Below are positions 1 through 60,019 of a DNA stretch of 60,019 nt, piece by piece. The notes beneath the pieces were generated by a model, which saw only the letters and a program-made list of their open reading frames with translations, did no database searches and was not told where the DNA came from. Made by a program: the position numbers and the translations under genes. The stretch lies in the NCBI GenBank assembly GCA_041738575.1, contig JBGSPO010000181.1:1-60019 (forward strand). The letters are read 5' to 3'. The number at the start of each line of letters is the position of its first letter. Position 1 is the stretch's first letter. The DNA comes from Candidatus Aminicenantia bacterium. Lineage in GTDB: Bacteria > Acidobacteriota > Aminicenantia > UBA2199.

Positions 1-47
1 CGGCGACGCCGGCAGCCGACCCGGGTCCGCTCCTGAAAAAGCTGATC

Positions 48-1826
48 GTGGACTCTCGGACAGCCAGCCGCCGTGGCTCCATTGTCCCCTACTCCAGATT
101 TTTTCATGAAGAGTATTCCCAGTTCAGCATCATCGGCAGCGGCTCCATCGGCGGCAAGGCCCGCGGCTTGGCCTTCATGGACCGCATCCTGGCCGGGTAT
201 TTTGATCCCGCCAAGTACCCGGGAGTGACGGTCGCCATCCCGCGTACCCTGGTGCTGGGCACCGATGTCTTCGACGACTTCATGCGCGAGAACGACCTGC
301 TGCCCCAGGCCGTCGGCAGTCACTCCGACAGCCACATGGCCAACCTGTTCATCAAGGCCAGCCTGCCGGGCAAGATCGTCGGCGACCTGCGCGATTTCAT
401 CCGCAACGTCAAGGTGCCCCTGGCCGTCCGCTCCTCGAGCCTGTTGGAGGATTCCCTTTACCAGCCGTTCGCCGGCATCTATGCCACCAAGATGCTGCCC
501 AACGACCAGGTCAGTGACGACATCCGTTTCCTCAACCTGGTCAACGCCATCAAGTTCGTCTATGCCTCGACCTTCTTCCGCCAGGCCAAGTCCTACATCG
601 GCAGTACGCCCCATCGCGTCGAGGATGAAAAAATGGCCGTGGTCATCCAGCCGGTGGTGGGCCATGCGCACGCGGAGTGCTTCTATCCTGATTTTTCCGG
701 AGTGGCCCGCTCCTACAATTATTACCCGGTCGGACAGGCCAAACCCGAGGACGGCGTGGTCAATGTCGCCCTGGGCCTGGGCAAGACCATCGTTGACGGC
801 GGGGTGTCGCTGCGCTTCACCCCCGCCTTCGCGGGCATCCTGCCGCAGTTCACCTCGATCAAGGAGATGTTCCAGTTCTCCCAGCGCGATTTTTTTGCCG
901 TGGCCATGCGCCGCCAGGACTCGGTCGCCTTCCTGGAGGAGGACCAGTACCTGGTCAAGCATGGGCTGGAAAAGGCGGAAAAGGACGGAGTGCTGGAATA
1001 CCTGGCCTCCACTTATTCGCGGGAGAACGATGCCGTCTATGACGGGGTGAGCCTCGACGGGCCGCGCATCATCAACTTCGCTCACATCCTGAAGAGCGGC
1101 GTGTTCCCCCTGGCCGGCATCGTCAGCGACCTGCTGCAACTGAGCCGCGAGGCGATGAACTGCGCGGTCGAAGCCGAATTTGCGGTGACGCTTGACAGCC
1201 AGAATGTTTTTCCCGCCCGCTTCAGCCTGTTGCAGGTCCGCCCACTGGTGGTGCAGGACGAGCTGGTCAAAGTGGAGCTGGACGAAGGCCTGCGTCGATC
1301 CGCCTTTTGCTACAGCGACCGGGTGCTGGGCAATGGCGTCAACCGGGACGTGCGCGACGTCGTTTTCGTCAAGCCGTCGTCATTCGACGCCGGCCGCAGC
1401 CCGCAGATCGCCGGCGAGGTCGACCAGCTCAACGCGCGGCTGTGCGCCGCGGACACCCCCTACGTGCTCATCGGCCCGGGGCGTTGGGGCAGCACTGATC
1501 CCTGGCTGGGCATCCCGGTCAAGTGGAGCCAGATCAGCGGCGTCAAGGTGGTGATCGAGGCTTGCCAGCCCAACATGAACGTCGATCCCTCGCAAGGATC
1601 GCATTTTTTCCAGAACATGACCTCGCTGCGCATCGGTTACTTCACGGTGCCCATGGATCCCGCCCACGGCTTCATTGATTGGCCCTGGCTGGAGTCCCTG
1701 GCCGCAGCCGCCGAGACCGAGCATTTGCGCCATGTGCGCCTGGCCGAGCCGCTGACGGTGATGATCGACGGCCGCAAGAGCCAGGGGATCATTTTAAAAC
1801 CCGGTGCCGCCGCGGTCGACGGGTAA
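48..1826 (+). CDS. PEP/pyruvate-binding (PPDK N-terminal ATP-grasp type) domain protein without a phosphohistidine swivel domain
   Basis: 592-aa ORF with motifs SIGGKARGLAFM, PLAVRSSSLLEDS and FAGIYATK, typical of the nucleotide-binding domain of pyruvate phosphate dikinase/PEP synthase. No GGxTSH phosphohistidine motif. The C-terminal LIGPGRWGS...SQGSHFFQN module is shared with the 2707-5889 protein. GTG at 48 is the first start, but the frame is open back to base 3, so the true 5' end may lie outside the window. Confidence 0.8.
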   Translation: MDSRTASRRGSIVPYSRFFHEEYSQFSIIGSGSIGGKARGLAFMDRILAGYFDPAKYPGVTVAIPRTLVLGTDVFDDFMRENDLLPQAVGSHSDSHMANLFIKASLPGKIVGDLRDFIRNVKVPLAVRSSSLLEDSLYQPFAGIYATKMLPNDQVSDDIRFLNLVNAIKFVYASTFFRQAKSYIGSTPHRVEDEKMAVVIQPVVGHAHAECFYPDFSGVARSYNYYPVGQAKPEDGVVNVALGLGKTIVDGGVSLRFTPAFAGILPQFTSIKEMFQFSQRDFFAVAMRRQDSVAFLEEDQYLVKHGLEKAEKDGVLEYLASTYSRENDAVYDGVSLDGPRIINFAHILKSGVFPLAGIVSDLLQLSREAMNCAVEAEFAVTLDSQNVFPARFSLLQVRPLVVQDELVKVELDEGLRRSAFCYSDRVLGNGVNRDVRDVVFVKPSSFDAGRSPQIAGEVDQLNARLCAADTPYVLIGPGRWGSTDPWLGIPVKWSQISGVKVVIEACQPNMNVDPSQGSHFFQNMTSLRIGYFTVPMDPAHGFIDWPWLESLAAAAETEHLRHVRLAEPLTVMIDGRKSQGIILKPGAAAVDG

Positions 1827-1827
1827 A

Positions 1828-2697
1828 ATGGCCGGAACGCCGGGCGGCAGCGCCCAGCCCCGCGGGGGATCCTTCCTGTTCGCCAGCGACCTGCATGGAC
1901 ATGAAGACCGATACCACAAGCTCTTTTCGCTCATGCGCCGGGAGCGGCCCCAGGCCGTCTTCCTGGGCGGAGACCTTCTGCCCCCCGGCGCTTCCGGCTT
2001 CATGGAAGGATTCCTGCTGCCGCGGCTGCGCCAGCTGCGCCGGGAACTGGGCGTGGCTTATCCGCCGCTTTTCCTGATCCTGGGCAATGACGACCCGCGC
2101 AGCGCGGAGGGCGAGTGGCTCCGCCTTGAGCAAGAGAGGCTCTGGCACTACAGCCATTTCCGCAAGCTATCTCTTGGACCTTATGCGGTCTACGGCTATG
2201 CCTGCGTGCCGCCCACGCCGTTCGCCTTGAAAGATTGGGAACGCTACGATGTTTCGCGCTTCGTGGACCCGGGTTGCGTCCCCCCCGAGGATGGACGGTT
2301 CAGCATTGAAATCGCCGAGGAAGAAAAAGGGTTCCCCACCATCCGCGAAGACCTGGCAGCGCTGGCCAACGATGACCCCCTGGAGCGGGCTATTTTTCTT
2401 TTCCATTCCCCGCCCTACCAGACGCTGCTGGACCGGGCGGCGCTCGACGGCCGCCAGGTTGACGGCGCCCCCCTGGACGTGCACGTGGGCAGCATCGCCA
2501 TCCGGCGTTTCATCGAGGAGCGGCAGCCGCTCATCACCCTGCACGGCCATGTGCACGAGTCGGCGCGCCTGACCGCGTCCTGGCGGGAAACGATCGGCAG
2601 GACCCATTGCCTCTCCGCCGCCCATGACGGCCCGGAGCTGGCCGTGGTCACCTTCGATCCACTGGACCCGGGCAGCGCGATCCGCCGCTTGCTCTGA
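1828..2697 (+). CDS. calcineurin-like metallophosphoesterase
   Basis: Motifs FASDLHGH, LGGDLL, ILGNDD, FHSPP and LHGHVHES match the metallophosphoesterase signature. ATG at 1828 lies 2 nt after the upstream stop; an alternative GTG at 1804 would overlap the upstream gene. Confidence 0.8.
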   Translation: MAGTPGGSAQPRGGSFLFASDLHGHEDRYHKLFSLMRRERPQAVFLGGDLLPPGASGFMEGFLLPRLRQLRRELGVAYPPLFLILGNDDPRSAEGEWLRLEQERLWHYSHFRKLSLGPYAVYGYACVPPTPFALKDWERYDVSRFVDPGCVPPEDGRFSIEIAEEEKGFPTIREDLAALANDDPLERAIFLFHSPPYQTLLDRAALDGRQVDGAPLDVHVGSIAIRRFIEERQPLITLHGHVHESARLTASWRETIGRTHCLSAAHDGPELAVVTFDPLDPGSAIRRLL

Positions 2698-2706
2698 AGC
2701 GGCAGG

Positions 2707-5700
2707 CTACTGGTTTTTCAGGGGCAGCAACCGGGCGGCGTCAGTGACGGCGCCTATTTTCACCGCGTAGCTGGTCTTCTTTTCTATGTCCTCGTCAGTG
2801 AGCAGGTGGTAGTCGATCAGGCCGCTGGACTGGTAGCCGGTGCGCGAGAAGTTGATCTCGGCCAGGCACAGGCTCCAGCCTTCCAGCCACAGCCCCAGCT
2901 CCTGCTTTTGCGCCGCGCTGCCCTGGAAGTGCAGCAGCAGGTCGATGTCGCTGCCCGGGCCGGCGGTGGCGTTCTTGGTGGAGCCGAACACGTACACGGC
3001 CTTGACCCCGAAACGGGCGCCGTCGAGCTGGTTGGCGATGCGCTCGGCCATGCGCAGCCGCCAGTGCCAGTGGTCTTCGCTGGCGGTCTCGGAGGGCTCC
3101 CGGGTTTCCTCCGTGGCGGCACTGGCGGATACCGGCGTGGCGATGAAGCCCAGGGCCTCGCCCAGGTCGGCATTCATCAGCACGCGCAGGACCTTGCCGC
3201 TGGTGGCTTGCGGGACGTCGATGACATGGATGGTGTCGGCCAGCGCGGCCGACTCGGGCAGGATGTCGGGCAGATAATTTTGCGAGGTGAGCAGGAACTT
3301 TTCGTTGAACTCAATGCCCGGGTCGTCGGGATAGAGCGGCAGGTAGCGTATTGCTGATTCGACCAGGTCCTGGAAGAAATGGGTGCCGAAGGATAATTCC
3401 GGGACATAATTGCCTTTCTTGCGCGCGATCTCGATCAGGGCGGCGGTGTTGTTGAAGTCGGAGTAGGTGACCGGCACACCGAGCTTGATGTCGCCGCGGC
3501 TGCCCCAGCGGCCCGGGCCCATCAGGATGAACTGGCGCTTGGGCAGCAGGCTGTTCAGCTTGCCAACCACCCTGCCGACCTCCAGCATCTCTTCGCTGTT
3601 TTCCAGCTGGCTGTACTTTTCGGGATCGACATAGACGACATGGGTAATGTCCGGAATCTTGCCGTTGGAAATGTAGCGATTGGCCGTGAAAATGACGCGG
3701 TCGGGGGCGATGTCCTTGGGAATGGGGCTGGACACGTTGCCGGCGGTGGAGGCCTGCGGCCGGCACTGCAGCAGGTAGAGGTTCTTGCCGTCCGAGGCGA
3801 ACTCGATGTCCACCGGGGTGTCCATCTTCTCCTGCAGGGTCTTGAGGATTGTCTGCAACTGCTTGATGAAGGGGGTGCGGGTGATCAGACCCTCGAAGGT
3901 GACGAACAGGTTGCGCTTGCTGAAGTCGAGGTTGAGGGCCGAGGGGGAGTAGATGTGGTCGTCCTCGTAGACCGAAATAATCTTCTCGATGCCCGGGTAT
4001 TCGTGGCCGCTCTCGGCCAGCAGGGCGGGGATCTCCTTGGTCTCGAAAGTGCAGGTCTTCAGATTGATGACGTCGATGCGCTTGGGCGAGTAGCGCATGG
4101 TCTCCTCGGCGGTGACGTTGACGCGCAGGTTGGGGATGCCCGGGGAAATCAGCACCGGGTAGTCGTCGCTGACGCGGTCCACGGCGCGCGTGCCCAGGCC
4201 GGGAACAAGGCGCGACAGGCCGTCCTCGCGCTTGATGCGCGACGACCAGCGGAACTCGTTGTTGCTGAAGGCGACGCCGGCGAAGGCAGGGAAGAAATAG
4301 TCGCCCACTTTATTGCCGACCACTTCCTGGATCATGATGCCCATCTCCTCGTGGAAGTCGAGCAGGCCGCGCTCGGCGCGGTACTCGATGGGATCGGGGC
4401 CGAAGATGGAGGCATAGACCTCGGCGATGGCGTCGGTGAGCGCTTCCAGTTTCTCCTGCTTGGTCCCCTGGTTGGCGAGGAACAGGCTCTTGTATTTCCC
4501 GGAAAACGCCGTGCCCATGCGGTCCTCGAGGAGGCTGGAACTGCGCACGATCAGCGGCTTGTCGCCCAGGTCGTCGAGGGCCATGGAGAGGCCCTTGACG
4601 ATCTCGATGGGAAAGTGCGAGTTCTTCAGCAGCTGGACGACGTTCTGGTACTCCAGGCGGATCTGGTCGATCTCCTTGTACTTCTGCTCGTTCACCTCTT
4701 CCAGGTTGTTGTAGCTGAGGAAGCTCATGATGGCGTCGGTGGTGATGTACCAGGTCTTGGGGTATTTCAGGTCGCCCAGGGCCGCGGAGTGCTCGCCGGG
4801 CTTGGAAAGGATCCTCTGGGCCAGGAAGAGGCCCGCGCTCTTGCCCCCCAGGCGGCCGTAGCCGCTGGCCGGGTAGATGATGCGCTGCACCAGGTCGTAG
4901 AAGTGGCGTACCTCGATGTGATTTTTGGCGATGTTGATGAATTCGAGGTCGTCGGAGAAAAAGCGGCGGATTAGCGAGACGCGCAGGCCCTTCTCCATGG
5001 GCGGGGAAAGCTCGTAGTTCCCGCCGGAAATGTAGTGGTAGTGGGTGATGGCGTTGATGATCTCCACCAGCGGCTGGTCGATGTTGTTGATGGCACGGCT
5101 GAGGAAGCCGGCCTTGTCCTCTTGGATCCACTTCTGGATGCGGCCCAGGATCTCCTTGTCGGTCAGGTAGCGGGCGGCGATGTGAAAGGTCTCGTCGCTG
5201 AGGGCGAGCAGCTCGTGCTGCGAGCGCCTCTGGCTGGGGCGGTTCATGTCGTCGCTGATTTCGCTCTGGGCCTCGTTGCGGTCCTTGCTCAGCGTTTTGA
5301 GCAGTTCCTTGGCCTCCATGACGCCGTTCCAGAAAAGGTGGTAGACCATCTTGCGGCCCAGGTGGATGTAGAGGTTCTGGTCGGTTCGCCGCAGCAGGTC
5401 GATCACCACCATCCATTCTTTCTTGTTCTTTTCGCTGAGGTCCTTCTGGGCCGTCTCCCATTCCCGCGACACCTGCTCCAGTTTCAGGTGCAGGATGGTG
5501 CGGCCGATGCGCTCGGCCACGGTTTGGAGCAGCTTGTGCTCGTCCTTGAGGAAGTAGCTGTTCTCGGTCTGGGGCACGTCGCTGGTGTATGAGACTTCAA
5601 TGCGGCCGACGACCTTGTCATCGACCTTGATATCCGCGCTCTGGAAGCGGGAGGAAGCGATATAGCCGGGACTGATATAGGTTTGGTTGTCGTATTCGAT

Positions 5701-5889
5701 CCTGACCTGGCAGATTTCGGGGAACTGGTAGCCGCTGGGAATGGTGTGGATGAGCTGGGTGAAGATCTCGGCGAGGGGCAGGTGGGTTTTGGTCAGCAGC
5801 TCCTCGACCTGGTAGAGGCAGTTGAGCTCCTTGGCCCGCTCGCGCATGTCGTGGAGCAGCTTGTCAATCGAATTTTGCGGCTTGTCCAT
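2707..5889 (-). CDS. multidomain protein: N-terminal KELxCLY sensor-like module, PPDK-type ATP-grasp domain and C-terminal Pol-beta-type nucleotidyltransferase domain
   Basis: About 1060 aa. N-terminus RERAKELNCLYQVEELL...PSGYQFPE. ATP-grasp motifs GGKSAGLFLA and PLIVRSSSLLEDRMGTAFSGKYKS. GPGRWGS...FGTHFFQD module. C-terminal VYVFGSTKNATAGPGSDIDLLLHF (GS...DxD). ATG at 5889 is preceded by GGGGGTG; a GTG at 5895 is an alternative start. Confidence 0.8.
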   Translation of the reverse strand: MDKPQNSIDKLLHDMRERAKELNCLYQVEELLTKTHLPLAEIFTQLIHTIPSGYQFPEICQVRIEYDNQTYISPGYIASSRFQSADIKVDDKVVGRIEVSYTSDVPQTENSYFLKDEHKLLQTVAERIGRTILHLKLEQVSREWETAQKDLSEKNKKEWMVVIDLLRRTDQNLYIHLGRKMVYHLFWNGVMEAKELLKTLSKDRNEAQSEISDDMNRPSQRRSQHELLALSDETFHIAARYLTDKEILGRIQKWIQEDKAGFLSRAINNIDQPLVEIINAITHYHYISGGNYELSPPMEKGLRVSLIRRFFSDDLEFINIAKNHIEVRHFYDLVQRIIYPASGYGRLGGKSAGLFLAQRILSKPGEHSAALGDLKYPKTWYITTDAIMSFLSYNNLEEVNEQKYKEIDQIRLEYQNVVQLLKNSHFPIEIVKGLSMALDDLGDKPLIVRSSSLLEDRMGTAFSGKYKSLFLANQGTKQEKLEALTDAIAEVYASIFGPDPIEYRAERGLLDFHEEMGIMIQEVVGNKVGDYFFPAFAGVAFSNNEFRWSSRIKREDGLSRLVPGLGTRAVDRVSDDYPVLISPGIPNLRVNVTAEETMRYSPKRIDVINLKTCTFETKEIPALLAESGHEYPGIEKIISVYEDDHIYSPSALNLDFSKRNLFVTFEGLITRTPFIKQLQTILKTLQEKMDTPVDIEFASDGKNLYLLQCRPQASTAGNVSSPIPKDIAPDRVIFTANRYISNGKIPDITHVVYVDPEKYSQLENSEEMLEVGRVVGKLNSLLPKRQFILMGPGRWGSRGDIKLGVPVTYSDFNNTAALIEIARKKGNYVPELSFGTHFFQDLVESAIRYLPLYPDDPGIEFNEKFLLTSQNYLPDILPESAALADTIHVIDVPQATSGKVLRVLMNADLGEALGFIATPVSASAATEETREPSETASEDHWHWRLRMAERIANQLDGARFGVKAVYVFGSTKNATAGPGSDIDLLLHFQGSAAQKQELGLWLEGWSLCLAEINFSRTGYQSSGLIDYHLLTDEDIEKKTSYAVKIGAVTDAARLLPLKNQ

Positions 5890-5907
5890 TGTCACCCCCT
5901 GTCCCCC

Positions 5908-5939
5908 AAATAAAAAAGGGGGCGCCGCAGGGCGCCCCC
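5908..5939 (-). terminator. rho-independent terminator downstream of gdhA
   Basis: Perfect 9-bp GC stem (5918-5926 gggggcgcc, 5931-5939 ggcgccccc) with a 4-nt loop, followed on the minus strand by TTTTTTATTT. It starts 17 nt after the gdhA stop. Confidence 0.8.
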
Positions 5940-5956
5940 TCGGTGTGGTTCAGCGA

Positions 5957-7243
5957 TTAAACCCAGCCTCTCAGCTTGCAAGCCTCGGCGACGCGGTTCA
6001 CGGCGATCATGTAGGCGGCGTCGCGCATGTACACTTTTTTCTGCTTGGCAAGGCCGTAGACGGCATGGAAAGCCGAGGTCATGATGTTGTCGAGCTTGCT
6101 CAGGACCTCTTCCTTGGTCCAGAAATAGTTCATGTTGCACTGGACCTGTTCAAAGTAGCTGCAGGTGACCCCGCCGGCGTTTGCCAGGAAGTCGGGGATG
6201 ACGAAGATGTTCTTTTTCTTAAACACTTCGTCGGCTTCGGGGGTGGTCGGGCCGTTGGCGCCCTCGGCGACCACCTTCACCTTGGCGGAGATCTTCTTTA
6301 CGGTCTCGGCGTTGATCTGGTTCTCCAGGGCGGCGGGCACCAGGATGTCGACCTCCTGCTGGATCCAGGCCTCGGCGTCGGCCACTTCGTAGCCCAGTTC
6401 CTTGGCCTTGGCCTTGTCGATGCCGCCGAACTTGTCGGTGATGCCCAGCAGCTGCTCGAGGTCGATGCCGCTCTTCTTGATGAAGGTATAGGATTTACTT
6501 TCCTTCTGGTCCCAGCAGGAGACGCAGACGGCCGTGCCACCGTATTCCTGGTAGAGCTTGACGGCATACTGCGAGACATTGCCGAAGCCCTGGAAAGCGG
6601 CGCTCGTCTTCTTGATGTCGATGCCCAGTTCGTTCAGGGCCTCGCGCAGGGTGTAAATGACGCCGAAGCCCGTGGCCTCGGTGCGACCCAGCGACCCGCC
6701 CATGCCCACCGGCTTGCCGGTAATGAAGCCGGGGTACTTGCCGCCGGTCAGCTTCTCGTACTCGTCCATGATCCAGATCATATGCTGGGCGTTGGTCATG
6801 ACGTCGGGGGCCGGCACGTCCAGCAGCGGGCCGACCATGCGGGAAATCTGGCGCACCCAGCCGCGGCAGATCTGTTCCTGCTCGCGCATGGAAAGGTTGT
6901 GCGGATCGCAGATGACGCCGCCCTTGCCGCCGCCCAGCGGGATGTCGACCACCGAGCACTTCCAGGTCATCCAGGTGGCCAGGGCCTTCACCGTGTCGAT
7001 GGTTTCCTGGGGGTGGAAGCGGATGCCGCCCTTGCAGGGGCCGCGGGAGTCGTTGTGCTGCACGCGGAAGCCCTGGAAGATCTTGACGGTGCCGTCGTCC
7101 ATCTTGACCGGGATGGAAAAGTGGAACTCGCGGATCGGGTTTCTCAGCAGGTCGCGGGTGGCCTGGTCCAGGTCCAGCTTCTCGGCGACATTGTCGAATT
7201 GGGTTTGCGCCATTTTGAAAGCGTTGAATGATTTATCAGCCAT
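5957..7243 (-). CDS. gdhA: glutamate dehydrogenase (Glu/Leu/Phe/Val dehydrogenase family)
   Basis: 428 aa. Contains GGIRFHPQETIDTVKALATWMTWKCSVVDIPLGGGKGGV (catalytic Lys region) and a Rossmann segment FQGFGNVSQY. Strong RBS AAGGAGG. Confidence 0.93.
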   Translation of the reverse strand: MADKSFNAFKMAQTQFDNVAEKLDLDQATRDLLRNPIREFHFSIPVKMDDGTVKIFQGFRVQHNDSRGPCKGGIRFHPQETIDTVKALATWMTWKCSVVDIPLGGGKGGVICDPHNLSMREQEQICRGWVRQISRMVGPLLDVPAPDVMTNAQHMIWIMDEYEKLTGGKYPGFITGKPVGMGGSLGRTEATGFGVIYTLREALNELGIDIKKTSAAFQGFGNVSQYAVKLYQEYGGTAVCVSCWDQKESKSYTFIKKSGIDLEQLLGITDKFGGIDKAKAKELGYEVADAEAWIQQEVDILVPAALENQINAETVKKISAKVKVVAEGANGPTTPEADEVFKKKNIFVIPDFLANAGGVTCSYFEQVQCNMNYFWTKEEVLSKLDNIMTSAFHAVYGLAKQKKVYMRDAAYMIAVNRVAEACKLRGWV

Positions 7244-7278
7244 TTATGTTACCTCCTTGTGATATTTTGGCTAGCCTT

Positions 7279-7308
7279 ATTTTACCACTTTTCGGTGCTT
7301 TTTGTAAA
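7279..7308 (-). promoter_or_regulatory. sigma70-like promoter for gdhA
   Basis: On the minus strand: TTTACA (7308-7303), an 18-nt spacer, then TAAAAT (7284-7279), about 35 nt upstream of the gdhA ATG in an AT-rich intergenic stretch. Confidence 0.45.
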
Positions 7309-7365
7309 TAGTTTACTTTGTAACAATAAATTTTCCCGCCGCTGTCCTCTGGGCACGCTCCGCTC

Positions 7366-9930
<2,565 letters not shown>

Positions 9931-9981
9931 GTAGCACTCCCTGGGGAATATTATAGTATAAAATCGCTTTTTCCGGATTCT

Positions 9982-10010
9982 TTGACAAATTATTTTTAAC
10001 GTTATATCAT
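9982..10010 (+). promoter_or_regulatory. sigma70-like promoter for the 10036 gene
   Basis: TTGACA (9982-9987), a 17-nt spacer, then TATCAT (10005-10010), 25 nt upstream of the start codon. Confidence 0.5.
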
Positions 10011-10035
10011 GGTCGGCGTTAGCGGAGGAGGAATA

Positions 10036-10596
10036 ATGAAACGACATGGTTGGCTTGCAATGATCCTGGTTCTGATGTTCGCCGCCCCGATCGCAGCCGG
10101 CACGCTGGCGGGTATCACCTTGCCCGACACCATCGATGTCGACGGCCAGCAGCTTATCCTTAACGGCATGGCCCTGCGCAAGAAGGTCATTTTCAAGGTC
10201 TATGTGGCCGGCCTCTACCTGCCGGCCAAGGAACAGAGCGGCGAGAAGATCCTGGCCGCCGACGCCTCGCGCTGTACCGTCATGCACTTTTTGCGCAGCG
10301 TCAAGGCCAATCAGGTCAACGAGGCCTGGTATGAAGGCCTGGAAGCCAACACCCCGGGTTATTCCGCCCAGCTAAAGAAGCAGTTCGATGCATTGGCCGC
10401 GTTGATGGAAGGCTTCAATGAGGGCGACAAGCTGGTCTTTACCTACAAGGCTGGCATCGGCACCGAGGTCAAGGTCAAGGGGGTCATAAAAGCCACCCTG
10501 GGCGACAAGGCTTTCGCCGACGCCCTTTTCGCCTGCTGGATCGGCAAGAAGCCGGGGCCGGGAGAGAAGTTCAAGGCTGGATTGCTGGGCCAGTAG
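10036..10596 (+). CDS. exported chalcone-isomerase-like family protein
   Basis: Signal peptide MKRHGWLAMILVLMFAAPIAAG. The segment GITLPDTIDVDGQQLILNGMALRKKVIFKVYVAGLYLP is typical of bacterial chalcone isomerase-like proteins. GGAGG RBS before the ATG at 10036. Confidence 0.7.
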   Translation: MKRHGWLAMILVLMFAAPIAAGTLAGITLPDTIDVDGQQLILNGMALRKKVIFKVYVAGLYLPAKEQSGEKILAADASRCTVMHFLRSVKANQVNEAWYEGLEANTPGYSAQLKKQFDALAALMEGFNEGDKLVFTYKAGIGTEVKVKGVIKATLGDKAFADALFACWIGKKPGPGEKFKAGLLGQ

Positions 10597-10615
10597 TTCG
10601 GCCCGTTTTGGCTTC

Positions 10616-11557
10616 ATGGCCCTGAAGGAAGAAATCCTGGCCGAGAGCACTCTGTACCAGGGGAAGAAAAAGCCCCCTTTCCGCGCCACGAAGTGGATCT
10701 TCAGGCCGCTGCGGGTGCTGGGCTGCCTGCTCGTCGCCCATTTCCTGAACGTGTACCTGCAATGGACGGTCATCAGCCGCGATCTGGCCGGGAAACCGTC
10801 TTTTGATTCCCCGGAATATACCCTGCTCGGTTTTTCCCCACTCCACAACCAGGAGATCACTGCGGCCCGCCGCCTGCCGAACGCGGCGCCGACGGGTCGG
10901 GTCTTCGCCTTTTTTGATTTTTTCCACCCGGTGGTCTTCATGATCTGGAACAATGGCGGCGACGGGGATTTCTTCGACCTGGGGCCGGTCATGGCCGCCC
11001 TCCCTGTTGGCGCCAGCCGCATCTCCTTTTCCCCGGGCTCGATCTTCGTGCTGCGCCACGGCGAAAAAACCGTGGCCAGGAATTTCGGCGGCTCCATATT
11101 CGGGGCATTCTGGGCCCGTTCATTGAATGAGAATAACAACGGCTCCAACCCGACGGCCGGGCGGCTGCCCGGCTCTTTCATCGTCAAGCCGGCGGCAGGC
11201 TCGGCTTCCCTGAGGATCCCCTACCTGGTCTATTTTTACCTGCCCCTGGCGCTGATTGTCATCCTGATCGCCACCACGGGCCCGGGATTGGCCACGGCTT
11301 TTTTTTACTATGCCGGGATGTTCTTTCTTTTCGACTTCGAAAAGCTGCTGGCCGGTATCCCCCTGGACTGGCTGTTCGGCTCCCTGAGCCTTGAGCTTGC
11401 CGATCCCTGGATCAAGGTGCTGGCCGTGGGGCTGGCGCTGATCTTTCTGGCCGCAGCCGTTTACGGGTTGTTGCGCTGGAAGAGCGCCGAGATGCCGCCC
11501 AGCAGCAAGTGGATCGTCTGGTTCTTTATTCTGCTGCCGTTTTTCCTTTTCTTTTAA
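10616..11557 (+). CDS. hypothetical membrane protein
   Basis: 313-aa ORF with several hydrophobic helices in the C-terminal third (YLVYFYLPLALIVILIA, AFFYYAGMFFLF, VLAVGLALIFLAAAVYGLL, WIVWFFILLPFFLFF). I recognised no family. The antisense ORF looks like R/S/P-rich noise. Confidence 0.45.
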   Translation: MALKEEILAESTLYQGKKKPPFRATKWIFRPLRVLGCLLVAHFLNVYLQWTVISRDLAGKPSFDSPEYTLLGFSPLHNQEITAARRLPNAAPTGRVFAFFDFFHPVVFMIWNNGGDGDFFDLGPVMAALPVGASRISFSPGSIFVLRHGEKTVARNFGGSIFGAFWARSLNENNNGSNPTAGRLPGSFIVKPAAGSASLRIPYLVYFYLPLALIVILIATTGPGLATAFFYYAGMFFLFDFEKLLAGIPLDWLFGSLSLELADPWIKVLAVGLALIFLAAAVYGLLRWKSAEMPPSSKWIVWFFILLPFFLFF

Positions 11558-12617
11558 GCCGAGGCCTGGGTTTTTCCTTTTTCAGGATGTCGATGACCCG
11601 CTTGACCTGCTGCAACTTGTCGATGGGTGCCACCAGGATGCCGTTCGCGGTATCGATCACCGCGACGCGCTCCAGGCCGATCACGGCCAGCGGTTTTTTT
11701 CCGCAGGAAAAGATAAGCGAATTTCGCGTGTCGATGGCGATGGCATGGCCGCGGCTCACGTTGCCCTGGGCGTCTTTTTCATTCATTTCATAGACGGAAG
11801 ACCACGAGCCGACATCATTCCAGGAGAATTGCGCCTTGAACATTTCCGCTTCCTGAAGTTTTTCCATCAGAGCATAATCGATCGATTCGGGAGTGATCGC
11901 CCTGTACGCCTGGGCGAATTGTCCGGGTTGGTCCCAGGAACGCTCGAGTTTATTGTATTGGCGGCCATAATACGGGGCGTATTTTTTTATGAATTCCTTA
12001 AAAAATGCCAATTTATAGATAAACATTCCCGAATTCCAGTAAAAATTGCCTTTTTCCAGGTATTCGGTGGCGGTTTTGTGGTCAGGTTTTTCCCTGAACT
12101 GCTTGACGGGATAGAATTGGCCCTTTTGCTTGCCTTCGATGAACTGAATATAGCCGTAGCCGGTATGGGGCTCGCTGGGCTTGATGCCGGCGGTAATGAC
12201 GCAGCGGTTCTCCGCGTGCTCGAGAGCGGCCGCCAGCTGGGCGGCGAACGCTTTTTCTTCGGTGATATAGTGGTCGGCGGGGACCACGAGCAGGTTGGCG
12301 TCGGGGTCCAGGCGCGAGAGGCGGATATTGGCCTGGATCAGGGCCGGGGCAGTGTTGCGCGGCGCGGGCTCGGCAATGAAATTGCGGCGCGAAAACCCAG
12401 GCAGGCACTCGCGCACGGCCGGCATGTATTTGCGGTCGGCGATGACGAAGATGTTGGACGCCGGGATGAATTTGCGCAGGCGGCGGTAGGTCTGGGTGAT
12501 CAGCGGCTGCTTGCCGACGACCGCCAGGAACTGCTTGGGTTTTTCGGCCGTGCTCCAGGGCCAGAAGCGCGTCCCCTGCCCGCCGGCCATGATCAGGGCG
12601 AAATGATTGCTTTTCAT
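11526..12617 (-). CDS. mannose-1-phosphate guanylyltransferase family (nucleotidyltransferase only, no PMI/cupin domain)
   Basis: N-terminus ALIMAGGQGTRFWPWS plus VADRKY...LVVPADHYI, typical of the ManC/CpsB N-terminal domain. 363 aa. Confidence 0.8.
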   Translation of the reverse strand: MKSNHFALIMAGGQGTRFWPWSTAEKPKQFLAVVGKQPLITQTYRRLRKFIPASNIFVIADRKYMPAVRECLPGFSRRNFIAEPAPRNTAPALIQANIRLSRLDPDANLLVVPADHYITEEKAFAAQLAAALEHAENRCVITAGIKPSEPHTGYGYIQFIEGKQKGQFYPVKQFREKPDHKTATEYLEKGNFYWNSGMFIYKLAFFKEFIKKYAPYYGRQYNKLERSWDQPGQFAQAYRAITPESIDYALMEKLQEAEMFKAQFSWNDVGSWSSVYEMNEKDAQGNVSRGHAIAIDTRNSLIFSCGKKPLAVIGLERVAVIDTANGILVAPIDKLQQVKRVIDILKKEKPRPRLKRKGKTAAE

Positions 12618-12775
12618 GCTGCTAAATTAGCACACCTCGGCCAGGGAAACAATTGGCGGCCCATTGCATTTTTTTTGGGGATCTTTCACAATCATTCCAT
12701 ATGAAAAGCCGATTTCCCTGTGATTTTGCTCCAGCAGGGGAAAGGCGGGTCAAAAAATTCCGAGGAGGGGAGACC

Positions 12776-13945
12776 ATGAAAAAGTCCAGCGTCCTTTTTT
12801 TCACTGTTTTTTTCCTGCTTTCAGCCATGAGCCCAGCCGTGAACAAGGGCCCCAAGGAGACATTGTTCGCCAGGGTGACCCTTCACGTCAGCTGGGACAA
12901 GCACAACGAGAATTCGGGAGAGATCAGAACCGGGACCATGAACCTGTCCATGGGGGGAATCCTCAAGCTCAACCGTGAATTTTCGGGAAAGGTTGACAAG
13001 GGACGGTTCTCCCCAATCCTGTCCTACGCCCAGCAGAACGCGACCTGCAATTACAATTATCACGAGGACTGGAGCATCGTCCGCCCGGATAACCCGCCCA
13101 GATGCCCCAATCCACAGAGGAGCCTGTACAAGACGGGCTTGGTATCCGGCGATTCGGGCGGCGCGCCCATGAACTTGGTCATCCATTACCACAAAGGCCT
13201 GGCCGGGGGGCCGATCATGCCAGCATCCGAACTCTCCGATATGCTTATTGATTATTACGAGTTCGAGGTCATGGTGCCGGTCCAGAAAACCGAGGGGAAA
13301 TCAAAGGCGCTCGACTCAAAAACCCGCCAGTGCAAGGAGATCGATCAATCCGCCCATCTTTTCGACGGCCAGATCGAGATCTTCTACAAGATCGGCCCGG
13401 GTGGCAAGCTGTCCGGGGCAAAATCCTGGTCTTCCCAGAGCATGTCCAACTCGTTCTCGGTCAAGGTCTCGGACCTCCCCGACACATTTAAAAGGAAGCC
13501 CGCCGTGCCCAAGCCGGGCGGCAAGAACGATGTGCACTACTCCCTGACCTGGGACCTGGACTCCGCACCCGTCGCCCAGATCGAGCGCGAAGTGGGCGGC
13601 CATTGGTACGACATCACCGGCCTCGATCAAAAGGTGCTGCCCACCGAAGAGATCAGTTTGAGAGGCCTCGTGGCCCCCCGATCCCTGGACACGGCCGCGG
13701 CCAAGTGGGAAATCAGCAATTGGAGCCAGGTCGGGCCGGCCAAAGGATTCAAAGAGGAAATTCCGATCGCCCTGACTCCAAAAGACCTGGGGAAAAAGCA
13801 ACTGGCAATCATGTTTTGCGGAGTAGGTGAAACCGAGATCACCTATACGACAAAGGCCGGGGCACAGGAAGTCTCGGCCAAGGTGAAATTCAAGATCATC
13901 GAGCGGCCAAGTAGCGGAAAGAATCCGCCGAAAGAAACAGAGTAA
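12776..13945 (+). CDS. hypothetical secreted protein
   Basis: Signal peptide MKKSSVLFFTVFFLLSAMSPAV after a GGAGGGG RBS. 389 aa, no recognisable domain. Confidence 0.55.
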   Translation: MKKSSVLFFTVFFLLSAMSPAVNKGPKETLFARVTLHVSWDKHNENSGEIRTGTMNLSMGGILKLNREFSGKVDKGRFSPILSYAQQNATCNYNYHEDWSIVRPDNPPRCPNPQRSLYKTGLVSGDSGGAPMNLVIHYHKGLAGGPIMPASELSDMLIDYYEFEVMVPVQKTEGKSKALDSKTRQCKEIDQSAHLFDGQIEIFYKIGPGGKLSGAKSWSSQSMSNSFSVKVSDLPDTFKRKPAVPKPGGKNDVHYSLTWDLDSAPVAQIEREVGGHWYDITGLDQKVLPTEEISLRGLVAPRSLDTAAAKWEISNWSQVGPAKGFKEEIPIALTPKDLGKKQLAIMFCGVGETEITYTTKAGAQEVSAKVKFKIIERPSSGKNPPKETE

Positions 13946-14081
13946 GAGGGGTTTTCGGGAATCAATCAACTGAGGCGTCCGGACTTTCCTTGCATGGCTT
14001 GAATTGATAAGATGAATATCGGCGAAGCCGTTGCGCGCCACAGGCACGTTGAGCCAAGCCAATGGCCGTCTGGGAGGAAGA

Positions 14082-14444
14082 ATGATCAAAAAGATAGGCA
14101 AGCCGACCGTTGTTGAGGCGGCGGGCAACAAGAAGAAGATCATCGAGGAATACTTCGGCCTGGTGAATTCGCATGATGCCCGGGCCAGCATTGCCGTGAT
14201 GCATAGCCCCTCGGGCTGGGTCGAGCCCGGACAAAATCCGGAATTCGACGAATACACCGTGGTCCTGAAAGGAATGCTGCAGGTGGAGACTCGTGACGGC
14301 AAGCAGGATGTGCGCGCCGGCGAAGCGATCATGGTCTCCGGCGGCGAGTGGGTGCGCTACAGCACCCCCGGGCCCGAGGGCGCCGAGTACGTCGCCGTCT
14401 GCCTGCCCGCGTTTTCTCCGCGGACCGTGCACCGGGACGAATAA
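14082..14444 (+). CDS. small cupin-domain protein
   Basis: 120 aa. Beta-barrel pattern GWVEPGQNPEFDEYTVVLKGMLQVE...GEAIMVSGGEWVRY. GGGAGG RBS before the ATG at 14082. Confidence 0.6.
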   Translation: MIKKIGKPTVVEAAGNKKKIIEEYFGLVNSHDARASIAVMHSPSGWVEPGQNPEFDEYTVVLKGMLQVETRDGKQDVRAGEAIMVSGGEWVRYSTPGPEGAEYVAVCLPAFSPRTVHRDE

Positions 14445-14458
14445 GGCGGGGTCCGGGA

Positions 14459-15256
14459 CTAAGAAAAATATTTCCCGATCTCTTTCAGAAGCACCGGGTA
14501 GAGCATTGGATTGGCGGCCAGCACTGTACTTGAGCGCAAGGGGAGTTCCCGCCCGGAAAAATCGCCGGTCAAGCCTCCGGCCTCGGTCAGCAACAGCTTG
14601 CCGGCCATGAAATCCCATGGCAGCAGGTGGGCTTCCCAAAAGAAATCGTAGCGGCCGCAGGCCGTGTAGGCCAGGTCCAGCGCCGCCGAGCCGCAGCGGC
14701 GCATGTCCTTGCACTTGGACAGCAGGCTCTTGAAAGCCGCGGCATACGCGGCCGCCTGTCCGGGAGCCTTGAAGGGAAACCCGGTGGCGCCCAAAGCCGA
14801 ATCCAGCCCTGTCGTCCCGCTGACCGCGATCGGCCGGCCGTTAAGGAATGCGCCCTGTCCCAGGACGGCATGAAAGCGATCCCCGGAAAGCGGCTCGTAT
14901 ATCAGGCCGAAAACCAGCCGATCATTTTCCAGCAGCGCCAGCGAGACGGCGAAATGGGGAATACCATGAATGAAGTTGGTCGTGCCGTCCAGCGGGTCTA
15001 TTACCCACAGGTAGTCGCCGCCGGCCGCGGAATAGCCACCTTCCTCGGCCAGGATGCGGTGGCCGGGAAATTCCTTCTGGATGATCCCGGTGATGGCCGC
15101 CTCGGCCTCGCAGTCGACGCGGGTAACGAAGTCGTTTTTCCCCTTGCTTTCGATGTCGCCGGCTTCCAGGTTGCGGAACCCGCTGCGGATCACGTCGCCC
15201 GCTTTTTGCGCCGCCCGCGCGGCGGTCCGCAGGTACTGCTCGTTCTTTGTTTTCAT
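14459..15256 (-). CDS. inositol monophosphatase family protein (SuhB-like)
   Basis: Motifs ILAEEGG, WVIDPLDGTTNFIHG and GSAALDLAYTACGRYD. The ATG at 15256 gives a typical N-terminus; the track ORF begins at an upstream TTG. Confidence 0.85.
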   Translation of the reverse strand: MKTKNEQYLRTAARAAQKAGDVIRSGFRNLEAGDIESKGKNDFVTRVDCEAEAAITGIIQKEFPGHRILAEEGGYSAAGGDYLWVIDPLDGTTNFIHGIPHFAVSLALLENDRLVFGLIYEPLSGDRFHAVLGQGAFLNGRPIAVSGTTGLDSALGATGFPFKAPGQAAAYAAAFKSLLSKCKDMRRCGSAALDLAYTACGRYDFFWEAHLLPWDFMAGKLLLTEAGGLTGDFSGRELPLRSSTVLAANPMLYPVLLKEIGKYFS

Positions 15257-15348
15257 CCCGGCAACCAATCTAGCAGACCCGCGGCCTGATTTCAAATCCG
15301 GCTAGCCGCTCCGGTTGCAAACCTCATGGGTTGTAATATAATACCCTC

Positions 15349-16530
15349 ATGCCCAGGAAGATCGCCATCGTCGTGCAGCGCTACGGTCTGGAGATCAATG
15401 GCGGGGCCGAGTATCACGCCCGCCTGATCGCCGAAAAACTGAGCCGGCATTTCGCCGTCGAGGTTTTTACTACCACCGCCAGCGATTACGTCACCTGGGC
15501 CCACCACTACCCGGCCGGGCGGCAGGAGCTGAACGGCATCCCGGTCACCCGCTTCCGCGTGCAAAAACCCCGCGATCCCGAGGTCTTCGGGAGGCTGCAG
15601 CGGCATATCTTCCAGGATGAGCATACCCTGGCCGAAGAGTTTCTCTGGCTGGAGGAGGAGGGGCCGCTGGTCCCGGAACTGCTTCACGAGCTCGAGCGCC
15701 GGGAAAAGGAATTCGCCTATTTCATATTTTTCTCGTACCGCTATTACCACTCCTTTCACGGGGTGAAAAAATTCGCTCGCAACGCCATCCTCGTTCCCAC
15801 GGCCGAGCACGATCCGGTGATCTACCTCAGCCTGTTCCAGGATTTCTTCAACCTGCCGGCGGCCATGGTTTACAATTCGCCCGAGGAAAGGGACCTGATC
15901 CACCGGGTTTCCGGCAACCAGGCCGTGCCCGGAGAAGTGGTCGGCGTCGGCTCGGAGATCCCCGAGAGCTTCGACCCGCAGGGGACGCTGGAGCGGCTGG
16001 CGATCGCGGGCAAGTACTTCGTCTACATCGGCCGCCTGGACGAGAACAAGGGGGTCCCGGAATTGTTCGCTTTCTTTCTCCGGCTGAAGGCCGAGGAAGG
16101 CATCGGCCTGAAGCTGGTCCTGGTAGGCAAGGCCTATGTCCCGGTACCGGAAGACCCGGACATCATCCACGTCGGCTTTCAGGAGAACAAGGAAAAATTC
16201 GACCTGCTCCAGGGCGCGGAATTCCTGGTCATGCCGTCGCAATTCGAGTCCCTCTCCATGGTCGTGCTGGAAGCCTGGGCGATCGGCAAGCCGGTCCTGG
16301 CCAACGGCCGCACCGAGGTGCTGCGCGGCCAGTGCCGGCGCAGCCAGGCGGGCCTGTGGTATTCCGACTACGCGGAATTCCGCGAAACATTCCTGGCCTT
16401 GAGCCGCGATCCCGGTCTGCGCGCCCGGCTGGGCGGCAACGGGGAAAAATTCTTCCGGGAAAACTATTCCTGGGAGGTCATCGAGGCCAAGTACCTTGAG
16501 ATCGTCTCCAACCTGGACAAAAGGCCGTGA
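15349..16530 (+). CDS. glycosyltransferase family 1 (GT4-like)
   Basis: C-terminal EFLVMPSQFESLSMVVLEAWAIGKPVLANG (E-x7-E type GT1 signature). 393 aa. Confidence 0.8.
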   Translation: MPRKIAIVVQRYGLEINGGAEYHARLIAEKLSRHFAVEVFTTTASDYVTWAHHYPAGRQELNGIPVTRFRVQKPRDPEVFGRLQRHIFQDEHTLAEEFLWLEEEGPLVPELLHELERREKEFAYFIFFSYRYYHSFHGVKKFARNAILVPTAEHDPVIYLSLFQDFFNLPAAMVYNSPEERDLIHRVSGNQAVPGEVVGVGSEIPESFDPQGTLERLAIAGKYFVYIGRLDENKGVPELFAFFLRLKAEEGIGLKLVLVGKAYVPVPEDPDIIHVGFQENKEKFDLLQGAEFLVMPSQFESLSMVVLEAWAIGKPVLANGRTEVLRGQCRRSQAGLWYSDYAEFRETFLALSRDPGLRARLGGNGEKFFRENYSWEVIEAKYLEIVSNLDKRP

Positions 16531-16549
16531 GTTTCGGCCCCCGGGCCCG

Positions 16550-17917
16550 CTAGTCCTGCAGCTGGTACTTCTTGACCTTGGCCAGCAGGTTGACCCGGGA
16601 GATTCCCAGGATTTTCGCCGCCTGGCTCTTGTTCCCCCCGGTATGGGCCAGGACGTTGCGGATCTGCTCTTTTTCCATTTCGTTCAAGGTCAGCAGCGGC
16701 TTGCCCGTGACTGTTGTTTCCCGGATGCCGGCATTTTCCAGGAAATAGTGGGGCAGCGATTTCTTGTGCAGCTCGGTTCCGGACTCGATGATGATGGCGC
16801 TGTTGATGATGTTCATCAGCTCGCGGATGTTCCCCGGGTAGTCGTAGCGGTTCAGCAGGCGCATGGCCGTGTCCGCTATTTTTTCAATGTTCTTCTGGTT
16901 CTGCACGTTGTATTTATCCAAAAAATACTGGCACAGCAGCGGGATGTCCCCTTTGCGCTCGCGCAGCGGCAGCAGGTAGACCGAGCTCATGTTCAGGCGG
17001 TAGAAAAGGTCCTTGCGGAAATTCCCCTTTTTCATCTCGCTCAGCAGGTCCTTGTTGGTGGCGGCGATGATACGCACGTCCACCTTCTGGTTCTTGGTCG
17101 AACCCAGCCTGAAAAATTCCCCTTCCTGCAGGACGCGCAGCAGCTTCACCTGGATGGGCAGTGCCAGCTCGCCGATCTCGTCGAGGAACAGCGTGCCCTT
17201 GTCCGCCTCTTCCAAAAACCCTTTTTTGGCGGCGCTGGCGCCGGTGAACGCCCCCTTGTCGTGGCCGAAGAACTCGGAGGAGAAAAGCTCGTTGGCGAAC
17301 GTGCCGGCATTCACCGCGACGAAGTTCTGCTCGCGGCGCCGGCTGATGCGGTGGATGGCCTTGGCGATCAGCTCCTTGCCGGTGCCGCTTTCGCCCCAGA
17401 TCAGGATGCTGTTGTCGGGCTGCGCCATTTTTTCGACCATCTGGAACATGGCGATCATCTCGGCGTTCTGGGTGATGATGTCCTGGAAGGCTTCCTTGAA
17501 TTGCAGTTGCTCGCGGGAGAGCGTGGCTTCCGCCGCGGTCGCCCCGCGCGCCCTGCGGGTCTCCAGGACGGTGGTGATGACCTTTAAGAGCTGGTCGTTG
17601 TCCACCGGCTTGGTCAGGTAGTCGAAGGCGCCGAGTTTCATGGCCGAGACGGCCAGCTCGACGTCCTCCACCCCGGTCAGCACGATGGTTTCGATGTCCA
17701 TGCCCTTCTCCTTGATGAACCTCAGGATGTCCAGGCCGCTGACGTCGGGCATGTCCATGTCCAGGAGCAGCAGGTCGTAGTTGTTGGCCTTCAATTCATG
17801 GAAGGCCTTGGAGCTGTTGACCAGGGTGGCGATCTCGTAGGCGCCGGTCTGCAGCAGCATGATGTTCAGGTAATTTAAAACCGCTTGATCGTCGTCGATG
17901 GCCAGGATTTTTTTCAT
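16550..17917 (-). CDS. sigma54-dependent response regulator (NtrC-family bacterial enhancer-binding protein)
   Basis: REC domain (LLLDMDMPDVSG). AAA+ domain with GESGTGKELIAKAIH and the sigma54-contact GAFTGA loop. C-terminal Fis-type HTH NKSQAAKILGISRVNLLAKVKKY. The ATG overlaps the kinase stop (ATGA). Confidence 0.92.
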   Translation of the reverse strand: MKKILAIDDDQAVLNYLNIMLLQTGAYEIATLVNSSKAFHELKANNYDLLLLDMDMPDVSGLDILRFIKEKGMDIETIVLTGVEDVELAVSAMKLGAFDYLTKPVDNDQLLKVITTVLETRRARGATAAEATLSREQLQFKEAFQDIITQNAEMIAMFQMVEKMAQPDNSILIWGESGTGKELIAKAIHRISRRREQNFVAVNAGTFANELFSSEFFGHDKGAFTGASAAKKGFLEEADKGTLFLDEIGELALPIQVKLLRVLQEGEFFRLGSTKNQKVDVRIIAATNKDLLSEMKKGNFRKDLFYRLNMSSVYLLPLRERKGDIPLLCQYFLDKYNVQNQKNIEKIADTAMRLLNRYDYPGNIRELMNIINSAIIIESGTELHKKSLPHYFLENAGIRETTVTGKPLLTLNEMEKEQIRNVLAHTGGNKSQAAKILGISRVNLLAKVKKYQLQD

Positions 17918-19992
17918 GATGGTTCCTTCGGCGTTACCGGGATATGGATCGCGAACGTCGTGCCAACGCCGGGCTTGCTTTCCACGTCGATCCGCCCCTT
18001 GTGTTCCTTGATGATGCCGTAGGCAATGGAAAGGCCGAGCCCGGTGCCCCCCTGGTTGCGCTTGGTGGTGAAGAAGGGGTCGAATATCTGCTTCAGGGTC
18101 TTCTCGTCGATGCCCTTGCCGTCATCGCTGATGCGCAGCAGGTTCTCGCCCTCCTTTTCCAGGAATGCCGTGCGGATGACGATGGCGCCCATTTTCTTTT
18201 CGATCGCCTGCGAGGCGTTGATCAGGATGTTGACCACCACCTGCTCCAGGCGCTGGAAGTTGCCCCGGACCTTGGGGATGCTTCCGTCGATCTCCAGCTT
18301 GACCTTGGCCTTGCGCCCGATCTGGTTGGCCACCAGCCGCAGGCAGCTGTGGATGATCTCGTTGAGGTCCACCTCGTCGTTCAGCACTCCGTCGTCGCGC
18401 TTGGCGAACTTGCGCAGCCCCTCAACGATGGTCTTGATGCGGTTGGCCCCCTGAGCCATGTCTTCCAGCAGGATCAGGATGTTGCTGCGGAAGACGTCGT
18501 AGTTCAAGCGGGCGATCTGCAGCTTCCGGTCGTTGCGCGCATGCTCGTCCAGCAGGGGCAGGATGTCCTTCATCGCCTCCTGGATGATCGACACGTTGCC
18601 GCGGATGAAGGTGTTGGGATTGTTGATTTCGTGGGCGATGCCCGAGACCAGCTGGCCCAGCGACGCCAGCTTGTCGGTCTGCATCAGCTGCAGTTCCATG
18701 TTCTTCTGCTTGGTGATCCGGCGCGAGAACTCCAGCACGCCCTCCACCCCGCCCAGGTCGTCGAATATCGGATAGGCCTGCAGCAGGTAGTATTCATCGC
18801 CGTACTTCTCTTCCGTGGTGATGGACCTTTTCTGCTGGAACACCATGGCTCCCGGGCATTGCTCGCATGGCAGTTCCCGGTTGAATATCTTGGCGAAGCA
18901 CTTGCCGCTGTCGGCCCCTTCCTTGCGGTTGGCCATCTTGATGTTGAATTCGCGGTCGATCATGACGACCTGGTCGGTGATGGCGTCGAAGAGGGTCTGC
19001 AGCTTGTTCCTGCTTTCGTTCAGCTTTTCGGTGAGCGAAACGAGCTCGGCATTCTTTTTGACCAGCAGGTTCTTCTGGTTCTCCAGGTCGGCCGTTCTTT
19101 TTTGGATGGTTTTTTCCAGGTTCTCGTTCTGCTCGATCAGCTTCTGTTCCAGCTCCTTGCGCAGGCGGATATCCTTGTACACCTCCTCGATGCAGCGCCG
19201 GCCGTCGAAGTCGACCAGTATAAATGAGCCGATGACCGGGCACTGCTGGCCCCGGGAGTCGATGAGGCTCATCTCCATGCCCCCGAAAAATCCCTTTTCC
19301 TTGAGTTTTTTGAAGATGATGGGGCGGATGCGGGGAATGTTGGCGTACAGCTTGTCCCGGACGAAGTTCAGCTTGACCGATCCGTCCTCGGGGTAGTGGA
19401 GCATGCGATAGAAGGCGCGGTTGGCCTTGAGGATGTCGCCGTTCATCTCGGAGATGACGATCCCGTCCGGGGCGTTCTCGAAAAGGTCCTCGAAGCGCTT
19501 GGTCGATTTTTCCAGCTCCCGGGTCTTGGCCTTGACCAGGTCCTTGAGGTTGCCGACGTATTTCTTCAGCTCCAGCTGCAGCTCGTGCTTTTCCACGGCT
19601 TTGGAGATCATGCGGCCGATCTCCTTGATGAGCTTCTTCTCCTCCTCGAGAAAGGGGCTCGCTTTCACATAGCCGACCTTGACGTAGCCCCGGCTTTGGC
19701 CGTTGACCACGATGTCGGCCTGGAGGGCGGACTTGGCTGTTTCACAGGAAGCGCTCTTGGCCGGATACTGGACCTGGTCGAGGACGATGACGGCGCAGGC
19801 CTTCTCGGGATACTGGAACCCCTTGGGCAGGCTGGCGGCGGAATTTTCCAGGATCTGCCCCAGGCTTTTTCCCGATTCGATCTGGGAACTGACTTTATAA
19901 AGGCATTCCAGTTCCTTGATCCGTTCTTTGAGGTCCAGCTCCAGCTTGTGGGCGCACTCGATGCACTCTTTGCGCGGAGTCGTTTTTTTCAC
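17914..19992 (-). CDS. sensor histidine kinase with a KELxCLY N-terminal module and PAS domains
   Basis: H-box HEINNPNTFI, N-box NILINASQA, G-boxes DDGKGI and GGTGLGLSI. Two PAS-like segments. N-terminus KERIKELECLYKVSS...PKGFQYPE. GTG start preceded by AGAGGG. Confidence 0.9.
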   Translation of the reverse strand: MKKTTPRKECIECAHKLELDLKERIKELECLYKVSSQIESGKSLGQILENSAASLPKGFQYPEKACAVIVLDQVQYPAKSASCETAKSALQADIVVNGQSRGYVKVGYVKASPFLEEEKKLIKEIGRMISKAVEKHELQLELKKYVGNLKDLVKAKTRELEKSTKRFEDLFENAPDGIVISEMNGDILKANRAFYRMLHYPEDGSVKLNFVRDKLYANIPRIRPIIFKKLKEKGFFGGMEMSLIDSRGQQCPVIGSFILVDFDGRRCIEEVYKDIRLRKELEQKLIEQNENLEKTIQKRTADLENQKNLLVKKNAELVSLTEKLNESRNKLQTLFDAITDQVVMIDREFNIKMANRKEGADSGKCFAKIFNRELPCEQCPGAMVFQQKRSITTEEKYGDEYYLLQAYPIFDDLGGVEGVLEFSRRITKQKNMELQLMQTDKLASLGQLVSGIAHEINNPNTFIRGNVSIIQEAMKDILPLLDEHARNDRKLQIARLNYDVFRSNILILLEDMAQGANRIKTIVEGLRKFAKRDDGVLNDEVDLNEIIHSCLRLVANQIGRKAKVKLEIDGSIPKVRGNFQRLEQVVVNILINASQAIEKKMGAIVIRTAFLEKEGENLLRISDDGKGIDEKTLKQIFDPFFTTKRNQGGTGLGLSIAYGIIKEHKGRIDVESKPGVGTTFAIHIPVTPKEPS

Positions 19993-20021
19993 CTTGAATG
20001 CCCTCTATTTCAACGGGGGTA

Positions 20022-23000
20022 TTATAGCACCAATTTGTTCTTGATTTTGAACTGCAGGTAGTTTTCGCTGGCCAGCAGCGTTTGTTTTTCCAGTTTGCAG
20101 GTCGCCGGGTCCAGGACCACGGGGAGGAATTTTGCCTTGCCGTTGGCCGTGGCGAAGGCCTCGCGGAACAGGGGGTCGCCCCAGAAGGCGCCCATGGCCA
20201 GCCCGGCGTAATAGGGATTGACCCGGCCGATCTCGGCGAATATCTCTTTGCCGGCAGCGGGATCCAGCGCCATGCCTAGTTTTTCCGCCAGCAGCCCCAC
20301 GACCTCCAGGTTGGTCTTCCCGGCCGCAGGCGGCACCAGGGCGTCGCTGCGCTGCACGCGACGGTCGCAGGCCGTGAAAGTGCCGGTGCTCTCCAGGGGC
20401 GTCGACATGGGCAGGACCACGTCGGCCCCGGCGGCGGTGGCGGTCAGGAAGAAATCGGCGACCAGCTTGAATTTCACCTTGGCCAGCAGGCCGGCGGCCG
20501 GGGCGTAGGCCAGCGGATCTTCGCCGAATACCAGCAGGGCCTTGACGTCGCCCTTTTTCAGCCGGGCTTCCAGGTCAACGGGCTTGAAGATCTGCTGCAA
20601 GGGCACGCCCCACAGCTCCTGCAGGCGGTCGACTTCTTTCTGTCCGGGACGGATGAAACCGGGGAGGTAGCGGCTGTCGACCCCCATGTCCAGCAGCCCC
20701 TGGGAGTTGGCATAATCGCGGACCAGGACCAGCCCGTTGCCCGGCTGCCCGGTCTTGCCCAGGAGCAGCAGCAGGTTGCCCAGGGACTTGATGTCATCGC
20801 GTGATTTTTCCAGGAATTGGTCCATGCCGTAGACGACAAGGATATTGGTTGCCTGGGCCAGCATGGCGACGGCGCGGGCGAATTTATCCCCCTGGATGCC
20901 GGTCTTGGCGACCACCTGCTCGGCATCGATCTGCTGGATCGCGGCATGGAATTTTGCGAAGTTTTCCGTGCGCGCGTCGATGAATGCCCGGTCAGCCCGG
21001 CCGGCGGCGATCAGGGCGTTGGCCAGCCCCGCGACCAGGGCCGTGTTGGTGCCGCGCTTGGGGTCGAGCCAGAGGTCGGCGATCCGGCTCAGGGGATTTT
21101 CCGATGAGTTCATCGTGATGAGGCGCGCCCCTTTTTTCATGGCTTCCTTGATCTTCAGCTCGGCAACCAGGTTGTTCTCGGTCAGCTCGGCATTGACGAC
21201 CATGATGACATCGGCTCTCTGGAATTCATCCATGGTCGTGGTGGAGGTGGTCAGGCCGAACATGTCGTCCAGGGCGTCAAGATCGCGGCCCATGAACAGG
21301 TTGCTGAAGCTGCCGATCATGTTGCTCTTGAACCCGGTGCGCACCCATTTCTGCAGTTGGTACAGCTCCTCGTTGGTCAGCCTGGGCGATGCGAATACGG
21401 CCACGGCTTCCGGACCGTGCTTCTTGACCAGGGCCTGGATCTTGGCAACGGCCAGGTCGAGCGCTTCTTCCCAGGAGGCCTTGTGCAGGCCGGCCTTGCC
21501 CTTGACCAGGGGGGCGCGCAGGCGCTGGTCGTCCAGCATGTAGCGGTAGCCGAAACGGCCCTTGTGGCATAGGTAGCCCTTGTTGTGCGCGGCATCGGCG
21601 GTGCCCAGCGCGGCGTAGGCGTCGGGGCCGTAGACTTTGTATTGCAGCTCGCAGCCCACGGAACAGAAATGGCAGATGGCTGAATGCTTCGTGCCGGCCC
21701 AGGGACCGGGCTTGGCGAAGGGCAGCTTCTCGGCGATGGCGCCGGTCGGGCAGGCGGCGATGCAATTGCCGCAGGAGATGCAGTTGGTCTCCAGCAGCTT
21801 TTTTTCCATGGAAGGCCGCATCACCGATCGGAAGCCGCGGTAGACGAACCCCAGGGCCGATACGCGGAGTATTTCCGAGCAGGTGCGAACGCAGCGCCCG
21901 CAGGCGATGCATTTGTTGGGGTCGAGAGTGATGAAGGGGTGGGCCTTGTCCACCTTGTATTTTCTGACCTCGCCCACGAATTTGCTGATGTCCACCCCGA
22001 AGTCCACGGCGTGCTTGCGCAGGTCGCAGTCGAAGTACGCGGAACAGCCGCACTCCAGGCAGCGCCCGGTCTCGCTGTCCGCCTGTTCAGAACTGAAGCC
22101 GAGCTCGACTTCGTCGAATGTTTTTGCCCGCTCGGCCGCCGGGAGCTCCGGCATTTTTTCCTTTGGCAGCCTGGCAAAATCGGAAAAATCGCTGTCCGGG
22201 ATGTCCCCGAAAGCCTCTTTGCGGCTGATGAATTCCTCAGGTTTGCCCTGGGCCTTGCCCGTGCGCACGAAGTGGTCGATGGCGTTGGCCGCGATCTTGC
22301 CGTGGGCGATGGCGTCGATGGCCACGGCCGGGCCGGTGGCCATGTCGCCGCCGGTGAAAACGCCGGGAAGCGAGGTTTCAAAGGTGTCTTCGCTGAAGAC
22401 CAGCGTGTTGTGCCGGGTCGACTTCAGTTGCGGATCCTTCTGCAGGCCGCACAGGTCCACGTCCTGGCCGATGGCCGAGATCACAAAATCGCAGGGCAGA
22501 CTGTACTCGGAACCCGCTTTCGGCACGGGGCTGCGCCGGCCGCTGGCGTCGGGTTCGCCCAGTTCCATGCGGATGCAGGTCAGGGCCTTGAGCCGGCTGT
22601 TCTCCGCCACCAGTTCGGTCGGGGCCGAGAGCAGGATCAGCTCCACGCCTTCCTCGAGGGCGGCGTCGATCTCCATGGGATGGGCCGGCATCTCGTTACG
22701 CGTGCGGCGGTAGAGAAGGGTGACCTTGGCAGCGCCCAGCCTGCGGGCGCTGCGCGCGGCGTCGAGGGCCGTGTTACCGCCGCCGACGACCACCACGTTG
22801 CCGTAGATCTCGGGTTTAGCCTCGCACTGCAACTGCCAGAGAAAGTCGATGCCGCCGAGGACGCCCTGGATCTCGTCTTCGCCGGGCAGGCGCATGCCCT
22901 TGGCCTTCTGGGCGCCGAAGGCGAGATAGACGGCGTCAAATCCCCGTTCTTTCAGGTTTTCGATCGAGAAATCCTTTCCCAGTGCGGAATTGGTCTTTAC

Positions 23001-23774
23001 GGTCACGCCCAGGTTGGTGATCCAGGAAATCTCCTTGTCCAGCAACTCCTTGGGCAGCCGGTACTCGGGGATGCCGTAGCGCAGCATGCCGCCGAGGTGC
23101 GGCGACTTCTCGAACAGGGTGACGGCATAGCCTTTCAGCACCAGGTAATAGGCGCAAGTCAGGCCGGCGGGCCCGCCGCCGACGATGGCGACTTTCTTGC
23201 CGTTGGCGGCCGGGACGGCCGGCGTCCAGGGGTCCTCGATGTCGATATCGGTGGCGTAGCGCTTCAGGTAGTCGATGCCCACGCGCTCGTCGACGCGGTT
23301 GCGGCGGCAGGCCACTTCGCACTCGCGCACGCAGACGCGGCCACAGACCAGGGGCAGGGGGTTGGTCTCCTTGATCAGGCGCACGGCTTCCCGGGGTTTG
23401 CCCATGGCGATCAGGGCGATGTAGCCCTGGACGTCGACGCCGGCCGGACAGGTCTGCTGGCAGGGGGCGAGGCAGTCGGCATAGTGGTTCGACAGCAGCA
23501 GCTCCAGCGCGGTCTTTCTGGCCTCGCGGATGCGCGGGTTGTCGGTATGGATGACCATTTTGTCGGCCACCGGGCTGGAGCACGAAGGGATCAGTTTTTT
23601 GACGCCCTCGACCTCCACCACGCAGAGGTAGCAGGAGCCGTAGGGCGGCAGCTTGGGCTCATGGCACAGGGTGGGGATCTCGGCGATATGGTTCTCCCGG
23701 ATCACGTCCAGTATGGTTTGATTGGCGCGGGCGGTCACTTCCCTGCCGTCGATGGTGAGTTTTAGTTTGTCCAT
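20022..23774 (-). CDS. fusion oxidoreductase: [2Fe-2S] ferredoxin, GltD/NfnB-like NAD(P)H flavoprotein, 2x[4Fe-4S] and a formate-dehydrogenase-like molybdopterin (MopB) domain
   Basis: 1250 aa. Ferredoxin motif CHEPKLPPYGSCYLCVVEV. GltD-type CLAPCQQTCPAGVDV...NPLPLVCGRVCVRECEVAC and VAIVGGGPAGL / VVVVGGGNTALD. Ferredoxin clusters CIACGRCVRTCSE and CISCGNCIAACPTG. MopB cluster CHFCSVGC...CHKGRFGY. ATG at 23774 is preceded by AAGGGGA; the TTG at 23792 in the track is less likely. Confidence 0.85.
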   Translation of the reverse strand: MDKLKLTIDGREVTARANQTILDVIRENHIAEIPTLCHEPKLPPYGSCYLCVVEVEGVKKLIPSCSSPVADKMVIHTDNPRIREARKTALELLLSNHYADCLAPCQQTCPAGVDVQGYIALIAMGKPREAVRLIKETNPLPLVCGRVCVRECEVACRRNRVDERVGIDYLKRYATDIDIEDPWTPAVPAANGKKVAIVGGGPAGLTCAYYLVLKGYAVTLFEKSPHLGGMLRYGIPEYRLPKELLDKEISWITNLGVTVKTNSALGKDFSIENLKERGFDAVYLAFGAQKAKGMRLPGEDEIQGVLGGIDFLWQLQCEAKPEIYGNVVVVGGGNTALDAARSARRLGAAKVTLLYRRTRNEMPAHPMEIDAALEEGVELILLSAPTELVAENSRLKALTCIRMELGEPDASGRRSPVPKAGSEYSLPCDFVISAIGQDVDLCGLQKDPQLKSTRHNTLVFSEDTFETSLPGVFTGGDMATGPAVAIDAIAHGKIAANAIDHFVRTGKAQGKPEEFISRKEAFGDIPDSDFSDFARLPKEKMPELPAAERAKTFDEVELGFSSEQADSETGRCLECGCSAYFDCDLRKHAVDFGVDISKFVGEVRKYKVDKAHPFITLDPNKCIACGRCVRTCSEILRVSALGFVYRGFRSVMRPSMEKKLLETNCISCGNCIAACPTGAIAEKLPFAKPGPWAGTKHSAICHFCSVGCELQYKVYGPDAYAALGTADAAHNKGYLCHKGRFGYRYMLDDQRLRAPLVKGKAGLHKASWEEALDLAVAKIQALVKKHGPEAVAVFASPRLTNEELYQLQKWVRTGFKSNMIGSFSNLFMGRDLDALDDMFGLTTSTTTMDEFQRADVIMVVNAELTENNLVAELKIKEAMKKGARLITMNSSENPLSRIADLWLDPKRGTNTALVAGLANALIAAGRADRAFIDARTENFAKFHAAIQQIDAEQVVAKTGIQGDKFARAVAMLAQATNILVVYGMDQFLEKSRDDIKSLGNLLLLLGKTGQPGNGLVLVRDYANSQGLLDMGVDSRYLPGFIRPGQKEVDRLQELWGVPLQQIFKPVDLEARLKKGDVKALLVFGEDPLAYAPAAGLLAKVKFKLVADFFLTATAAGADVVLPMSTPLESTGTFTACDRRVQRSDALVPPAAGKTNLEVVGLLAEKLGMALDPAAGKEIFAEIGRVNPYYAGLAMGAFWGDPLFREAFATANGKAKFLPVVLDPATCKLEKQTLLASENYLQFKIKNKLVL

Positions 23775-23788
23775 GGCTGCTTTCCCCT

Positions 23789-25555
23789 TCAATCCTTGCT
23801 GATGGCCTTGAAATTACAGGTTTCGAAACATTTGCCGCACTTGATGCACAGGGCCTGGTCGATGTGGTGCACTTGTTTCTTCTCGCCGCTGATGGCCTGG
23901 GACGGGCAGACCCTGGCGCAGAGCGTGCAGCCGGTGCACTGGTCTTCCAGGATGGTGAAGGTCAGGAGCGGGGCGCAGCTGTGCGCCGGGCATTTCCTGT
24001 CGCGGATATGGGTTTCGTATTCGTCGCGGAAATACTTCAGCGTGGTCAGGACCGGGTTGGGCGCGGTCTGCCCCAGGCCGCAGATGGTGTTGTTGCGGAT
24101 CTTGTCGGCGAGGTCCTCCAGCAGCTCGATGTCTCCCTGCCGGCCGCGGCCGTCGGTGATACGTTCCAGGATCTCCAGCATGCGCTTGGTGCCGATGCGG
24201 CAGAAGGTGCATTTGCCGCAGCTCTCGTCCTGGGTGAAGCGCAGGAAGAACTTGGCCATCTCCACCATGCAGGTGGTCTCATCCATGACCACCATGCCGC
24301 CCGAGCCCATGATCGCCCCGGTCTGGTTGATCTTCTGGTAGTCGATCTGCAGGTCGCCCATGGCGGCCGGGATGCAGCCGCCCGAGGGGCCGCCCATCTG
24401 CACGGCCTTGAATTTTTTGCCGTCGCGGATGCCGCCGCCGATGTCGTAAATGATCTCGTTGATGGTCAGGCCCATGGGGACTTCGACCAGCCCGCCGCGG
24501 GCGATCTTGCCGGCCAGGGCGAACACTTTGGTCCCCTTGCTGTTCTCGGTGCCCATGGCGGCGAAGGTCTCGGCGCCGTTCATGATGATCCAGGCAATGT
24601 TGGCATAGGTCTCGACGTTGTTGATGTTGGTCGGCTTGCCCCACAGTCCTTTTTGCGCGGGGAAGGGCGGCCGGAAACGCGGCATGCCGCGCTGGCCCTC
24701 GATGGAGGCGATCAGGGCGGTCTCCTCGCCGCAGACGAAAGCGCCGGCTCCCTCCTTGATCTTGATCTTCAGGTTCATTTTGGAACCGAAGATGTTTTTG
24801 CCAAGGAATCCCTTTTCCGTGGCCTTCCGGATGGAGTGCTGCAGCCGGCGCACGGCCATGGGGTATTCGGCCCGGACGTAAATATAGGCCTCGTCGGCGC
24901 CGCAGGCGAAGGCGCCGATCATCATGCCTTCCAGCACCGAGTGCGGATCGCCCTCCAGGGTGCTGCGGTCCATGAAAGCGCCGGGGTCTCCCTCATCGGC
25001 GTTGCAGATGATGTATTTCTTGTCTCCCGCCGCCTGGCGGCAGAAGCGCCACTTCATGCCGGTCAGGAAGCCGGCGCCGCCGCGGCCGCGCAGCCCGGAG
25101 TTCAGGATGATCTCGATGACCTGCTCTGGGGTGTACTCCTTCAGCACTTTCCGGATGGCCTGATAGCCGCCGCTGGCGATGTATTCGTCGATGGAATCGG
25201 GATCGATGATGCCGCAGTTGCGCAGGACGATGCGCTTCTGCTTGGCGAAGAAGGTGTCCTCGGCAGCGGCGTCCCCGCCTTTGACGATCCACTCGGCGAT
25301 GGGCTTGTCCTGCAACACCTGCTCGTCGAGGATGCGCTTGACCTTGTCCGGGGTCACGTTGCCGTACATGTTGCTGCGGCCCGCCTCATCGATGACCTCG
25401 ACCAGGACCTCCTGGTAGCAGTTGCCCATGCAGCCGGTTTCCACGAGCCGGACCGGTATGTTTTCCCTGGCGATCGCTTCCTGCAATGCCGTATGGACCT
25501 TTTCCCCGCCGGCCGAAACTCCGCATGTGCCGAGGCCTACTTTGATGGTCTTCAT
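23789..25555 (-). CDS. NuoF/HydB-like NADH-binding FMN flavoprotein with an N-terminal thioredoxin-like [2Fe-2S] domain and C-terminal 2x[4Fe-4S]
   Basis: 588 aa. Motifs GLRGRGGAGFLTGMKW, NADEGDPGAF, ESCGKCTFCRIG and C-terminal CTGCTLCARVCP / CIKCGKCFETC. N-terminal GTCGVSAGG...GCMGNC. Confidence 0.9.
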   Translation of the reverse strand: MKTIKVGLGTCGVSAGGEKVHTALQEAIARENIPVRLVETGCMGNCYQEVLVEVIDEAGRSNMYGNVTPDKVKRILDEQVLQDKPIAEWIVKGGDAAAEDTFFAKQKRIVLRNCGIIDPDSIDEYIASGGYQAIRKVLKEYTPEQVIEIILNSGLRGRGGAGFLTGMKWRFCRQAAGDKKYIICNADEGDPGAFMDRSTLEGDPHSVLEGMMIGAFACGADEAYIYVRAEYPMAVRRLQHSIRKATEKGFLGKNIFGSKMNLKIKIKEGAGAFVCGEETALIASIEGQRGMPRFRPPFPAQKGLWGKPTNINNVETYANIAWIIMNGAETFAAMGTENSKGTKVFALAGKIARGGLVEVPMGLTINEIIYDIGGGIRDGKKFKAVQMGGPSGGCIPAAMGDLQIDYQKINQTGAIMGSGGMVVMDETTCMVEMAKFFLRFTQDESCGKCTFCRIGTKRMLEILERITDGRGRQGDIELLEDLADKIRNNTICGLGQTAPNPVLTTLKYFRDEYETHIRDRKCPAHSCAPLLTFTILEDQCTGCTLCARVCPSQAISGEKKQVHHIDQALCIKCGKCFETCNFKAISKD

Positions 25556-25574
25556 GTGCTTCTCCTTGCTGCGC

Positions 25575-26093
25575 TCAGGCGGTTTGGGTTTTTTGGGCCT
25601 TGGACTTGTATTCTTTCAGCAATTGCTGGACTTTCTTCGGCGTCAGCCGCCCGAAGGTCTCGTCGTTGATCATGATGACGGGCGACAGGGAGCAGCAGCC
25701 GAGGCAGGCCACCTTCTGCAGGGTGAACAGCCCGTCCTCGGTGGTGTCGTTGCCGCTGATCTGCAGCTCATCCTCGATAGTGCCGGCAATGCGCTCGGAA
25801 CCGTTGACGTGGCAGGCGGTGCCGTCGCAGATCTTGACCAGGAATTTTCCCAGCGGCTTGAGGCGAAACTGCGAGTAGAACGTGATCACGCCGTAGATCT
25901 CGGCGGCCGGGATGCCCACGATCTCGCTGATCTGGTCGATGGCGGTAGCGGGGATATAGCCGTACGTGTCCTGGGCCGCCTGCAACAGGGGGATCAGGGC
26001 TCCCTTTTCCCCCTCGTAATTCCAGAGATCGACCTTGAAGCCGGCCAGCCCGTTCTTTTTCTGCTGCGCTTTCAGATTGTCATTGGGTGTCAT
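25575..26093 (-). CDS. NuoE/HydC-like thioredoxin-fold [2Fe-2S] ferredoxin subunit
   Basis: 172 aa. Contains ICDGTACHVNG...VACLGCCSLSPVIMINDE, the classic NuoE cluster-binding pattern. Confidence 0.9.
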   Translation of the reverse strand: MTPNDNLKAQQKKNGLAGFKVDLWNYEGEKGALIPLLQAAQDTYGYIPATAIDQISEIVGIPAAEIYGVITFYSQFRLKPLGKFLVKICDGTACHVNGSERIAGTIEDELQISGNDTTEDGLFTLQKVACLGCCSLSPVIMINDETFGRLTPKKVQQLLKEYKSKAQKTQTA

Positions 26094-26117
26094 GCACCCA
26101 TTATCTTATATTTCAGC

Positions 26118-27128
26118 TTACATTTCAAATAGCTTGATGATGGGCATTTCCTTGATGCGCAGCACCCCGTCCAGGGGCTTGATCTTGGCCAGGATGTTGC
26201 GGTCGATCTCGGCGAAGCTGGTGCCCTGCATCAGCAGCACGATGTCGTACTTGCCGGCGATGCAGTCGCAGGAAACGACCTGGTCGTTGATGTAAAGGGT
26301 GGGATAGATCTGCTCCAGTTTTTCCTTCTCGATCTCCAGGAAGACATAGGACGAAGCGCTCTTCCAGAAATTGGCGTTGTTCGCGGCGTCGGGATTTCCC
26401 TTTTCGCGTCCCAGGGCCTTGTCGAACGTGCCGATGATGTTGGCGACGCTCTCGGGCAACTGCGGCGGGTCCACGGGTAGCAGCACGGCTTCTTTCACGC
26501 CGGCGATTTTCTTGATCTTGTTGTCCACCGTGGCTTGGATATCGGCCATGTTCCCCGCCTGCAGCAACAGGGCCAGGTCGAAATCGCCCTTGATGGCGTC
26601 GCAGTACAGCACCTGGTCCATGAAGTACAGGTCCTGGTACACCGCGGACAGGTCGGCCGCGTCGCTGAAGTTCAACAGGACATAAGCGCTGACCGACCGA
26701 TCCCCCGCCGGCTCGGCGCTTTCCTTGCCGGCAACCGCGGGCGCCGCCGTCTTCAGAGGGATGTCCGCGAGGATCCGGCTCAGTTCCTCGGCGGTGAAAG
26801 GCTTTTCCAGGTAGGCATCGGCCTTCTCGGACCTGGCATCGGCTTCGGTCGTCTCGTTGCCGTAGCCGGTGATCACCACCACCGGCAGCTCGGGATAGTT
26901 GAACTTGATCACCTTGAGAAGCTTGATGCCGTCGATGTCGGGCAGGCGCAGGTCGACCACCACGTAGTGGAAGGGGGCCTGGTTTTTTTTGATGTTCTCC
27001 AGCGCCTTCAGCCCGCACATGCCGCTTTCGCAGGATTCGGTCTCATATCCTTTTTGCAGCAGCCCCAGGGCCAGGCTGCGCTGCAGGGAAGCCTCGTCAT
27101 CGATCAGCAACACTTTCTTTTCATTCAT
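26118..27128 (-). CDS. response-regulator receiver domain fused to two Lrp/AsnC-type RAM (ligand-binding) domains, with no recognisable DNA-binding domain
   Basis: REC: KKVLLIDDE...VVVDLRLPDIDG...VVVITGYG. Two about 75-aa repeats follow: VSAYVLLNF...VLYCDAIKGDFDLALLLQAGNMADIQATV...IAGVKEAVLLPV and SSYVFLEIE...VVSCDCIAGKYDIVLLMQGTSFAEIDRNI...LDGVLRIKEMPII. RBS AAGGAG before the ATG at 27128. Confidence 0.75.
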   Translation of the reverse strand: MNEKKVLLIDDEASLQRSLALGLLQKGYETESCESGMCGLKALENIKKNQAPFHYVVVDLRLPDIDGIKLLKVIKFNYPELPVVVITGYGNETTEADARSEKADAYLEKPFTAEELSRILADIPLKTAAPAVAGKESAEPAGDRSVSAYVLLNFSDAADLSAVYQDLYFMDQVLYCDAIKGDFDLALLLQAGNMADIQATVDNKIKKIAGVKEAVLLPVDPPQLPESVANIIGTFDKALGREKGNPDAANNANFWKSASSYVFLEIEKEKLEQIYPTLYINDQVVSCDCIAGKYDIVLLMQGTSFAEIDRNILAKIKPLDGVLRIKEMPIIKLFEM

Positions 27129-27187
27129 TTTATTCTCCTTTATTATTTCGAACTCGGGGTTCTCTTTTCCGTCCCCACTATCCAATA

Positions 27188-27203
27188 AGCATAAGACGTG
27201 CCA
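27188..27203 (-). promoter_or_regulatory. sigma54 (-24/-12) promoter upstream of the REC-RAM / NuoEF operon
   Basis: The minus strand reads TGGCACGTCTTATGCT, matching the TGGCACG-N4-TTGCW consensus with GG and GC at the canonical 10-nt offset. It lies about 60 nt upstream of the ATG at 27128. A sigma54 activator is encoded at the end of the same operon. Confidence 0.7.
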
Positions 27204-27542
27204 ATTTGGAAAAGTCGCCAAAGTAAGGGTTTTGGGGGCAGGCGCCGGTTTCGCCGGCGGCAGTGGTGTACAAATATTTTATGCTGATCCGCGGAAAACG
27301 CCGTCAGTGCTTGGTTTCGAAGAAGTGTAACATTATTTGCCGCTTACGCTTTATCCGAGGTCTCTTGTCAGCGCTGGTTTCCGGGCGGCAATTTATTTTA
27401 TATATATTTATTTTATAATTTATATTAAAATCATTGTCTTTATACGGAGGTTTCATGGGTTGGAGAAATCGTCCATCGTGGCCGATCGCATTGAATGCGG
27501 CCGGATTCTTTGCTACTCTTATTCATTCTGGAGGGCGGCACC

Positions 27543-28370
27543 ATGAACAGGATCGTTGAAAAAGAACTGCTGTCGGAAAATGTGGTGAAGCTGGTCGTCG
27601 AGGCCCCGCAGGTTGCGCGCAAGCAGTGCCCGGGCCAGTTCGTCATCGTGCGTTTCGATGAAAAAGGGGAAAGGATCCCGCTGACCATCGCCGATGCCGA
27701 CCGGGAAAACGGCACCATCACCCTGATCATCCAGAAGGTCGGGACCTCGTCCTGCAAGATCACGAGCCTGAACCCCGGCGATTCGCTGTCGGACGTATCC
27801 GGGCCTCTAGGCCGGCCAACCCATGTCGAGAAGCTCGGGACGGTCCTGGCCTGCGGCGGCGGCGTGGGCATTGCCCCCCTCTATCCCATTGCCAGGGCTT
27901 TCAAGGAGGCGGGCAACAGGCTGATCGCCGTTCTGGGCGCGCGCAACCGCGAGCTTCTGATCCTGGAAAAGGAGATGGCCGCGTTCGCCGATGAAACGAT
28001 CGTCATGACCGATGACGGCTCTTATGGAAAAAAAGGCGTGATCACGGTCGGGATCGAGGAGGTGCTGCAGCGCGAGCCCGTTCACCTGGCGGTAGCCATT
28101 GGGCCGGCCGTCATGATGAAATTCGTCGCCCTGCTGACCAAGAAGTACAATGTCCCGACCATCGCCAGCCTGAACACCATCATGGTGGACGGCACGGGCA
28201 TGTGCGGCGCCTGCCGGGTGTCGGTGGGCGGAAAGACCAAGTTCGTCTGCGTGGACGGACCCGAGTTCGATGCCCACCAGATCGACTATGACGAGATGAT
28301 CAAGCGCTTGAATACCTACAAGGCGGAAGAAAAGGTCTCGTTCGACGGCTATATGAAATCGTTGCCATAA
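27543..28370 (+). CDS. nfnA: NADH-dependent reduced ferredoxin:NADP oxidoreductase small subunit (NfnA / SudB-like, PyrK family)
   Basis: 275 aa. Motifs PGQFVIVRFDEKGERIPLTIAD, GPLGRP, GGGVGIAPL, TDDGSYGKKG and MVDGTGMCGACRV...FVCVDGPEF. Confidence 0.85.
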   Translation: MNRIVEKELLSENVVKLVVEAPQVARKQCPGQFVIVRFDEKGERIPLTIADADRENGTITLIIQKVGTSSCKITSLNPGDSLSDVSGPLGRPTHVEKLGTVLACGGGVGIAPLYPIARAFKEAGNRLIAVLGARNRELLILEKEMAAFADETIVMTDDGSYGKKGVITVGIEEVLQREPVHLAVAIGPAVMMKFVALLTKKYNVPTIASLNTIMVDGTGMCGACRVSVGGKTKFVCVDGPEFDAHQIDYDEMIKRLNTYKAEEKVSFDGYMKSLP

Positions 28371-28382
28371 AGGAGACACACC

Positions 28383-29870
28383 ATGCCGGTCGATCCCCAG
28401 GAATTGCACGCCGACAGGAGCCAGGAATGGCGCAACGAATTGCGTGGCAAGCTCAGCGCCAAGGAACGGAGCGCCCTGCCCCGCGTAAAAATGCCCGAGA
28501 TGAAGGCGCGGGAAAGGAGCCGGGGCTTCCAAGAGGTCAACACCGGCCTGAACGAGGAGATGGCGGTCCAGGAGTCCAAGCGCTGCCTGGACTGCTCCAC
28601 CCCGACCTGCATCACGGGTTGCCCGGTGAACATCAACATTCCCGGGTTCATCAAGTTGATCGAGAAGGGGGATTTCGGCGCCGCGGCCAGGAAATTGAAG
28701 GAGACCAACGCCCTGCCCGCCGTCTGCGGCCGGGTCTGCCCCCAGGAGGTCCAGTGCGAGGCCAACTGCGTTTACCAGAAGATGAAAAAACCGCCGGTGG
28801 CCATCGGTTACCTGGAGCGGTTCGCCTCGGATTGCGAGCGCCTGGCGGGCAGCATCGCGATCCCGGTCATCGAAAAAAAGAGCCCGCTCCGCGTCGCTGC
28901 CGTGGGCTCGGGGCCGGCCAGCCTGACCTTCGCCGGCCAGATGGCCAAGTGGGGATACGGCGTGACCGTTTTCGAAGCCTTGCACGAGCTGGCCGGCGTC
29001 TTGAGCTACGGCATTCCCGAGTTCCGCTTGCCCAAGAGCATCGTGCGCTCGGAGATCGCCTACCTGGAAGCCATCGGCGTGTCCTTTGAACGGAACGTGA
29101 TCGTCGGCAGGACCCTCACCGTCGAGGACATGAGGGAGCAGGGTTTCCGGGGATTCTTTATCGGCAGCGGGGCCGGGCTGCCGAAGTTCATGCATATCCC
29201 CGGCGAAAATTCCATCGGCATCTATTCTTCCAACGAATACCTCACCCGCGTCAACCTGATGAAGGCTTACCAGTTTCCCCGCTATGACACGCCGATCGTG
29301 CGCGGCAAACGCGTGGCGGTCATCGGCGGCGGCAACACGGCCATGGATTCGGTGCGCACCGCCATCCGCCTGGGGGCCGACAAGGCGATGATCGTCTACC
29401 GCCGCTCCGAGCAGGAAATGCCCGCCCGCATCGAAGAGGTGCACCACGCCAAGGAGGAAGGGGTCGAGTTCCTGACCTTGACCAATCCCATCGAGTATCT
29501 CGCCGACAGCGCTGGACGGGTGCAACAGATGAAGGTGCAGAAAATGGGCCTGGGCGCGGCGGATGATTCGGGCCGGAGGCGCCCGGTGGTGATCGAGGGC
29601 TCGGAATACGTGATCGACGTCGACACGGTGGTCGTGGGCGTGGGCACCGACCCCAACCCGCTGATCCCGCGGGCGATCCAGGGGCTCGAAGTCACCAAGT
29701 GGGGGACCATCGTGGTCAACGAGGAGACCATGCAGACCGCCGTGCCGGACATTTTTGCCGGCGGCGACATCGTGCGTGGCGGCGCCACCGTCATCCTGGC
29801 CTTGGGAGACGGCAAAAAAGCGGCCGCGTCCATGCGCGATTACCTTCTGGAAAAATTCCCCGGGACCTGA
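28383..29870 (+). CDS. nfnB: NfnB / GltD-family NADPH oxidoreductase (glutamate synthase small-chain homologue)
   Basis: 495 aa. Motifs RCLDCSTPTCITGCPVNINIP, NALPAVCGRVCPQEVQCEANC, VAAVGSGPASL, VAVIGGGNTAMD and FAGGDIVRGGATVILA. Confidence 0.88.
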   Translation: MPVDPQELHADRSQEWRNELRGKLSAKERSALPRVKMPEMKARERSRGFQEVNTGLNEEMAVQESKRCLDCSTPTCITGCPVNINIPGFIKLIEKGDFGAAARKLKETNALPAVCGRVCPQEVQCEANCVYQKMKKPPVAIGYLERFASDCERLAGSIAIPVIEKKSPLRVAAVGSGPASLTFAGQMAKWGYGVTVFEALHELAGVLSYGIPEFRLPKSIVRSEIAYLEAIGVSFERNVIVGRTLTVEDMREQGFRGFFIGSGAGLPKFMHIPGENSIGIYSSNEYLTRVNLMKAYQFPRYDTPIVRGKRVAVIGGGNTAMDSVRTAIRLGADKAMIVYRRSEQEMPARIEEVHHAKEEGVEFLTLTNPIEYLADSAGRVQQMKVQKMGLGAADDSGRRRPVVIEGSEYVIDVDTVVVGVGTDPNPLIPRAIQGLEVTKWGTIVVNEETMQTAVPDIFAGGDIVRGGATVILALGDGKKAAASMRDYLLEKFPGT

Positions 29871-29874
29871 CGCT

Positions 29875-30663
29875 TCAGCCTGCCGGCTCCGGAACCGTTT
29901 CTTTTTCGTCCCCGGCTTTCAGCGGGCCGTATTCCACCTTGACCAGGGTCAACCCCTTGGCCGGCGCGGTCTGTCCGGCCCGGCGCCTGTCCTTGGCCGC
30001 GAAAATGGCGGGAATATCGCGGGCGGCGATCTTGCTGCGGCCGACATCGATCAGCGTGCCGACCATGTTGCGCACCATGTAGCGCAGGAAGCTCTTGCCG
30101 CGGACAATGAAGGTGATCTCCTCGTTCTTGACCTGCATCTTGAACTCGTCTATCTCGCGCAGTCTTTTTTTCCCGGGCTCGTCGGAGGTGAACGAGGAAA
30201 AATCCTTCTGGCCGACGAAATAACGGGTGGCCCGGCGCATGGCCTTGAGGTCGAGCGGGAAAGGCAGGTGCAGGGCGAAGCGCTGGCTGAACGGCGATTG
30301 CACCTGGCCGGTGAATATGCGGTAGACATAGGTCTTGCTGACGGCGCCGAAACGGGCGTTGAAAGACTTGTCCATCACGGCGCATTCCATGATGCGGATG
30401 TCCTTGGGCAGCAGCGAGTTCAGCGCGCGCTTCAGGGAGTCGGGCTCGATGGCCACGGGCAGGTGGAAATTGGCGGTCAGGCCGCTGGAATGGACGCCGG
30501 CGTCGGTGCGCGAGCTGCCGGTGACCATGACCTGTTTCTTGGCGATGATCTTCAGCACCCGGATCAATTCCGCCTGGATGGTCGGGTATTGCGGGGTCTG
30601 GAATTGCCAGCCGTAATACTCTGTGCCGTCGAAATGGACAACCACGCGGTAATTGTTTGTCAT
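29875..30663 (-). CDS. truA: tRNA pseudouridine(38-40) synthase TruA
   Basis: 262 aa from MTNNYRVVVHFDGTEYYGWQ. Catalytic GSSRTDAGVHS. The 364-aa track ORF is an upstream run-on into the neighbouring gene. Confidence 0.9.
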   Translation of the reverse strand: MTNNYRVVVHFDGTEYYGWQFQTPQYPTIQAELIRVLKIIAKKQVMVTGSSRTDAGVHSSGLTANFHLPVAIEPDSLKRALNSLLPKDIRIMECAVMDKSFNARFGAVSKTYVYRIFTGQVQSPFSQRFALHLPFPLDLKAMRRATRYFVGQKDFSSFTSDEPGKKRLREIDEFKMQVKNEEITFIVRGKSFLRYMVRNMVGTLIDVGRSKIAARDIPAIFAAKDRRRAGQTAPAKGLTLVKVEYGPLKAGDEKETVPEPAG

Positions 30664-30677
30664 CTGGGCCCCGTCCT

Positions 30678-31166
30678 TTATTTCAGCCCGCGGAAAAAAG
30701 CGTTGATCTGCTCCATGGCGTCCTGAGCGGATGCGGCCGGGACCACGCCGGGGATGTCCCATGTCTCGATGCCGATGACCTTCCTGCCGTAGATCTGGGT
30801 GTAGGCGATCTCGGACAGCGTGCCGTAGGAGCCGGCGATCGCCACCAGGATATCGGAATTCAGCACCACCAGCGCGTTTCGCAGGTAACCCAGGCCGGTG
30901 GCCAATACGATGTCGGTGAAGCGATTGGCTTCCTGGATGGATTTTCCGGGCAATATGCCGATGACCCACCCGCCGCCCGCCTTGGCTCCCCGGGCCGACG
31001 CTTCCATGACCCCTTTCAAACCGCCGTTGACCAGGGTGTAGCCTTTTTCAGCGACCCGGCGGCCCATCTCCTCGGCGATGGCCAGGTGGCGCGGAGAGGG
31101 GGCGCTGCCGCCGATCAGACCGATCCTCCTGGCAAATGATGGAGCGTTTTGGGGTTGGGTTTTCAA
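30678..31166 (-). CDS. TIGR00725/LOG-like Rossmann-fold protein
   Basis: Motifs RIGLIGGS, LVNGGLKGVMEA, GILPG and IAGSYGTLSEIA. The track ORF start (31226) overlaps rpmB, so I place the start at the in-frame TTG at 31166. The start is uncertain. Confidence 0.7.
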   Translation of the reverse strand: MKTQPQNAPSFARRIGLIGGSAPSPRHLAIAEEMGRRVAEKGYTLVNGGLKGVMEASARGAKAGGGWVIGILPGKSIQEANRFTDIVLATGLGYLRNALVVLNSDILVAIAGSYGTLSEIAYTQIYGRKVIGIETWDIPGVVPAASAQDAMEQINAFFRGLK

Positions 31167-31180
31167 TCCGGAAAGATCGG

Positions 31181-31372
31181 TCAGCCGGCCTTCTGTACCT
31201 TGCCGGAGCGGATGCAGGCGGTGCATACGCGCAGGGATTGGTTCTTGCCATCGACCACGACCTTTACCTTTTGCAGGTTGGGTTCCCAGCGGCGGTTGGT
31301 CATTTTATGGGAATGGCTGACATTGTGGCCGTATACAGGTTTTTTTCCGCATATATCGCATACTTTTGCCAT
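31181..31372 (-). CDS. rpmB: 50S ribosomal protein L28
   Basis: 63 aa, MAKVCDICGKKPVYGHNVSHSHKMTNRRWEPNLQKV. RBS AAGGAGG. Confidence 0.92.
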   Translation of the reverse strand: MAKVCDICGKKPVYGHNVSHSHKMTNRRWEPNLQKVKVVVDGKNQSLRVCTACIRSGKVQKAG

Positions 31373-31483
31373 GGCAGGGGCCTCCTTTTTTGCAAGCGAT
31401 TTCTATTTTACACTTTTTTGCTGCGGAATGCAATTGCCGCGCCCGGCTCCCGTGGTTCGCGGCTCCATCCGGGTGGAGACGGA

Positions 31484-31942
31484 CTAACCGAAAATGAAGC
31501 GGCGGGCCAGGAACAGGACCGCCAGGGTGTACGCCCCGGCCAGCACATCGTCAACCATGATGCCGAATCCGTGCGACAGGGCTTCGCTGCGGTTCACCGG
31601 GAAGGGCTTCAGCACGTCGAGAATGCGGAAAATGAAAAAAGCGGCGATGAAATAGCCCGCCTGGCGGGGCAGGAACCACAGGCTGACCAGCTGCCCGGCC
31701 ACTTCATCGATCACGCAGGGCCGCGGGTCCTTTTTGGCAAGATGCTTTTCGAGTATGGAGCATGCCGGGATGCCGATGGCGAATACGGCGGCGCTGACCA
31801 GGGCCATGACCGCAAAGGGCGCGGTGGCCAGCGGAGAGAAATATACAACGAGCACGGTCAGCAGGGACGCCCAGGTCCCCGGCACCACCGGCAGGTAGCC
31901 GCAACCGAAGAAGGTGGCTATGGCGATCCAGACTTTTTTCAT
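31484..31942 (-). CDS. pgpA: phosphatidylglycerophosphatase A
   Basis: 152 aa. Motifs ATFFGCGYLPVVPGTWASLL and IDEVAGQL. The start overlaps the rimO stop (ATGA). Confidence 0.85.
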   Translation of the reverse strand: MKKVWIAIATFFGCGYLPVVPGTWASLLTVLVVYFSPLATAPFAVMALVSAAVFAIGIPACSILEKHLAKKDPRPCVIDEVAGQLVSLWFLPRQAGYFIAAFFIFRILDVLKPFPVNRSEALSHGFGIMVDDVLAGAYTLAVLFLARRFIFG

Positions 31943-33267
31943 TTTTTTTCTCCTTGCAGCATCTCGCCCCTGAAACCGCTGATGCGAATGGAAAAGATGG
32001 ACTGGCCTTCGGCAAAGACCCTGTTCACTTGGCAGTGGCCGTCCACCTCGGGGGCCTGCGCCCAGATGCGGCCGATGGTGCTGCGGTTGGTCCAGGGAGC
32101 CAGGGGTAGGAAATTCATCGTTTTTCCGACCCGTCCCTTATTGAATTTTTTCAGGTTGCGCTCCGAAACATCCAGCAGCAGCCGCTTCCTTTCCAGGCCG
32201 ATGCGCGGCCGCGTTCTCCCGGGAAGATCGAAGCTGGCCGTGTTCTCCTCGGGGGAATAAACAAAGGCGCCGATCCGTTCCAGCCGGGACTCAACGGCAA
32301 AATCGAGCAACTGCCGGAAGTCGGCCGCGCTTTCGCCCGGGAAGCCGACGATGAACGTGCTGCGCAGAACGGCGTCGGGGAATCGCTCCCGGATATCCCG
32401 TACCAGGCGCAGGTTCTTCTGATAACCGCCGCCACGGTTCATTTTTTTCAGCACCGGCGCCGCTGCGTGCTGGAAAGGCAGGTCGAAGTACGGCAGCACC
32501 CCGGGGCGGTCGAAGCCTTCGATGATCTCCGGGGTCACCTCTTCCGGCATGAGGTAGAGGACGCGCAGCCAGGCAAACCCCAGGCCGGACAGCTCGTTCA
32601 GCAGCGCGGGCAGCTGTGACTTCGGCTCCCGGTCCCTGCCGAAAAAAGTGGAGTTCTGGGAAATGAGGTTCAGCTCCTCCACTCCCCTTTTTTTCAGCGC
32701 CAGCGCTTCCCTGACGATGGAAGGGATCGTCCGCGAACGGAACGGCCCGCGGATCTGCGGGATGGCGCAAAAGCTGCAGGTCATGTTGCAGCCTTCGGAG
32801 ATCTTGATGAAGGAGGAGTTGGCGGTGGTGAACGTTGCCCGGCGATGCGTGTCGCTATAAAGAAAAAGCTGGCGGTCGGAATAAGCGACCGGCCGGTCGG
32901 CGGCGACGGCGTCGGCCAGCGACTCGATATCGTTGACTCCCCAGAGAATGTCGGCGGCGGCGAACGTGCCGGCCAGGTCCTTATGGTAGCGCTGGATCAG
33001 GCAGCCGAATACGGCCAGCTTCCTGATCTCGCCCCGCTCTTTTTTTTCCAGGGCGGCCAGGATCTCTTCGATGCTTTCTTCCTTGGCGTCGCGGATAAAG
33101 CCGCAGGTGTTGATCACCAGCCAGTCAGGGTTCTCGTATTCGGAGACGATCGTTACCCCCCTTTCCTGCAGCATCCCGGCCAGCACTTCGCTGTCCACGG
33201 CGTTCTTGAAACAGCCCAGGCTGACAAAAGCCGCGCTTCGACAAGCAGTTTTTTGCGTTTTCTTCAT
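31939..33267 (-). CDS. rimO: ribosomal protein S12 methylthiotransferase RimO (radical SAM MTTase)
   Basis: N-terminal VSLGCFKNAVDSEVLAG, radical-SAM motif GCNMTCSFC and a C-terminal TRAM-like region. ATG at 33267. Confidence 0.85.
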   Translation of the reverse strand: MKKTQKTACRSAAFVSLGCFKNAVDSEVLAGMLQERGVTIVSEYENPDWLVINTCGFIRDAKEESIEEILAALEKKERGEIRKLAVFGCLIQRYHKDLAGTFAAADILWGVNDIESLADAVAADRPVAYSDRQLFLYSDTHRRATFTTANSSFIKISEGCNMTCSFCAIPQIRGPFRSRTIPSIVREALALKKRGVEELNLISQNSTFFGRDREPKSQLPALLNELSGLGFAWLRVLYLMPEEVTPEIIEGFDRPGVLPYFDLPFQHAAAPVLKKMNRGGGYQKNLRLVRDIRERFPDAVLRSTFIVGFPGESAADFRQLLDFAVESRLERIGAFVYSPEENTASFDLPGRTRPRIGLERKRLLLDVSERNLKKFNKGRVGKTMNFLPLAPWTNRSTIGRIWAQAPEVDGHCQVNRVFAEGQSIFSIRISGFRGEMLQGEKK

Positions 33268-33370
33268 GGGGGAAGTCTCTGTTCCGATCAGAAGGCCATT
33301 GTAGCAAAAGCCTGGCGCGAAGGCAAATCCCGGCCCGGTTTTCATTGGGTCGGCTGCGAAAATTCACCGA

Positions 33371-33399
33371 TTGACGGAGATATTTTTCTATGCTATATC
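33371..33399 (+). promoter_or_regulatory. sigma70-like promoter of the 33433-38580 operon
   Basis: TTGACG (33371-33376), a 17-nt spacer, then TATATC (33394-33399), about 35 nt upstream of the ATG at 33433. Confidence 0.45.
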
Positions 33400-33432
33400 A
33401 ACGATGCATAACTGTCTAACAAGGAGGAATAT

Positions 33433-34578
33433 ATGAGCGTCTCGGGTGAAAAATCGCAAGGCAAGAAGTACAAGATCGCCTGGCTCCCCGGCGACGGCAT
33501 CGGCATCGAGGTGCTGGAAGCGGCCAAGATCGTCCTCGACAAACTGGAGCTCAACGCCGAATACATTCACGGCGACATCGGCTGGGAGTTCTGGTGCCGG
33601 GAGGGAGATGCTTTCCCACAGCGCACCATCGACCTGCTCGGCAGCGTCGACGCGGCCATGTTCGGCGCCATCACTTCCAAGCCGGTCAAGGCGGCGGAGA
33701 CCGAGCTCGTGCCCGAGCTGAAGGGCAAGGGGCTGGTCTATCGTTCCCCCATCGTGCGCATGCGCCAGCTTTTCGACCTGTACACCTGCCTGCGGCCCTG
33801 CAAGGCCTATCCGGGCAACCCGCTGAATTTCAAGACCGACATCGACCTGGTCGTGTTCCGCGAGAACACCGAGGGACTGTATTCCGGAGTCGAGTTCAAC
33901 CCGGTGCCCCAGGAGCTCAAGGACTTGCTGCTGAAGATATCCAAGCCGTTCGCCGCGTTCAAGGACGTGCCGCTGGAACAGTACGCCCTGACCTGCAAGA
34001 TCAACACCCGCAAGGGCTCGGAAAGGATCGTGCGCGCCGCCTTTGAGTACGCCAAGAAATACGGGCGCAAGAAGGTGACCGTCATCCACAAGGCCAACGT
34101 CGTGCGCGCCACCGAGGGGCTGTTCCTTGAGGTCGCCAAGGAAGTGGCCAAGGATTATCCCGGCATCCAGTGCGACGACGCCAACGTCGACGCCATCTGC
34201 ATGTGGCTGCTGAAGAACCCCATGAACTACGAGGTGCTGGTCGCCACCAACCTCTTCGGCGACATCATCTCCGACCTCTGCGCCCAGATGGTGGGCGGGC
34301 TGGGCTTCGGCTGCTCGGGCAACATCGGCGCCAAGCTGGCGGTGTTCGAGCCTACCCACGGCTCGGCCCCCAAGTATGCCGGCCAGTACAAGGTGAACCC
34401 CATCGCCACCATCCTGGCGGCCAAGATGATGCTGACCTGGCTGGGCGAGACCGAAAAAGCGGAGCGGATCGAGACGGCGGTTGCCGCGGTGATCAAGGAA
34501 GGCAAGGTGCGCACCTATGACATGGGCGGCACCAGCAAGACCCTGGAAATGGCCGAGGCCATCGCGGCGAAACTGTAG
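33433..34578 (+). CDS. beta-decarboxylating dehydrogenase (isopropylmalate / homoisocitrate / isocitrate dehydrogenase family)
   Basis: 381 aa. Motifs LPGDGIGIEV, YRSPIVRMRQLFDLYTCLRP, FRENTEGLYSG, NLFGDIISDL and EPTHGSAPKYAG. AAGGAGG RBS. Confidence 0.85.
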   Translation: MSVSGEKSQGKKYKIAWLPGDGIGIEVLEAAKIVLDKLELNAEYIHGDIGWEFWCREGDAFPQRTIDLLGSVDAAMFGAITSKPVKAAETELVPELKGKGLVYRSPIVRMRQLFDLYTCLRPCKAYPGNPLNFKTDIDLVVFRENTEGLYSGVEFNPVPQELKDLLLKISKPFAAFKDVPLEQYALTCKINTRKGSERIVRAAFEYAKKYGRKKVTVIHKANVVRATEGLFLEVAKEVAKDYPGIQCDDANVDAICMWLLKNPMNYEVLVATNLFGDIISDLCAQMVGGLGFGCSGNIGAKLAVFEPTHGSAPKYAGQYKVNPIATILAAKMMLTWLGETEKAERIETAVAAVIKEGKVRTYDMGGTSKTLEMAEAIAAKL

Positions 34579-34626
34579 CCCCGGCGCGCGTGCGGCAAGC
34601 GTCAAAACGCAGAGGGAGAACGCCAC

Positions 34627-35547
34627 ATGAATGAGATCAGGATTCACGAAGTGGGATTGCGGGACGGGCTGCAGATCGAGAAGCAGACCGTGCCGCTGGA
34701 AAAAAAGATCGCCTGGGTGGAGGGCCTCCTTGCCGCCGGCATCGACATGGTCCAGCTCGGGTCGTTCGTCAATCCCGAAAAGGTCCCGCAGATGGCCGAC
34801 ACCGACAAGCTGTTCGTCCATTTCAGCCAGAAGGACAAGAAGCCGGCCGCGGCCGTGCTGTCGGGGCTGGTGCTCAATGAAAAAGGGCTGGAGCGGGGGA
34901 TGGCCTGCGGCGTCGACATGTTCTGTATGGGGGTTTCGGCCAGCGATACCCACAGCCGCAAGAACACCGGCAAGTCCACCGAGGAGGCCGTTGGCCAGAT
35001 CATCGCCATGGCCCAGGCGGGCATGAAGGCGCAGAAGCGCGTGCAGGCCTCCATCCAGTCGGCGTTCGGCTGCGGCTTCGAAGGCCCCATCTCCGCGGAG
35101 CGGGTCCTGTCGATCGTCGACAGGTACCTCGCCGCCGGCATCCGCAACATCAGCCTTGCCGATACGGCGGGCCACGCCTACCCGCCCCAGGTTGAATCTC
35201 TGTACGCCGAGATCCTGAAGCGCGACGACCAGGTCGAGCTGGCCTGCCATTTCCATAACACCTACGGCCTGGGTTTGGCCAACTGCTACGCGGCCCTGAG
35301 GACCGGCGTGAAGTATTTCGAATCGGCCCTGGGCGGCCTGGGCGGCTGTCCCTTCACCAAGGTGGCGGCGGGCAATGTCTGCACGGAAGACTTGGTCCAT
35401 TCGCTCCAGCGCCAGGGCATGATCATGGACATCCATCTGGACAAGCTCATGGAGACAGCCCGTGACATCGGGGGCTTTTTCGGTCGTGAGCTGCCCGGAT
35501 TCATTCTCAAGGCGGGGTCCATCGTCAATTTCAAGAAAACGCAATAA
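34627..35547 (+). CDS. HMG-CoA lyase family (DRE-TIM) acyl-CoA lyase
   Basis: 306 aa. Motifs IHEVGLRDGLQIEKQ, SFVNPEKVPQMAD, CHFHNTYGLGLAN and GGLGGCPF. Confidence 0.85.
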   Translation: MNEIRIHEVGLRDGLQIEKQTVPLEKKIAWVEGLLAAGIDMVQLGSFVNPEKVPQMADTDKLFVHFSQKDKKPAAAVLSGLVLNEKGLERGMACGVDMFCMGVSASDTHSRKNTGKSTEEAVGQIIAMAQAGMKAQKRVQASIQSAFGCGFEGPISAERVLSIVDRYLAAGIRNISLADTAGHAYPPQVESLYAEILKRDDQVELACHFHNTYGLGLANCYAALRTGVKYFESALGGLGGCPFTKVAAGNVCTEDLVHSLQRQGMIMDIHLDKLMETARDIGGFFGRELPGFILKAGSIVNFKKTQ

Positions 35548-35559
35548 AGGAGAGCCAGC

Positions 35560-36753
35560 ATGAAACTATTGGAAAAGGTCAGGGTCCTGGACCTGACCAA
35601 TGTCCTGTCCGGCCCCTTCGCCACCATGCACCTGGCGCTGCTCGGGGCCGAGGTGATCAAGATCGAAAACCCTGACGGCGGCGACCTGGCCCGCAAACTG
35701 GGGAACGTCAACCCCCTGAACAAGCAGCTGATGGGGACCAGTTTTTTGGCCCAGAACGCCAACAAGAAATCGCTGACCCTCAACCTGAAGTTCGAGGAGG
35801 GCAAGGAGATCTTCCGCAAGCTGCTCAAGACCGCTGACGTGGTGGTGGAGAATTTCCGCCCCGGGGTCATGGCCAAGCTCGGCTTCTCCTATGAAAAGAT
35901 CTGCCAGATCAACCCCAAGATTGTTTATTGCGCCATCTCGGGCTTCGGCCAGACCGGGCCCGACGCCTTCAAGCCGGCCTACGACCAGATCATCCAGGGC
36001 TTAAGCGGCGTCATGGCCGTCAATGGCGACGAGCGGCTCAACCCGCTGCGCGCCGGATTTCCGGTCTGCGACACCGTCGGAGGCTTGAACGCGGCCTTCG
36101 CCGTCATGGCCGCCCTCTACCATCGCGAGCGCAGCGGCGAGGGGCAGTTCATCGACATCGCCATGCTCGACTCGATCATGCCGCTGATGGGCTGGGTGGC
36201 GGCCAATCTGCTCATCGGCAACCAGCAGCCGGTGCTGATGGGCAACGACAACTTCACCGCCGCCCCCTCGGGATCTTTCCGCACCCGGGACGGCTATGTC
36301 AATATCGCCGCCAACCAGCAGAAGCAGTGGGAGGACCTGGCCGACGCCCTGGGCGTGCCGGAGCTGAAGAGCGATCCCCGTTTCCAGGAGCGCGATACGC
36401 GCAAGGCCAACCGCAAGCAACTCACCCCGCTGCTGGAGGAGAAGCTGACCCGGGAGTCCACGGTGCACTGGGTGGAAGTCCTGAACGAAAAGGGCATCCC
36501 CACCGGCGACATCTATGGCCTGGAAAAGGCGCTGCTGCAGCCCCAAAGCGAGCACCGCCAGGTGATCGCCACGGTCAAGGAGGAGGGCATCGGCGACATC
36601 AAGCTCTTCAACCTGACCGCCAAGTTTTCCAAGACGCCGGCGCAGATCGACGCGCCCCCGCCGCGGCTGTCCGCTCATACAGGCGAAATTTTGCGCGGGT
36701 TGGGCTACAAGGAAGAAGAGATCAAGGCTATGAAGGAAAAGGGCGCGATCTGA
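35560..36753 (+). CDS. family III CoA-transferase (CaiB/BaiF type)
   Basis: 397 aa. Motifs VRVLDLTNVLSGPFATMHLALLGAEVIKIE, ENFRPGVMAKLG and ISGFGQTGP. Confidence 0.88.
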   Translation: MKLLEKVRVLDLTNVLSGPFATMHLALLGAEVIKIENPDGGDLARKLGNVNPLNKQLMGTSFLAQNANKKSLTLNLKFEEGKEIFRKLLKTADVVVENFRPGVMAKLGFSYEKICQINPKIVYCAISGFGQTGPDAFKPAYDQIIQGLSGVMAVNGDERLNPLRAGFPVCDTVGGLNAAFAVMAALYHRERSGEGQFIDIAMLDSIMPLMGWVAANLLIGNQQPVLMGNDNFTAAPSGSFRTRDGYVNIAANQQKQWEDLADALGVPELKSDPRFQERDTRKANRKQLTPLLEEKLTRESTVHWVEVLNEKGIPTGDIYGLEKALLQPQSEHRQVIATVKEEGIGDIKLFNLTAKFSKTPAQIDAPPPRLSAHTGEILRGLGYKEEEIKAMKEKGAI

Positions 36754-36782
36754 GCGTCGACAAATAACAAGGAGGAAACAGC

Positions 36783-38075
36783 ATGGGAATGACAATGGTT
36801 GAAAAGATACTGGCCAAAGCAACGGGCCAGTCCGCGGTCAAGGCGAATGACGTGCTTGAGCCCAGGGTCGACCTGGCCATGTCGCACGAGAACGGCGCCC
36901 TGGTGATCAACCAGTTCAGCGAGATCTACAAGGACACGGGGCTCGAGGCCAAGGTGTGGGACCCGGCGAAGATCGCCATCATCTTCGACCACCGCGTGCC
37001 GGCCGAAAGCGCGAAGACGGCCGGCAACCAGAAGAAGATCCGCGACTTCGTGGCCAAGCAGGGCATTACCAAGTTCCACGACATCCGCGGCGACAGCGGC
37101 GGCATCTGCCACCAGATCCTCCCCGAGTTTGGCTACGTGCGGCCGGGCAGCGTCGTGGTCGGCACCGACAGCCACACCACCAGCCATGGCGCCCTGGGCG
37201 CCTTTTCCTTCGGCATTGGCGCCACCGAGATGGCCGCGGTCTGGGCCCTGGGCAAGGTCTTGAACGTAGAGGTGCCGGGCACGATCAAGGTGGTCTGCGA
37301 GGGCAAGTTCAAGCGCCACGTCGCGCCCAAGGACCTGATCCTGCACCTGATCGGCAAACTGACCGCCGAAGGGGCCAACTTCAAGGTCATCGAGTTCCAC
37401 GGCCCGGCCATCGAGAACATGTCGACCTCCGGCCGGCTGGTGATCTGCAACATGACGGTCGAAGCGGGCGCCACTTCGGGCATCGTTCCTCCCGACGCCG
37501 AAACGCGGCGCTACCTGCAGGAAGAGGCCGGCGTCAAGGACCTTCCCGAGTTCTTCGGCCCCGACGCCGACGCGAGCTATGACCAGGTGATCACCGTCAA
37601 CGTCTCCAAGCTGCAGCCGCAGATCGCTTGCCCGCACACGGTGGACAACGTCAAGCCCATCAAGCAGGTCCTGGGCACGAAGCTCAACCAGATCGTCATC
37701 GGCTCCTGCACCAACGGCCGCCTCGACGATCTGGCCATCGCCGCCAAGATCCTCAAGGGCAAGAAGGTGGCCAAGGGCACGCGCATGCTGATCTTTCCGG
37801 CCTCGACGCGCATCTACCTGCAGGCCCTGAAGAAAGGCTATGTCGCCACCTTCATGGAAGCCGGCGCCGTGGTCATGAACTCGGGCTGCGGCCCCTGTCT
37901 GGGCGTGCACCAGGGGGCGCTCGCCGACGGTGACGTCGCCCTGGCCACGACCAACCGCAACTTCAAGGGACGCATGGGCAACCCCAACGCCGACGTCTAT
38001 CTCTGCTCGCCGGCCGTGGCCGCCGCCAGCGCCATCACCGGCGTCATCACCGACCCGAGAAAAAAAGGAGAGTAG
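36783..38075 (+). CDS. aconitase-family dehydratase large subunit (LeuC / homoaconitase type, short archaeal-like form)
   Basis: 430 aa. Motifs GTDSHTTSHGALGAFSFGIGATEMA, GSCTNGRLDDL and NSGCGPCLG. Confidence 0.88.
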   Translation: MGMTMVEKILAKATGQSAVKANDVLEPRVDLAMSHENGALVINQFSEIYKDTGLEAKVWDPAKIAIIFDHRVPAESAKTAGNQKKIRDFVAKQGITKFHDIRGDSGGICHQILPEFGYVRPGSVVVGTDSHTTSHGALGAFSFGIGATEMAAVWALGKVLNVEVPGTIKVVCEGKFKRHVAPKDLILHLIGKLTAEGANFKVIEFHGPAIENMSTSGRLVICNMTVEAGATSGIVPPDAETRRYLQEEAGVKDLPEFFGPDADASYDQVITVNVSKLQPQIACPHTVDNVKPIKQVLGTKLNQIVIGSCTNGRLDDLAIAAKILKGKKVAKGTRMLIFPASTRIYLQALKKGYVATFMEAGAVVMNSGCGPCLGVHQGALADGDVALATTNRNFKGRMGNPNADVYLCSPAVAAASAITGVITDPRKKGE

Positions 38076-38079
38076 CAAC

Positions 38080-38580
38080 ATGGCCAAAGTAGTTTTTAAA
38101 ACGGGAGACGATGTCTCCACCGATATCATCTATCCTGGCCGCTTCATGGCCACCGTCCTGCCGACCGAGACCCCGCAGTTCGCCTTCATCGATTATCCCG
38201 ATTTCAATGCCAAGATCAAGAGCAAGGAGTTCCCGCCGCAGAGCATCATCGTGGCCGGCAAGAACTTCGGCTGCGGCTCCTCGCGCGAGCAGGCCGCCTC
38301 GTGCCTGAAGGGCCCCGACTTCGTGGTGATCGCCCGCAACTTTTCGCGCATCTTCCTGCAGAACGCCATCAACCTGGGCTTGAAAATGGTGATCTGCCCG
38401 GCCATCGATGCCAATGTCGGCGACGAACTGGAGATCACGGCTGACCAGGTGGTCAACAAGACCTCGGGCAAGAGCTTCCCGATCATCGCCCTGCCCAAGG
38501 CCCGGCAGGCCATCATCGACGCCGGCGGGCTGATCCCTTTCGCCCGCAAGCTGGTGATCGCTTCCCAGGGCAAGCGCTGA
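38080..38580 (+). CDS. aconitase-family dehydratase small subunit (LeuD / HacB type)
   Basis: 166 aa. Motifs DDVSTDIIYPGRF and AGKNFGCGSSREQA. ATG lies 4 nt after the large-subunit stop. Confidence 0.88.
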   Translation: MAKVVFKTGDDVSTDIIYPGRFMATVLPTETPQFAFIDYPDFNAKIKSKEFPPQSIIVAGKNFGCGSSREQAASCLKGPDFVVIARNFSRIFLQNAINLGLKMVICPAIDANVGDELEITADQVVNKTSGKSFPIIALPKARQAIIDAGGLIPFARKLVIASQGKR

Positions 38581-38582
38581 GC

Positions 38583-39404
38583 TTGTCGGCACTGAATTTC
38601 AAGGAGGCGTTGGCAGCCCTCGCCAGGGCGTTTCCCGCATACTTGTTCCATGCGGCAGCCCTGGTTCTCGGCGGACTGCTGATTCTCCTTGAATTCGGGT
38701 TGGCCTTGTTTGCTTTGCGCCTGGCGCGGATCACGGCTCCCGCAGCGGCTCCGCTCCTGGCGGCATTGATCCTGCTGGGAGGCTGGCTGACCGTCCTGGC
38801 CTGGCAGCGCTTCTTCCTCTACCGTCGCCGTGCCATCATGCTTGCCATGTTCTTCGGGATGGCTCCCGCCCAGGCCGGGTCCGAGGCCCGGCGCTTTTTT
38901 CCGGTCTATTCAAGCTGGGTCCGCTGGAACCGCCGTGTGCGCCAGGCATTCATTGGCCTGGGCGTGGAAAACGAGCCGGCAGCCCTCTCCACGCCTGGAA
39001 CTTTCGGCCGGCTGGCCGAGGCGGCATTCAGTGCGGTTGTCTTCGCCCTGGCTTTCGCCCGCGGCGGCGATCCGGCGGCGGCGATCCGGGAAAGTGTGGC
39101 GCTCTATTGGCGGCACGGGAACCAGGCCAGGCGCCTGATAAAAAGCTGGTCTATGTTTTCGCTTGCCGGCCTGGCGCTTCTTTTCCTGTTCCTGGCCCTG
39201 CCCAACTGGTTCATTTTCAGCAGCGCCGGCGCGCCCCCGGCGATCGGGCTTGTCCTGGCCCTGGTCATCGCCTGGACGCTGCACCAGGCCTTCATCTCGC
39301 CGTTGGCCCTGGCCGGAGCGAGCGCAGCGCTGTTGTCCGAAACTCAAGGCTGTGAACCCGATGCCGCCCTCTGCGAAAAAATCGCGCTCCTGCTTACTCC
39401 TTGA
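38583..39404 (+). CDS. hypothetical polytopic membrane protein
   Basis: 273-aa ORF with a TTG start, 4-5 hydrophobic segments and no recognised family. Its stop codon lies inside alpha-2-macroglobulin (A2M) 3'-end relic D. Confidence 0.4.
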   Translation: MSALNFKEALAALARAFPAYLFHAAALVLGGLLILLEFGLALFALRLARITAPAAAPLLAALILLGGWLTVLAWQRFFLYRRRAIMLAMFFGMAPAQAGSEARRFFPVYSSWVRWNRRVRQAFIGLGVENEPAALSTPGTFGRLAEAAFSAVVFALAFARGGDPAAAIRESVALYWRHGNQARRLIKSWSMFSLAGLALLFLFLALPNWFIFSSAGAPPAIGLVLALVIAWTLHQAFISPLALAGASAALLSETQGCEPDAALCEKIALLLTP

Positions 39405-39463
39405 CTCGACCGTCTCACTGGTGATCATGCCGGAGTACTGTGGGTGGTTCATCCCATGGTCGA
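39394..39463 (-). pseudogene. relic D: truncated, frameshifted copy of the alpha-2-macroglobulin gene 3' end
   Basis: The first 12 nt (ttactccttgac) are identical to 43840-43851. Overall identity is about 75% over 70 nt, with one 1-nt deletion. It translates to MNHPQYSGMITSETVE, compared with MYHPQYFGRTAIQTIEV in the intact gene. Confidence 0.65.
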
Positions 39464-39617
39464 AAAACCATTATTGAAATACTGCAAATATATTGATTAC
39501 ATGAAAGATTTCAGGCAAATTCAGAAAAAGGACTTGCAGCCATGATGCATAAATGATTTGCGAGATTATTCCTTGTCGCTATCCCCTTTGGCATGCGTGT
39601 TGCCTAATTGGCCTATC

Positions 39618-40859
39618 TCAGAACAGGCGCCAGGAAGCCAGCACGGCAAGGATCCCCAGAGACGACAGCGCCATGATCGTGCAGTGGATGCGGCCGGCCA
39701 GGGTCCAGTAGCGAGCGTGCCACGCCTTCCAGCAGACAACGAGCAGGACAGAGCTCAAGAGGATGAACAGCCAGGGCCCGAGGCGCAGGGCCCCGCCGTG
39801 GGCAGGGACCAGCCGCGGGGCCGAGAGCAGGAGCAGGAGATACGCGGACTGGAGCAAGGCGATCGCACCGAGAGCGAGCTTGACGGACAGCGGTACCCGC
39901 TTCGCGATCGATTTGCCTGCCTTTTCCTTTCTCAGCCAGCGGAAAATGGCTCGCGACACCCAGAAAAGCAGGGTGAACAGCAGGAACCAAAGGGCGAACG
40001 AGGTAAAAAAAAATGCCCCTCGGGAGGCGAGCATCCGTGCCTCCAGCTTGGGAGGAAACAGGGGGACCGTGTCGATGCTGTGACGTCCCTTGGCGAGCTC
40101 GGCTTCCAGATCGAACACGATCTCCCGGTTGAAATCATGGAAATGGTAATAATGGATCCGCCTGGCATTCAGGTCCAGGACATAAGAGTACTGGGTGTTT
40201 CTCCCGCTCACGGCCCGCAGAATTTCGCGGCAGGAGGCCACGGTCGGAGTCTCCATCCGCGACAGCATGCCCACGGCCGTCCGGTAACGAGGGCAGGTGG
40301 GCCCGTGGCCTGCCAGCTCGGACTGGCGGAAATTGGTACAGACCTGGAAGCGTCCGTCGCCGCGGATGATCCGCTCGCCCTCGATGATGATCGAATTGCC
40401 GTTCCGGTCGCCAAACATCCACTGGGCGGAATACAAGCGGATGCGGTGCCGGCGGGCCAGCGCCTCCACTTCGCCGACGGTGGCGCACTCGGCCAGCGAC
40501 TTGTCCACGAAGTCGAAAGACAGGTCCTGGACATGAGTTCCGTCTGCCTGGGCCGGCACGAGGCGCGGGACGGCGAAGCCGTCGATAAAGAGCCCCTGGT
40601 CGTTCATGCCCCCTTCCCGCTCCTCGGCATTTCCGGCGGGATCGAACGTGCCGAAATAGACCATGCCGTGGCGAGCGGGGCCGCCGGGAATGAACCAGAT
40701 GCGCAGGTTCGTGGCGTTGTTGTCCTCGTTGTTGCCCACAAGAGTTGTTTTGGCATTCCGCACGATGAAGCCCGTGCAGGCGTGAGCAAACGGTGAAAGC
40801 AGGGCAAAGAGCAGCAGGGCCAGCGGCAGCGCTGGTGGCATGCTTCTCTGTCGTGTCAT
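39618..40859 (-). CDS. exported Ntn-hydrolase (choloylglycine hydrolase/C59-like or C45-like) with a C-terminal 4-helix membrane domain
   Basis: Signal peptide MTRQRSMPPALPLALLLFALLSPFAHA is followed directly by Cys (CTGFIV...VGNNEDNN), the hallmark of an N-terminal nucleophile. The last about 130 aa contain four hydrophobic helices. The 563-aa track ORF is an upstream run-on through relic B. Confidence 0.6.
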   Translation of the reverse strand: MTRQRSMPPALPLALLLFALLSPFAHACTGFIVRNAKTTLVGNNEDNNATNLRIWFIPGGPARHGMVYFGTFDPAGNAEEREGGMNDQGLFIDGFAVPRLVPAQADGTHVQDLSFDFVDKSLAECATVGEVEALARRHRIRLYSAQWMFGDRNGNSIIIEGERIIRGDGRFQVCTNFRQSELAGHGPTCPRYRTAVGMLSRMETPTVASCREILRAVSGRNTQYSYVLDLNARRIHYYHFHDFNREIVFDLEAELAKGRHSIDTVPLFPPKLEARMLASRGAFFFTSFALWFLLFTLLFWVSRAIFRWLRKEKAGKSIAKRVPLSVKLALGAIALLQSAYLLLLLSAPRLVPAHGGALRLGPWLFILLSSVLLVVCWKAWHARYWTLAGRIHCTIMALSSLGILAVLASWRLF

Positions 40860-40962
40860 AATTTTATTACGTGCGGGACGGATTGAAGGTTCAACGCCTG
40901 GCGGCCATTTCCAAAATCCGCGGCGTCCAGGCCCGGCTTCTCCGAGGAACTTGCTCCTCTGT

Positions 40963-41133
40963 TTATTCCCTAACCTCAACCTGCCGGATCGCCGTGCGGC
41001 CGAAATACTGCGGGTGGTACATGCCCTGGGCGACCGTGGGCATCCAGGTGAAGCGGCCCGAATACATGGCCTTGATGAAATAGACGATGCGCAGCGGCCC
41101 CTGCATGGAATAGGTGTAGAAGACCAGGCGGTC
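40963..41133 (-). pseudogene. relic B: truncated copy of the last 56 codons plus stop of the alpha-2-macroglobulin gene
   Basis: Hand alignment to 43840-44010 gives 155/171 nt identical with no indels, including a 62-nt perfect run (40997-41058 = 43874-43935). It encodes DRLVFYTYSMQGPLRIVYFIKAMYSGRFTWMPTVAQGMYHPQYFGRTAIRQVEVRE and a stop. Similarity ends abruptly upstream of 41133. Confidence 0.85.
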
Positions 41134-41217
41134 TGGCGCAATGGTCTGATTTGGATCTTCGAGTAGGCAGTATCGCCCGTCATTGACAATGTAAATGATC
41201 TGCTGCAGAATCGAAGC

Positions 41218-41604
41218 ATGGTGAAACGACCGCCGCCGGCGATTCGCGCCATCCTTTGCTCCCTGCTTGTCATTTCCGCCCTGCTTCCGGCAGCCGGCTG
41301 CAGGTCCATGGCTGCCCAGCAAAAAAAGATCGACGCCTATGAGGCCTCGGGCAAGTGTTTCAAATGCAAAGGCAGCGGCGAGGTCGAATGCCCGCAATGC
41401 AAGGGCCGGGGATGGATCACGTGCCCCCGGTGTTCGGGCAGCGGCAGAAACTCCGGCGTGCCGGCGACCAGCGTCGATCCCGCGAATTTTTGTCAGGCGT
41501 GCCAGGGCCATGGCCAGCTCGCTTGCCCGAATTGCGATGGCTTTTCACGCCTGAGTTGTGACCGCTGCGGTGGCAGCGGCATTGCTCCCCAAAAAGCGTA
41601 TTGA
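41218..41604 (+). CDS. lipoprotein with six DnaJ-type CxxCxGxG zinc-finger motifs
   Basis: Lipobox LLPAAGC. Motifs CFKCKGSG, CPQCKGRG, CPRCSGSG, CQACQGHG, CPNCDG and CDRCGGSG. 128 aa. Confidence 0.65.
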   Translation: MVKRPPPAIRAILCSLLVISALLPAAGCRSMAAQQKKIDAYEASGKCFKCKGSGEVECPQCKGRGWITCPRCSGSGRNSGVPATSVDPANFCQACQGHGQLACPNCDGFSRLSCDRCGGSGIAPQKAY

Positions 41605-41718
41605 CCTCGGGGATCCCACCATGAGGAAAATTGATTTTCCTGTCAGTTTCACGTATGGATTTTAGGCGGAAGGGAGCCGGAATGCCCCCGACCTGCCTGA
41701 TCAAGGGGAGATAGGATC

Positions 41719-42285
41719 GTGCGCAACCAACACACTGCCTTGCTGATTTTATTGTTCGCATGTACCACTGCCGGATGCACGAGAGACATAGAGCTTGTCG
41801 GCTATGGTCTCCGTCCTGGAATCCAGCATGGACTGAAAGTCGAGTTGGTCGGCAACGGCCCGAGCGGGGCATTGATCAGCGTTCAGAACATGTCGAACAA
41901 TATCATATCGATCAATCAATCGCCCTTGGCAATCATTGTCTCCGTGAAGAGGCGCAAGGGTGAGGGATTGGTCGCTGTCGAGCCTTGCGAGCGCATCATG
42001 ATCCACATGAATACCTCTCCGCGGCCAGATGATTTTGTAATCATTGCGCCGCGCCAGACGAGGAACATTTCTGTCCCCGTTTCATACAAAGCGGATCGCT
42101 ACCATACACTCGATAAAATCTACAGGATCGAGAAGGGCGATCTGTACGAGGTCGAAGTGCGGCTCGTTCCATATTTTGGAACATTCACCCAGGAGACGGC
42201 CGGCAAGACGTTGGCCGCTCTCATGATCCCAAACTATCTGCCCCAACCGTTGATGATGAATACCATGACCATCCGGGCGCGATAA
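41719..42285 (+). CDS. hypothetical lipoprotein
   Basis: GTG start. Signal and lipobox LLILLFACTTAGC. 188 aa, beta-rich, no recognised domain, and visibly lower GC than its neighbours. Confidence 0.5.
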   Translation: MRNQHTALLILLFACTTAGCTRDIELVGYGLRPGIQHGLKVELVGNGPSGALISVQNMSNNIISINQSPLAIIVSVKRRKGEGLVAVEPCERIMIHMNTSPRPDDFVIIAPRQTRNISVPVSYKADRYHTLDKIYRIEKGDLYEVEVRLVPYFGTFTQETAGKTLAALMIPNYLPQPLMMNTMTIRAR

Positions 42286-42288
42286 TGG

Positions 42289-42444
42289 TTATTCCGCTTC
42301 ACCGGGGCGGTGATTGTCCCTCCCGGGTTCCTTGCTGACCTCGATGGTCTGGATGGCGGTGCGGCCGAAGTACTGCGGGCGGTATATGCCCCGGACGGTC
42401 GCCGGCATCCAGTTGCGGCGGCTGGTGTTGACTGCCCGGAAACC
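42289..42444 (-). pseudogene. relic C: diverged truncated copy of an alpha-2-macroglobulin 3' end
   Basis: It translates to NGFRAVNTSRRNWMPATVRGIYRPQYFGRTAIQTIEVSKE plus a 12-codon tail and a TAA. Identity to 43849-43926 is about 80% over 42337-42414. An in-frame stop lies immediately upstream (42466-42468). Confidence 0.75.
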
Positions 42445-42558
42445 GTTCGATCCCCTATTGGCATATCATTTGACTTTATTTTGCTTCGGAGTATAAAGGC
42501 ACGAAGAAGGCTCCCGAGCGGGAGCTGCGGTATTTCAGGATCAGCAGGAGGTGTTCGC

Positions 42559-43692
42559 ATGTGTCAACGATGGGTCAGTGTCCTCTTCGTGGTGATGGCG
42601 TTTTCCCTGATATTACCCGGCCAGGCCGGATCTTGGAAGCAGATCGGCAAGGCCAAGGCCTGGGCCGGCACCATTGCCGGGGTGCCGCTCAACGGCAAGC
42701 TCTATACGGTGGATCAGAGCGGGGCGCTCTACGCGACCGAGCCGGCCAGCGGGGCCTGGAAACAACTGGGCAAGCCCGACTTCACCGCCACTGCGCTGCT
42801 GATGGCGGCTGCCGGCAGGCTTTTCACCATCGAGAATGACGGAAGCCTGTACGCGATCGATCCTGCCAGCGGCGCGTGGCAGCGGCTGGGCGCGGCCGGG
42901 TCCTGGGCTGGCACCATTGCCGGCGTGGGGCTGAACGGCAAGCTCTATACCGTGGAAAAGAGCGGCGCCCTGTACGTGACCGATCCCGCCAGTGGGGCAT
43001 TCAAGCTTCTCGGCAAACCCGATTTTGCCGCCACCGCTTTTCTGCTGGCTGCGGCCGGCAAGCTCTATTCCATTGAAAAGGACGGCAGCCTCTATGCCAT
43101 CGAGCCGGCTAACGGGTCCTGGAAACGGGTCGGAGCCGCTGCAGGCTGGGCCAACACGATTGCTGCCTGCGGCACGCCGGGCGCCATCCTGACCGTCGAG
43201 CGCGGCGGCAAGCTCTATGCCACCGATCCTGCCAGCGGAGTCTGGAAACAACTTGGCAAGACCGACTTCGCCGCCACCCGCTTCATGCTCCCCTGCTCGG
43301 GCAACCTCTTCACCATCGAGCGGGAAGGCAGTCTCTTTCAAGTGGACATCGGCGGGGCTGCGCCCTCCCTGGCGCCAGCGCCGGTGGCAAACACGGCGAG
43401 CGCCGCCGCAGTGGCCGGCAATCTGACTTTTGCCTTCATGGGCACCTGGCTGAACGAATCGGGCATGACCATGAGGGTGACCCTCGACGGCATCACCATG
43501 TCGATGGACGGCAAGCAGATCGGCCCGATCCCGTTCCAGGTGATCACCTCCAAAGGCAACACGCTGCTGATCGAAAGCAGCGAACCCGGCAAGGGGCCGA
43601 CCCGCCAGGAGATCGTCTTTCTCGAGGCCAAGCGCATTCAAATGGGCGAACAGGGGAGGACGGACCGGACCCTGACCTTCGTCAAGAAGTAG
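42559..43692 (+). CDS. secreted repeat (putative six-bladed beta-propeller) protein with a small C-terminal domain
   Basis: Signal peptide MCQRWVSVLFVVMAFSLILPGQAG. Six about 40-aa units of the type GKLYTVxxSGALYxTDPASGAWKxLGKPDF. CAGGAGG RBS before the ATG at 42559. The track ORF start at 42310 runs through relic C. Confidence 0.65.
   Translation: MCQRWVSVLFVVMAFSLILPGQAGSWKQIGKAKAWAGTIAGVPLNGKLYTVDQSGALYATEPASGAWKQLGKPDFTATALLMAAAGRLFTIENDGSLYAIDPASGAWQRLGAAGSWAGTIAGVGLNGKLYTVEKSGALYVTDPASGAFKLLGKPDFAATAFLLAAAGKLYSIEKDGSLYAIEPANGSWKRVGAAAGWANTIAACGTPGAILTVERGGKLYATDPASGVWKQLGKTDFAATRFMLPCSGNLFTIEREGSLFQVDIGGAAPSLAPAPVANTASAAAVAGNLTFAFMGTWLNESGMTMRVTLDGITMSMDGKQIGPIPFQVITSKGNTLLIESSEPGKGPTRQEIVFLEAKRIQMGEQGRTDRTLTFVKK
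42661..43389 (+). repeat. three in-frame tandem repeats of 243 nt inside the propeller gene
   Basis: Units start at 42661, 42904 and 43147 (tgggccggcaccattgcc / tgggctggcaccattgcc / tgggccaacacgattgct). Units 1 and 2 are clearly similar at the nucleotide level; unit 3 is more diverged. Confidence 0.8.
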
Positions 43693-43839
43693 CCACGCAG
43701 CTTTATCGCTGGGCAGATCAACGCCGGTTCAAGAGATCACCGCATCCCCTGGACGGGCGGTCAGTAGTATCACGTCGGCTCGAAGCCGGATTTCCAGAAC
43801 GACGCCCCGGGACGAATAATTTGCTGCCGGGCCTCGGGA

Positions 43840-46800
43840 TTACTCCTTGACCTCGATCGTCTGGATCGCCGTCCGGCCGAAATACTGCGGGTGGTACATG
43901 CCCTGGGCGACCGTGGGCATCCAGGTGAAGCGGCCGCCGTACATGGCCTTGATGAAGTAGACGATGCGCAGCGGTCCCTGCAGGGAATAGGTGTAGAAGA
44001 CCAGGCGGTCGGCGGCGTTCTCCTGGCGCGCCCAGGGCGTTCGGTATTTGTTTTGGTTCGTCGTATTGAATTCCTGCAGTGAGCGGGTGCTGGCGATGTC
44101 CTGGCGCAGCAGCTCGAAGCCGGCGGCCAATGGTTCGTCGACCACGCCGTAGGGGACTTCCTTGTCGGACTGGATCAACAGCTCGACCATGTAGGTCTGC
44201 CCGCGCAGGAAACTGGTGACCGACTCCCCTTTTTCGTTGTAGACGTTGCGCCGGATGTCGATGCCGCGGTTCTTTTTCCCGGCCCTGGCCAGTTTCCAGG
44301 TCAGCTCGCTGGTGACATAGACGGGCTGGTCGGCTGTAATCAGCACCTCGATCTGTTTGCTTGTGTCTGTGATCTTTTTTTGCGCCTGCAATACATCCCT
44401 GGGATTGGCAAATTCCTTGCCGGTCTTTTCGCCCAGCAAGACGATCTCGGCCCCGCGTGCAGTCGTCTTTTCAATCTGCCGCAGGTAATCGTCCATGGCG
44501 CAGAGGATCCAGAAGTTGGTCTGGGTCGTGTTCCAGCAATAAGGCTCGGCTTCGAGCAGCCAGTTGATGATGCGCTCGGCCAGCACGTGGCCTTTTTCCA
44601 CCTCCAGAACGGCCTGCAGCAGAAGGGCGGTGGCGAAGCGCGAGGAGTAGAATGGGAAGTCGCGGTGATAGGTGAATTCGCCAACGTCGAAATAGGCGAA
44701 GTCGGCCTCGACCTGCAGGCTGTTGTTGAACTCGTCCAGCATGGTTTTCAGCGTCCGTTCCTCGATTCCCTGGTTGTGCAGGGCCCGGTACAGGAAGACC
44801 TTGCCGGGCAAGGGCAGGCCGTCGCGCTCGGCTGCAAGCTTCTTCAGCTTCTTGTTGTCGGCCTTTTTGTCCAGGCTCAGCACGAACTGGTGGAAGCTGG
44901 CGCAGGTCGCGTCGAGGCTGGCGTGCTGCAGGTAAGTGGAGAGCTTCTGCAGCAGCTGCGGGTCGACCTTGTAATCGCGCTCCCGGGCCAGGTTCAATGC
45001 CCAGAGGACGTAGGCGGTCAGGTAGTCTGATGCGTACTGGCCGCCGCGGTAATAGGAGAGAGCCCCGTTGGCGCCCATGAATTCGGGGATGATCTTCAGG
45101 TAGCCGTTCACTGCTTCGCGGATCTGCGCCGCATCAAGGCCCAGGTCCAGGCGCTCGGCAAGCTGCGGGCTGAGCGCGAGGAAAGGCATGACCTTCGAGG
45201 TCCGCTGCTCCAGGCATTCGTAGGGATAGAAGACCAGCTTCCTGGCGATGTTGACCGCCGGGCGCAGCAGCGAGGGGGCGACCTTGATGGTGATGGCCTG
45301 CTGCTCGCCCTCGGCCTGGGGCTCGATCATTTTTTTCACCCTCTTGCCGCTGGCGAAATCGAGGAGGGTTTCGCTGACCAGGCGGTCGCTGACCATGAGC
45401 TTTTTCTCCAGGCCGTCCTTGTCGGCGGCGCTCAGGGCGAAGAATTCGACCTTGGCCTCGCCGACGCGCTCGGCCAGGAACGGAAACTGGAACAGGCCGT
45501 TTCCGCGCGGGTCAAGGGCACCCTGCAGCTGGGACGAGCCGCGAACCATTACGCCTTGCGGTTTGACCAGCAGGGTGAAGGAAAGCTTTCCGGCGGTGCG
45601 GTTGCTGAGCTGGGCGCCGGCGCTGAACTCGTCGCCCTGGCGGGCGAACTCGGGCATGGCCTCGGAGATGAGCAGGTCCTTGCTGACCATGATCTTCTTT
45701 TCTGCCGCACCGAAACTGTCTTCGCTGTAGGCCACGGCCATGATGCGATAGGTGGACAGCTGGTCGGAGCTCGTGAAATCGACAACGGCGTTCCCCGCCT
45801 CGTCGGTCTCCACGACCTTGAAGAACAGTACTTCCTTAAAATCGCTGCGCACGCGGATGCCGGCTATGGCGGCCTCGACACCGCCAAGCACTCCGCCGAC
45901 CATCCCGTCCGCCTCTTCCTCGCCCAGTTTCATACGGGCCATGCTTTTCATTTCCGCGGCCATGGGCGCGGGCATGATGCCGCCTGCAACACCACCATTC
46001 GGACCGAACTCATCTGCGGAGTTCCAATATTTGTCGGCCGAGACCGGGATCAACGCCATGTCGCAAGGGCGGTGGCTGCCGCCGTCAAAATAGATGTCGG
46101 ACCAGAGGAAAGGATGAAAACCCTTGGCTTCAGCCTTGACCGCGTAGCGGCCGCCGGGAAAACCGGGGAAAGAATAATATCCCTGGACGCTGGTCGTTGT
46201 CGTCTTCAGCTTGTTGTGTTTTTCATCCTCAAGGGTGACCGTGGCCCCGGCCAGCGGCGTGGAGTTGGGACTGAAGACGCAACCGAAAATAGCCGGCGCC
46301 TTCAGGTCGATGTCCATAAGGGGGCGCTCGAAGTTCCATTGTTTGTAATTCTTTGAATAATAGGTATGAATCGGTTTTGCCCACAGGCCAAAATAAGAAA
46401 AATATTCATGCGGGTCAGGCGTCTGGTAGTTTAGCAGGGACAGGTTGCCTTCATCCACGGCATATACGAAAAGCTTCGCCTTTACCCCCTTTTTCTGGTT
46501 ATCGCTGACCTTGATCTTCACTTTGGTCTTGCTAGCTGGCTTGATCTCGCCCGGGCTTTCCAAGTCCACCCGCAGGATCTTGCTGTCATCCTCTACTTTA
46601 AACTCCCTGGCGGCTTGCTCGGAGATGTTGTTGCCGTACATGGCGACAACGCTGACGCGGATGGCCGGGAAATATTCTTTCTTGACCGGGATATCCAATG
46701 GCGTCATCTTCTGCAGCGCGATGACCCGGGAATCGAGCACCTTCCCCCTTTCGATGGTCACCAGCGCCTGACCCTCCCGGGTGGAATGAATGAAGCACTT

Positions 46801-49575
46801 CAGCGTCTCGCCGATATGCAGAGTATGTTGATTGGATTCGATCCGCAGCTTGTCGGTCCCTTCGGAGTAGCCCCCGCCCCAAACAAAGAAACCGCCCGAG
46901 GTCGAAACCACGCGGCCGTTCGCGTCGGAGGTGTCGCAACGCAGGATATAATGGCCGGCTTCCGGAACGCGAAACAAGTGGGTTTTTGTTTTTTCAATGT
47001 AAACATCGTCGGGACCGGAAACTTTCTTTAGCAGGCGCCGGGATTTTTCATAATATTCCCTGTAGAGCGTGACGCGGATTTCGCCGGAAGCGGGTTTTCC
47101 CTGGAAATCGACCAGGGCCAGTTCGGATTTGATTGGTCCTTTCAGGTTCTGGTAAAAGTCGATATGGATTCCGGTCAGGAGATTTCCCGGGAAAAACAAT
47201 GACTGGGCCTGGGCGGTGAATTCCTTGCCTTCAGCTGATTTTCCTGTTGCAAAAAAGCCGAGTTTGGCCAGGAAATTAGTTTCCTTGAAATCGGCCATGG
47301 GGATGCTCAGAGTGTATTTGCCGTTGGCATCCAGTTTTTTGCTCCCTTTCCGCGGCGGGTCGCTCTTTGCCAGGTCGCGGTCGAGCCCGAAATTGAAGCG
47401 CTCCAGTCCATTCGTCGTGAACACTTTGGCAGCAACCGGATTCAGTCCGAAAACATAGCCAAAAGTATCGCCAGCCATGGGATTGCCTGCCAGGTAGGAA
47501 CCGCTGACAACAGGGTGGAACGTATCTTCCGGGAGGTAATGCTCCGCCATGCCGGAGATCTTCATTTCAAAAGTATTTGGCTGGTAGTAATCGATGGTCA
47601 CGTTGTGCTGGCCTTGCCAGGTTTGCATGTCCACGAATCTGACAATGATCTGGTGGCGGCCTTTTTTGCCTGCCGGGTCGGATTTGAATTCGTAGTGAAA
47701 GCCGCCCCAGCGGTCGAGCTGGAGAGAGTCGGTCTTGAGCTGTTGACGGTCGGGACCAAAAATTTGCAGGGTTGCCGCCGTGGCCTTTGGTGAAAAGATC
47801 TTCCCGGCCTTGTACTCCTTGATGATTCCGGCGATATGGACCGTGTCGCCGGGCTTGTAAAAATCCCGTTCGCTGAAGACCGTGATCCTGACCTCGCGGT
47901 CGGATGGGGGCCGGCGGTCGATCCTGGCCAGGGCCATGTCATTGTCGTTCGTATTCCTGGCCATGACCAGGTCGGATTCCTGGATCTCCCTGTCGCTGAG
48001 CAGCACGCCGTTTACGGCCGATTCTCCCAGGGGCATGGCATCCTTGGCATAACCCTTAAGGAAGAACGGCATCTTTCCCACCCCTTTGCCGCTGCGGTTG
48101 TCGTATAGCCAGTACAAGGTCTGTTCCTGGCCGGCCTTGATGACCATGTCCATGTTGCGGCGGTGGAAAACGTGCATGTCCTGGGGAGTGAAGGCGGGAA
48201 GGCGCATTAAGGCGATGTCCCGGCAGGCATTGTATGGTTCGTAGCTCTGGACCAAAACGCCGAAAAACCCCAGGGGCGATCCCAATTCTTGATCCCGCAA
48301 TGCGGGGTTGTTCGATTTCTCCGGCAGCCCGGTGAATTTTTGCAGGATCTCTTTCTCGATGAAGTCAGCCTTGAAATCCTTTTTCTGCAGCAAGCCAAAT
48401 TCCCGGTCAGTCAGCTGGGTATAAAATTCGGGCTTGAGCTTGAGCAAGCGGACGCTGGCCTGCTTCATGCTGTTGGCGGTCATGGACAATTTATGATCCT
48501 GCAGGGAAAAGTCGAGGCGCGGGGACTGGCTGGAGCAGACCCGGGCTTCGAGTTCCAGGTTCTCGGGAAGCCGCTCTTTGTACGTGTTGGACAGGTCCCG
48601 GTCGATTCTTATGTTCAGGCGATCGCCCGAGGCCAATTCGTCTTCCACGCTGATGAACAAGACTTCATTCTCATATTGGCGGGGCTCGAGATGGAATTTA
48701 AGGGGCGATCGTTCCAAGCCGGAGATTTTATGGACCTGGATTAGCCTGTCGTTGAATTCAGCCAGCGCGTTGGAGAACGGCAACCAAACATGGGGCGCAT
48801 CGGGAAAGAGGACCAGGGGGTGCCGGCCGGAATAGTGAAAAGTAGGCACCGTGTCGAAAGTGAAGGTGAAATCCTTGGCCGTGCCGGTATTACCCTCGCT
48901 GCCGCGAAAGCCTTTTTTGACGATGAGCTGGTAAAGCAAGCCTCGTTTCAGAGCGCTGGCGAAGCGGACCGCGATTTCTTCATTCGCCTTTTGCTGGAGC
49001 AGGATTTCCGCCCGCACGCCGCTCTTGGCCTCCTTGAGGACGAAAAAGCTTTTGGCTCCGCCAATGGTGACCGGCTGGTTGAAGCGCAGGGTAACGGGGT
49101 CTTTCACCCAGATCTCGCCGTCGAGCTTTTCCCCCGGCGTCAGCCGCGAAAAATAATCCCGGTCTCCGACCTTGACCTCGACGGGATAGGCCTGGGGCGT
49201 GCTCCATTGCCAGCGTATCTCCCCGGGCAGCACCTTTCCCGCCAGCGAGCCCGTTCCGGCCGGGATCACGGCCGTGTAGGTGGTGGAGTAGCGGAAGCGC
49301 GGCTCGGGCTTGAAGGCCAGGGTGCGATTGCCGCGCCAGGAAAATTCACCCTTGACCGCCGGGGTGATCCTGACCAGCGAGGCGCCGTCGCGTTTGCCGC
49401 CCAACGGCAGCATGTCGTCGGAAAAGGTGACGGTCAGTTCCCTGTTTTCCAGGCTCTGCAGGATGCCGGAAAGGTTGTAGGCCGCTTTCAGGCCCTCCTT
49501 TTCCGGCGCCTGGGCGACGGCCGCGGCCAGGAATAGGGTCAGCATGATGGTCGCAATGGATAGTGCAATTTTCAT
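43840..49575 (-). CDS. bacterial alpha-2-macroglobulin family protein with an intact thioester motif
   Basis: 1911 aa from MKIALSIATIMLTLFLAAAVAQA (signal peptide, AGGAGG RBS). The thioester motif YPYECLEQRTSK has CLEQ encoded at 45205-45216. There is a CarboxypepD_reg-like insert (TPLAGATVTLEDE...GYYSFPGFPGGRYAVKAEAKGF). The C-terminus DRLVFYTYSL...MYHPQYFGR is typical of the A2M receptor-binding-like end. Confidence 0.88.
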   Translation of the reverse strand: MKIALSIATIMLTLFLAAAVAQAPEKEGLKAAYNLSGILQSLENRELTVTFSDDMLPLGGKRDGASLVRITPAVKGEFSWRGNRTLAFKPEPRFRYSTTYTAVIPAGTGSLAGKVLPGEIRWQWSTPQAYPVEVKVGDRDYFSRLTPGEKLDGEIWVKDPVTLRFNQPVTIGGAKSFFVLKEAKSGVRAEILLQQKANEEIAVRFASALKRGLLYQLIVKKGFRGSEGNTGTAKDFTFTFDTVPTFHYSGRHPLVLFPDAPHVWLPFSNALAEFNDRLIQVHKISGLERSPLKFHLEPRQYENEVLFISVEDELASGDRLNIRIDRDLSNTYKERLPENLELEARVCSSQSPRLDFSLQDHKLSMTANSMKQASVRLLKLKPEFYTQLTDREFGLLQKKDFKADFIEKEILQKFTGLPEKSNNPALRDQELGSPLGFFGVLVQSYEPYNACRDIALMRLPAFTPQDMHVFHRRNMDMVIKAGQEQTLYWLYDNRSGKGVGKMPFFLKGYAKDAMPLGESAVNGVLLSDREIQESDLVMARNTNDNDMALARIDRRPPSDREVRITVFSERDFYKPGDTVHIAGIIKEYKAGKIFSPKATAATLQIFGPDRQQLKTDSLQLDRWGGFHYEFKSDPAGKKGRHQIIVRFVDMQTWQGQHNVTIDYYQPNTFEMKISGMAEHYLPEDTFHPVVSGSYLAGNPMAGDTFGYVFGLNPVAAKVFTTNGLERFNFGLDRDLAKSDPPRKGSKKLDANGKYTLSIPMADFKETNFLAKLGFFATGKSAEGKEFTAQAQSLFFPGNLLTGIHIDFYQNLKGPIKSELALVDFQGKPASGEIRVTLYREYYEKSRRLLKKVSGPDDVYIEKTKTHLFRVPEAGHYILRCDTSDANGRVVSTSGGFFVWGGGYSEGTDKLRIESNQHTLHIGETLKCFIHSTREGQALVTIERGKVLDSRVIALQKMTPLDIPVKKEYFPAIRVSVVAMYGNNISEQAAREFKVEDDSKILRVDLESPGEIKPASKTKVKIKVSDNQKKGVKAKLFVYAVDEGNLSLLNYQTPDPHEYFSYFGLWAKPIHTYYSKNYKQWNFERPLMDIDLKAPAIFGCVFSPNSTPLAGATVTLEDEKHNKLKTTTTSVQGYYSFPGFPGGRYAVKAEAKGFHPFLWSDIYFDGGSHRPCDMALIPVSADKYWNSADEFGPNGGVAGGIMPAPMAAEMKSMARMKLGEEEADGMVGGVLGGVEAAIAGIRVRSDFKEVLFFKVVETDEAGNAVVDFTSSDQLSTYRIMAVAYSEDSFGAAEKKIMVSKDLLISEAMPEFARQGDEFSAGAQLSNRTAGKLSFTLLVKPQGVMVRGSSQLQGALDPRGNGLFQFPFLAERVGEAKVEFFALSAADKDGLEKKLMVSDRLVSETLLDFASGKRVKKMIEPQAEGEQQAITIKVAPSLLRPAVNIARKLVFYPYECLEQRTSKVMPFLALSPQLAERLDLGLDAAQIREAVNGYLKIIPEFMGANGALSYYRGGQYASDYLTAYVLWALNLARERDYKVDPQLLQKLSTYLQHASLDATCASFHQFVLSLDKKADNKKLKKLAAERDGLPLPGKVFLYRALHNQGIEERTLKTMLDEFNNSLQVEADFAYFDVGEFTYHRDFPFYSSRFATALLLQAVLEVEKGHVLAERIINWLLEAEPYCWNTTQTNFWILCAMDDYLRQIEKTTARGAEIVLLGEKTGKEFANPRDVLQAQKKITDTSKQIEVLITADQPVYVTSELTWKLARAGKKNRGIDIRRNVYNEKGESVTSFLRGQTYMVELLIQSDKEVPYGVVDEPLAAGFELLRQDIASTRSLQEFNTTNQNKYRTPWARQENAADRLVFYTYSLQGPLRIVYFIKAMYGGRFTWMPTVAQGMYHPQYFGRTAIQTIEVKE

Positions 49576-49723
49576 TTCCGCCTCCTGAGTGTCGGGCAAG
49601 CCAAGCGGATTGGACGGCTTTTTACCCAAAATTGGCAAAAAGTCCCCCGCCGCTTCAACCGCCAGGATTATGATGAAGAAAAATGGTTTTTACAACCCCC
49701 GGCCCGCAGGGAAGCGGGAGGGC

Positions 49724-50332
49724 TCAGCCGATGTCGGCGTGCTGGTAGAAACGGGAGGCCAGGACTTTTTCGTGGAAATTGTTGCCTGTATAGTTGTAGC
49801 CGTTGTTGTAAAGGATCAGGGCACGGATGATGTCGCCGCGGGTCTCCATCAGGTAGCCCTTCAGGATGGTGAGCCCGAGCTCGATGTTGTAGTCGACCTG
49901 GAAGATCCTCCTGCGGTCGATGTTCAACGCGTCCTTCCAGACGGGGACATTCACCTGCATCAGGCCGCAGGCCCCTTTGCCGGAAACGGCGCGGCGGTCG
50001 AAGCGGCTTTCCACGAAAATGACGGCCATGACCAGGTAGGGATTGAAGCCGTGCTTGCGGCTCAGGGAGAACACCGAATCGGCGATGCGCGTGAATTCAG
50101 GGGCATGCAGGCGGTAGACGTTTTCCTGGAAACGGTAGAAGTCGGTCTTGGCCATGGCTTCCTGGTGGGAGCTGAACTTATGGTTAAGGGTGGCGACGGT
50201 TTTCTGCAGCGAGGCGATGGTCCTCCGGCTTTCAGCCTGGCGGGCCGACAGCACGATGGCGCTGGCCAGGAATATTCCCGATAAGCCTATAAAAAACAAT
50301 ACGATACCGCGAAAGTTTTTTGGGGGATTCAT
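49724..50332 (-). CDS. membrane-anchored lytic transglycosylase (SLT domain)
   Basis: N-terminal TM segment GIVLFFIGLSGIFLASAIVL. Catalytic region AVIFVESRFDRRAVSGKGACGLMQV...YNNGYNY. Confidence 0.85.
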   Translation of the reverse strand: MNPPKNFRGIVLFFIGLSGIFLASAIVLSARQAESRRTIASLQKTVATLNHKFSSHQEAMAKTDFYRFQENVYRLHAPEFTRIADSVFSLSRKHGFNPYLVMAVIFVESRFDRRAVSGKGACGLMQVNVPVWKDALNIDRRRIFQVDYNIELGLTILKGYLMETRGDIIRALILYNNGYNYTGNNFHEKVLASRFYQHADIG

Positions 50333-50424
50333 TTTTTTCCTTTGGATTCTGGCAACGAAACCATATTATAGTCGATATCGTTAAAATTGTCAAGCCCGGT
50401 GGCCGGAATGGGGGATAAGGCGGG

Positions 50425-50670
50425 CTATTCCTCGTCGCTGACGTTGTGCTTGATGCGGATACTGCGCAGGTACCCTCGGCGGGTACCTTCAGGGCCGCCG
50501 AATTGCAGGGAATGGGAGCAGGAGCCGGTAAAGGCGCTCAAGAGGGTGACGATGCCCAGCAGGCCGATCCAGTTCTTATAATAGATCCCTGCACCGATGA
50601 CGCCCAGGGAAACGATGACGCGGATCCACTTGGCCGTCGGGTTGGTATTGCATTTGGGGGCTTGGCTCAT
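50425..50670 (-). CDS. small DUF2892/YgaP-like membrane protein
   Basis: 81 aa from MSQAPKCNTNPTAKWIRVIVSLGVIGAGIYY...LLGIVTLLSAFTGSC. Two TM helices, as in the YgaP-like family. Confidence 0.55.
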   Translation of the reverse strand: MSQAPKCNTNPTAKWIRVIVSLGVIGAGIYYKNWIGLLGIVTLLSAFTGSCSHSLQFGGPEGTRRGYLRSIRIKHNVSDEE

Positions 50671-50711
50671 ATTTTTATTGTAGCGCAGAACGGCCCTGTT
50701 GGCAAGGGCGC

Positions 50712-51470
50712 TCAGCTCCGTTGCCGGCGCTTCAGGGCGATGGCCTTCAGATATTTCATCGCCGTTCCCCAGGATTGGACCGTGGCGATGACCAGTCCGG
50801 GAAAGCCGTCGAGAATGCCCGATTTCCAGAAATAATGGCGCAGAAAAGTGACGGGCGGAAGGATGGCCAGGCGCAGGAACAGGCATTTCTTCCCCTGGCC
50901 CACGATCTCCTCGGCCTGGAATGCGGAATAGCGGTCGAGCCGGCGCACGTGGTCGCCGATGTCGCGATAGGTGAAGTGCAGGATGTCGCCGTCCAGGCGG
51001 GCGACGGCGCCCCGCACGTCGAGGCGTTCATGGATCCGTCCCTGCCAGGCGGCGGCGTTTTTCCGGAAAAGCCTGATCTTGCGGTCGGGGTACCAGCCCG
51101 AATGGCGGATCCAACGCCCCAGGTAGAAGGTCTTCCTCTTGATGGCGAAAGCGGCAGCGTTCACCGGCGGCCCGCCCGCCTTCAGCGCGGTGATGGCCCG
51201 CTTCAGTTCGGGAGAAACCCGCTCGTCGGCGTCCAGGTTGAGGACCCAGTCGCAGCCGGCCTGGGCCAGGGCAAAATTCTTCTGCTGCCCGTAATCCTCG
51301 AAACGGTTCTTCATGACCCGGGCGCCGGAGGCGCGGGCGATCTCCTCGGTGCGGTCCGAGGAGTAGGAATCGACCACAACGACCTCGTCCGCCACCCCCT
51401 GAAGGCTGGCCAGGGCGTCGGGCAGACGATCCTCCTCGTTAAAGGTGATGATGACCGCCGAGATCTTCAT
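50712..51470 (-). CDS. glycosyltransferase family 2 (LPS-core type)
   Basis: Motifs MKISAVIITFNEEDRL, VVVDSYSSDRT and LNLDADERV. An alternative ATG lies at 51488. Confidence 0.8.
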   Translation of the reverse strand: MKISAVIITFNEEDRLPDALASLQGVADEVVVVDSYSSDRTEEIARASGARVMKNRFEDYGQQKNFALAQAGCDWVLNLDADERVSPELKRAITALKAGGPPVNAAAFAIKRKTFYLGRWIRHSGWYPDRKIRLFRKNAAAWQGRIHERLDVRGAVARLDGDILHFTYRDIGDHVRRLDRYSAFQAEEIVGQGKKCLFLRLAILPPVTFLRHYFWKSGILDGFPGLVIATVQSWGTAMKYLKAIALKRRQRS

Positions 51471-51554
51471 GTTGCGCGCCGGTTCCATGCGAGGAAAATA
51501 CTGGAACCGGCCCCTTTTGTCAATGAACGCTCGCCCAGGTCGGACAACTCGTGA

Positions 51555-53075
51555 TCAGTGACGAAAATGACGAATGCCGGTGAACAGCAGGGAAATGCCC
51601 AGTTTTTGTGCGGCCAGGATCACGTCGGTGTCGCGGATCGAGCCGCCGGTCTCGACCACGGTCGCGATCCTGTTCCTGGCGGCCGTTTCGATCGAATCGG
51701 CGAAAGGGAAAAAGGCGTCGGAGAGGAGAACGGCGCCGGCGATGGGCCTCTGGCTTTTGCGGATGGCGAGTTCCACCGCGTCGACGCGGCTGGCCTGGCC
51801 GGCGCCCACGCCGATGAGCTGGAGGTTCTTGACGATGACGATGCCGTTGGACTTCACGAACTTGATGATCTTCCAGCCGAACTCCACGTCGGCCTTCTCC
51901 TTCTTGCCCAGGGGCTTGCCGGCCTTGAGTTCGAACGTCTCCACGTCGCAGGTGCGGTTGTCCCGGCTCTGGTAGACGAAGCCGCCGGGCACGGTCTTGA
52001 AATCGGCCTTCTCCACGTAGCCGGCCGGCATGCGCACCAGACGCAGGTTCTTTTTCCGTTTCAGGATCTTCAGCGCTTCGTCGCTGAAGTCGGGGGCCAA
52101 AATGACCTCAAAAAACACTTCGGCCAGGGCAGAGGCGGTTTTTGCCTCCAGCCGGTGGTTGAAGCCGACGATGCCGCCGTAGGCCGAGCGCGGGTCGCCG
52201 GCAAAGGCGCCTTGAAAGGCCTGAACCTGGCCTGCCGCCAGGGCGGCGCCGCAAGGGTTCTGGTGCTTGACCACCGCCGCGAAGTGCCTCTTTCCCTGGA
52301 ACTCGTTCAGCAACTCGTAGACCATGGCCAGGTCGAGGATGTTGTTGAAGGAGAGCTCCTTGCCGTGCAGTTGGTCGATGGCCGCAAAGGGTGAGCGGCG
52401 GTCACCGATGGCCAGGAAGGCCGATTGGTGCGGATTCTCGCCGTAGCGCAGCGACTGCACCCTGCGGCCGCCGATGGTCATGAAGTCGGGATGGACGCCC
52501 GGCTCGGGGCCGAGGTAGGCGGCCACCAGCGAGTCGTAGAAAGAGGTATAGGCGAAAGCCTTCTGCGCCAGGGATCTTCGCGTTTCCAGGGGCACTTCGT
52601 TGCCGCTCTCGACCGCGGCGATGACCGCCCCGTAGTCCTTCTCGTCGATGAGGACGATGGTGTCCTTGAAGTTCTTGGCCGCGGCGCGGACCATGGCCGG
52701 CCCGCCGATGTCGATGTTCTCCAGCATGGCGTCCAGGTCCCCCGATTTTTTTTCCAGCGCGGCCTCGAAAGGGTAGAAATTGATGATGACCAGGTCGATC
52801 TTCGGGGCGTGGAACTCCTCCAGCTGCCGCAGGTGGCCGGCCGTCTTTTTGGCGAGGATGGGCCCGAAGATCAGCGGGTGCAGCGTCTTGACCCGGCCGT
52901 CGAGGATCTCGGGGAAATTGGTGATGCCCGACACGTCGCTGACCGGGATGTCCTTGCCCTTGAGATAGGCGGCCGTGCCGCCGGTGGAGACGATCTCCCA
53001 GCCGGCCTTGTTCAAGGCGGCGGCGATGCCGTCGATCGTTTCCTTGTGATAAACGCTGATCAATGCCCGCTTCAT
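51555..53075 (-). CDS. purH: bifunctional AICAR transformylase / IMP cyclohydrolase
   Basis: 506 aa from MKRALISVYHKE. Motifs GRVKTLHP, NFYPFE, DIGGPAMVRAAAKN, KHQNPCG and GGSIRD. GGAGG RBS. Confidence 0.93.
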   Translation of the reverse strand: MKRALISVYHKETIDGIAAALNKAGWEIVSTGGTAAYLKGKDIPVSDVSGITNFPEILDGRVKTLHPLIFGPILAKKTAGHLRQLEEFHAPKIDLVIINFYPFEAALEKKSGDLDAMLENIDIGGPAMVRAAAKNFKDTIVLIDEKDYGAVIAAVESGNEVPLETRRSLAQKAFAYTSFYDSLVAAYLGPEPGVHPDFMTIGGRRVQSLRYGENPHQSAFLAIGDRRSPFAAIDQLHGKELSFNNILDLAMVYELLNEFQGKRHFAAVVKHQNPCGAALAAGQVQAFQGAFAGDPRSAYGGIVGFNHRLEAKTASALAEVFFEVILAPDFSDEALKILKRKKNLRLVRMPAGYVEKADFKTVPGGFVYQSRDNRTCDVETFELKAGKPLGKKEKADVEFGWKIIKFVKSNGIVIVKNLQLIGVGAGQASRVDAVELAIRKSQRPIAGAVLLSDAFFPFADSIETAARNRIATVVETGGSIRDTDVILAAQKLGISLLFTGIRHFRH

Positions 53076-53179
53076 GTTCGTAGCCTCCGCGGCCTTCATT
53101 ATATCCGTTCACGGGGCCCGACGCAAAGGCGGGTTCACAAACCCCGCCTTTTGTGATACAATGAGCCCTTAAGCGGTCA

Positions 53180-53254
53180 CGGGGTGTAGCGCAGACTGGC
53201 TAGCGCGTTCCGTTCGGGTCGGAAAGGCCGGAGGTTCAAATCCTCTCACCCCGA
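53180..53254 (+). tRNA. tRNA-Pro (anticodon CGG)
   Basis: Hand-folded cloverleaf. Acceptor stem CGGGGTG/CACCCCG with the C1-G72 pair typical of bacterial tRNA-Pro, D arm GCGC/GCGC, anticodon arm TTCCG-TTCGGGT-CGGAA, and T arm GGAGG-TTCAAAT-CCTCT. CCA is not encoded. Confidence 0.88.
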
Positions 53255-53277
53255 TTTCTCCCATTTTCTCACGGCCA

Positions 53278-53306
53278 CTTGAAGCCGGCTTGATTTTGAT
53301 GTATAA
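53278..53306 (+). promoter_or_regulatory. sigma70-like promoter upstream of the 53340 glycosyltransferase
   Basis: TTGAAG (53278-53283), a 17-nt spacer, then TATAAT (53301-53306). Confidence 0.5.
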
Positions 53307-53339
53307 TTCCAACTTCGGTTGTGACCTAATGGGGAGTAA

Positions 53340-54839
53340 ATGGAAAACCTAAACGAATTTGTGGTCGTGCTTTATTTTGTGGTGCTTTCGATCCTGGCCG
53401 TGTTCGGCGCGCACAGGTATTTCATGGTCTATCTGTATTATAAGAATAAAAAGGCCGCGCCCAAGCCCGAGCGCTTCTTCGAGAAACTGCCGCGGGTGAC
53501 GATCCAGTTGCCCATGTACAATGAAATGTATGTGGCCAAGCGTCTGATCGACGCGGTGGTGAAAATGGATTATCCCCGGGAGCTCCTGGAGATCCAGGTC
53601 CTGGACGACTCCACCGACGAGACCGTGTCCATCGCCTCGCGCTGTGTCGAGCAATACAGGGCGCAGGGACTGGACATCTCCTACCTGCATCGCCAGAACC
53701 GCAAGGGCTACAAGGCCGGCGCCCTGGAAGAAGGCATGAACGTGGCCAAAGGCGAGTTCATCGCCGTCTTCGACGCCGACTTCATTCCGCACAAGCACTT
53801 CCTGACCAACACCATCCATTACTTCACCTCCCCCAACATCGGCATGGTGCAGATGCGCTGGAGCCACTTGAACCGCAACTTCTCGCTGATCACCAACCTG
53901 CAATCGATCTTCCTCGACGGCCATTTCGTCATCGAGCATACGGCCCGCAACCGCTCCGGCCGCTTTTTCAATTTCAACGGCACGGCCGGCATCTGGCGCA
54001 AGGCCGCCATCATCGACGGCGGCGGCTGGCAGCACGACACCCTGACCGAAGACCTGGACCTGAGCTACCGCTCCCAGATGAAGGGCTGGCAATTCATCTA
54101 TCTCCCCGATTTTTCCGTCCCGGCCGAGCTGCCCGCGGACATCGTGGCTTTTAAAGCGCAGCAGCACCGCTGGGCCAAGGGTTCCATCCAGACGGCCAAG
54201 AAGCTCCTGCCCACGATTTTCCGGGCCCGCCTGCCGCTGCGCGTCAAGGTCGAGGCTTTCTTCCACCTGGCGGCCAACTTCGCCTACCTGTTGATGGTGC
54301 CGCTGTCGGTCTCCATCCTGCCGGTGGTCCTGATGCGCCGGGACATGAACTGGGGCCAGATGTTCGTTTACGACGTTCCCCTCTTTCTCATGGCCACGGC
54401 TTCGGTGGGGGCTTTCTACATCGTTTCGCAGAAAGAACTCTATTCCAACTGGACCGTCACCTTCCGCTACCTTCCCCTGCTCATGGGCCTGGGCATCGGG
54501 CTGTCGATCAACAATTCGTTCGCCGTCGTGGAAGCCCTGATGAACAAGGAGTCGGAGTTCGTGCGCACTCCCAAGTTCGGCATTGAAAACAGGAACGACA
54601 ACTGGGCGTCCAAAAAATACAAGGGCAACAAGAACCTCCTGATCACCATGGCCGAGCTGGCCCTGGGCTTTTATTTCACCTTCGCCGTGATCACCTGCAT
54701 CTCCGAGGGCATCTGGCTGACCCTGCCCTTCCTGCTGATGTTCCAATACGGGTACCTGTACATCTCCTTCCTCTCGTTCTCGACCCTTTTCAAGAACAGG
54801 CTGCCGGTCAAGAAAGCCAGCGTCAGCATCGCCGGCTGA
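53340..54839 (+). CDS. membrane-integrated family 2 glycosyltransferase with a processive D,D,D,QxxRW signature
   Basis: 499 aa. Motifs VLDDSTDET, FDADF, TEDLDLS and QQHRWAKG, flanked by N- and C-terminal TM helices. Confidence 0.85.
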   Translation: MENLNEFVVVLYFVVLSILAVFGAHRYFMVYLYYKNKKAAPKPERFFEKLPRVTIQLPMYNEMYVAKRLIDAVVKMDYPRELLEIQVLDDSTDETVSIASRCVEQYRAQGLDISYLHRQNRKGYKAGALEEGMNVAKGEFIAVFDADFIPHKHFLTNTIHYFTSPNIGMVQMRWSHLNRNFSLITNLQSIFLDGHFVIEHTARNRSGRFFNFNGTAGIWRKAAIIDGGGWQHDTLTEDLDLSYRSQMKGWQFIYLPDFSVPAELPADIVAFKAQQHRWAKGSIQTAKKLLPTIFRARLPLRVKVEAFFHLAANFAYLLMVPLSVSILPVVLMRRDMNWGQMFVYDVPLFLMATASVGAFYIVSQKELYSNWTVTFRYLPLLMGLGIGLSINNSFAVVEALMNKESEFVRTPKFGIENRNDNWASKKYKGNKNLLITMAELALGFYFTFAVITCISEGIWLTLPFLLMFQYGYLYISFLSFSTLFKNRLPVKKASVSIAG

Positions 54840-54900
54840 TCCCGCCTGAACATGCCCGTGCCCAAGCCGTTGCCGGTTACGCACCGGCTGTTTTAAGGCC

Positions 54901-55944
54901 ATGAGATTCAACGCTTATTTCGTGCGGCTTGCCCATTCCCAGGAGAGTTTCCAGGGAAGCATCCAGGTCGGCGGAGAGAGCGCGGCGGTAAGCTTCAGGA
55001 AAATCAGCGGCGATCTCTTCACGGTCCATTTCAAGAGCCAGGTCGAGCTTACGTTCGGGCAGAAGATCGACTTCAAGAACGCCCGCGGGACGTTCACGGT
55101 GCTGTTGCCCGTCCTTTCCCAGTATAACCAGAGAAAACTGAAGCGGCTGGGCGAGATCCTCGCCGGCATCGAGGCAAAGGATTTCCGCAAGGTCGTGCCG
55201 TCTCTGCTGTCCGTCGAGAATTTTTTGGAGATGGAATGCCTGCTGTATTTCTTCTCGCTGGAGCGGCGGCAGGCCGTCGATATGCTGACCGAGCTGGAGT
55301 TGGCCCGGCAGGCGAAAGTGATCAATCTCAACTACCTGTACGTCACTTCATGGGAGCATTACCTGCAGAGCCTTGCGGCCATGGAGAAGGTCCTACGCGG
55401 AGCCTATGAAAGCCGCGAGCGGACCGTCAAGTTCGCCCAGCTGGAAAAAGCTGTCAAGGTTCCCCAGGAATCGGTCTTTTTCAAGTACCTGCTCAAAAAA
55501 AGCAGCCAGGAATTCCCTTGCCGCATCATGCCCCAGGCGCTGATCTTCTCGCAGCTGCCCTTGAGTGAAGATGAAAAAACGCGCATCGCCGAGATCGAGA
55601 AGGTGCTGCGGGCGAACAAACTGCCGATCTTCACCTTCGAGAACGTGCAGAAGAACACCGCCTATTCCCTCAAGCAGATCAATGACGCGCTGTGGTACAT
55701 GGTGAACGAGGAGAAATTCCTGCAGCTGGACGAACGCTACTTCATATTCAGCGAGGAATACGGCAAGCTCATCAACCGCCTGAAAAAATTCAAGCGCAAC
55801 CAGGGCGACATCATGACCTTTGATGACCTGCGCGCCCTGACCGCCTATAGCCGGAAATACCTGATCGTCCTGTTCGAATACTGGGACCGGCAGAACGTAA
55901 CCTGCCGGGTAGGCAATCAGAGAAAGATCCTGCTCAGCGCCTGA
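54901..55944 (+). CDS. SelB C-terminal-like protein (beta-barrel plus winged-helix repeats) lacking a GTPase domain
   Basis: 347 aa. The C-terminal SRKYLIVLFEYWDRQNVTCRVGNQRKIL closely resembles the last winged helix of elongation factor SelB. The N-terminal about 75 aa resemble the SelB domain III barrel (FGQKIDFKNARGTFTVLLPV). No G1-G4 GTPase motifs are present. Confidence 0.6.
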   Translation: MRFNAYFVRLAHSQESFQGSIQVGGESAAVSFRKISGDLFTVHFKSQVELTFGQKIDFKNARGTFTVLLPVLSQYNQRKLKRLGEILAGIEAKDFRKVVPSLLSVENFLEMECLLYFFSLERRQAVDMLTELELARQAKVINLNYLYVTSWEHYLQSLAAMEKVLRGAYESRERTVKFAQLEKAVKVPQESVFFKYLLKKSSQEFPCRIMPQALIFSQLPLSEDEKTRIAEIEKVLRANKLPIFTFENVQKNTAYSLKQINDALWYMVNEEKFLQLDERYFIFSEEYGKLINRLKKFKRNQGDIMTFDDLRALTAYSRKYLIVLFEYWDRQNVTCRVGNQRKILLSA

Positions 55945-56022
55945 TCAGGGCCTTATAATAAATTTTCTGCGCTTTTTGCAAAGAAAATTCATTAGCAAAA
56001 ACTCTTATCCAGCTCAGCCGGG

Positions 56023-57030
56023 TCAGGGCAGCGTGATGCCCAGGCGGACCTTGGCGGCCGCGAGGATCTCATTGTATATCTTTTCCTGCTCGGGCTGGGG
56101 CTGGCCCTTGGTCTTCTCAAAGAAAACAAGATGGTCGAGAAATTTCAGGGCCTTGGGGGACCAGTTTTCATCGTTGAGCAGGTGGGATTCGGCCAGGTAT
56201 TCGAGGGCAGAGTCCATTTCCTGGCTCTGGTTCAGCAGGATACCCAGGTTGTATGCCACCTGGGCGTTTTTCTTCAGCATATAGGAAGCTTTGAAGTTTT
56301 CGATGGCCTTGGGCATGTTCTTGACCTGGTTGTACATCGTGCCCAGCAAGTTGTGGTATTCGGCGCTGGGCTTGTCCTGGTTGATGACCTCGATGCCGCG
56401 GATCGCATCCTCGATCTTCTCGCTCTTGCGCAGGTGCTCGCTCAATTTCACGACAAAAAACGATGATTTTTCGGATTTGTCCAATTTGTACGCTTCGATG
56501 GACTTGTTCAGGGCGTTGAGGGCGACCTGGGGGTCCTGGGCCTTGGCGGCCAGAAGCTGTACCTGGATGCGCAGCGCCGGCGCGGTGAAGTTGATATCGA
56601 TGGCGGAGTTGCTCTGGGATTCGCTGCGCAGTGAGCTGGCCAGCATGATGATCTGCTCGGCGTAGTCGTAGGCCTTGTCCAGGTCCTTCTTGGTCAGGTT
56701 GTAGGAATTGGCCATGTACAGGTAGAGGGGCAGCTTGTTGCTGGCGTCGATCTCCTTGTAGGTCAAGGCCTTCTCTCCATACTGGATGGTCTTGTCATAC
56801 TGCTGCAGCATGTAGGTGGTCTGGGCCAGGTGGATGTACATGTACATGGAATAACGGTCTTCCTTGGCGCCGTATTTATTGTAATAGGCTTCGAGTTTCT
56901 GCATTTTCACCTGCAGGTCCTTTTCGCCGACCAGGGCGGTCCAGGAGTCGACCTGTTCCTTGTCCAGGGCAAAGACCATGGCCATGGAGAACACTATGAG
57001 CAGGATGGACAAAATGGCTGTTTTTTTCAT
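56023..57030 (-). CDS. secreted TPR-repeat protein
   Basis: Signal peptide MKKTAILSILLIVFSMAMVFA, followed by repeated about 34-aa A/Y/L-patterned helices. Lower GC than its surroundings. Confidence 0.65.
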   Translation of the reverse strand: MKKTAILSILLIVFSMAMVFALDKEQVDSWTALVGEKDLQVKMQKLEAYYNKYGAKEDRYSMYMYIHLAQTTYMLQQYDKTIQYGEKALTYKEIDASNKLPLYLYMANSYNLTKKDLDKAYDYAEQIIMLASSLRSESQSNSAIDINFTAPALRIQVQLLAAKAQDPQVALNALNKSIEAYKLDKSEKSSFFVVKLSEHLRKSEKIEDAIRGIEVINQDKPSAEYHNLLGTMYNQVKNMPKAIENFKASYMLKKNAQVAYNLGILLNQSQEMDSALEYLAESHLLNDENWSPKALKFLDHLVFFEKTKGQPQPEQEKIYNEILAAAKVRLGITLP

Positions 57031-57167
57031 CGTTGCTTCCTCCGCAGGGCTTGCGATTTAGTTTTCATTATAATTAAAAACTTCCCCCATTGTCAATAGA
57101 CGGCAAGATTGACTTAAATCGCCCCGGATTTGACTATAATCGTGTTCCCCGGTACAATTAATTCGTA

Positions 57168-58475
57168 ATGAAGGCACGGCTCGTTTTTTGCTTCCTGGTC
57201 GCCCAGGTCGTTTCCCTCTCCGCGCAGACGCTCACCATCACCTCTTTCGAGCTGCCCAACGGGCTGAAGGTGATCCTGGCCCCCAGCAGCGGCACGCAGG
57301 CCGCCACCGTTTGCGTCTATCACATGCGCGGTGCCCGCCAGGAGCCGGCCGACGGCCGCGGCATTTCGTACCTGTACCAATACCTGATGTTCGATGGCAA
57401 CCGCAACCTTGAGCCGTTCGATCATGTCCTGTTCATCAATAAAATGGGGGGGGTGGTCAGCGGCCGGGTGAGTTACGACAATGCCGTTTTTTACGACATG
57501 CTCCCCGCCCAGGGGATCAACGTGGCCCTCTGGCTGGAGAGCGAGCGCTTGAAAAGCCTGCGCCTGGACGATGCGACGATCGACGCCCATAAGAACCAGA
57601 TTTACACGCGCTTCAGCCGCATGCTGGAGACGAGCCAATCCTTCAAGGCCCAGACCTGGGTCAGCACCAAGGTTTTCGAAGGCTCGGCCTATGAACTCCC
57701 CCTCTATGGCGACCTGGGCAAGCTGCGCTCCCTGAGCAATGATCGTGTCCGGGAAAACTACCCGTATTTCCAGAATCTGGGCAACATTCTCCTGATCATT
57801 GCCGGCAGGTTCGACATCAATGAACTGCGGGCGGGGATCAACAAGTTCTTTCAGGACATCCCGCCGGGCCGCCGCACGGCGAACCCGGTTTTCAGCGCCC
57901 AGAACCAGCGCCAGGCGCACCTGTACAAGAACTGGGTGGTCCCGGGCCTTAAAAAGCACTTTGTCGTCTATGGCATCAAGGCTCCGGCCAAGATCGGCTA
58001 TAATTTCATGTATTTTGATTTTCTGCGCTATTACCTGACCGATCCGCGCAGCGGCCGCCTGGAGCATGTCCTGAACACCGTGAACAATCTGGATGTCGAG
58101 ATCGAGAGCGGCTTCACCGATTACATGGAGGCCAACTGCCTCACCATCCAGATCTCCTGCTCCAAGCGCATCAACCTCGAGAAGGCCAAGTACGTCGTGG
58201 AAAAAGAGTTCCAGGCCCTAAGCAGCCTCCCGATCGGCAACAACGACTTGCGGGAAGTCCGCTCCCTGATGGAGATCGATTTCCTGAAAAGCATGGTGGC
58301 GCTGGAGGATCGCTGCGTGCGCATCGGGGAATTCTACCACATGTTCAGCGAGCTGAATTTTTTCGACGTCCAGCTGCGGCGCCTGCGCCGGATCACAAAC
58401 TATGATATCCTGGAGAGCGCAAAGAAATACCTGCTGAAGGAAAACCAGGTTATCCTCAATGTCTATGGCGAATAG
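57168..58475 (+). CDS. M16 (pitrilysin/insulinase) family protein with a degenerate zinc site
   Basis: Signal peptide, then ELPNGLKVIL...GARQEPADGRGISYLYQYLMFDGNRN. YLYQY occupies the position where active M16 enzymes have HxxEH. Confidence 0.75.
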   Translation: MKARLVFCFLVAQVVSLSAQTLTITSFELPNGLKVILAPSSGTQAATVCVYHMRGARQEPADGRGISYLYQYLMFDGNRNLEPFDHVLFINKMGGVVSGRVSYDNAVFYDMLPAQGINVALWLESERLKSLRLDDATIDAHKNQIYTRFSRMLETSQSFKAQTWVSTKVFEGSAYELPLYGDLGKLRSLSNDRVRENYPYFQNLGNILLIIAGRFDINELRAGINKFFQDIPPGRRTANPVFSAQNQRQAHLYKNWVVPGLKKHFVVYGIKAPAKIGYNFMYFDFLRYYLTDPRSGRLEHVLNTVNNLDVEIESGFTDYMEANCLTIQISCSKRINLEKAKYVVEKEFQALSSLPIGNNDLREVRSLMEIDFLKSMVALEDRCVRIGEFYHMFSELNFFDVQLRRLRRITNYDILESAKKYLLKENQVILNVYGE

Positions 58476-59874
58476 AAAATCCCCGCTGCGCGCCGCCGGC
58501 CGCCTCATCGGCGGCATGCTCCTCCTCCTGGCGACCGGAAGCGGATTGGCCGCGGAGACCCGGCTCTTTTCCTTCACGACCTCCAAGGGGCTGACCGTCA
58601 AGGTCCTGCAGGACAACGACCTGCCTTTCGTTCACGCCCAGCTGCTGATCTACCTGAACGGCAGCGTGCAGAATTATTCTTCCCTGGTCATCGCGCAGCT
58701 GGCGGTCATGAACATGTTCGAGCGGACGCTGAACTCGCCGCCCTCCAACCTGATGGCCATGCTGCAGCGGCAAGGCAACGATTTCCTGGTCGAGCAGAAC
58801 CCCGAGTACGTTAAGATCAGCGTGAATTTTCTGCCCGACCGCCTAGCGTCCTTCTCCAAGCTGCTCAAGGAGATCTTCACCTACCAGTCGTTCCACCTCA
58901 ACAAGTTCAATCGCAGCAAGGAGAAGTTCTGGCCGCTTTTCATGAAGGACAGGGATTGGAAAAAAGAGATTGCCCTGCTGCTGGCCTACCAGCAGCTGGT
59001 GGGAAATTTCTATTTCTCCCAGGGCTTCCTGCTTCAGGATATCCTCAACGGCATCAATATGGCCCAGCTGCGGTCTTTCCTTTTGAAAACGTTCCGCCCC
59101 GACAACGCATTGCTGATCCTGAAGGGCAAGATCAATCCCTACTTCATCCTGGGCATGATCGAAAAGGACCTGCCGCAGCCCACCGCGCGGCAGGCGAAAA
59201 CCAGGAAGGAAGAGCCGCCGCTGAACAACGGCCGCAAGCTTTTCATCCTGAACGTCAACTCGGCCGACCTGCCCATGGTGTACTGGTTCGATACGGCCCC
59301 GCCGGCCGCCGATCCCGCCTTCCTGCCCTACGCCATCGGCAACCACGCCCTTTTCGGCTTTCCCGGCGGGCGCATCTACCAATCGGAAAGGAACCAGTTC
59401 CTTATGGGGAGCTACAAGGTCAATACCGAGTCGGTTTTCCTGAAGGATTTCACCCTGTTCTGCAATTTCCTGCGCTTGAATTACAACGACCTGGAAAATT
59501 TCCTGCTGTTGGTCGAGCAGGAGAGAAAGCGCTTTGCCGGCCGCCCCATTGAAAGAAAGGAATATCTGGATGCCGTGAATTTCCATATCGGCAGGGCCCA
59601 GGTGGAGACCAGCCGTTTTAACCATGACCTGCAGGCGGAGATCGACCGTTTTCCGGTCCGGGGGATGCCGCCGCCGCCGTCGTCGAGACCCGGTCCCGAT
59701 CTTTTTCAGGAAGTAAGCTTTGGCCGGGTGCAGCAGGCCCTGGACGAGCAGATGGGGTCCCGGCACAAAGCCGGACGGGAAAAGGGGATCGTGGTCTTGA
59801 TCGGCAACGCCGACCTGATCATCAACAGCCTGAAATTATTGAAAACGGAAGCCTTGGAATTGTCGATGGATTGA
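58459..59874 (+). CDS. M16 family protein, non-catalytic type
   Basis: Signal peptide, then TTSKGLTVKVLQDNDLPFVHAQLLIY...IAQLAVMNMFERT. No HxxEH. The start overlaps the upstream gene by 17 nt. Confidence 0.7.
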   Translation: MSMANRKSPLRAAGRLIGGMLLLLATGSGLAAETRLFSFTTSKGLTVKVLQDNDLPFVHAQLLIYLNGSVQNYSSLVIAQLAVMNMFERTLNSPPSNLMAMLQRQGNDFLVEQNPEYVKISVNFLPDRLASFSKLLKEIFTYQSFHLNKFNRSKEKFWPLFMKDRDWKKEIALLLAYQQLVGNFYFSQGFLLQDILNGINMAQLRSFLLKTFRPDNALLILKGKINPYFILGMIEKDLPQPTARQAKTRKEEPPLNNGRKLFILNVNSADLPMVYWFDTAPPAADPAFLPYAIGNHALFGFPGGRIYQSERNQFLMGSYKVNTESVFLKDFTLFCNFLRLNYNDLENFLLLVEQERKRFAGRPIERKEYLDAVNFHIGRAQVETSRFNHDLQAEIDRFPVRGMPPPPSSRPGPDLFQEVSFGRVQQALDEQMGSRHKAGREKGIVVLIGNADLIINSLKLLKTEALELSMD

Positions 59875-59878
59875 AATG

Positions 59879-59950
59879 AGGCGGCGACCGGATTTGAACC
59901 GATGAATAGCGCTTTTGCAGAGCGCTGCCTTACCACTTGGCTACGCCGCC
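59879..59950 (-). tRNA. tRNA-Cys (anticodon GCA)
   Basis: The reverse complement folds with acceptor stem GGCGGCG/CGCCGCC and discriminator U73, anticodon arm GCGCT-CTGCAAA-AGCGC, and T arm ATCGG-TTCAAAT-CCGGT. CCA is not encoded. Confidence 0.88.
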
Positions 59951-59952
59951 AA

Positions 59953-60019
59953 TGGAGCGGGAAACGGGATTTGAACCCGCGACATCCACCTTGGCAAGGT
60001 GGCGCTCTACCGCTGAGCT
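59953..60019 (-). tRNA. tRNA-Gly (anticodon GCC), 5' end cut by the window edge
   Basis: The reverse complement AGCTCAGCGGTAGAGCGCCACCTTGCCAAGGTGGATGTCGCGGGTTCAAATCCCGTTTCCCGCTCCA is close to canonical bacterial tRNA-Gly(GCC). The 3' CCA is encoded. Confidence 0.85.

Follow-up and report, generated by a model that had tools for sequence, protein, structure and literature searches.

Gene organization and predicted regulation

Three tightly packed minus-strand ORFs were called in the window (the whole 60,019-nt stretch of an Aminicenantes genome that was analyzed); two encode proteins of 172 and 588 aa, and the third was called at 20022..23792 (Table 1). Translation of this large gene probably begins at the ATG at 23774, which yields a product of 1250 aa, a length shared with most homologs. 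With this start the intergenic gaps are 19 and 14 nt, in agreement with the spacing originally predicted (19 and about 14 nt). The assignment of the products as a NuoE-like protein, a HydB-type NuoF, and a giant fusion was likewise borne out by Pfam and PDB matches.

Table 1. Features of the nfnCBA locus (positions in the window).
Feature	Coordinates	Strand	Evidence
nfnC / stnA, NuoE/HydC-like subunit, 172 aa, [2Fe-2S] cluster C1	25575..26093	-	Pfam, PDB
nfnB / stnB, HydB-type NuoF subunit, 588 aa	23789..25555	-	Pfam, PDB, alignment, conservation
nfnA / stnC, 1250-aa large subunit, whole gene	20022..23774	-	Match to 9bov_A, 8oh5_C
nfnA N-terminal [2Fe-2S] domain, aa 1-95	23490..23774	-	Fer2_4, Cys conservation 0.97
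nfnA GltD/NfnL-like module, aa 96-510	22245..23489	-	Fer4_20, Pyr_redox_2, alignment, conservation
nfnA NuoG-type cluster region, aa 566-690	21705..22079	-	Fer4_Nqo3, Fer4_7
nfnA Fdh/MopB-like domain, apparently vestigial, aa 691-1250	20022..21704	-	Pfam, alignment, conservation
REC + two Lrp/AsnC-type (RAM) ligand-binding domains, 336 aa, ATG at 27128	26118..27128	-	Pfam
Cytoplasmic PAS histidine kinase, 692 aa	17914..19992	-	Pfam, conservation, synteny
NtrC-type sigma-54-dependent response regulator (REC + AAA+ + HTH_8)	16550..17917	-	Pfam, motif, synteny
Predicted sigma-54 (-24/-12) promoter TGGCACGTCTTATGCT	27188..27203	-	One mismatch to TGGCAC-N5-TTGCW
Two imperfect palindromes, TGTAA/TTACA half-sites (27325..27349, 27266..27284)	27266..27349	-	Conserved blocks, 18 aligned upstream regions

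The three genes lie in a cassette with the order REC-RAM gene, nfnC, nfnB, nfnA, PAS kinase, and NtrC-type regulator, and this six-gene synteny is kept across phyla, down to about 55-60% identity. No DNA-binding domain was found by Pfam in the REC-RAM protein; its gene is syntenic with nfnCBA in Aminicenantes and in Syntrophorhabdales/Syntrophus loci, and an alignment of 18 loci shows conservation of its start codon and RBS. The PAS kinase has a phospho-acceptor, H454, and an invariant C365-x10-C376-x2-C379 in its second PAS domain, while the regulator carries the GAFTGA motif at residues 222-227. Of 30 related loci that include the REC-RAM gene, 29 have the equivalent element, TGGCAY-N5-(T/A)TGCW, 60-100 nt upstream of it. 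Across the window, sigma-54 patterns are not enriched (26 matches observed vs. 32 expected); position and conservation are what the promoter call is based on. The palindromes may serve the NtrC-type regulator as upstream activator sites. We infer that the six genes form one operon, that the sigma-54 promoter drives it, and that the two-component system it encodes is its activator.

Domains and cofactor sites of the subunits

NfnC has a 2Fe-2S_thioredx domain (E 5e-53), with top PDB matches to 9bov_C, 9n5u_C, and 8oh5_A (E 1e-53 to 7e-47), and its cluster C1 ligands (C89, C94, C130, and C134) are 100% conserved in 35 loci. In NfnB, Complex1_51K, NADH_4Fe-4S, and the expected C-terminal 2x[4Fe-4S] domain were found by Pfam. 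The FMN/NAD(H) site contains the GLRGRGGAGF loop, and the FMN loop is conserved. Ligands for cluster B1 (C446/449/452/492), a putative Zn site, B2 (C522, C527, and, with a query, H516), and the B3/B4 domain (eight Cys at residues 540-580) were identified; all NfnB and NfnC cofactor ligands were present in a conservation check. The N-terminal thioredoxin-like domain attributed to NfnB was detected weakly (E 0.007), but its proposed [2Fe-2S] cluster did not hold up: site B5 consists of three Cys and a Glu (C11, C42, C46, and E49), and the equivalent site holds Zn in two of three solved homologs (PMC11829005, PMC12018979). In PDB searches the three solved Nfn-Bfu B subunits gave E-values of about 1e-256 to 1e-253 and bit scores of 855, 855, and 844, compared with 757-620 for hydrogenase HydB chains. 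NfnB is 62% identical to NfnB of C. saccharolyticus, and likewise to its S. ovata counterpart.

Annotation of NfnA with HMMs recovered all the domains that had been proposed for it: Fer2_4 (residues 3-79, E 1e-17), Fer4_20 (101-180), Pyr_redox_2 (193-492), and Molybdopterin (751-1150), together with a 4Fe-4S dicluster (613-680) and Molybdop_Fe4S4 (698-746). The predicted domain order, [2Fe-2S], GltD-like, ferredoxin-type, and MopB, was thus supported by Pfam, but one cluster motif, C572-x2-C-x-C-x5-C583, had been overlooked. It precedes a 2x[4Fe-4S] ferredoxin fold (C622-C632, C665-C675), and all Cys of this region are 100% conserved. Cluster A1 is assigned to C37, C48, C51, and C65, and clusters A6/A7 to C101, C105, C109, C144, C148, C152, and C156 plus K171. 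The unusual, family-specific 3Cys+Lys site A7 (C109/C148/C152/K171) aligns to C108/C147/C151/K170 of C. saccharolyticus (PMC11829005), and K171 is invariant in 120 sequences. One presumed A6 ligand is shifted: the C. saccharolyticus C114 position is Val in NfnA, as in T. sibiricus, and C144 is a clade-invariant extra Cys. The Cys/Lys inventory fits one [2Fe-2S] and six [4Fe-4S] clusters. The FAD motif GGGPAG is at residue 199 and the NADPH-type motif GGGNTA...YRR, with conserved YRR, at residue 355.

Function and alternative readings

All three subunits best match, over nearly their full length, those of three solved Nfn-Bfu complexes (9BOV, 8OH5, and 9N5U). NfnA aligns to 9bov_A over residues 4-1170 (E 7e-271), to 8oh5_C with E 6e-241, and to the third with E 3e-194; within roughly the N-terminal 890 aa, its identity to the first two is 48 and 43.5%. 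The original prediction of a possibly new electron-bifurcating variant merging the Sfr and Stn designs is contradicted by these matches. Its premise of a Stn without a MopB domain is false, and the novelty argument fails with it: the fusion of GltD and NuoG/Fdh-like parts is already found in StnC of S. ovata (1172 aa) and in NfnA of C. saccharolyticus (1178 aa). The 2020 discovery paper described the Stn fusion as GltD-like plus NuoG-like with a MopB-family [4Fe-4S] (PMC7483475), and the three domains recur in NfnA of C. saccharolyticus (PMC11829005). Since NfnA aligns almost end to end with known chains, no merging of two designs is involved. By its sequence the locus is an ordinary Nfn-Bfu family member of the already-known StnABC/NfnABC design, an enzyme that has been purified, has solved structures, and balances NADH, NADPH, and ferredoxin in anaerobes. 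The functional guess of a flavin-based bifurcating NADH/NADPH/ferredoxin enzyme of the HydABC/Bfu family was right, by homology to the solved enzymes.

The reference enzymes reduce ferredoxin with NADPH in an NAD+-dependent manner (PMC7483475, PMC10482914, PMC11829005, PMC9304861). The locus has the gene order, domain order, and all ligand motifs, with close homology to enzymes of measured activity; we infer the substrates, direction, and oligomeric state of its complex. If the complex works like its solved homologs, the FAD of the GltD/NfnL-like module in NfnA would accept a hydride from NADPH, and single electrons would pass via A7, A6, the CxxCxC cluster, and the ferredoxin-type clusters to the N-terminal [2Fe-2S], and from there to cluster B1 and FMN of NfnB. 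Bifurcation would occur at the B1-FMN-C1 'flavobicluster', with hydride transfer to NAD+ at FMN and low-potential electrons carried by the mobile NfnC [2Fe-2S] domain to the C-terminal 2x[4Fe-4S] of NfnB and on to ferredoxin. The cell probably uses the enzyme chiefly in the opposite direction, producing NADPH from NADH and reduced ferredoxin. The Fdh-like C-terminal domain would be a non-catalytic scaffold with a dead-end cluster branch.

Three other readings were weighed. An artificial fusion of a GltD-like gene with an Fdh/NuoG-like gene, created by misassembly or a frameshift in the 1250-aa ORF, can be dismissed as virtually inconceivable on comparative data, and no support for it was found. 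The search for the same fusion in other genomes returned at least 119 full-length homologs (1150-1300 aa) with identical Pfam domain content from independent NCBI, JGI, ENA, and Logan assemblies, the gene is full length in those of the 45 recovered genome loci that lie on sufficiently long contigs, and purified 126-130 kDa proteins of like architecture have solved structures. A third catalytic site in the MopB domain, for formate or another molybdoenzyme substrate and coupled to NAD(P)H and ferredoxin in a new Bfu-type enzyme, is very improbable. The predicted domain is present and keeps its [4Fe-4S] ligands (C701/704/708/736) and several recognizable pterin-scaffold motifs (e.g., GQPGNGLVLVRDYANSQG vs. 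GKPGTGVNPLRGQNNVQG). In isolation it matches genuine formate dehydrogenases (E about 1e-64) better than it does the same domain of the C. saccharolyticus (E 1e-52) and S. ovata (E 1e-46) enzymes, and the organism may use selenocysteine, as suggested by a SelB-like ORF at another position of the window. However, the Sec/Cys-His pair of Fdh is replaced by F827-M828; the ligand position is Leu/Ile/Val/Phe/Met across the clade, and the catalytic His is Asn in most homologs. A search of the last 150 aa of NfnA for the cap domain IV (Molydop_binding, PF01568) gave no match, even at E<=1. Conservation within NfnA is lowest in the MopB-like domain and the C-terminal tail (18 and 4% of columns >=95% conserved, vs. 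35-63% in the other domains and 27% in the inter-domain linker). In the C. saccharolyticus structure the corresponding domain contains no pterin (PMC11829005), and S. ovata Stn showed no formate activity (PMC7483475). Judged from these features, the Fdh-like domain is a truncated vestige missing its metal ligand.

A non-bifurcating NAD(P)H:ferredoxin or NADH:NADP+ oxidoreductase on a Bfu scaffold (cf. Geobacter SfrAB and NuoEF-containing formate dehydrogenases/hydrogenases) is unlikely, if less so than a catalytic MopB site. Non-bifurcating BfuABC homologs exist (R. capsulatus Fdh, Nqo, and the S. wolfei hydrogenase; PMC9304861), and coupling is not provable by sequence alone. On the other side, NfnB keeps the C-terminal ferredoxin-binding and N-terminal thioredoxin-like domains typical of bifurcating BfuB, its two 62% identical counterparts belong to enzymes of experimentally shown bifurcation, the [2Fe-2S] cluster of NfnC is present, and Fds-type formate dehydrogenase beta and Nqo1 match far more weakly (E 1e-114 to 1e-125) than the closest bifurcating NfnB. 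We consider it very likely that the three genes encode an StnABC/NfnABC-type (Nfn-Bfu) enzyme in its own sigma-54/two-component-controlled operon. Several points count against this: NfnA of this clade is 43-48% identical to the characterized enzymes, its MopB-like domain is closer to genuine formate dehydrogenases than to the same domain of the C. saccharolyticus and S. ovata enzymes, one presumed A6 ligand is displaced, the sigma-54 pattern is not enriched in the window, and a canonical NfnAB pair lies 1.4 kb away, beside which a strictly redundant function is not self-evident.

Relation to known systems

C. saccharolyticus NfnABC (9BOV/9BP5; PMC11829005), which tops the PDB matches of each of the three proteins, has the same three subunits and gene content. 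Its NfnA likewise has N-terminal, NfnL-like, and Fdh/NuoG-like domains, one [2Fe-2S], six [4Fe-4S], FAD, and an incomplete pterin site, and the 3Cys+Lys A7 and 3Cys+Glu B5 sites are shared; the MopB-like domain in the window is longer and more Fdh-like. The closest Clostridia-labeled locus (50% identity), unlike the window, lacks genes for the REC-RAM protein, the kinase, and the sigma-54 regulator. S. ovata StnABC (8OH5/8OH9), a NADH-dependent Fdred:NADP+ oxidoreductase (PMC7483475, PMC10482914), has the same architecture: StnC holds a GltD domain within a NuoG-like frame and an inactive FdhF-like C-terminus, StnB resembles HydB, and StnA resembles HydC. The large subunits are 43.5% identical. 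The S. ovata genes follow metVF, and this acetogen has no NfnAB, in contrast to the adjacent NfnAB and regulatory cassette here. Thermococcus sibiricus Nfn-Bfu (9N5U; PMC9304861, PMC12018979; NfnB E 6e-253) and T. litoralis NsoABC belong to the same family; the archaeal NfnA (963 aa) is monomeric, about 290 aa shorter, and lacks the A4 cluster, whereas NfnA of the window keeps all cluster motifs.

The BfuB/BfuC core is also homologous to that of electron-bifurcating [FeFe]/[NiFe] HydABC hydrogenases (HydB chains E 1e-185 to 1e-227), but the nfnCBA enzyme has no H-cluster/NiFe module and its third-substrate module is NADPH/FAD. G. sulfurreducens SfrB (GltD-like) and SfrA (NuoG/Fdh-like) are related to the halves of StnC (39.9 and 27.8% identical; PMC7483475); as correctly noted before, they are separate polypeptides without a NuoEF-type module. 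In canonical NfnAB/NfnSL (T. maritima 4YLF, P. furiosus 5JCA), NfnB/NfnL is homologous to the GltD-like module of NfnA (E 5e-89 and 6e-84); the overall reaction is the same, but the complex is unrelated and bifurcates at the FAD of NfnL itself.

Two aspects of the locus are mildly new. One is the phylum-spanning six-gene cassette behind a conserved sigma-54 promoter. The other is the genuine NfnSL (canonical NfnAB) pair at 27495..29870, divergent from the cassette: published surveys describe the Nfn-Bfu and NfnAB types as almost mutually exclusive, yet Aminicenantes carry canonical NfnAB divergently beside nfnCBA.

Identity of the nfnCBA gene products

Three closely packed genes, nfnC, nfnB, and nfnA (corresponding to stnA, stnB, and stnC), lie in that order on the minus strand (see table). 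When nfnA is read from its most likely start, ATG 23774, it encodes a protein of 1250 aa, as in most homologues, and the intergenic gaps are 19 and 14 nt. This tight packing and the domain content of the three proteins had been described in the original prediction; the former is borne out by the ORF coordinates and the latter was confirmed by HMM annotation with Pfam and NCBIfam. In NfnB, the FMN domain and the NuoF 4Fe-4S region are accompanied by a 2x[4Fe-4S] domain at the C terminus and, with a weak score, by a thioredoxin-like domain at the N terminus. NfnA comprises, in order, Fer2_4 (residues 3-79), Fer4_20 (101-180), Pyr_redox_2 (193-492), a ferredoxin-type dicluster (613-680), Molybdop_Fe4S4 (698-746), and Molybdopterin (751-1150) domains.

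Features of the nfnCBA region and other genes of the window
Feature	Coordinates	Strand	Remarks
Canonical NfnS/NfnL (NfnAB) pair	27495..28370 and 28383..29870	+	Divergent from the nfnCBA promoter region; 1.4 kb from the Nfn-Bfu operon
Two imperfect palindromes	27325..27349 and 27266..27284	-	TGTAA/TTACA half-sites; conserved in alignment of 18 upstream regions
Predicted sigma-54 -24/-12 element	27188..27203	-	TGGCACGTCTTATGCT; one mismatch to consensus
REC-RAM gene	26118..27128	-	Receiver plus two Lrp/AsnC-type (RAM) ligand-binding domains, without DNA-binding domain; upstream of nfnC
nfnC	25575..26093	-	172 aa; NuoE-type thioredoxin-like [2Fe-2S] protein (Pfam/NCBIfam)
nfnB	23789..25555	-	588 aa; NuoF (Pfam/NCBIfam)
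nfnA ORF	20022..23792	-	Most likely start ATG 23774
PAS histidine kinase	17914..19992	-	Cytoplasmic; downstream of nfnA
NtrC-type sigma-54 activator	16550..17917	-	GAFTGA motif; downstream of PAS kinase
PPDK_N proteins	48..1826 and 2707..5895	+ and -	Pyruvate phosphate dikinase nucleotide-binding domain
Glu/Leu/Phe/Val dehydrogenase	5957..7243	-	Adjoins PPDK_N genes
Alpha-2-macroglobulin-like protein	43840..49638	-	Bacterial type; 1932 aa
ORF with SelB winged-helix domain	54901..55944	+	Gene boundaries provisional

A PDB sequence search settled the identity of the enzyme, since all three subunits matched chains of the NfnABC complex of Caldicellulosiruptor saccharolyticus (9BOV; PMC11829005), StnABC of Sporomusa ovata (8OH5; PMC10482914), and Nfn-Bfu of Thermococcus sibiricus (9N5U; PMC12018979). 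The best matches of NfnA were 9bov_A (1178 aa, E 7e-271, residues 4-1170), 8oh5_C (1172 aa, E 6e-241, with residues 1-1032 and 1071-1216 aligned), and 9n5u_A (963 aa, E 3e-194), all far above any other chain. NfnB matched 9bov_B, 8oh5_B, and 9n5u_B with 844-855 bits, compared with 620-757 bits for HydB chains of bifurcating hydrogenases and E-values of 1e-114 to 1e-125 for Nqo1 and the beta subunits of Fds-type formate dehydrogenases; NfnC matched 9bov_C, 9n5u_C, and 8oh5_A. NfnB is 62% identical to both bacterial enzymes, and the identity of NfnA over approximately its first 890 residues is 48% with C. saccharolyticus and 43.5% with S. ovata. The Nfn-Bfu group has been classified as type 1 BfuABC, with BfuB in clade 53 (PMC9304861). 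The window has adjoining BfuC, BfuB, and BfuA genes, each best matching its solved counterpart, and a single BfuA polypeptide combines the N-terminal [2Fe-2S] domain, an inserted NfnL/GltD-like FAD-NADPH module, and a NuoG/Fdh-like domain. On sequence grounds we assign nfnCBA to the biochemically and structurally characterized Nfn-Bfu/StnABC transhydrogenases. The functional class first proposed, a bifurcating NADH/NADPH/ferredoxin enzyme of the HydABC/Bfu family, was thus right by homology to the solved enzymes.

The original prediction also presented the locus as a new variant merging the designs of Sporomusa Stn, said to lack a MopB domain, and Geobacter Sfr. The literature contradicts the premise: the 2020 paper reporting the discovery of Stn already described a GltD-like and NuoG-like fusion with a MopB-family [4Fe-4S] cluster, observed that Stn had been annotated as formate dehydrogenase, assayed formate oxidation and detected none, and noted that NsoC of Thermococcus litoralis is similar (PMC7483475). 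The NfnA of C. saccharolyticus likewise consists of N-terminal, NfnL-like, and Fdh/NuoG-like domains, with a pterin site that is incomplete and empty (PMC11829005). Because StnC and this NfnA already have it, the architecture seen in the window is standard for the Nfn-Bfu group, and the claim of novelty fails.

Three other explanations of the locus were considered. The large fusion could have been a frameshift or assembly artefact joining two genes near 21700-22300, the event proposed at the outset as fatal to the prediction. A protein search with NfnA returned 120 clusters at 84-100% query coverage and 53-90% identity from several independent sources, 119 of them 1150-1300 aa long, and in the genome scan a full-length nfnA was present on every recovered contig with room for the gene. 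The existence of at least 119 full-length homologues excludes the artefact. An NADPH oxidoreductase of the SfrAB type shares the GltD-like and Fdh-like modules; in Geobacter, however, these are separate polypeptides without NuoE/NuoF partners, whereas here they are fused and preceded by NuoE-like and NuoF-like genes. Canonical NfnAB (NfnSL) also has a GltD-like subunit, NfnL, but is a two-subunit enzyme in which NfnL is paired with NfnS (FAD plus [2Fe-2S], PyrK-like); nfnCBA comprises three genes and has no NfnS partner. The Nfn-Bfu assignment was retained over both.

Cofactor sites and the Fdh-like domain

To assess conservation in NfnA, the window protein was aligned with 119 full-length homologues. 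The conserved cysteines are C37/48/51/65 (predicted [2Fe-2S] cluster A1), C101/105/109/144/148/152/156 with K171 (two clusters of the GltD-type module), C572/575/577/583, C622/625/628/632 and C665/668/671/675, and C701/704/708/736. This tally (4 + 7(+Lys) + 4 + 8 + 4 Cys) corresponds to the cluster complement of the solved enzymes, namely one [2Fe-2S] and six [4Fe-4S]. In C. saccharolyticus, C108, C147, C151, and K170 bind the 3Cys+Lys cluster A7, and the lysine is essential for bifurcation (PMC11829005). The aligned residues C109, C148, C152, and K171 are invariant in all 120 sequences, so the window NfnA is predicted to carry the 3Cys+Lys A7 site of Nfn-Bfu. Val115 occupies the position of C. 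saccharolyticus C114, as does a valine in T. sibiricus NfnA, while C144 is invariant across the clade and is replaced by isoleucine in C. saccharolyticus. Together these suggest that the fourth ligand of cluster A6 has been relocated from the C114 position to C144. NfnA likewise keeps a GGGNTA...YRR motif of the NADPH type and the GGGPAG motif for FAD.

Predicted cofactor sites are also recognizable in the smaller subunits. NfnB retains the FMN/NADH loop GLRGRGGAGF, the B1 ligands C446/449/452/492, eight C-terminal cysteines (residues 540-580) for the B3/B4 clusters of the ferredoxin-binding domain, and a putative Zn (B2) site containing the conserved segment HIRDRKCPAHSC; in NfnC all four cysteines of the [2Fe-2S] cluster (C89/94/130/134) are conserved. 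An N-terminal [2Fe-2S] domain had been proposed for the NuoF-like protein. The thioredoxin-like domain is present, but its cofactor calls for caution: the site is of the 3Cys+Glu type (C11/C42/C46/E49), which is occupied by Zn in the structures from C. saccharolyticus and T. sibiricus and for which a [2Fe-2S] cluster was modelled in S. ovata (PMC11829005, PMC12018979).

The C-terminal part of NfnA was examined as a possible active formate dehydrogenase domain (Mo/W FdhF/FdsA type, or Fdh-Bfu). Used as a separate query, residues 691-1250 gave a stronger match to genuine formate dehydrogenases (E about 1e-64) than to the corresponding domains of NfnA from C. saccharolyticus (1e-52) and StnC from S. 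ovata (1e-46); the window clade thus retains a more complete MopB fold than the characterized Nfn-Bfu enzymes. The active-site residues, however, are gone: 'sfsnlFMgrdl' of NfnA aligns to 'HCARLXHSATV' of 9t1s_L, so that Phe827 and Met828 replace the Sec/Cys-His pair. The clade consensus is Leu/Ile/Val/Phe/Met in the Sec/Cys column and mostly Asn in the His column. The chain stops short of domain IV, the pterin cap, and its final 150 residues gave no match to Molydop_binding (PF01568) at E<=1. Conservation is also lowest in the MopB part and the C-terminal tail, where 18% and 4% of columns are conserved at >=95%; the corresponding share is 27% for the inter-domain linker and 34-63% for the N-terminal, GltD, and Fe-S cluster domains. 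An active domain is ruled out by the metal ligand, cap-domain, and conservation evidence, from which we conclude that the Fdh-like domain is in all probability non-catalytic. This fits the published view of it as a structural remnant and dead-end cluster branch that mediates oligomerisation (PMC11829005, PMC12018979).

The six-gene cassette and its neighbors

The nfnCBA genes are part of a six-gene cassette: REC-RAM, nfnC, nfnB, nfnA, a PAS kinase, and an NtrC-type activator. The REC-RAM gene, separated from nfnC by 24 nt, is kept with nfnCBA across phyla. Almost every related locus keeps the whole order, the Syntrophorhabdales group at 55-60% identity among them; the one Clostridia-labelled locus (50% identity) does not have it. 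The predicted sigma-54 element is located about 60 nt upstream of the REC-RAM ATG, and 29 of the 30 related loci carrying this gene have an equivalent element in the corresponding position. Across the whole window the sigma-54 pattern occurred 26 times vs. 32 expected, a count that is not informative; weight is placed only on the one-mismatch intergenic site and its conservation in relatives. The conserved palindromes are plausible candidate sites for the activator. A scan of 15800..27600 for sigma-70 promoters and terminators gave no convincing internal minus-strand terminator between genes and nothing decisive. In the PAS kinase, C365-x10-C376-x2-C379 in the second PAS domain and C30 are invariant; it may be speculated that the CX10CX2C motif binds a metal or an Fe-S cluster and that the kinase serves as a redox sensor. 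We infer that the cassette is an autoregulated sigma-54 operon.

The adjacent NfnS/NfnL pair was identified by PRK06222 (E 8e-121) and TIGR01316 (544 bits, over its cut-off); the best PDB matches were NfnAB of T. maritima (4ylf_B, E 7e-155) and NfnI of P. furiosus. About 20 Aminicenantes loci have the pair next to nfnCBA; the Syntrophorhabdales group lacks this arrangement. A published survey found Stn and Nfn to be 'almost mutually exclusive' in acetogens, and Thermococcaceae have one or the other transhydrogenase type (PMC9304861, PMC12018979). Against this background, nothing else in the region is as unexpected as the presence of both side by side; it leaves the identification of nfnCBA unchanged.

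Elsewhere in the window, an ORF with a C-terminal SelB winged-helix domain (PF09107, E 1e-10) suggests that the host organism probably makes selenoproteins. The alpha-2-macroglobulin-like protein contains MG2, A2M_BRD, A2M, and bMG10 domains. One of the two PPDK_N proteins has 1062 aa and a C-terminal nucleotidyltransferase domain.

Distribution and significance

The closest loci belong to MAGs of Aminicenantes/Acidobacteriota (75-90% identity), and a second group, at about 60% identity, to MAGs of Syntrophorhabdales, Syntrophus, and other 'Deltaproteobacteria'. Six loci titled Patescibacteria, Chrysiogenales, or Clostridia (L005, L009, L011, L012, L013, and L035) are 74-77% identical with full Aminicenantes-type synteny; these are probably mislabelled or misbinned MAGs. 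Earlier surveys placed Stn/Nfn-Bfu mainly in Firmicutes, Synergistetes, some Proteobacteria, and Euryarchaeota (PMC9304861, PMC7483475), so the occurrence in Aminicenantes (Acidobacteriota) and Syntrophorhabdales-type genomes is a modest taxonomic extension. Literature searches on Aminicenantes Nfn, Syntrophorhabdus NuoEF, and Stn/Nfn with sigma-54 returned nothing on the nfnCBA clade or its regulation. What is new is a family member from an under-studied phylum; the claimed novelty of the enzyme is not upheld.

A wider reading, which we consider unlikely, is that the 1250-aa clade (Aminicenantes, Syntrophorhabdales, Syntrophus-type) represents a functionally differentiated Nfn-Bfu in a self-regulated six-gene module. 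If so, NfnAB and Nfn-Bfu could run in opposite directions or be used under different conditions, whether of redox state or of nutrients. Another possibility is that the better preserved Fdh-like domain or REC-RAM provides the clade with an additional input, for example a further partner, electron storage, or allosteric control.

As an enzyme, the Nfn-Bfu encoded by nfnCBA adds little beyond extending a known family to Aminicenantes and Syntrophorhabdales-type genomes. In many MAGs such proteins are annotated as 'formate dehydrogenase major subunit' or 'NAD(P)-binding protein', labels that the identification corrects. The conserved regulatory cassette and the adjoining NfnAB are minor points of interest. 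For a Bfu enzyme, the former offers a model of regulation that is open to testing; its elements are a sigma-54 promoter, the two upstream palindromes, and a PAS kinase in which a CX10CX2C motif is invariant. The latter, which places both kinds of ferredoxin-dependent transhydrogenase side by side, could show why anaerobes retain one or the other.

Follow-up and report, generated by a model that had tools for sequence, protein, structure and literature searches.

The 3' end of an alpha-2-macroglobulin (A2M) gene in a Candidatus Aminicenantia bacterium recurs downstream of the gene without any gene body, and this raises the question of how such gene ends became stacked and why different genes lie between them. 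The locus was analysed in the window, that is, the whole stretch of 60,019 nucleotides of contig JBGSPO010000181.1, and compared with about 75 related Aminicenantes loci (referred to by L numbers).

The A2M gene and its repeated 3' ends

The intact A2M gene, which has an alternative TTG start at position 49638, serves as the conserved homology anchor of the locus. The initial annotation had reported three further same-strand copies of the last 171 nt of this gene downstream of it. Indeed, a blastn search of the whole window revealed exactly three extra copies of the A2M 3' end, all located on the minus strand, and a repeat search as well as a whole-window self-blast gave the same three copies:

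43840 to 49575, minus strand: intact A2M gene, 1911 aa from ATG (Pfam bMG10, A2M, A2M_BRD, MG2 and Big_5)
43840 to 44010, minus strand: copy A, the current working A2M 3' end, last 57 codons and stop (blastn and repeat search)
42331 to 42428, minus strand: copy C, putative displaced former A2M end, profile positions 143-240 (nhmmer, E 4.9e-16)
40963 to 41135, minus strand: copy B, putative displaced former A2M end, last 171 nt with intact frame and its own stop (blastn)
39394 to 39464, minus strand: copy D, putative ancestral A2M end still in place, frameshifted (nhmmer, E 8e-8)

The blastn matches were 90.3% over 176 nt for copy B (40963-41138, E 1.4e-64), 81.6% over 87 nt for copy C (42336-42422, E 5.6e-19) and 74.6% over 71 nt for copy D (39394-39463, E 1.7e-6). 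No further A2M-end copy was found in the window, where the remaining blastn matches had E values of at least 0.04. The only other dispersed repeats of the window are the internal blade repeats of a propeller gene and one unrelated inverted pair, and there is no other repeat of the A2M-end kind in the 60-kb contig. The alignment confirmed that copy B is free of indels across 171 nt and has a TAA stop of its own; the approximately 24 nt beyond this stop (40939-40962) resemble the 3' end of the convergent gene memb273. Copy C does have the extended tail described before, because its reading runs NWMPATVRGIYRPQYFGRTAIQTIEVSKEPGRDNHRPGEAE to the stop, with the frame continuing to the TAA at 42289-42291. 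However, its extent, initially given as 42289-42444, had to be corrected to an alignable core of about 42331-42428 (93-98 nt, 77-82% identity). Copy D, correctly described as about 75% identical and frameshifted, contains a 1-nt deletion and overlaps the memb273 stop by 11 nt.

Cargo genes and the convergent gene memb273

The initial annotation had divided the DNA between the copies into three intervals with different cargo. The A2M assignment was corroborated by Pfam, whereas the Ntn-hydrolase label remained below threshold and the three intervals are best recast as four units, namely propeller, lipo188, DnaJ-like lipoprotein and Ntn hydrolase. The propeller gene and both lipoprotein genes are located on the plus strand and are convergent with the A2M gene; only the Ntn-hydrolase gene is co-oriented:

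42559 to 43692, plus strand: cargo 1, secreted beta-propeller protein, 377 aa (Pfam PQQ_2, Tachylectin and DUF4394)
41719 to 42285, plus strand: cargo 2, lipo188, a 188-aa lipoprotein with the lipobox ...TTAGC, found again in relatives (see below)
41218 to 41604, plus strand: cargo 3, lipoprotein of 128 aa carrying zinc-finger repeats of the DnaJ type, CXXCXGXG (below-cutoff match to Pfam DnaJ_CXXCXGXG, E 1e-6)
39618 to 40859, minus strand: cargo 4, membrane-anchored C45/Ntn-superfamily hydrolase-like protein, 413 aa (NCBIfam NF040521)
39465 to 39617, minus strand: AT-rich spacer travelling with copy D (homologous to the left flank of D-type stubs)
38583 to 39404, plus strand: memb273, conserved convergent polytopic membrane-protein gene bounding the hotspot (tblastn in about 50 loci)

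The propeller gene contains three 243-nt internal repeats, lipo188 has no match in Pfam or NCBIfam, and a promoter scan uncovered a promoter-like site at 41183-41211 by the DnaJ-lipoprotein gene. In the Ntn hydrolase-like protein, the signal peptide ends with AHA|C, and transmembrane segments are located towards the C terminus. The protein matches the NCBIfam C45 family NF040521 with an E value of 6.7e-13 and 48.7 bits against a cutoff of 85; more distant homologues carry PF03417/PF02275. The AT-rich spacer is homologous to the left flank of D-type stubs in L018, L029, L073, L074-76, L039 and L031. The gene memb273, which also has no family match in Pfam or NCBIfam, occurs as two deeply divergent allelic types. 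In tblastn searches of about 50 loci, its identity exceeded 80% to L009, L018 and L072 and was 43-63% to most others, with three short partial matches reaching 75-87%. Exported proteins are not the sole cargo, since other loci contain a dCTP-deaminase-like block and a lyase of the aspartase/fumarase-like kind that is cNMP-binding.

The reported lack of an integrase, transposase or reverse transcriptase holds for the approximately 45 ORFs of the window and for the cargo ORFs of the other loci. Moreover, no recombinase was detected in the 60-kb window or in the flanks of the approximately 75 loci (up to about 10 kb per side, contig permitting). There is no tRNA nearby, Rfam gave no matching family, neither terminal inverted repeats nor a conserved core or attC-like hairpin were found at the insertions, and IMG/VR contained no A2M-end copy.

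Empty sites and working ends in related genomes

The comparison of A2M 3' neighbourhoods in relatives, which had been recommended, uncovered both empty sites and stubs corresponding to working ends. The gene order SLT, A2M, memb273 and aconitase, the latter two in opposite orientation, is conserved with an A2M orthologue in about 50 loci. About 23 of the 50 loci holding both genes have an empty site, in which the A2M stop overlaps memb273 or lies up to about 60 nt away. Two native architectures exist: the stops of A2M and memb273 either overlap by 11 nt or are 50-60 nt apart. A full-length A2M paralogue at a stub position was found in none of the approximately 75 loci.

Copy D appears to be the ancestral gene end still in place because positions -65 to +1549 of the empty-site genome L014 are colinear with window positions 39458 to 37842, across copy D into memb273. 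Furthermore, L018 (-174 to +3119) and L029 are colinear with window positions 41138 to 37840, with 87-89% identity over 1.9-3.3 kb; in both, the position of copy B is occupied by their working A2M end, which is followed by Ntn, D and memb273. Likewise, copy C and lipo188 are colinear with a working A2M end and lipo188 in L030 (85%) and L039. Judging from these alignments, copies B and C were probably once working A2M ends. In total, lipo188 directly follows a working A2M end in L030, L036, L038, L039 and L063, and the order A2M-Ntn-D-memb273 occurs in L018, L029 and L073; in L051, A2M-Ntn is followed by the contig end.

The cargo is diverse, and the same cargo recurs in differing orders and contexts. 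The unit consisting of the A end, propeller and copy C is colinear with L011, L037 and L027, and the propeller|C junction is identical in L011, L037 and L072. This pair precedes lipo188 in the window, L027 and L072 or the lyase gene in L011, while the lyase comes before the propeller in L005. The unit of DnaJ-lipoprotein and copy B recurs in L070 (91% identity across 661 nt), with B directly next to memb273; in the window, the unit precedes Ntn. The replacement A2M ends seem to be foreign: the stub tail of L022 (NEMKTVEVSD type) is 89% identical to the ends of other genomes vs 68% to its own current end, and the corresponding values for L020 are 82% vs 67%.

Stub boundaries, junctions and mosaicism

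At least nine independent stubs were found in relatives, on the same strand as A2M and all terminating at the stop codon. The common right edge has a trivial explanation because the homology of the A2M gene ends at its stop. The left edges vary from about -43 to about -360 nt, with starts at profile positions 45, 67-76, 140, 143-150, 159, 171-181, 187 and 200 and one stub longer than 240 nt. The only junction with both parental sequences known is that of L073, where donor-like memb273 (...GATGAAG GCCTGG TGCAG) meets recipient A2M (...GCCGACC GCCTGG TCTTC) at the 6-nt microhomology GCCTGG, and 95 nt of donor memb273 came in with the insert. Each junction of the window itself has either a single known parent or an ambiguous join (lipo188|DnaJ-lipoprotein, around 41616-41640). 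The cargo seems to have no defined cassette end because the two captures of the propeller gene differ in their right ends, of which one lies 45 nt past the -35 box and is followed by A2M -100, and the other lies at the -35 box and is followed by a vestige of about 15 nt.

The A2M gene itself is a mosaic of blocks with about 60-80% and about 90-99% identity between lineages. For instance, its identity to L073 is 99% at -2550 to -2400, 75% at -2175 to -2025, 96% at -2025 to -1875 and 71% at -1800 to -1650. Moreover, the memb273 phylogeny conflicts with that of the adjacent aconitase gene.

A model for the displacement of A2M ends

We consider it rather probable that the stubs are the record of repeated insertions of foreign genes, each of which brought a new gene tail and pushed the old tail downstream. 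The general form of the earlier proposal, insertion or recombination with replacement ends, is thus retained, in agreement with the empty site and the colinearity of copies B, C and D. Where the two stops overlap, DNA can be gained without gene loss only if the insert brings a new A2M end. With a similar degree of confidence, we favour a scheme in which homology-facilitated illegitimate recombination (HFIR) builds the arrays and homologous recombination between the repeated ends reshuffles them, which would be "C-terminal displacement" at a non-toxin gene. Donor DNA from related lineages, comprising an A2M 3' portion and the donor's downstream sequence, would enter the cell, and the resident A2M gene would pair with the incoming A2M portion as homologous anchor. 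The far end would stay unpaired because memb273 is too divergent, and an illegitimate join at a short microhomology would link it to a point within the resident A2M 3' end. This resident end would persist beyond the new cargo as a stub lacking its 5' part. Repeated rounds would stack units, with the newest closest to the A2M gene. The repeated ends would then be portable homology for ordinary homologous recombination, and whole units could be moved, reordered or deleted between genomes, either by a double crossover or, in the Campbell manner, by one crossover with an excised circle.

For the window, copy D would be the original end, and the Ntn gene and the AT-rich spacer would have arrived first, in an old event common to several lineages. 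Copy B would have been the next working end until it was displaced by the arriving DnaJ-like lipoprotein unit, and copy C a working end beside lipo188 until the propeller unit displaced it. The enzymology (RecA and an illegitimate join), the route of DNA entry and the exact order of events are what we infer from these arrangements.

Alternative explanations

A purely homologous route, with Campbell-type insertion of circular cassettes as proposed earlier for rhs (PMC2935791), is unlikely to account for the locus by itself. Two direct A2M-end repeats would recombine and excise a circle with cargo and one repeat, and a single RecA crossover between the transferred circle and the recipient's A2M end would leave an intact gene and a 5'-truncated stub, whose left edge is set by the circle. 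The constant propeller|C junction across downstream contexts (window, L011, L037 and L072), the constant DnaJ-lipoprotein|B junction in the window and L070 and the differing unit orders of L005 and L011 speak for such insertions. Moreover, the target lies on both sides of the insert in two primary-looking events (L070, -171 to +92; Ntn unit, about -70 to +24), which Campbell-type insertion or a staggered-break duplication fits at least as well as one-sided HFIR. However, circles cannot create the first copy of any unit, so an illegitimate step is still required; neither the L073 join, which dragged in a truncated donor memb273 fragment, nor the two right ends of the propeller gene are as expected, several stubs of just 43-70 nt at about 70-85% identity are poor RecA substrates, and no circular form was observed. 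Campbell-type insertion is probably a complementary second step and not a true rival. Somewhat less probable is a long target-site duplication, in which neutral space is first opened by a staggered break, by template switching during replication or by a small duplication that places the overlapping gene ends in tandem, and foreign DNA lands there later. It would explain the two-sided targets and how cargo first came behind an A2M end, and several stubs (B, D and L023) match the working end of their own genome best or nearly best. However, the L022 and L020 stubs differ clearly in type from their own current ends, the two copies of L070 are 80% identical although its cargo reaches 91% between genomes, most duplications end right at the stop codon instead of extending across it, and L073 contains a fragment of a donor locus and no local duplication.

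A site-specific system, in which the A2M/memb273 stop region is the attachment site of integrase-less cassettes (like integrons, pdif/Xer modules or satellite islands) and the recombinase is encoded elsewhere, appears highly improbable. Many lineages have been hit at one target of about 200 nt (occasionally up to about 360 nt) by cassettes of 1-3 genes, some with their own promoters, and three independent joins (window/L070, L065 and L073) fall within about 10 nt at A2M -171 to -176. This clustering exceeds the expectation for random breakage and could reflect a preferred break or recognition site. The right edge common to all direct stubs would also fit; however, it has the trivial cause given above, and a recombinase, a conserved core, attC-like hairpins and terminal inverted repeats are missing from the loci searched. 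Spread left edges, different ends on the same cargo, co-travelling fragments of truncated neighbouring genes and one inverted stub, in L074-76, also disagree with it; the latter is likewise not predicted by simple orientation-preserving recombination. Variable left boundaries, the same cargo with different ends, cargo other than exported proteins and the lack of a recombinase in the window and the approximately 75 loci also led us to abandon the analogy to tRNA/tmRNA islands drawn in the initial annotation. Its other reading, erosion of tandem A2M paralogues to 3' stubs, is hardly tenable and, together with an assembly chimera of collapsed paralogues or strains, is largely refuted. It is true that 5'-truncated stubs with a common 3' boundary resemble deletion remnants, that L066-69 of another A2M lineage have a stub and a second A2M fragment without gene body, which looks like decay or deletion, and that an 80-nt near-identical run shared by copies A and B could mislead short-read assemblers. 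However, relatives have about 23 empty sites and no full-length paralogue at stub positions, the left edges of the stubs are sharp, the L073 join used microhomology, and every stub, taken with the genes downstream of it, has a counterpart in other genomes in which the end is single-copy and working. An assembly artefact is likewise disfavoured by the sequence comparisons: the left junction of copy B lies outside the A/B run, positions 41556-43903, which include copy C and the sole junction unique to the window's contig, are reproduced at 100% identity by an independent Logan contig (L001, SRR28170473), and all remaining junctions of the window were found again in assemblies of other species.

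Relation to known systems

No account of such displacement was found in the literature for A2M or Aminicenantes. However, the novelty suggested initially goes too far, since the same anatomy and mechanism have been proposed elsewhere. C-terminal displacement was put forward for the "orphan" arrays of rhs/cdiA (Jackson et al. 2009, PMC2935791; Poole et al. 2011, PMC3150448). There, too, one intact gene is followed by same-strand fragments that have lost their 5' part but still contain some of the conserved region, with different downstream genes behind each; the new ends originate in other lineages and the old ones move downstream, no dedicated recombinase takes part, and homologous recombination via the conserved fragment, including circular intermediates, has been proposed. 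In contrast, A2M is not a polymorphic toxin: its variable tail has about 8-10 residues and no toxin domain, its cargo consists of unrelated envelope and metabolic genes, mostly in opposite orientation, instead of immunity genes, and selection for tip diversity is not evident. Sequential displacement by HFIR has also been proposed for the type VI secretion (T6SS) effector-immunity modules of Vibrio cholerae (Kirchberger et al. 2017, PMC5361080), where arrays grow outward from a conserved upstream gene, that region being the HFIR anchor, and composite arrays later spread through homologous recombination. However, Vibrio keeps immunity genes by selection and effector remnants are incidental, whereas the A2M locus retains gene-end stubs and cargo without toxin-immunity logic.

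As far as the accounts in PMC5361080 and PMC3240628 go, HFIR in transformable bacteria (de Vries and Wackernagel 2002; Prudhomme et al. 2002; Meier and Wackernagel 2003) needs one homologous anchor, joins the other end at a GC-rich microhomology of a few nt and gains foreign DNA without mobile-element functions, and the GCCTGG junction of L073 fits this signature. HFIR is laboratory-defined with few natural footprints, and its enzymology at the A2M locus of these uncultured bacteria is presumptive. At the A2M locus, the join would fall inside the anchor gene and upstream of the donor's gene end, and therefore the anchor's 3' end would be duplicated instead of recipient DNA being deleted. Integrase islands at the 3' ends of tRNA, tmRNA or protein genes likewise keep their target gene intact by an incoming replacement 3' end, mark the far insert end with a partial direct repeat and can form tandem arrays. 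However, the A2M locus has no integrase, constant att core or constant repeat length, and its inserts, 0.6-5 kb long, have 1-3 genes and, at the junctions, pieces of truncated neighbouring genes. Mobile-element-free hotspots of horizontal gene transfer with recombining flanks are common (Oliveira et al. 2017, PMC5635113). They resemble the A2M locus in that gene gain and turnover are concentrated between two conserved genes across a clade, integrases and transposases are absent and the flanking gene is mosaic. The model for those hotspots, a double crossover with homology on both sides, is scarless, whereas the memb273 flank of the A2M locus is too divergent, so that the joins would be made within the A2M end and the stubs would remain as a readable stack.

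Thus, the interval between the stops of A2M and memb273 appears to be an Aminicenantes hotspot of gene gain that lacks mobile-element genes, and the A2M stubs look like by-products of keeping two convergent and overlapping or closely abutting genes intact. Stacked displaced gene ends are known mainly from bacterial toxin genes, and A2M would be a non-toxin case.

Copies of the A2M 3' end in the window

The window is a complete MAG contig of 60,019 bp. Its alpha-2-macroglobulin (A2M) gene is preceded by genes for SLT, a GT2 glycosyltransferase and PurH, and its 3' end is repeated further downstream. The initial annotation had claimed three additional copies on the same strand and, indeed, exactly three were returned by blastn of the A2M 3' end against the whole window. 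A repeat search, an alignment and a self-blast of the whole window all agree with this count. Copies B, C and D are 5'-truncated fragments located downstream of the intact gene that keep part of the conserved region; the working end of the gene is designated copy A. Copy B spans 171 nt without indels and retains its own stop, copy C retains NWMPATVRGIYRPQYFGRTAIQTIEV followed by 13 further codons, and copy D has a deletion of 1 nt. Variation at the A2M C-terminus is confined to the last 8-10 residues or so. The self-comparison of the 60 kb uncovered neither further dispersed repeats of this kind nor stubs of the ends of other genes, and thus the phenomenon is not general within this stretch.

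Features of the A2M locus (identities of copies from blastn of the A2M 3' end)
43840-49575, minus strand: A2M gene (Pfam bMG10, A2M, A2M_BRD, MG2)
42559-43692, plus strand: secreted beta-propeller protein (Pfam repeat matches)
42336-42422, minus strand: copy C (82% identity, E 6e-19)
41719-42285, plus strand: lipo188, a 188-aa lipoprotein without a family match
41218-41604, plus strand: DnaJ-type CXXC lipoprotein (Pfam, below cutoff)
40963-41138, minus strand: copy B (90% identity, E 1e-64)
39618-40859, minus strand: C45/Ntn-superfamily hydrolase-like protein, Ntn (NCBIfam NF040521, E 7e-13, below cutoff)
39394-39463, minus strand: copy D (75% identity, E 2e-6)
38583-39404, plus strand: memb273, a polytopic membrane protein whose stop is overlapped by copy D by 11 nt, followed by aconitase subunit genes

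Three of the four cargo genes are convergent with A2M, a point absent from the initial annotation. More remote homologues of the Ntn protein bear PF03417/PF02275. No family could be assigned to memb273. Two cargo genes are preceded by putative sigma-70-like promoters on the plus strand, of which one (42470-42497, TTGACT-16-TATAAA, found by eye) lies 5' of the propeller gene and is accompanied by a GC hairpin (42510-42525), and the other (41183-41211, TTGACA-17-CAGAAT) lies 5' of the DnaJ-like lipoprotein gene. Both are located just within their units and point at the cargo genes, so this cargo is predicted to carry its own expression signals. Within the propeller gene, three 243-nt repeats are arranged in tandem (42627-43355), the second and third being 75% and 60% identical to the first; they are recent blade duplications inside the cargo gene.

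It had also been noted that the copies might be assembly artefacts, and this concern is answered for the junctions by other contigs. The Logan contig L001 (SRR28170473) is 100% identical to window positions 41556-43903, thereby covering copy C and the junction between lipo188 and the DnaJ-lipoprotein gene, which is the only junction peculiar to the window contig; all remaining junctions are present in assemblies from other species. Moreover, the left edge of copy B lies beyond the 80-nt run that is common to A and B, and a repeat-induced misjoin could therefore not have produced it. Look-ups of exact matches to the A2M (1911 aa), Ntn (413 aa), DnaJ-like lipoprotein and P0035 (182 aa) sequences yielded no additional independent contig across copy B.

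The empty site and the origin of the stubs

Related loci were gathered by scanning species-representative genomes (L004-L028) and metagenome contigs (L029-L072) with a C-terminal A2M profile, and context look-ups added more. The close relatives carry the label Candidatus Aminicenantes. The genes are arranged in a conserved synteny, SLT-A2M-<memb273-<aconitase, and in about 23 of the roughly 50 loci holding both genes the stops of A2M and memb273 overlap or are at most about 60 nt apart. The other loci have 0.6-5 kb of additional DNA between the two stops. The empty site has two native architectures, in which the stops either overlap by 11 nt or are separated by a 50-60-nt spacer containing a hairpin. 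For each stub of the window, the stub together with its downstream part matches an arrangement elsewhere in which the same sequence is the working end of the gene.

Working-end counterparts of the window segments
D and memb273: empty site elsewhere; L014 from -65 to +1549 is colinear with window 39458 to 37842
B, Ntn, AT-rich spacer, D and memb273: L018 (88.8% over 3.3 kb), L029, L073
C and lipo188: L030 (85%), L039, L036, L038, L063
A, propeller and C: L011, L037, L027

These matches show that the stubs are successively displaced former ends rather than remnants of paralogues. The alternative in the initial annotation, erosion of a tandem A2M family down to its 3' ends, would have left full-length paralogues at stub positions in some relatives, along with graded erosion. 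Such a second A2M body was found in none of the roughly 50 syntenic loci, empty sites are common and the stub edges are sharp; a decayed tandem array is thus rejected. By contrast, the other proposal of that annotation, insertion or recombination at the A2M 3' end with each arrival bringing a replacement end, was essentially right, as judged from the empty site and the working-end counterparts.

The memb273 orthologues fall into two deeply divergent allelic types; identity exceeds 80% within the type of the window and is 43-63% to most of the others. The 3' architecture is type-specific, one type overlapping A2M by 11 nt and the other having the 50-60-nt spacer with the hairpin. The distribution of the types contradicts that of the neighbouring aconitase gene, so memb273 itself has been exchanged among lineages.

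Several short A2M 'proteins' (250-520 aa) were considered as large orphan fragments and rejected. P0002 and P0003 are frameshift-split genes on the error-prone long-read ENA contigs L002 and L003, in which A2M, aconitase and purH are each broken into several ORFs, as is typical of uncorrected long-read assemblies; such splitting accounts for many short 'A2M' proteins in the databases. Of the other short A2M proteins, most belong to short contigs or run off the end of a contig.

Stub geometry and cargo across the hotspot

A nucleotide profile built from the final 243 nt of A2M detected stubs in many occupied loci; with one exception, all of them share the strand of A2M and terminate at the position of its stop. 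Their common right edge is explained by the fact that homology between A2M genes stops at the stop codon. The start points differ between events.

Start of stubs in the nucleotide profile
45: L066-L069
67-76: window B and L070; L065; L073
140: L023
143-150: window C, L011, L072, L037
159: L009
171-181 (D-type): window, L018, L029, L073, L074-L076, L039, L031, L034
187: L020
200: L022
Stub of about 360 nt, exceeding the profile: L077

Stubs with common flanking sequence are taken to be single old events, for instance the D-type stub, which is always preceded by the AT-rich spacer. At least nine independent stub events can be counted. The sole inverted case is a 53-nt A2M-end stub between a gene with a CarboxypepD_reg domain and the Ntn gene (L074, 6985-7037; also in L075 and L076). 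L066-L069 belong to another A2M lineage. Here, a 3' stub of 198 nt lies behind a Ser/Thr kinase-TPR gene without an upstream A2M body, and a second, internally deleted A2M fragment is located 2.5 kb beyond it (e.g. L066, 4492-4689 and 7204-7641); this arrangement looks as if the gene body had been lost or replaced, and not like an insertion.

The cargo found at the site comprises the propeller, lipo188, the DnaJ-like lipoprotein, the C45 hydrolase, a PMT_2 glycosyltransferase, DUF4412 and DUF1761 proteins, a cNMP-binding aspartase/fumarase-like lyase, a zinc-ribbon membrane protein, TPR and CarboxypepD_reg proteins, and an AT-rich three-gene block. The latter occupies the A2M-memb273 site in L012 (7190-9800), L040 and L054 and encodes proteins of 168 aa, of 501 aa with an HExxH-like motif and of 200 aa resembling dCTP deaminase (PF22769); it looks like a putative anti-phage defence islet. 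L065 has a DCD-like gene that is 40% identical (about 1849-2373) inside a 4.8-kb insert.

Two deposited or predicted proteins include A2M ends. P0035, a 182-aa 'bMG10' protein called across copy B (window 40963-41511, minus strand), shares part of its span with the DnaJ-like lipoprotein gene on the opposite strand and is almost certainly spurious. P0029 (L077, 199-876) has 225 aa; its foreign AT-rich N-terminus, which carries a signal peptide, is fused in frame with about 120 C-terminal residues of A2M, and the ORF lies in place beside memb273. P0035 and the chimera P0029 both illustrate how stubs give rise to spurious ORFs; the latter may represent a chimeric gene or simply a long stub that the gene caller has run through.

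Evidence on the recombination route

The replacement ends are of foreign origin. The tail of the L022 stub is of the common NEMKTVEVSD type and 89% identical to the ends of L019 and L003, whereas the current end of L022, TDTKTITISE, is only 68% identical to the stub. Likewise, the L020 stub is 82% identical to foreign ends versus 67% to its own current end. Under a simple in-place target-site duplication, each stub should be closest to the working end of its own genome; the comparison had a mixed outcome and, the ends being overall so alike, has little power. This expectation is clearly violated for L020 and L022.

A single junction, in the relative L073, is fully resolved for microhomology; for copies B, C and D of the window just one parent is available. 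The order in L073 is A2M, Ntn, spacer, D and 95 nt of the 3' end of an overlap-type memb273 gene, joined to A2M from -176 to the stop, a spacer and a memb273 gene of the other type. Six nucleotides at the join, GCCTGG, are common to both parents, the donor-like ...GATGAAGGCCTGGTGCAG, read from the continuation in the window, L018 and L029, and the recipient A2M ...GCCGACCGCCTGGTCTTCTAC. A short shared stretch of this kind is the classical hallmark of illegitimate joining, the donor fragment having ended arbitrarily within the donor memb273. The join between lipo188 and the DnaJ-lipoprotein gene in the window (about 41616-41640), read with L030 and L070 as parents, is ambiguous through indels; stubs of at least 43 nt are absent between these genes, where there is just a possible vestige of about 12 nt.

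The cassettes have no defined end. The propeller unit has two right ends, one 45 nt past its -35 box, followed by A2M from -100 (window, L011, L037, L072, L027), and one exactly at the -35 box, followed by a vestige of about 15 nt (L005). Reading away from A2M, the propeller with stub C comes before lipo188 (window, L027, L072) or before the lyase gene (L011), and the order is reversed in L005, in which the lyase precedes the propeller. Similarly, the DnaJ-lipoprotein with stub B comes before memb273 (L070) or before Ntn (window), and the junction between cargo and stub is 91% identical over 661 nt. Homologous recombination via the repeated ends is the simplest explanation for the recurrence of the same junctions in different contexts.

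The A2M gene itself is a patchwork between lineages, in which blocks of about 60-80% identity alternate with blocks of about 90-99%, pointing to frequent inter-lineage recombination. In the window (43840-46840), the identity to single relatives shifts in blocks of a few hundred nucleotides. A homologous anchor with inter-lineage recombination on one side, as expected of a product of homology-facilitated illegitimate recombination (HFIR), is thus present in A2M. A sliding-window identity analysis, aimed at a donor tract in the 3' region of A2M that adjoins the propeller unit, revealed no enrichment for propeller-bearing genomes; any left crossover must therefore lie less than about 150 nt from the stop, unless the unit entered via the repeats.

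Proposed mechanism and alternatives

The best-supported account is HFIR, followed by homologous reshuffling. Foreign DNA would be acquired through a homologous anchor in A2M and joined illegitimately on the other side, and the repeated ends would afterwards permit homologous reshuffling of the units. The outcomes would be filtered by the need to keep both convergent genes, with their overlapping or nearly abutting ends, intact, and the units would stack with the newest closest to A2M. Together, these steps would account for the common right edge, for left edges that differ between events, for replacement ends of foreign origin, for the memb273 fragments carried along, and for the lack of recombinases and the newest-first stacking. 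For the window we infer that the Ntn unit displaced the original end D in an old event common to several lineages, that the DnaJ-lipoprotein unit displaced the working end B (a junction also present in L070), that lipo188 came to sit behind the working end C and that the propeller unit displaced C, the order given for the middle steps being tentative. Some units probably arrived pre-assembled through homologous recombination.

In agreement with the initial annotation, Pfam matches to recombinases, transposases or reverse transcriptases were found neither in the cargo ORFs nor in the approximately 45 ORFs of the window, nor in the called genes of related loci. The analogy to islands at tRNA/tmRNA genes does not hold; besides the missing recombinase, attL/attR direct repeats of fixed length that share one crossover core are absent, as the left edges vary and one cargo has two ends. 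The array is headed by the A2M gene and not by intI with attI and Pc, and attC-type hairpins are absent from the unit ends, where the repeats are A2M coding sequence and conserved inverted repeats were not found. Since the defining features examined for each are absent, the locus is neither an integrase island nor an integron. Terminal inverted repeats around the units were limited to pairs at chance level, no dif-like palindromic AT-rich motif, as in the 28-bp XerC/XerD sites around pdif/Xer-dependent modules, was visible in stub-flank alignments inspected without a dif model for this phylum, tRNA and Rfam scans of the region gave nothing relevant, and an IMG/VR scan found no A2M-end copy on virus or plasmid-like contigs. 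An intact gene trailed by truncated fragments on its own strand is a trait shared with Rhs/CdiA-type loci with orphans. However, an Rhs/CdiA-type locus with a variable C-terminal toxin domain set off by a conserved motif and a cognate immunity gene directly behind it was also rejected, the gene being a bacterial A2M with diverse cargo, as was membership of a polymorphic-toxin family, in view of the lack of a toxin tip and of immunity logic.

Some observations fit HFIR less well. Three independent joins cluster at A2M -171 to -176, and the inserts of L070 (-171 to +92) and of the Ntn unit (about -70 to +24) have target sequence on either side. Two-sided targets suit a Campbell-type insertion, in which an excised circle of cargo and one repeat enters by a single crossover via the A2M end, or a duplication-first route as well as HFIR. 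Along with the inverted stub of L074-L076 and the restriction of resolved microhomology to one relative locus, these points keep the rivals in contention. A new enzyme is not needed for any of them. It is very improbable that the region in which the A2M and memb273 stops overlap is a dedicated docking site for small integrase-less cassettes, mobilized by a recombinase whose gene lies elsewhere or by an undescribed break-and-copy mechanism making 40-360-nt target duplications. The only hints in this direction are the clustered joins and the two-sided duplication in L070. If true, it would constitute a chromosomal cassette platform separate from integrons.

Relation to known systems and biological meaning

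HFIR is well defined in the laboratory, and to our knowledge few of its natural footprints have been documented. 'C-terminal displacement' is regarded as a feature of polymorphic toxin genes. The anatomy of the A2M array is equal to the C-terminal displacement of rhs loci, for which homologous recombination with circular intermediates was proposed (PMC2935791), and to the 'sequential displacement' of Vibrio T6SS effector-immunity arrays, for which HFIR was explicitly proposed (PMC5361080). The site also fits the class of horizontal gene transfer hotspots that are free of mobile elements and have recombining flanking core genes (PMC5635113). The A2M array is best seen as a variant of this known kind of arrangement rather than as a separate new system. 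No literature linking Aminicenantes and A2M was found.

The finding is real and biologically meaningful, and its value lies in how unusually clearly recombinase-independent gene gain can be read from a natural locus. It indicates that displacement is not specific to toxins; here, it appears to be a general structural outcome of foreign DNA entering between convergent genes with overlapping or nearly abutting ends that both need to survive. The locus is a layered record of chromosomal gene gain without mobile-element machinery, in which each acquisition leaves one displaced end; the breakpoint can be read from the left edge of the stub, and the relative age from its place in the stack. With about 75 relatives in addition to the window, independent events in an uncultured phylum are available, so that dozens of comparable loci are on hand for a quantitative study of gene gain at the A2M hotspot, in which breakpoint spectra, the use of microhomology and the shuffling of cassettes are measurable.

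Follow-up and report, generated by a model that had tools for sequence, protein, structure and literature searches.

Behind an alpha-2-macroglobulin (A2M) gene of an uncultured member of the Acidobacteriota (Candidatus Aminicenantia), truncated copies of that gene's own 3' end alternate with unrelated genes. The arrangement was probably produced by sequential displacement through recombination anchored in the A2M gene, the downstream copy of a 171-nt repeat (R) being the displaced predecessor of the end now in use (F). The window, meaning the whole stretch of DNA that was analysed, is a contig of 60,019 nt from a metagenome-assembled genome (MAG). An earlier note, made from the letters of the window, had predicted that recombination across the repeat would delete 2.9 kb and restore an A2M-Ntn hydrolase operon. 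The geometry of that prediction holds, and its history is longer than the note proposed.

Anatomy of the array

The A2M gene (43840..49638, minus strand) is the conserved anchor of the locus, with an open reading frame of 1932 aa and the thioester motif CLEQ. Its product matches Pfam bMG10, A2M, A2M_BRD, MG2 and CarboxypepD_reg above threshold and contains YECLEQ; with MG, bait-region, A2M and bMG10 domains plus CxEQ, it is a thioester-type bacterial alpha-2-macroglobulin. The gene is an inter-species mosaic whose segments resemble metagenome contig L071 and genomes G021 or G003 in turn, and recombination within it is therefore frequent. The A2M tails correspond to the conserved bMG10 terminus, and their peptides are near-identical. 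F, the working 3' end, is the upstream repeat copy (43840..44010, minus strand), and R (40963..41133, minus strand) holds the last 57 codons and the stop. As the earlier note stated, the two copies lie in the same orientation and are about 91% identical: an ungapped alignment at an offset of 2877 gives 155 identical bases out of 171 (90.6%), with a longest perfect run of 62 nt (43874-43935 in F, 40997-41058 in R). One edge of the homology coincides exactly with the A2M stop codon and the other lies at about 41133-41138 and 44010; in R the homology reaches 75 nt upstream of the perfect core. Since BLAST against the whole 2.1-Mb MAG returns only two strong copies of the 171-mer (E 3.5e-85 and 1.7e-63), the repeat is neither a chance match nor a genome-wide element. 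Two weaker copies of the A2M end, relic C (42325..42428) and relic D (39395..39463), lie on the same strand. Together the four copies divide the DNA between A2M and its convergent neighbour into cassettes that carry a propeller gene, two lipoprotein genes and an Ntn-like hydrolase gene. All four extend to the stop codon, and their starts differ, lying in this genome at positions 39, 110 and 140 of the 210-position profile. When relatives are included, the relic 5' edges fall at positions 22, 39, 44, 107, 110, 120 and 139-161, so that no core is common to them. An intact gene followed by same-orientation truncations of its own end (C, R and D) is what defines an orphan 3'-end array.

Next to A2M, and convergent with it, lies a gene for a secreted beta-propeller-like protein (42559..43692, plus strand) with weak PQQ_2, Tachylectin and DUF6923 matches; this module is found also in G003, G017 and G020, at 88-91% nucleotide identity. 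Relic C follows. This truncated A2M end, about 100 nt long, belongs to repeat family D2 (tblastn E 2e-8; nhmmer E 4e-17), occupies in G017 the colinear position 3' of the propeller gene and persists as a remnant in G003. Lipoprotein gene 2 (41719..42285, plus strand; 188 aa, lipobox LFAC) sits in a region of lower GC (0.51-0.53), belongs to a module found also in G003 and has no Pfam or NCBIfam match. The lipoprotein gene 1 unit (41190..41606, plus strand; CDS 41218-41604) encodes DnaJ-type CxxCxGxG repeats, with a Pfam DnaJ_CXXCXGXG match below threshold, and has a promoter-like site at 41183-41211. Exactly over 41190-41606 it is 93% identical in nucleotides to ENA contig L075, where the counterpart adjoins an ECF sigma gene; it is a single-gene unit that occurs there in an unrelated context. 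A 56-nt filler (41134..41189) connects this unit to the truncated 5' edge of R: A2M-tail homology stops at 41133-41138, L075 homology begins at 41190, and the filler-R boundary (41133/41134) is presumed to be an illegitimate junction.

Pfam searches of the three insert genes reveal no mobile-element gene, the propeller and the two lipoproteins include no restriction-modification genes, and the search for a donor carrying the whole 2.9-kb block found none. On one point the note needs correcting: the three genes of the predicted deletion stand on the plus strand, opposite to A2M and Ntn. The block is composite, being made up of at least three units, each with a history of its own, which qualifies the reading of a later insertion. 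Relic C lies nearer to A2M than R does and yet is more diverged, which suggests that the block arrived pre-assembled.

On the far side of R, a 103-nt spacer (40860..40962, minus strand) leads to the start of the Ntn-hydrolase-like gene (39618..40859, minus strand), whose product has a signal peptide, the sequence ...FAHA/CTGF and a C-terminal membrane domain. The protein matches NCBIfam NF040521 (C45_proenzyme) at 48.7 bits (E 6.7e-13; cut-off 85) and has no direct Pfam match at E<=0.1, while homologues at 36-42% identity carry PF03417 (AAT) or PF02275 (CBAH). It is only a distant relative of the C45/C59 Ntn hydrolases, and the Cys-exposing cleavage site placed in ...SPFAHA/CTGFIV is our own reading rather than a tool's prediction. 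Beyond this gene, relic D, the fourth A2M end and a decayed one (nhmmer E 7e-8), abuts the 3' end of the neighbour and has equivalents at the same place in G024, G001, L071 and L078. Because the Ntn gene is flanked by relic D, it is a cassette as well. The convergent neighbour (38583..39404, plus strand; 273 aa, no Pfam or NCBIfam match) forms the far edge of the variable region and keeps its position in about 20 genomes. Its amino-acid identity to G021 is only 55%, versus 95% in the next genes.

The locus in relatives and the direction of change

Across the roughly 22 loci surveyed in the genus, A2M and the neighbour are both conserved, and the unrelated cargo that separates them amounts to 0-3.3 kb. 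This cargo includes a cNMP-binding/aspartase-fumarase fusion, a GH1 gene, an IS200-like transposase, a dCTP-deaminase-like gene, a PMT-like gene and an outer-membrane protein. In eight congeners (G008, G010, G012, G014, G015, G018, G019 and G021), of which G021 is a close relative, the site holds no gene. The short allele, for which the earlier note had suggested looking, is present in three lineages: genome G024 and metagenome contigs L071 and L078/L080, where Ntn begins 101-107 nt past A2M. The closest relative at the locus is L071, at about 90-92% nucleotide identity. Deleting one repeat unit in silico bears out the predicted arithmetic: 2877 bp are lost, the A2M frame is kept, its tail changes from ...AIQTIEVKE to ...AIRQVEVRE before the stop, and the Ntn start (40859) comes to lie 103 nt past the new stop. 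The resulting allele aligns colinearly with L071 and G024.

The block formed by R, spacer and Ntn gene is colinear with three relatives, L071, L078 and G024, in which the same spacer and the Ntn gene follow the working tail. Over 171 nt, R shows 9 differences to the L071 working tail, 13 to that of L078 and 16 to F; nine variants are common to R and the L071 tail against F, and the residues M, S and VEVRE are common to R and the Ntn-linked tails. Being closest to the working tail of L071, R is taken as a former working end, which has kept its once-linked downstream gene while simpler forms persist in relatives. The last 34 nt of F and the DNA past its stop resemble instead the propeller-linked tails of G003 and G017. 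At the same A2M junction, G001 and L072-L074 carry a different insert, acquired independently. The simplest reading, already that of the earlier note, is that the 2.9 kb came in later, and we infer insertion rather than deletion from parsimony and from the closeness of R to working tails. Recombination between tail copies is scarless, so the short alleles of relatives could themselves be deletion-derived and not ancestral. The A2M-Ntn arrangement, proposed as ancestral, fits well as the immediate precursor and poorly as the ultimate state, given the eight empty congeners and the relic D that flanks Ntn. As for a putative operon, the two genes adjoin in the short-allele relatives, and the 103-nt spacer has no terminator-like site on the minus strand and no strong promoter-like site.

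The perfect 62-nt core within otherwise diverged repeats modestly suggests the gene conversion that had been proposed (P about 0.01-0.04). Such a length of identity is a plausible substrate both for conversion and for RecA-dependent deletion back to the short allele, a deletion that may be ongoing; exact-match metagenome scans gave no match bearing on a mixed population at the locus.

Possible routes of entry

In the model that we favour, the short interval of a few dozen bases that separates the A2M stop from the convergent neighbour is a recombination hot spot in this uncultured genus. Incoming DNA would consist of an A2M 3' end and foreign genes. On one side it would recombine homologously with the long, conserved and mosaic A2M gene, and on the other a non-homologous join would form within the terminal 60-230 nt of the resident gene, most likely by homology-facilitated illegitimate recombination. 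The new end would complete A2M, and the old one, with its followers, would be pushed downstream as a relic. Here the composite block (propeller, relic C, lipoprotein 2, lipoprotein 1) would have entered a short A2M-Ntn allele of the kind seen in L071, L078 and G024, leaving R before the Ntn gene. On this view the repeats arise through insertion and do not form a dedicated site. Two further points count against this model. All the non-homologous joins would have to lie in the final ~230 nt of A2M, for which selection to keep both genes intact has to be assumed. In addition, the duplication in G009 (230 nt, 91%), which extends 100 nt beyond the A2M stop into the 3' end of the neighbour, resembles an insertion with long target duplication more closely than an A2M-anchored join.

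That same G009 duplication, covering both convergent gene ends, favours another route, in which a circular or repeat-ended linear molecule carrying an A2M end and cargo entered by a single homologous crossover in the tail, which made the two repeat copies simultaneously, and could be released again by RecA as a 2877-bp circle; the insert would then be a mobile cassette driven by RecA. Direct repeats longer than 30 bp, an insert without a mobility gene and a single copy at the unoccupied site of relatives are the marks of such a class (PMC2853133), and a crossover between tails that had diverged would favour just such a perfect core with diverged sequence around it. The reciprocal chimera that this route predicts is not seen, however: the left flank of R differs at 10-15 positions from the tails of G017 and G003, which are linked to the propeller, and has variants in common with L071, which serves as the nearest proxy for the resident sequence. 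The parental cores would also have to be identical, which they are in none of 190 species pairs, and the greater divergence of relic C speaks for a block assembled before arrival. We therefore consider a single crossover unlikely. A bolder version, in which the A2M 3' end and the 103-nt leader form an integrase-free cassette-acquisition site, with RecA-released circles that re-enter by single crossover and a leader that drives any gene placed behind it, is quite improbable. In G001-type genomes such a tail-plus-leader segment, inverted, stands in front of a different cargo gene. If true, the locus would be a homologous-recombination analogue of the integron, varying envelope proteins beside a periplasmic protease trap.

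An intact gene with truncated 3' ends in tandem and in one orientation is also what site-specific integration leaves at tRNA and tmRNA genes. On such a reading, modelled on tRNA-gene islands, CIMEs or integron cassettes, a recombinase would act in trans, the element would bring a replacement gene end with it, and tandem accretion would build up the array. The MAG does encode three tyrosine recombinases (PF00589 matches, on other contigs only; PF00239 has no match), and as a bin 72% complete in 251 contigs it leaves room for such an enzyme. Yet neither the 60-kb contig nor the cassettes encode a tyrosine or serine recombinase, integrase or resolvase, the relic edges range from profile position 22 to 161 rather than repeating a short core at each boundary, the homology of R runs well upstream of the perfect core, and tail and spacer have no Rfam family, unusual fold or structured element. 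This makes integration of that kind very improbable. Least probable of all is an assembly artefact joining propeller-type and Ntn-type strain haplotypes across the shared core. A fragmented bin and a 62-nt perfect repeat, which can confuse short k-mer graphs, would allow it; against it, the left flank of R meets the lipoprotein-1 side at a unique junction and must continue into some right flank, no contig in the bin carries an alternative allele, and like arrays recur in many independent assemblies, the G001 type having been recovered four times from NCBI and JGI samples.

The proposed sequential displacement and known systems

The clean natural series from empty site to one cassette to several lends itself to the study of how foreign genes enter bacterial chromosomes without mobile-element enzymes. 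For annotation, short open reading frames over R, C and D should be treated as relics, and the Ntn gene of this genome as now severed from A2M transcription. If the population is mixed here, the 62-nt core would offer a measurable case of repeat-mediated gene gain and loss in the wild.

In the minimal mobile elements of Neisseria, flanking homology allows alternative cassettes to be exchanged at a site between two conserved genes. The present site is likewise bounded by two conserved genes, with differing unrelated cassettes or none in each lineage. Those elements are not known to leave duplicated flanking-gene ends behind, whereas duplicated A2M ends remain here. Genomic islands at tRNA and tmRNA genes depend on a site-specific integrase with a fixed crossover core. 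They are discussed also in PMC2853133. Like them, the array has a target 3' end replaced by an element-borne copy, the old fragment as the far direct repeat, and a tandem arrangement; unlike them, it has no recombinase in cis and its relic edges vary.

Insertion with long target duplication involves inserts below 20 kb, direct repeats above 30 bp, with lengths of tens to hundreds of bp, and restriction-modification genes (Nobusato/Furuta/Kobayashi; Furuta et al., 2010, PMC2853133). The 171-nt repeat flanks the insert and is single-copy at the unoccupied site (L071, L078 and G024), no transposase or integrase is present, and the repeat edge lies at a gene 3' end, as in that class. Its repeats are near-identical, whereas those found here are 91% identical with diverged flanks; the cargo is not of the restriction-modification type, and the same site has been hit repeatedly in many species.

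Sequential displacement with orphan 3' ends has been proposed for T6SS effector, Rhs and CDI arrays (Kirchberger et al., 2017, PMC5361080). As in the T6SS, Rhs and CdiA arrays, a constant gene body and a working 3' end are followed by same-orientation truncated ends with their former downstream genes, relatives hold simpler intermediates, no integrase is involved, and homology-facilitated illegitimate recombination is proposed. Unlike those, the anchor is a homologue of periplasmic protease traps and not a polymorphic toxin, the displaced ends are copies of a conserved bMG10 terminus rather than alternative toxin domains with immunity genes, and the cargo consists of mutually unrelated exported or metabolic genes, several on the opposite strand. 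The locus is a further example of an already known kind of structure, and it shows gene-end displacement arrays outside polymorphic-toxin loci: they can also form behind an ordinary conserved envelope gene, if it is long and often recombining.

Displaced A2M ends around the repeat pair

The 62-nt direct repeat described in the earlier note is confirmed. Positions 43840-44010 (F, the working 3' end of the A2M gene) and 40963-41133 (R, a displaced end) lie in the same orientation at an offset of 2877 bp and agree at 155 of 171 positions, with the 62-nt core (40997-41058 = 43874-43935) as the longest stretch free of mismatches. In the whole 2.1-Mb, 251-contig, 72%-complete MAG, F and R are the only strong matches (E 3.5e-85 and 1.7e-63). 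F comprises the last 56 codons and the stop of a 1932-aa thioester-type A2M on the minus strand, with Pfam matches to bMG10, A2M, A2M_BRD and MG2 and the CLEQ motif in its translation. R is the same segment without the gene body, and its own stop is placed 103 nt ahead of the start of the Ntn-hydrolase-like gene. The predicted deletion also holds arithmetically: with 2877 bp out, the A2M frame is kept, its end changes from ...AIQTIEVKE to ...AIRQVEVRE, and the Ntn start comes 103 nt past the stop. The propeller gene and both lipoprotein genes are on the strand opposite to A2M, which corrects the first reading. Compared with PDB sequences, the Ntn-like protein finds at best a choloylglycine hydrolase, at E about 0.3, and an exact-protein look-up of the window's Ntn and lipoprotein-1 proteins returned no record.

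An A2M-end profile built from 20 working tails and run on the window detects four copies: F, R (E 6.5e-54) and two weaker relics, C (42325-42428, E 4e-17) and D (39395-39463, E 7e-8). All four reach the stop codon, while the 5' edges of R, C and D are unequal, at profile positions 39, 110 and 140, respectively. D lies directly past the Ntn stop and abuts the convergent neighbour gene (38583-39404, plus strand). In the A2M direction the order is A2M-F, propeller, C, lipoprotein 2, lipoprotein 1, R, Ntn, D, and neighbour. The F/R repeat is one joint of this four-copy array, which sits at a genus-wide hot spot.

A variable interval and its short form

The genus is, judging by a homologue's source name, an uncultured lineage of Acidobacteriota. 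At about 22 readable loci in it, the DNA between A2M and the neighbour operon varies, whereas these two are conserved. The site is empty in eight species (G008, G010, G012, G014, G015, G018, G019, and G021), where the A2M stop either overlaps the neighbour's 3' end or sits no more than about 60 nt away; one of these, G021, is a close relative of the genome studied here (G000), with amino-acid identities of 90-91% across the 3' region of A2M and of 95% across the genes that follow. Elsewhere the site is filled by unrelated cargo of 0.6-3.3 kb: the propeller gene in G003, G017, and G020; lipoprotein 2 in G003; a cNMP-binding/aspartase-fumarase fusion in G002, G017, G020, and G023; an IS200-like transposase with a GH1 glycosidase in G009; a PMT-like membrane protein in G004; an AT-rich block with a dCTP-deaminase-like gene in G011; and TPR proteins with an outer-membrane protein in G001. 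A2M-end relics are also present in G003, G004, G005, G009, G017, G023, G024, G001, and the metagenome contigs L071 and L078, with 5' edges ranging from profile position 22 to 161. Ntn is among the cassettes of this A2M/neighbour interval, which is a recombination hot spot.

The fusion recurring in the G002, G020, G023, and G017 inserts (loci L045, L043, L052, and L060) is a 624-aa protein joining a cyclic-nucleotide-binding domain to a class II aspartase/fumarase, whose lyase part is Lyase_1 plus FumaraseC_C. The AT-rich G011 insert (L049, oriented 620-3823) has four co-oriented genes, the dCTP-deaminase-like one being last; a 501-aa protein from it matches no family but shows an HExxH-like motif. 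Although the insert resembles a defence island, this cargo has no PADLOC match. The neighbour gene encodes 273 aa without a Pfam or NCBIfam match and is 55% identical to its G021 counterpart and 81-83% to those of G024 and G023; the adjoining LeuD/LeuC-like genes are 92-95% identical to those of the same three genomes. The neighbour gene is either fast-evolving or exchanged.

Relatives do carry the short allele that had been predicted, in three lineages. In G024, about 105 nt separate the end of the A2M open frame from the Ntn start; the gap is 104 nt in L071 (A2M at 3077-8896) and 101 nt in contigs L078 and L080, all three contigs having been reached via Ntn-protein homologues. At this locus no relative is closer than L071, whose nucleotide identity to G000 is 90.4% for the entire A2M gene, 90.3% for the stretch with R, Ntn, and D, and 91.6% for the neighbour operon. 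When the deletion allele of G000 is built in silico, it aligns unbroken to L071 and G024 over the junction. Per 171 positions, R differs at 9 from L071's working tail, at 13 from L078's, and at 16 from F, and nine variants common to R and L071 are absent from F, including residues M, S, and VEVRE. Because R is nearest to the L071 tail and shares these variants with it, R corresponds to a tail that is still functional in the sister lineages. L071 also has two successive A2M-end relics past Ntn, at 10396-10464 (69 nt) and 10545-10735 (190 nt), about 80 nt apart with no gene between them; the second is absent from G000. Exact-match metagenome scans, from which records close to this genome may be missing, gave 0 matches for both the 62-nt core and a 39-mer from R's right flank.

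At the same A2M/Ntn junction, G001 and three independent assemblies (L072-L074) carry another insert, whose two TPR genes and outer-membrane protein gene likewise lie on the opposite strand. Since one junction has received two different inserts and short alleles occur in three lineages, the G000 arrangement is most economically derived from the short A2M-Ntn form. Recombination between tail copies is scarless, so the direction could also be the reverse, with the short alleles being deletions in the relatives. The first reading is right in its main prediction, because the short allele is real and R is a former working end. It has to be broadened, as Ntn is cargo and not an ancestral operon partner of A2M.

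The G001-type array also holds an inverted segment made of the last 54 nt of an A2M tail, the 103-nt spacer, and the start-codon region (L072:6871-7037, also in L073, L074, and G001 C8:3263-3434). It is equivalent to window positions 40849-41016 (85% identical). The cargo gene immediately behind it encodes the outer-membrane protein and has a ATGAACAACA start, which mirrors the ATGACACGACA start of Ntn. Therefore one leader precedes two unrelated cargo genes.

A composite insert behind a mosaic gene

The 2.9-kb insert is of several origins. Identity to G017, G003, and G020 is 88-91% for the propeller module with relic C; lipoprotein 2 is 85% identical to G003, in a region of lower GC (0.51-0.53); the lipoprotein-1 unit, covering exactly 41190-41606, recurs at 93% identity beside an ECF sigma gene on an ENA contig; and nothing matches the 56 nt at 41134-41189. 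Relic C is closer to A2M than R is, yet it is more diverged and is also found in G017, so the inserted block, or part of it, came pre-assembled. The propeller gene contains three 243-nt tandem units (42627-43355), the others being 75% and 60% identical to the first, and these internal repeats are common to G003, G017, and G020.

The last 34 nt of F differ from G003 at 4 positions vs 11 from G021, and together with the DNA past the stop they resemble propeller-linked tails; the other parts of F, and A2M upstream of it, are G021- and L071-like. This change over the last ~35 nt is the sole clear switch in F. A breakpoint at the core's left edge was rejected: the differences to G021, 1/75 for the left flank and 5/62 for the core, are not significant because the G000-G021 A2M baseline is already 5-13% divergent. 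The A2M gene (43840-49638) is an interspecies mosaic, with segments closest in turn to L071, G021, or G003 (86-98%, 93-95%, and 87-94% in 200-nt windows, respectively) and identity falling to 60-75% in several others, such as ~49200-48900 and ~45700-45400. Homologous exchange inside A2M is frequent, therefore.

Among the 20 working tails no species pair has an identical 62-nt core, the median being 5-6 differences. All 16 F/R differences are inside the 109 flanking nt (Fisher P 6e-4), and the seven changes private to R are likewise confined to the flanks. The variants nearest to the core, read on the A2M strand, are CGGC in F and TTCG in R immediately upstream, and G in F and C in R immediately downstream. 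When 16 differences are placed by simulation, a perfect run of at least 62 nt has a probability of 0.009 with uniform placement, 0.039 with weighting by between-species site variability, and 0.018 with half of each. This suggests conversion between F and R, at which the earlier note had hinted, or else a crossover footprint, but it is not decisive.

Routes to the array and their known parallels

The array is best fitted by sequential displacement, which has been put forward for the orphan arrays of T6SS, Rhs, and CDI loci (PMC5361080). Homologous crossover would take place within A2M, the non-homologous join would fall inside the resident A2M tail, and the survivors would be only those products with both convergent genes intact. 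Neither a tyrosine nor a serine recombinase is encoded on the contig, the relic edges have no fixed core in common, and the tail plus spacer has neither an Rfam family nor an unusual fold.

The rival is "insertion with long target duplication" (PMC2853133), possibly via a circular intermediate. It better fits G009, in which a 230-nt duplication extends beyond the A2M stop and reaches the 3' end of the neighbour. This direct repeat (L047, oriented 466-695 vs 3861-4090; 91% identical) spans the A2M tail and 100 nt of the convergent neighbour's 3' end, and flanks a 3.2-kb insert with genes for an IS200-like (Y1) transposase and a GH1 glycosidase. However, the reciprocal chimeras expected from a single crossover were looked for, and the counts are unsupportive. 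R's left flank seems G017/G003-like by eye, but it has 10 differences to G017 and 15 to G003 vs 7 to F and 3 to L071; after these counts, the reciprocal-chimera (Campbell) reading of F/R was dropped as positive evidence. The structure belongs to a known kind, that of displaced gene-end arrays and long-target-duplication insertions, and what is unusual is the anchor gene, A2M, behind which the displaced ends sit.
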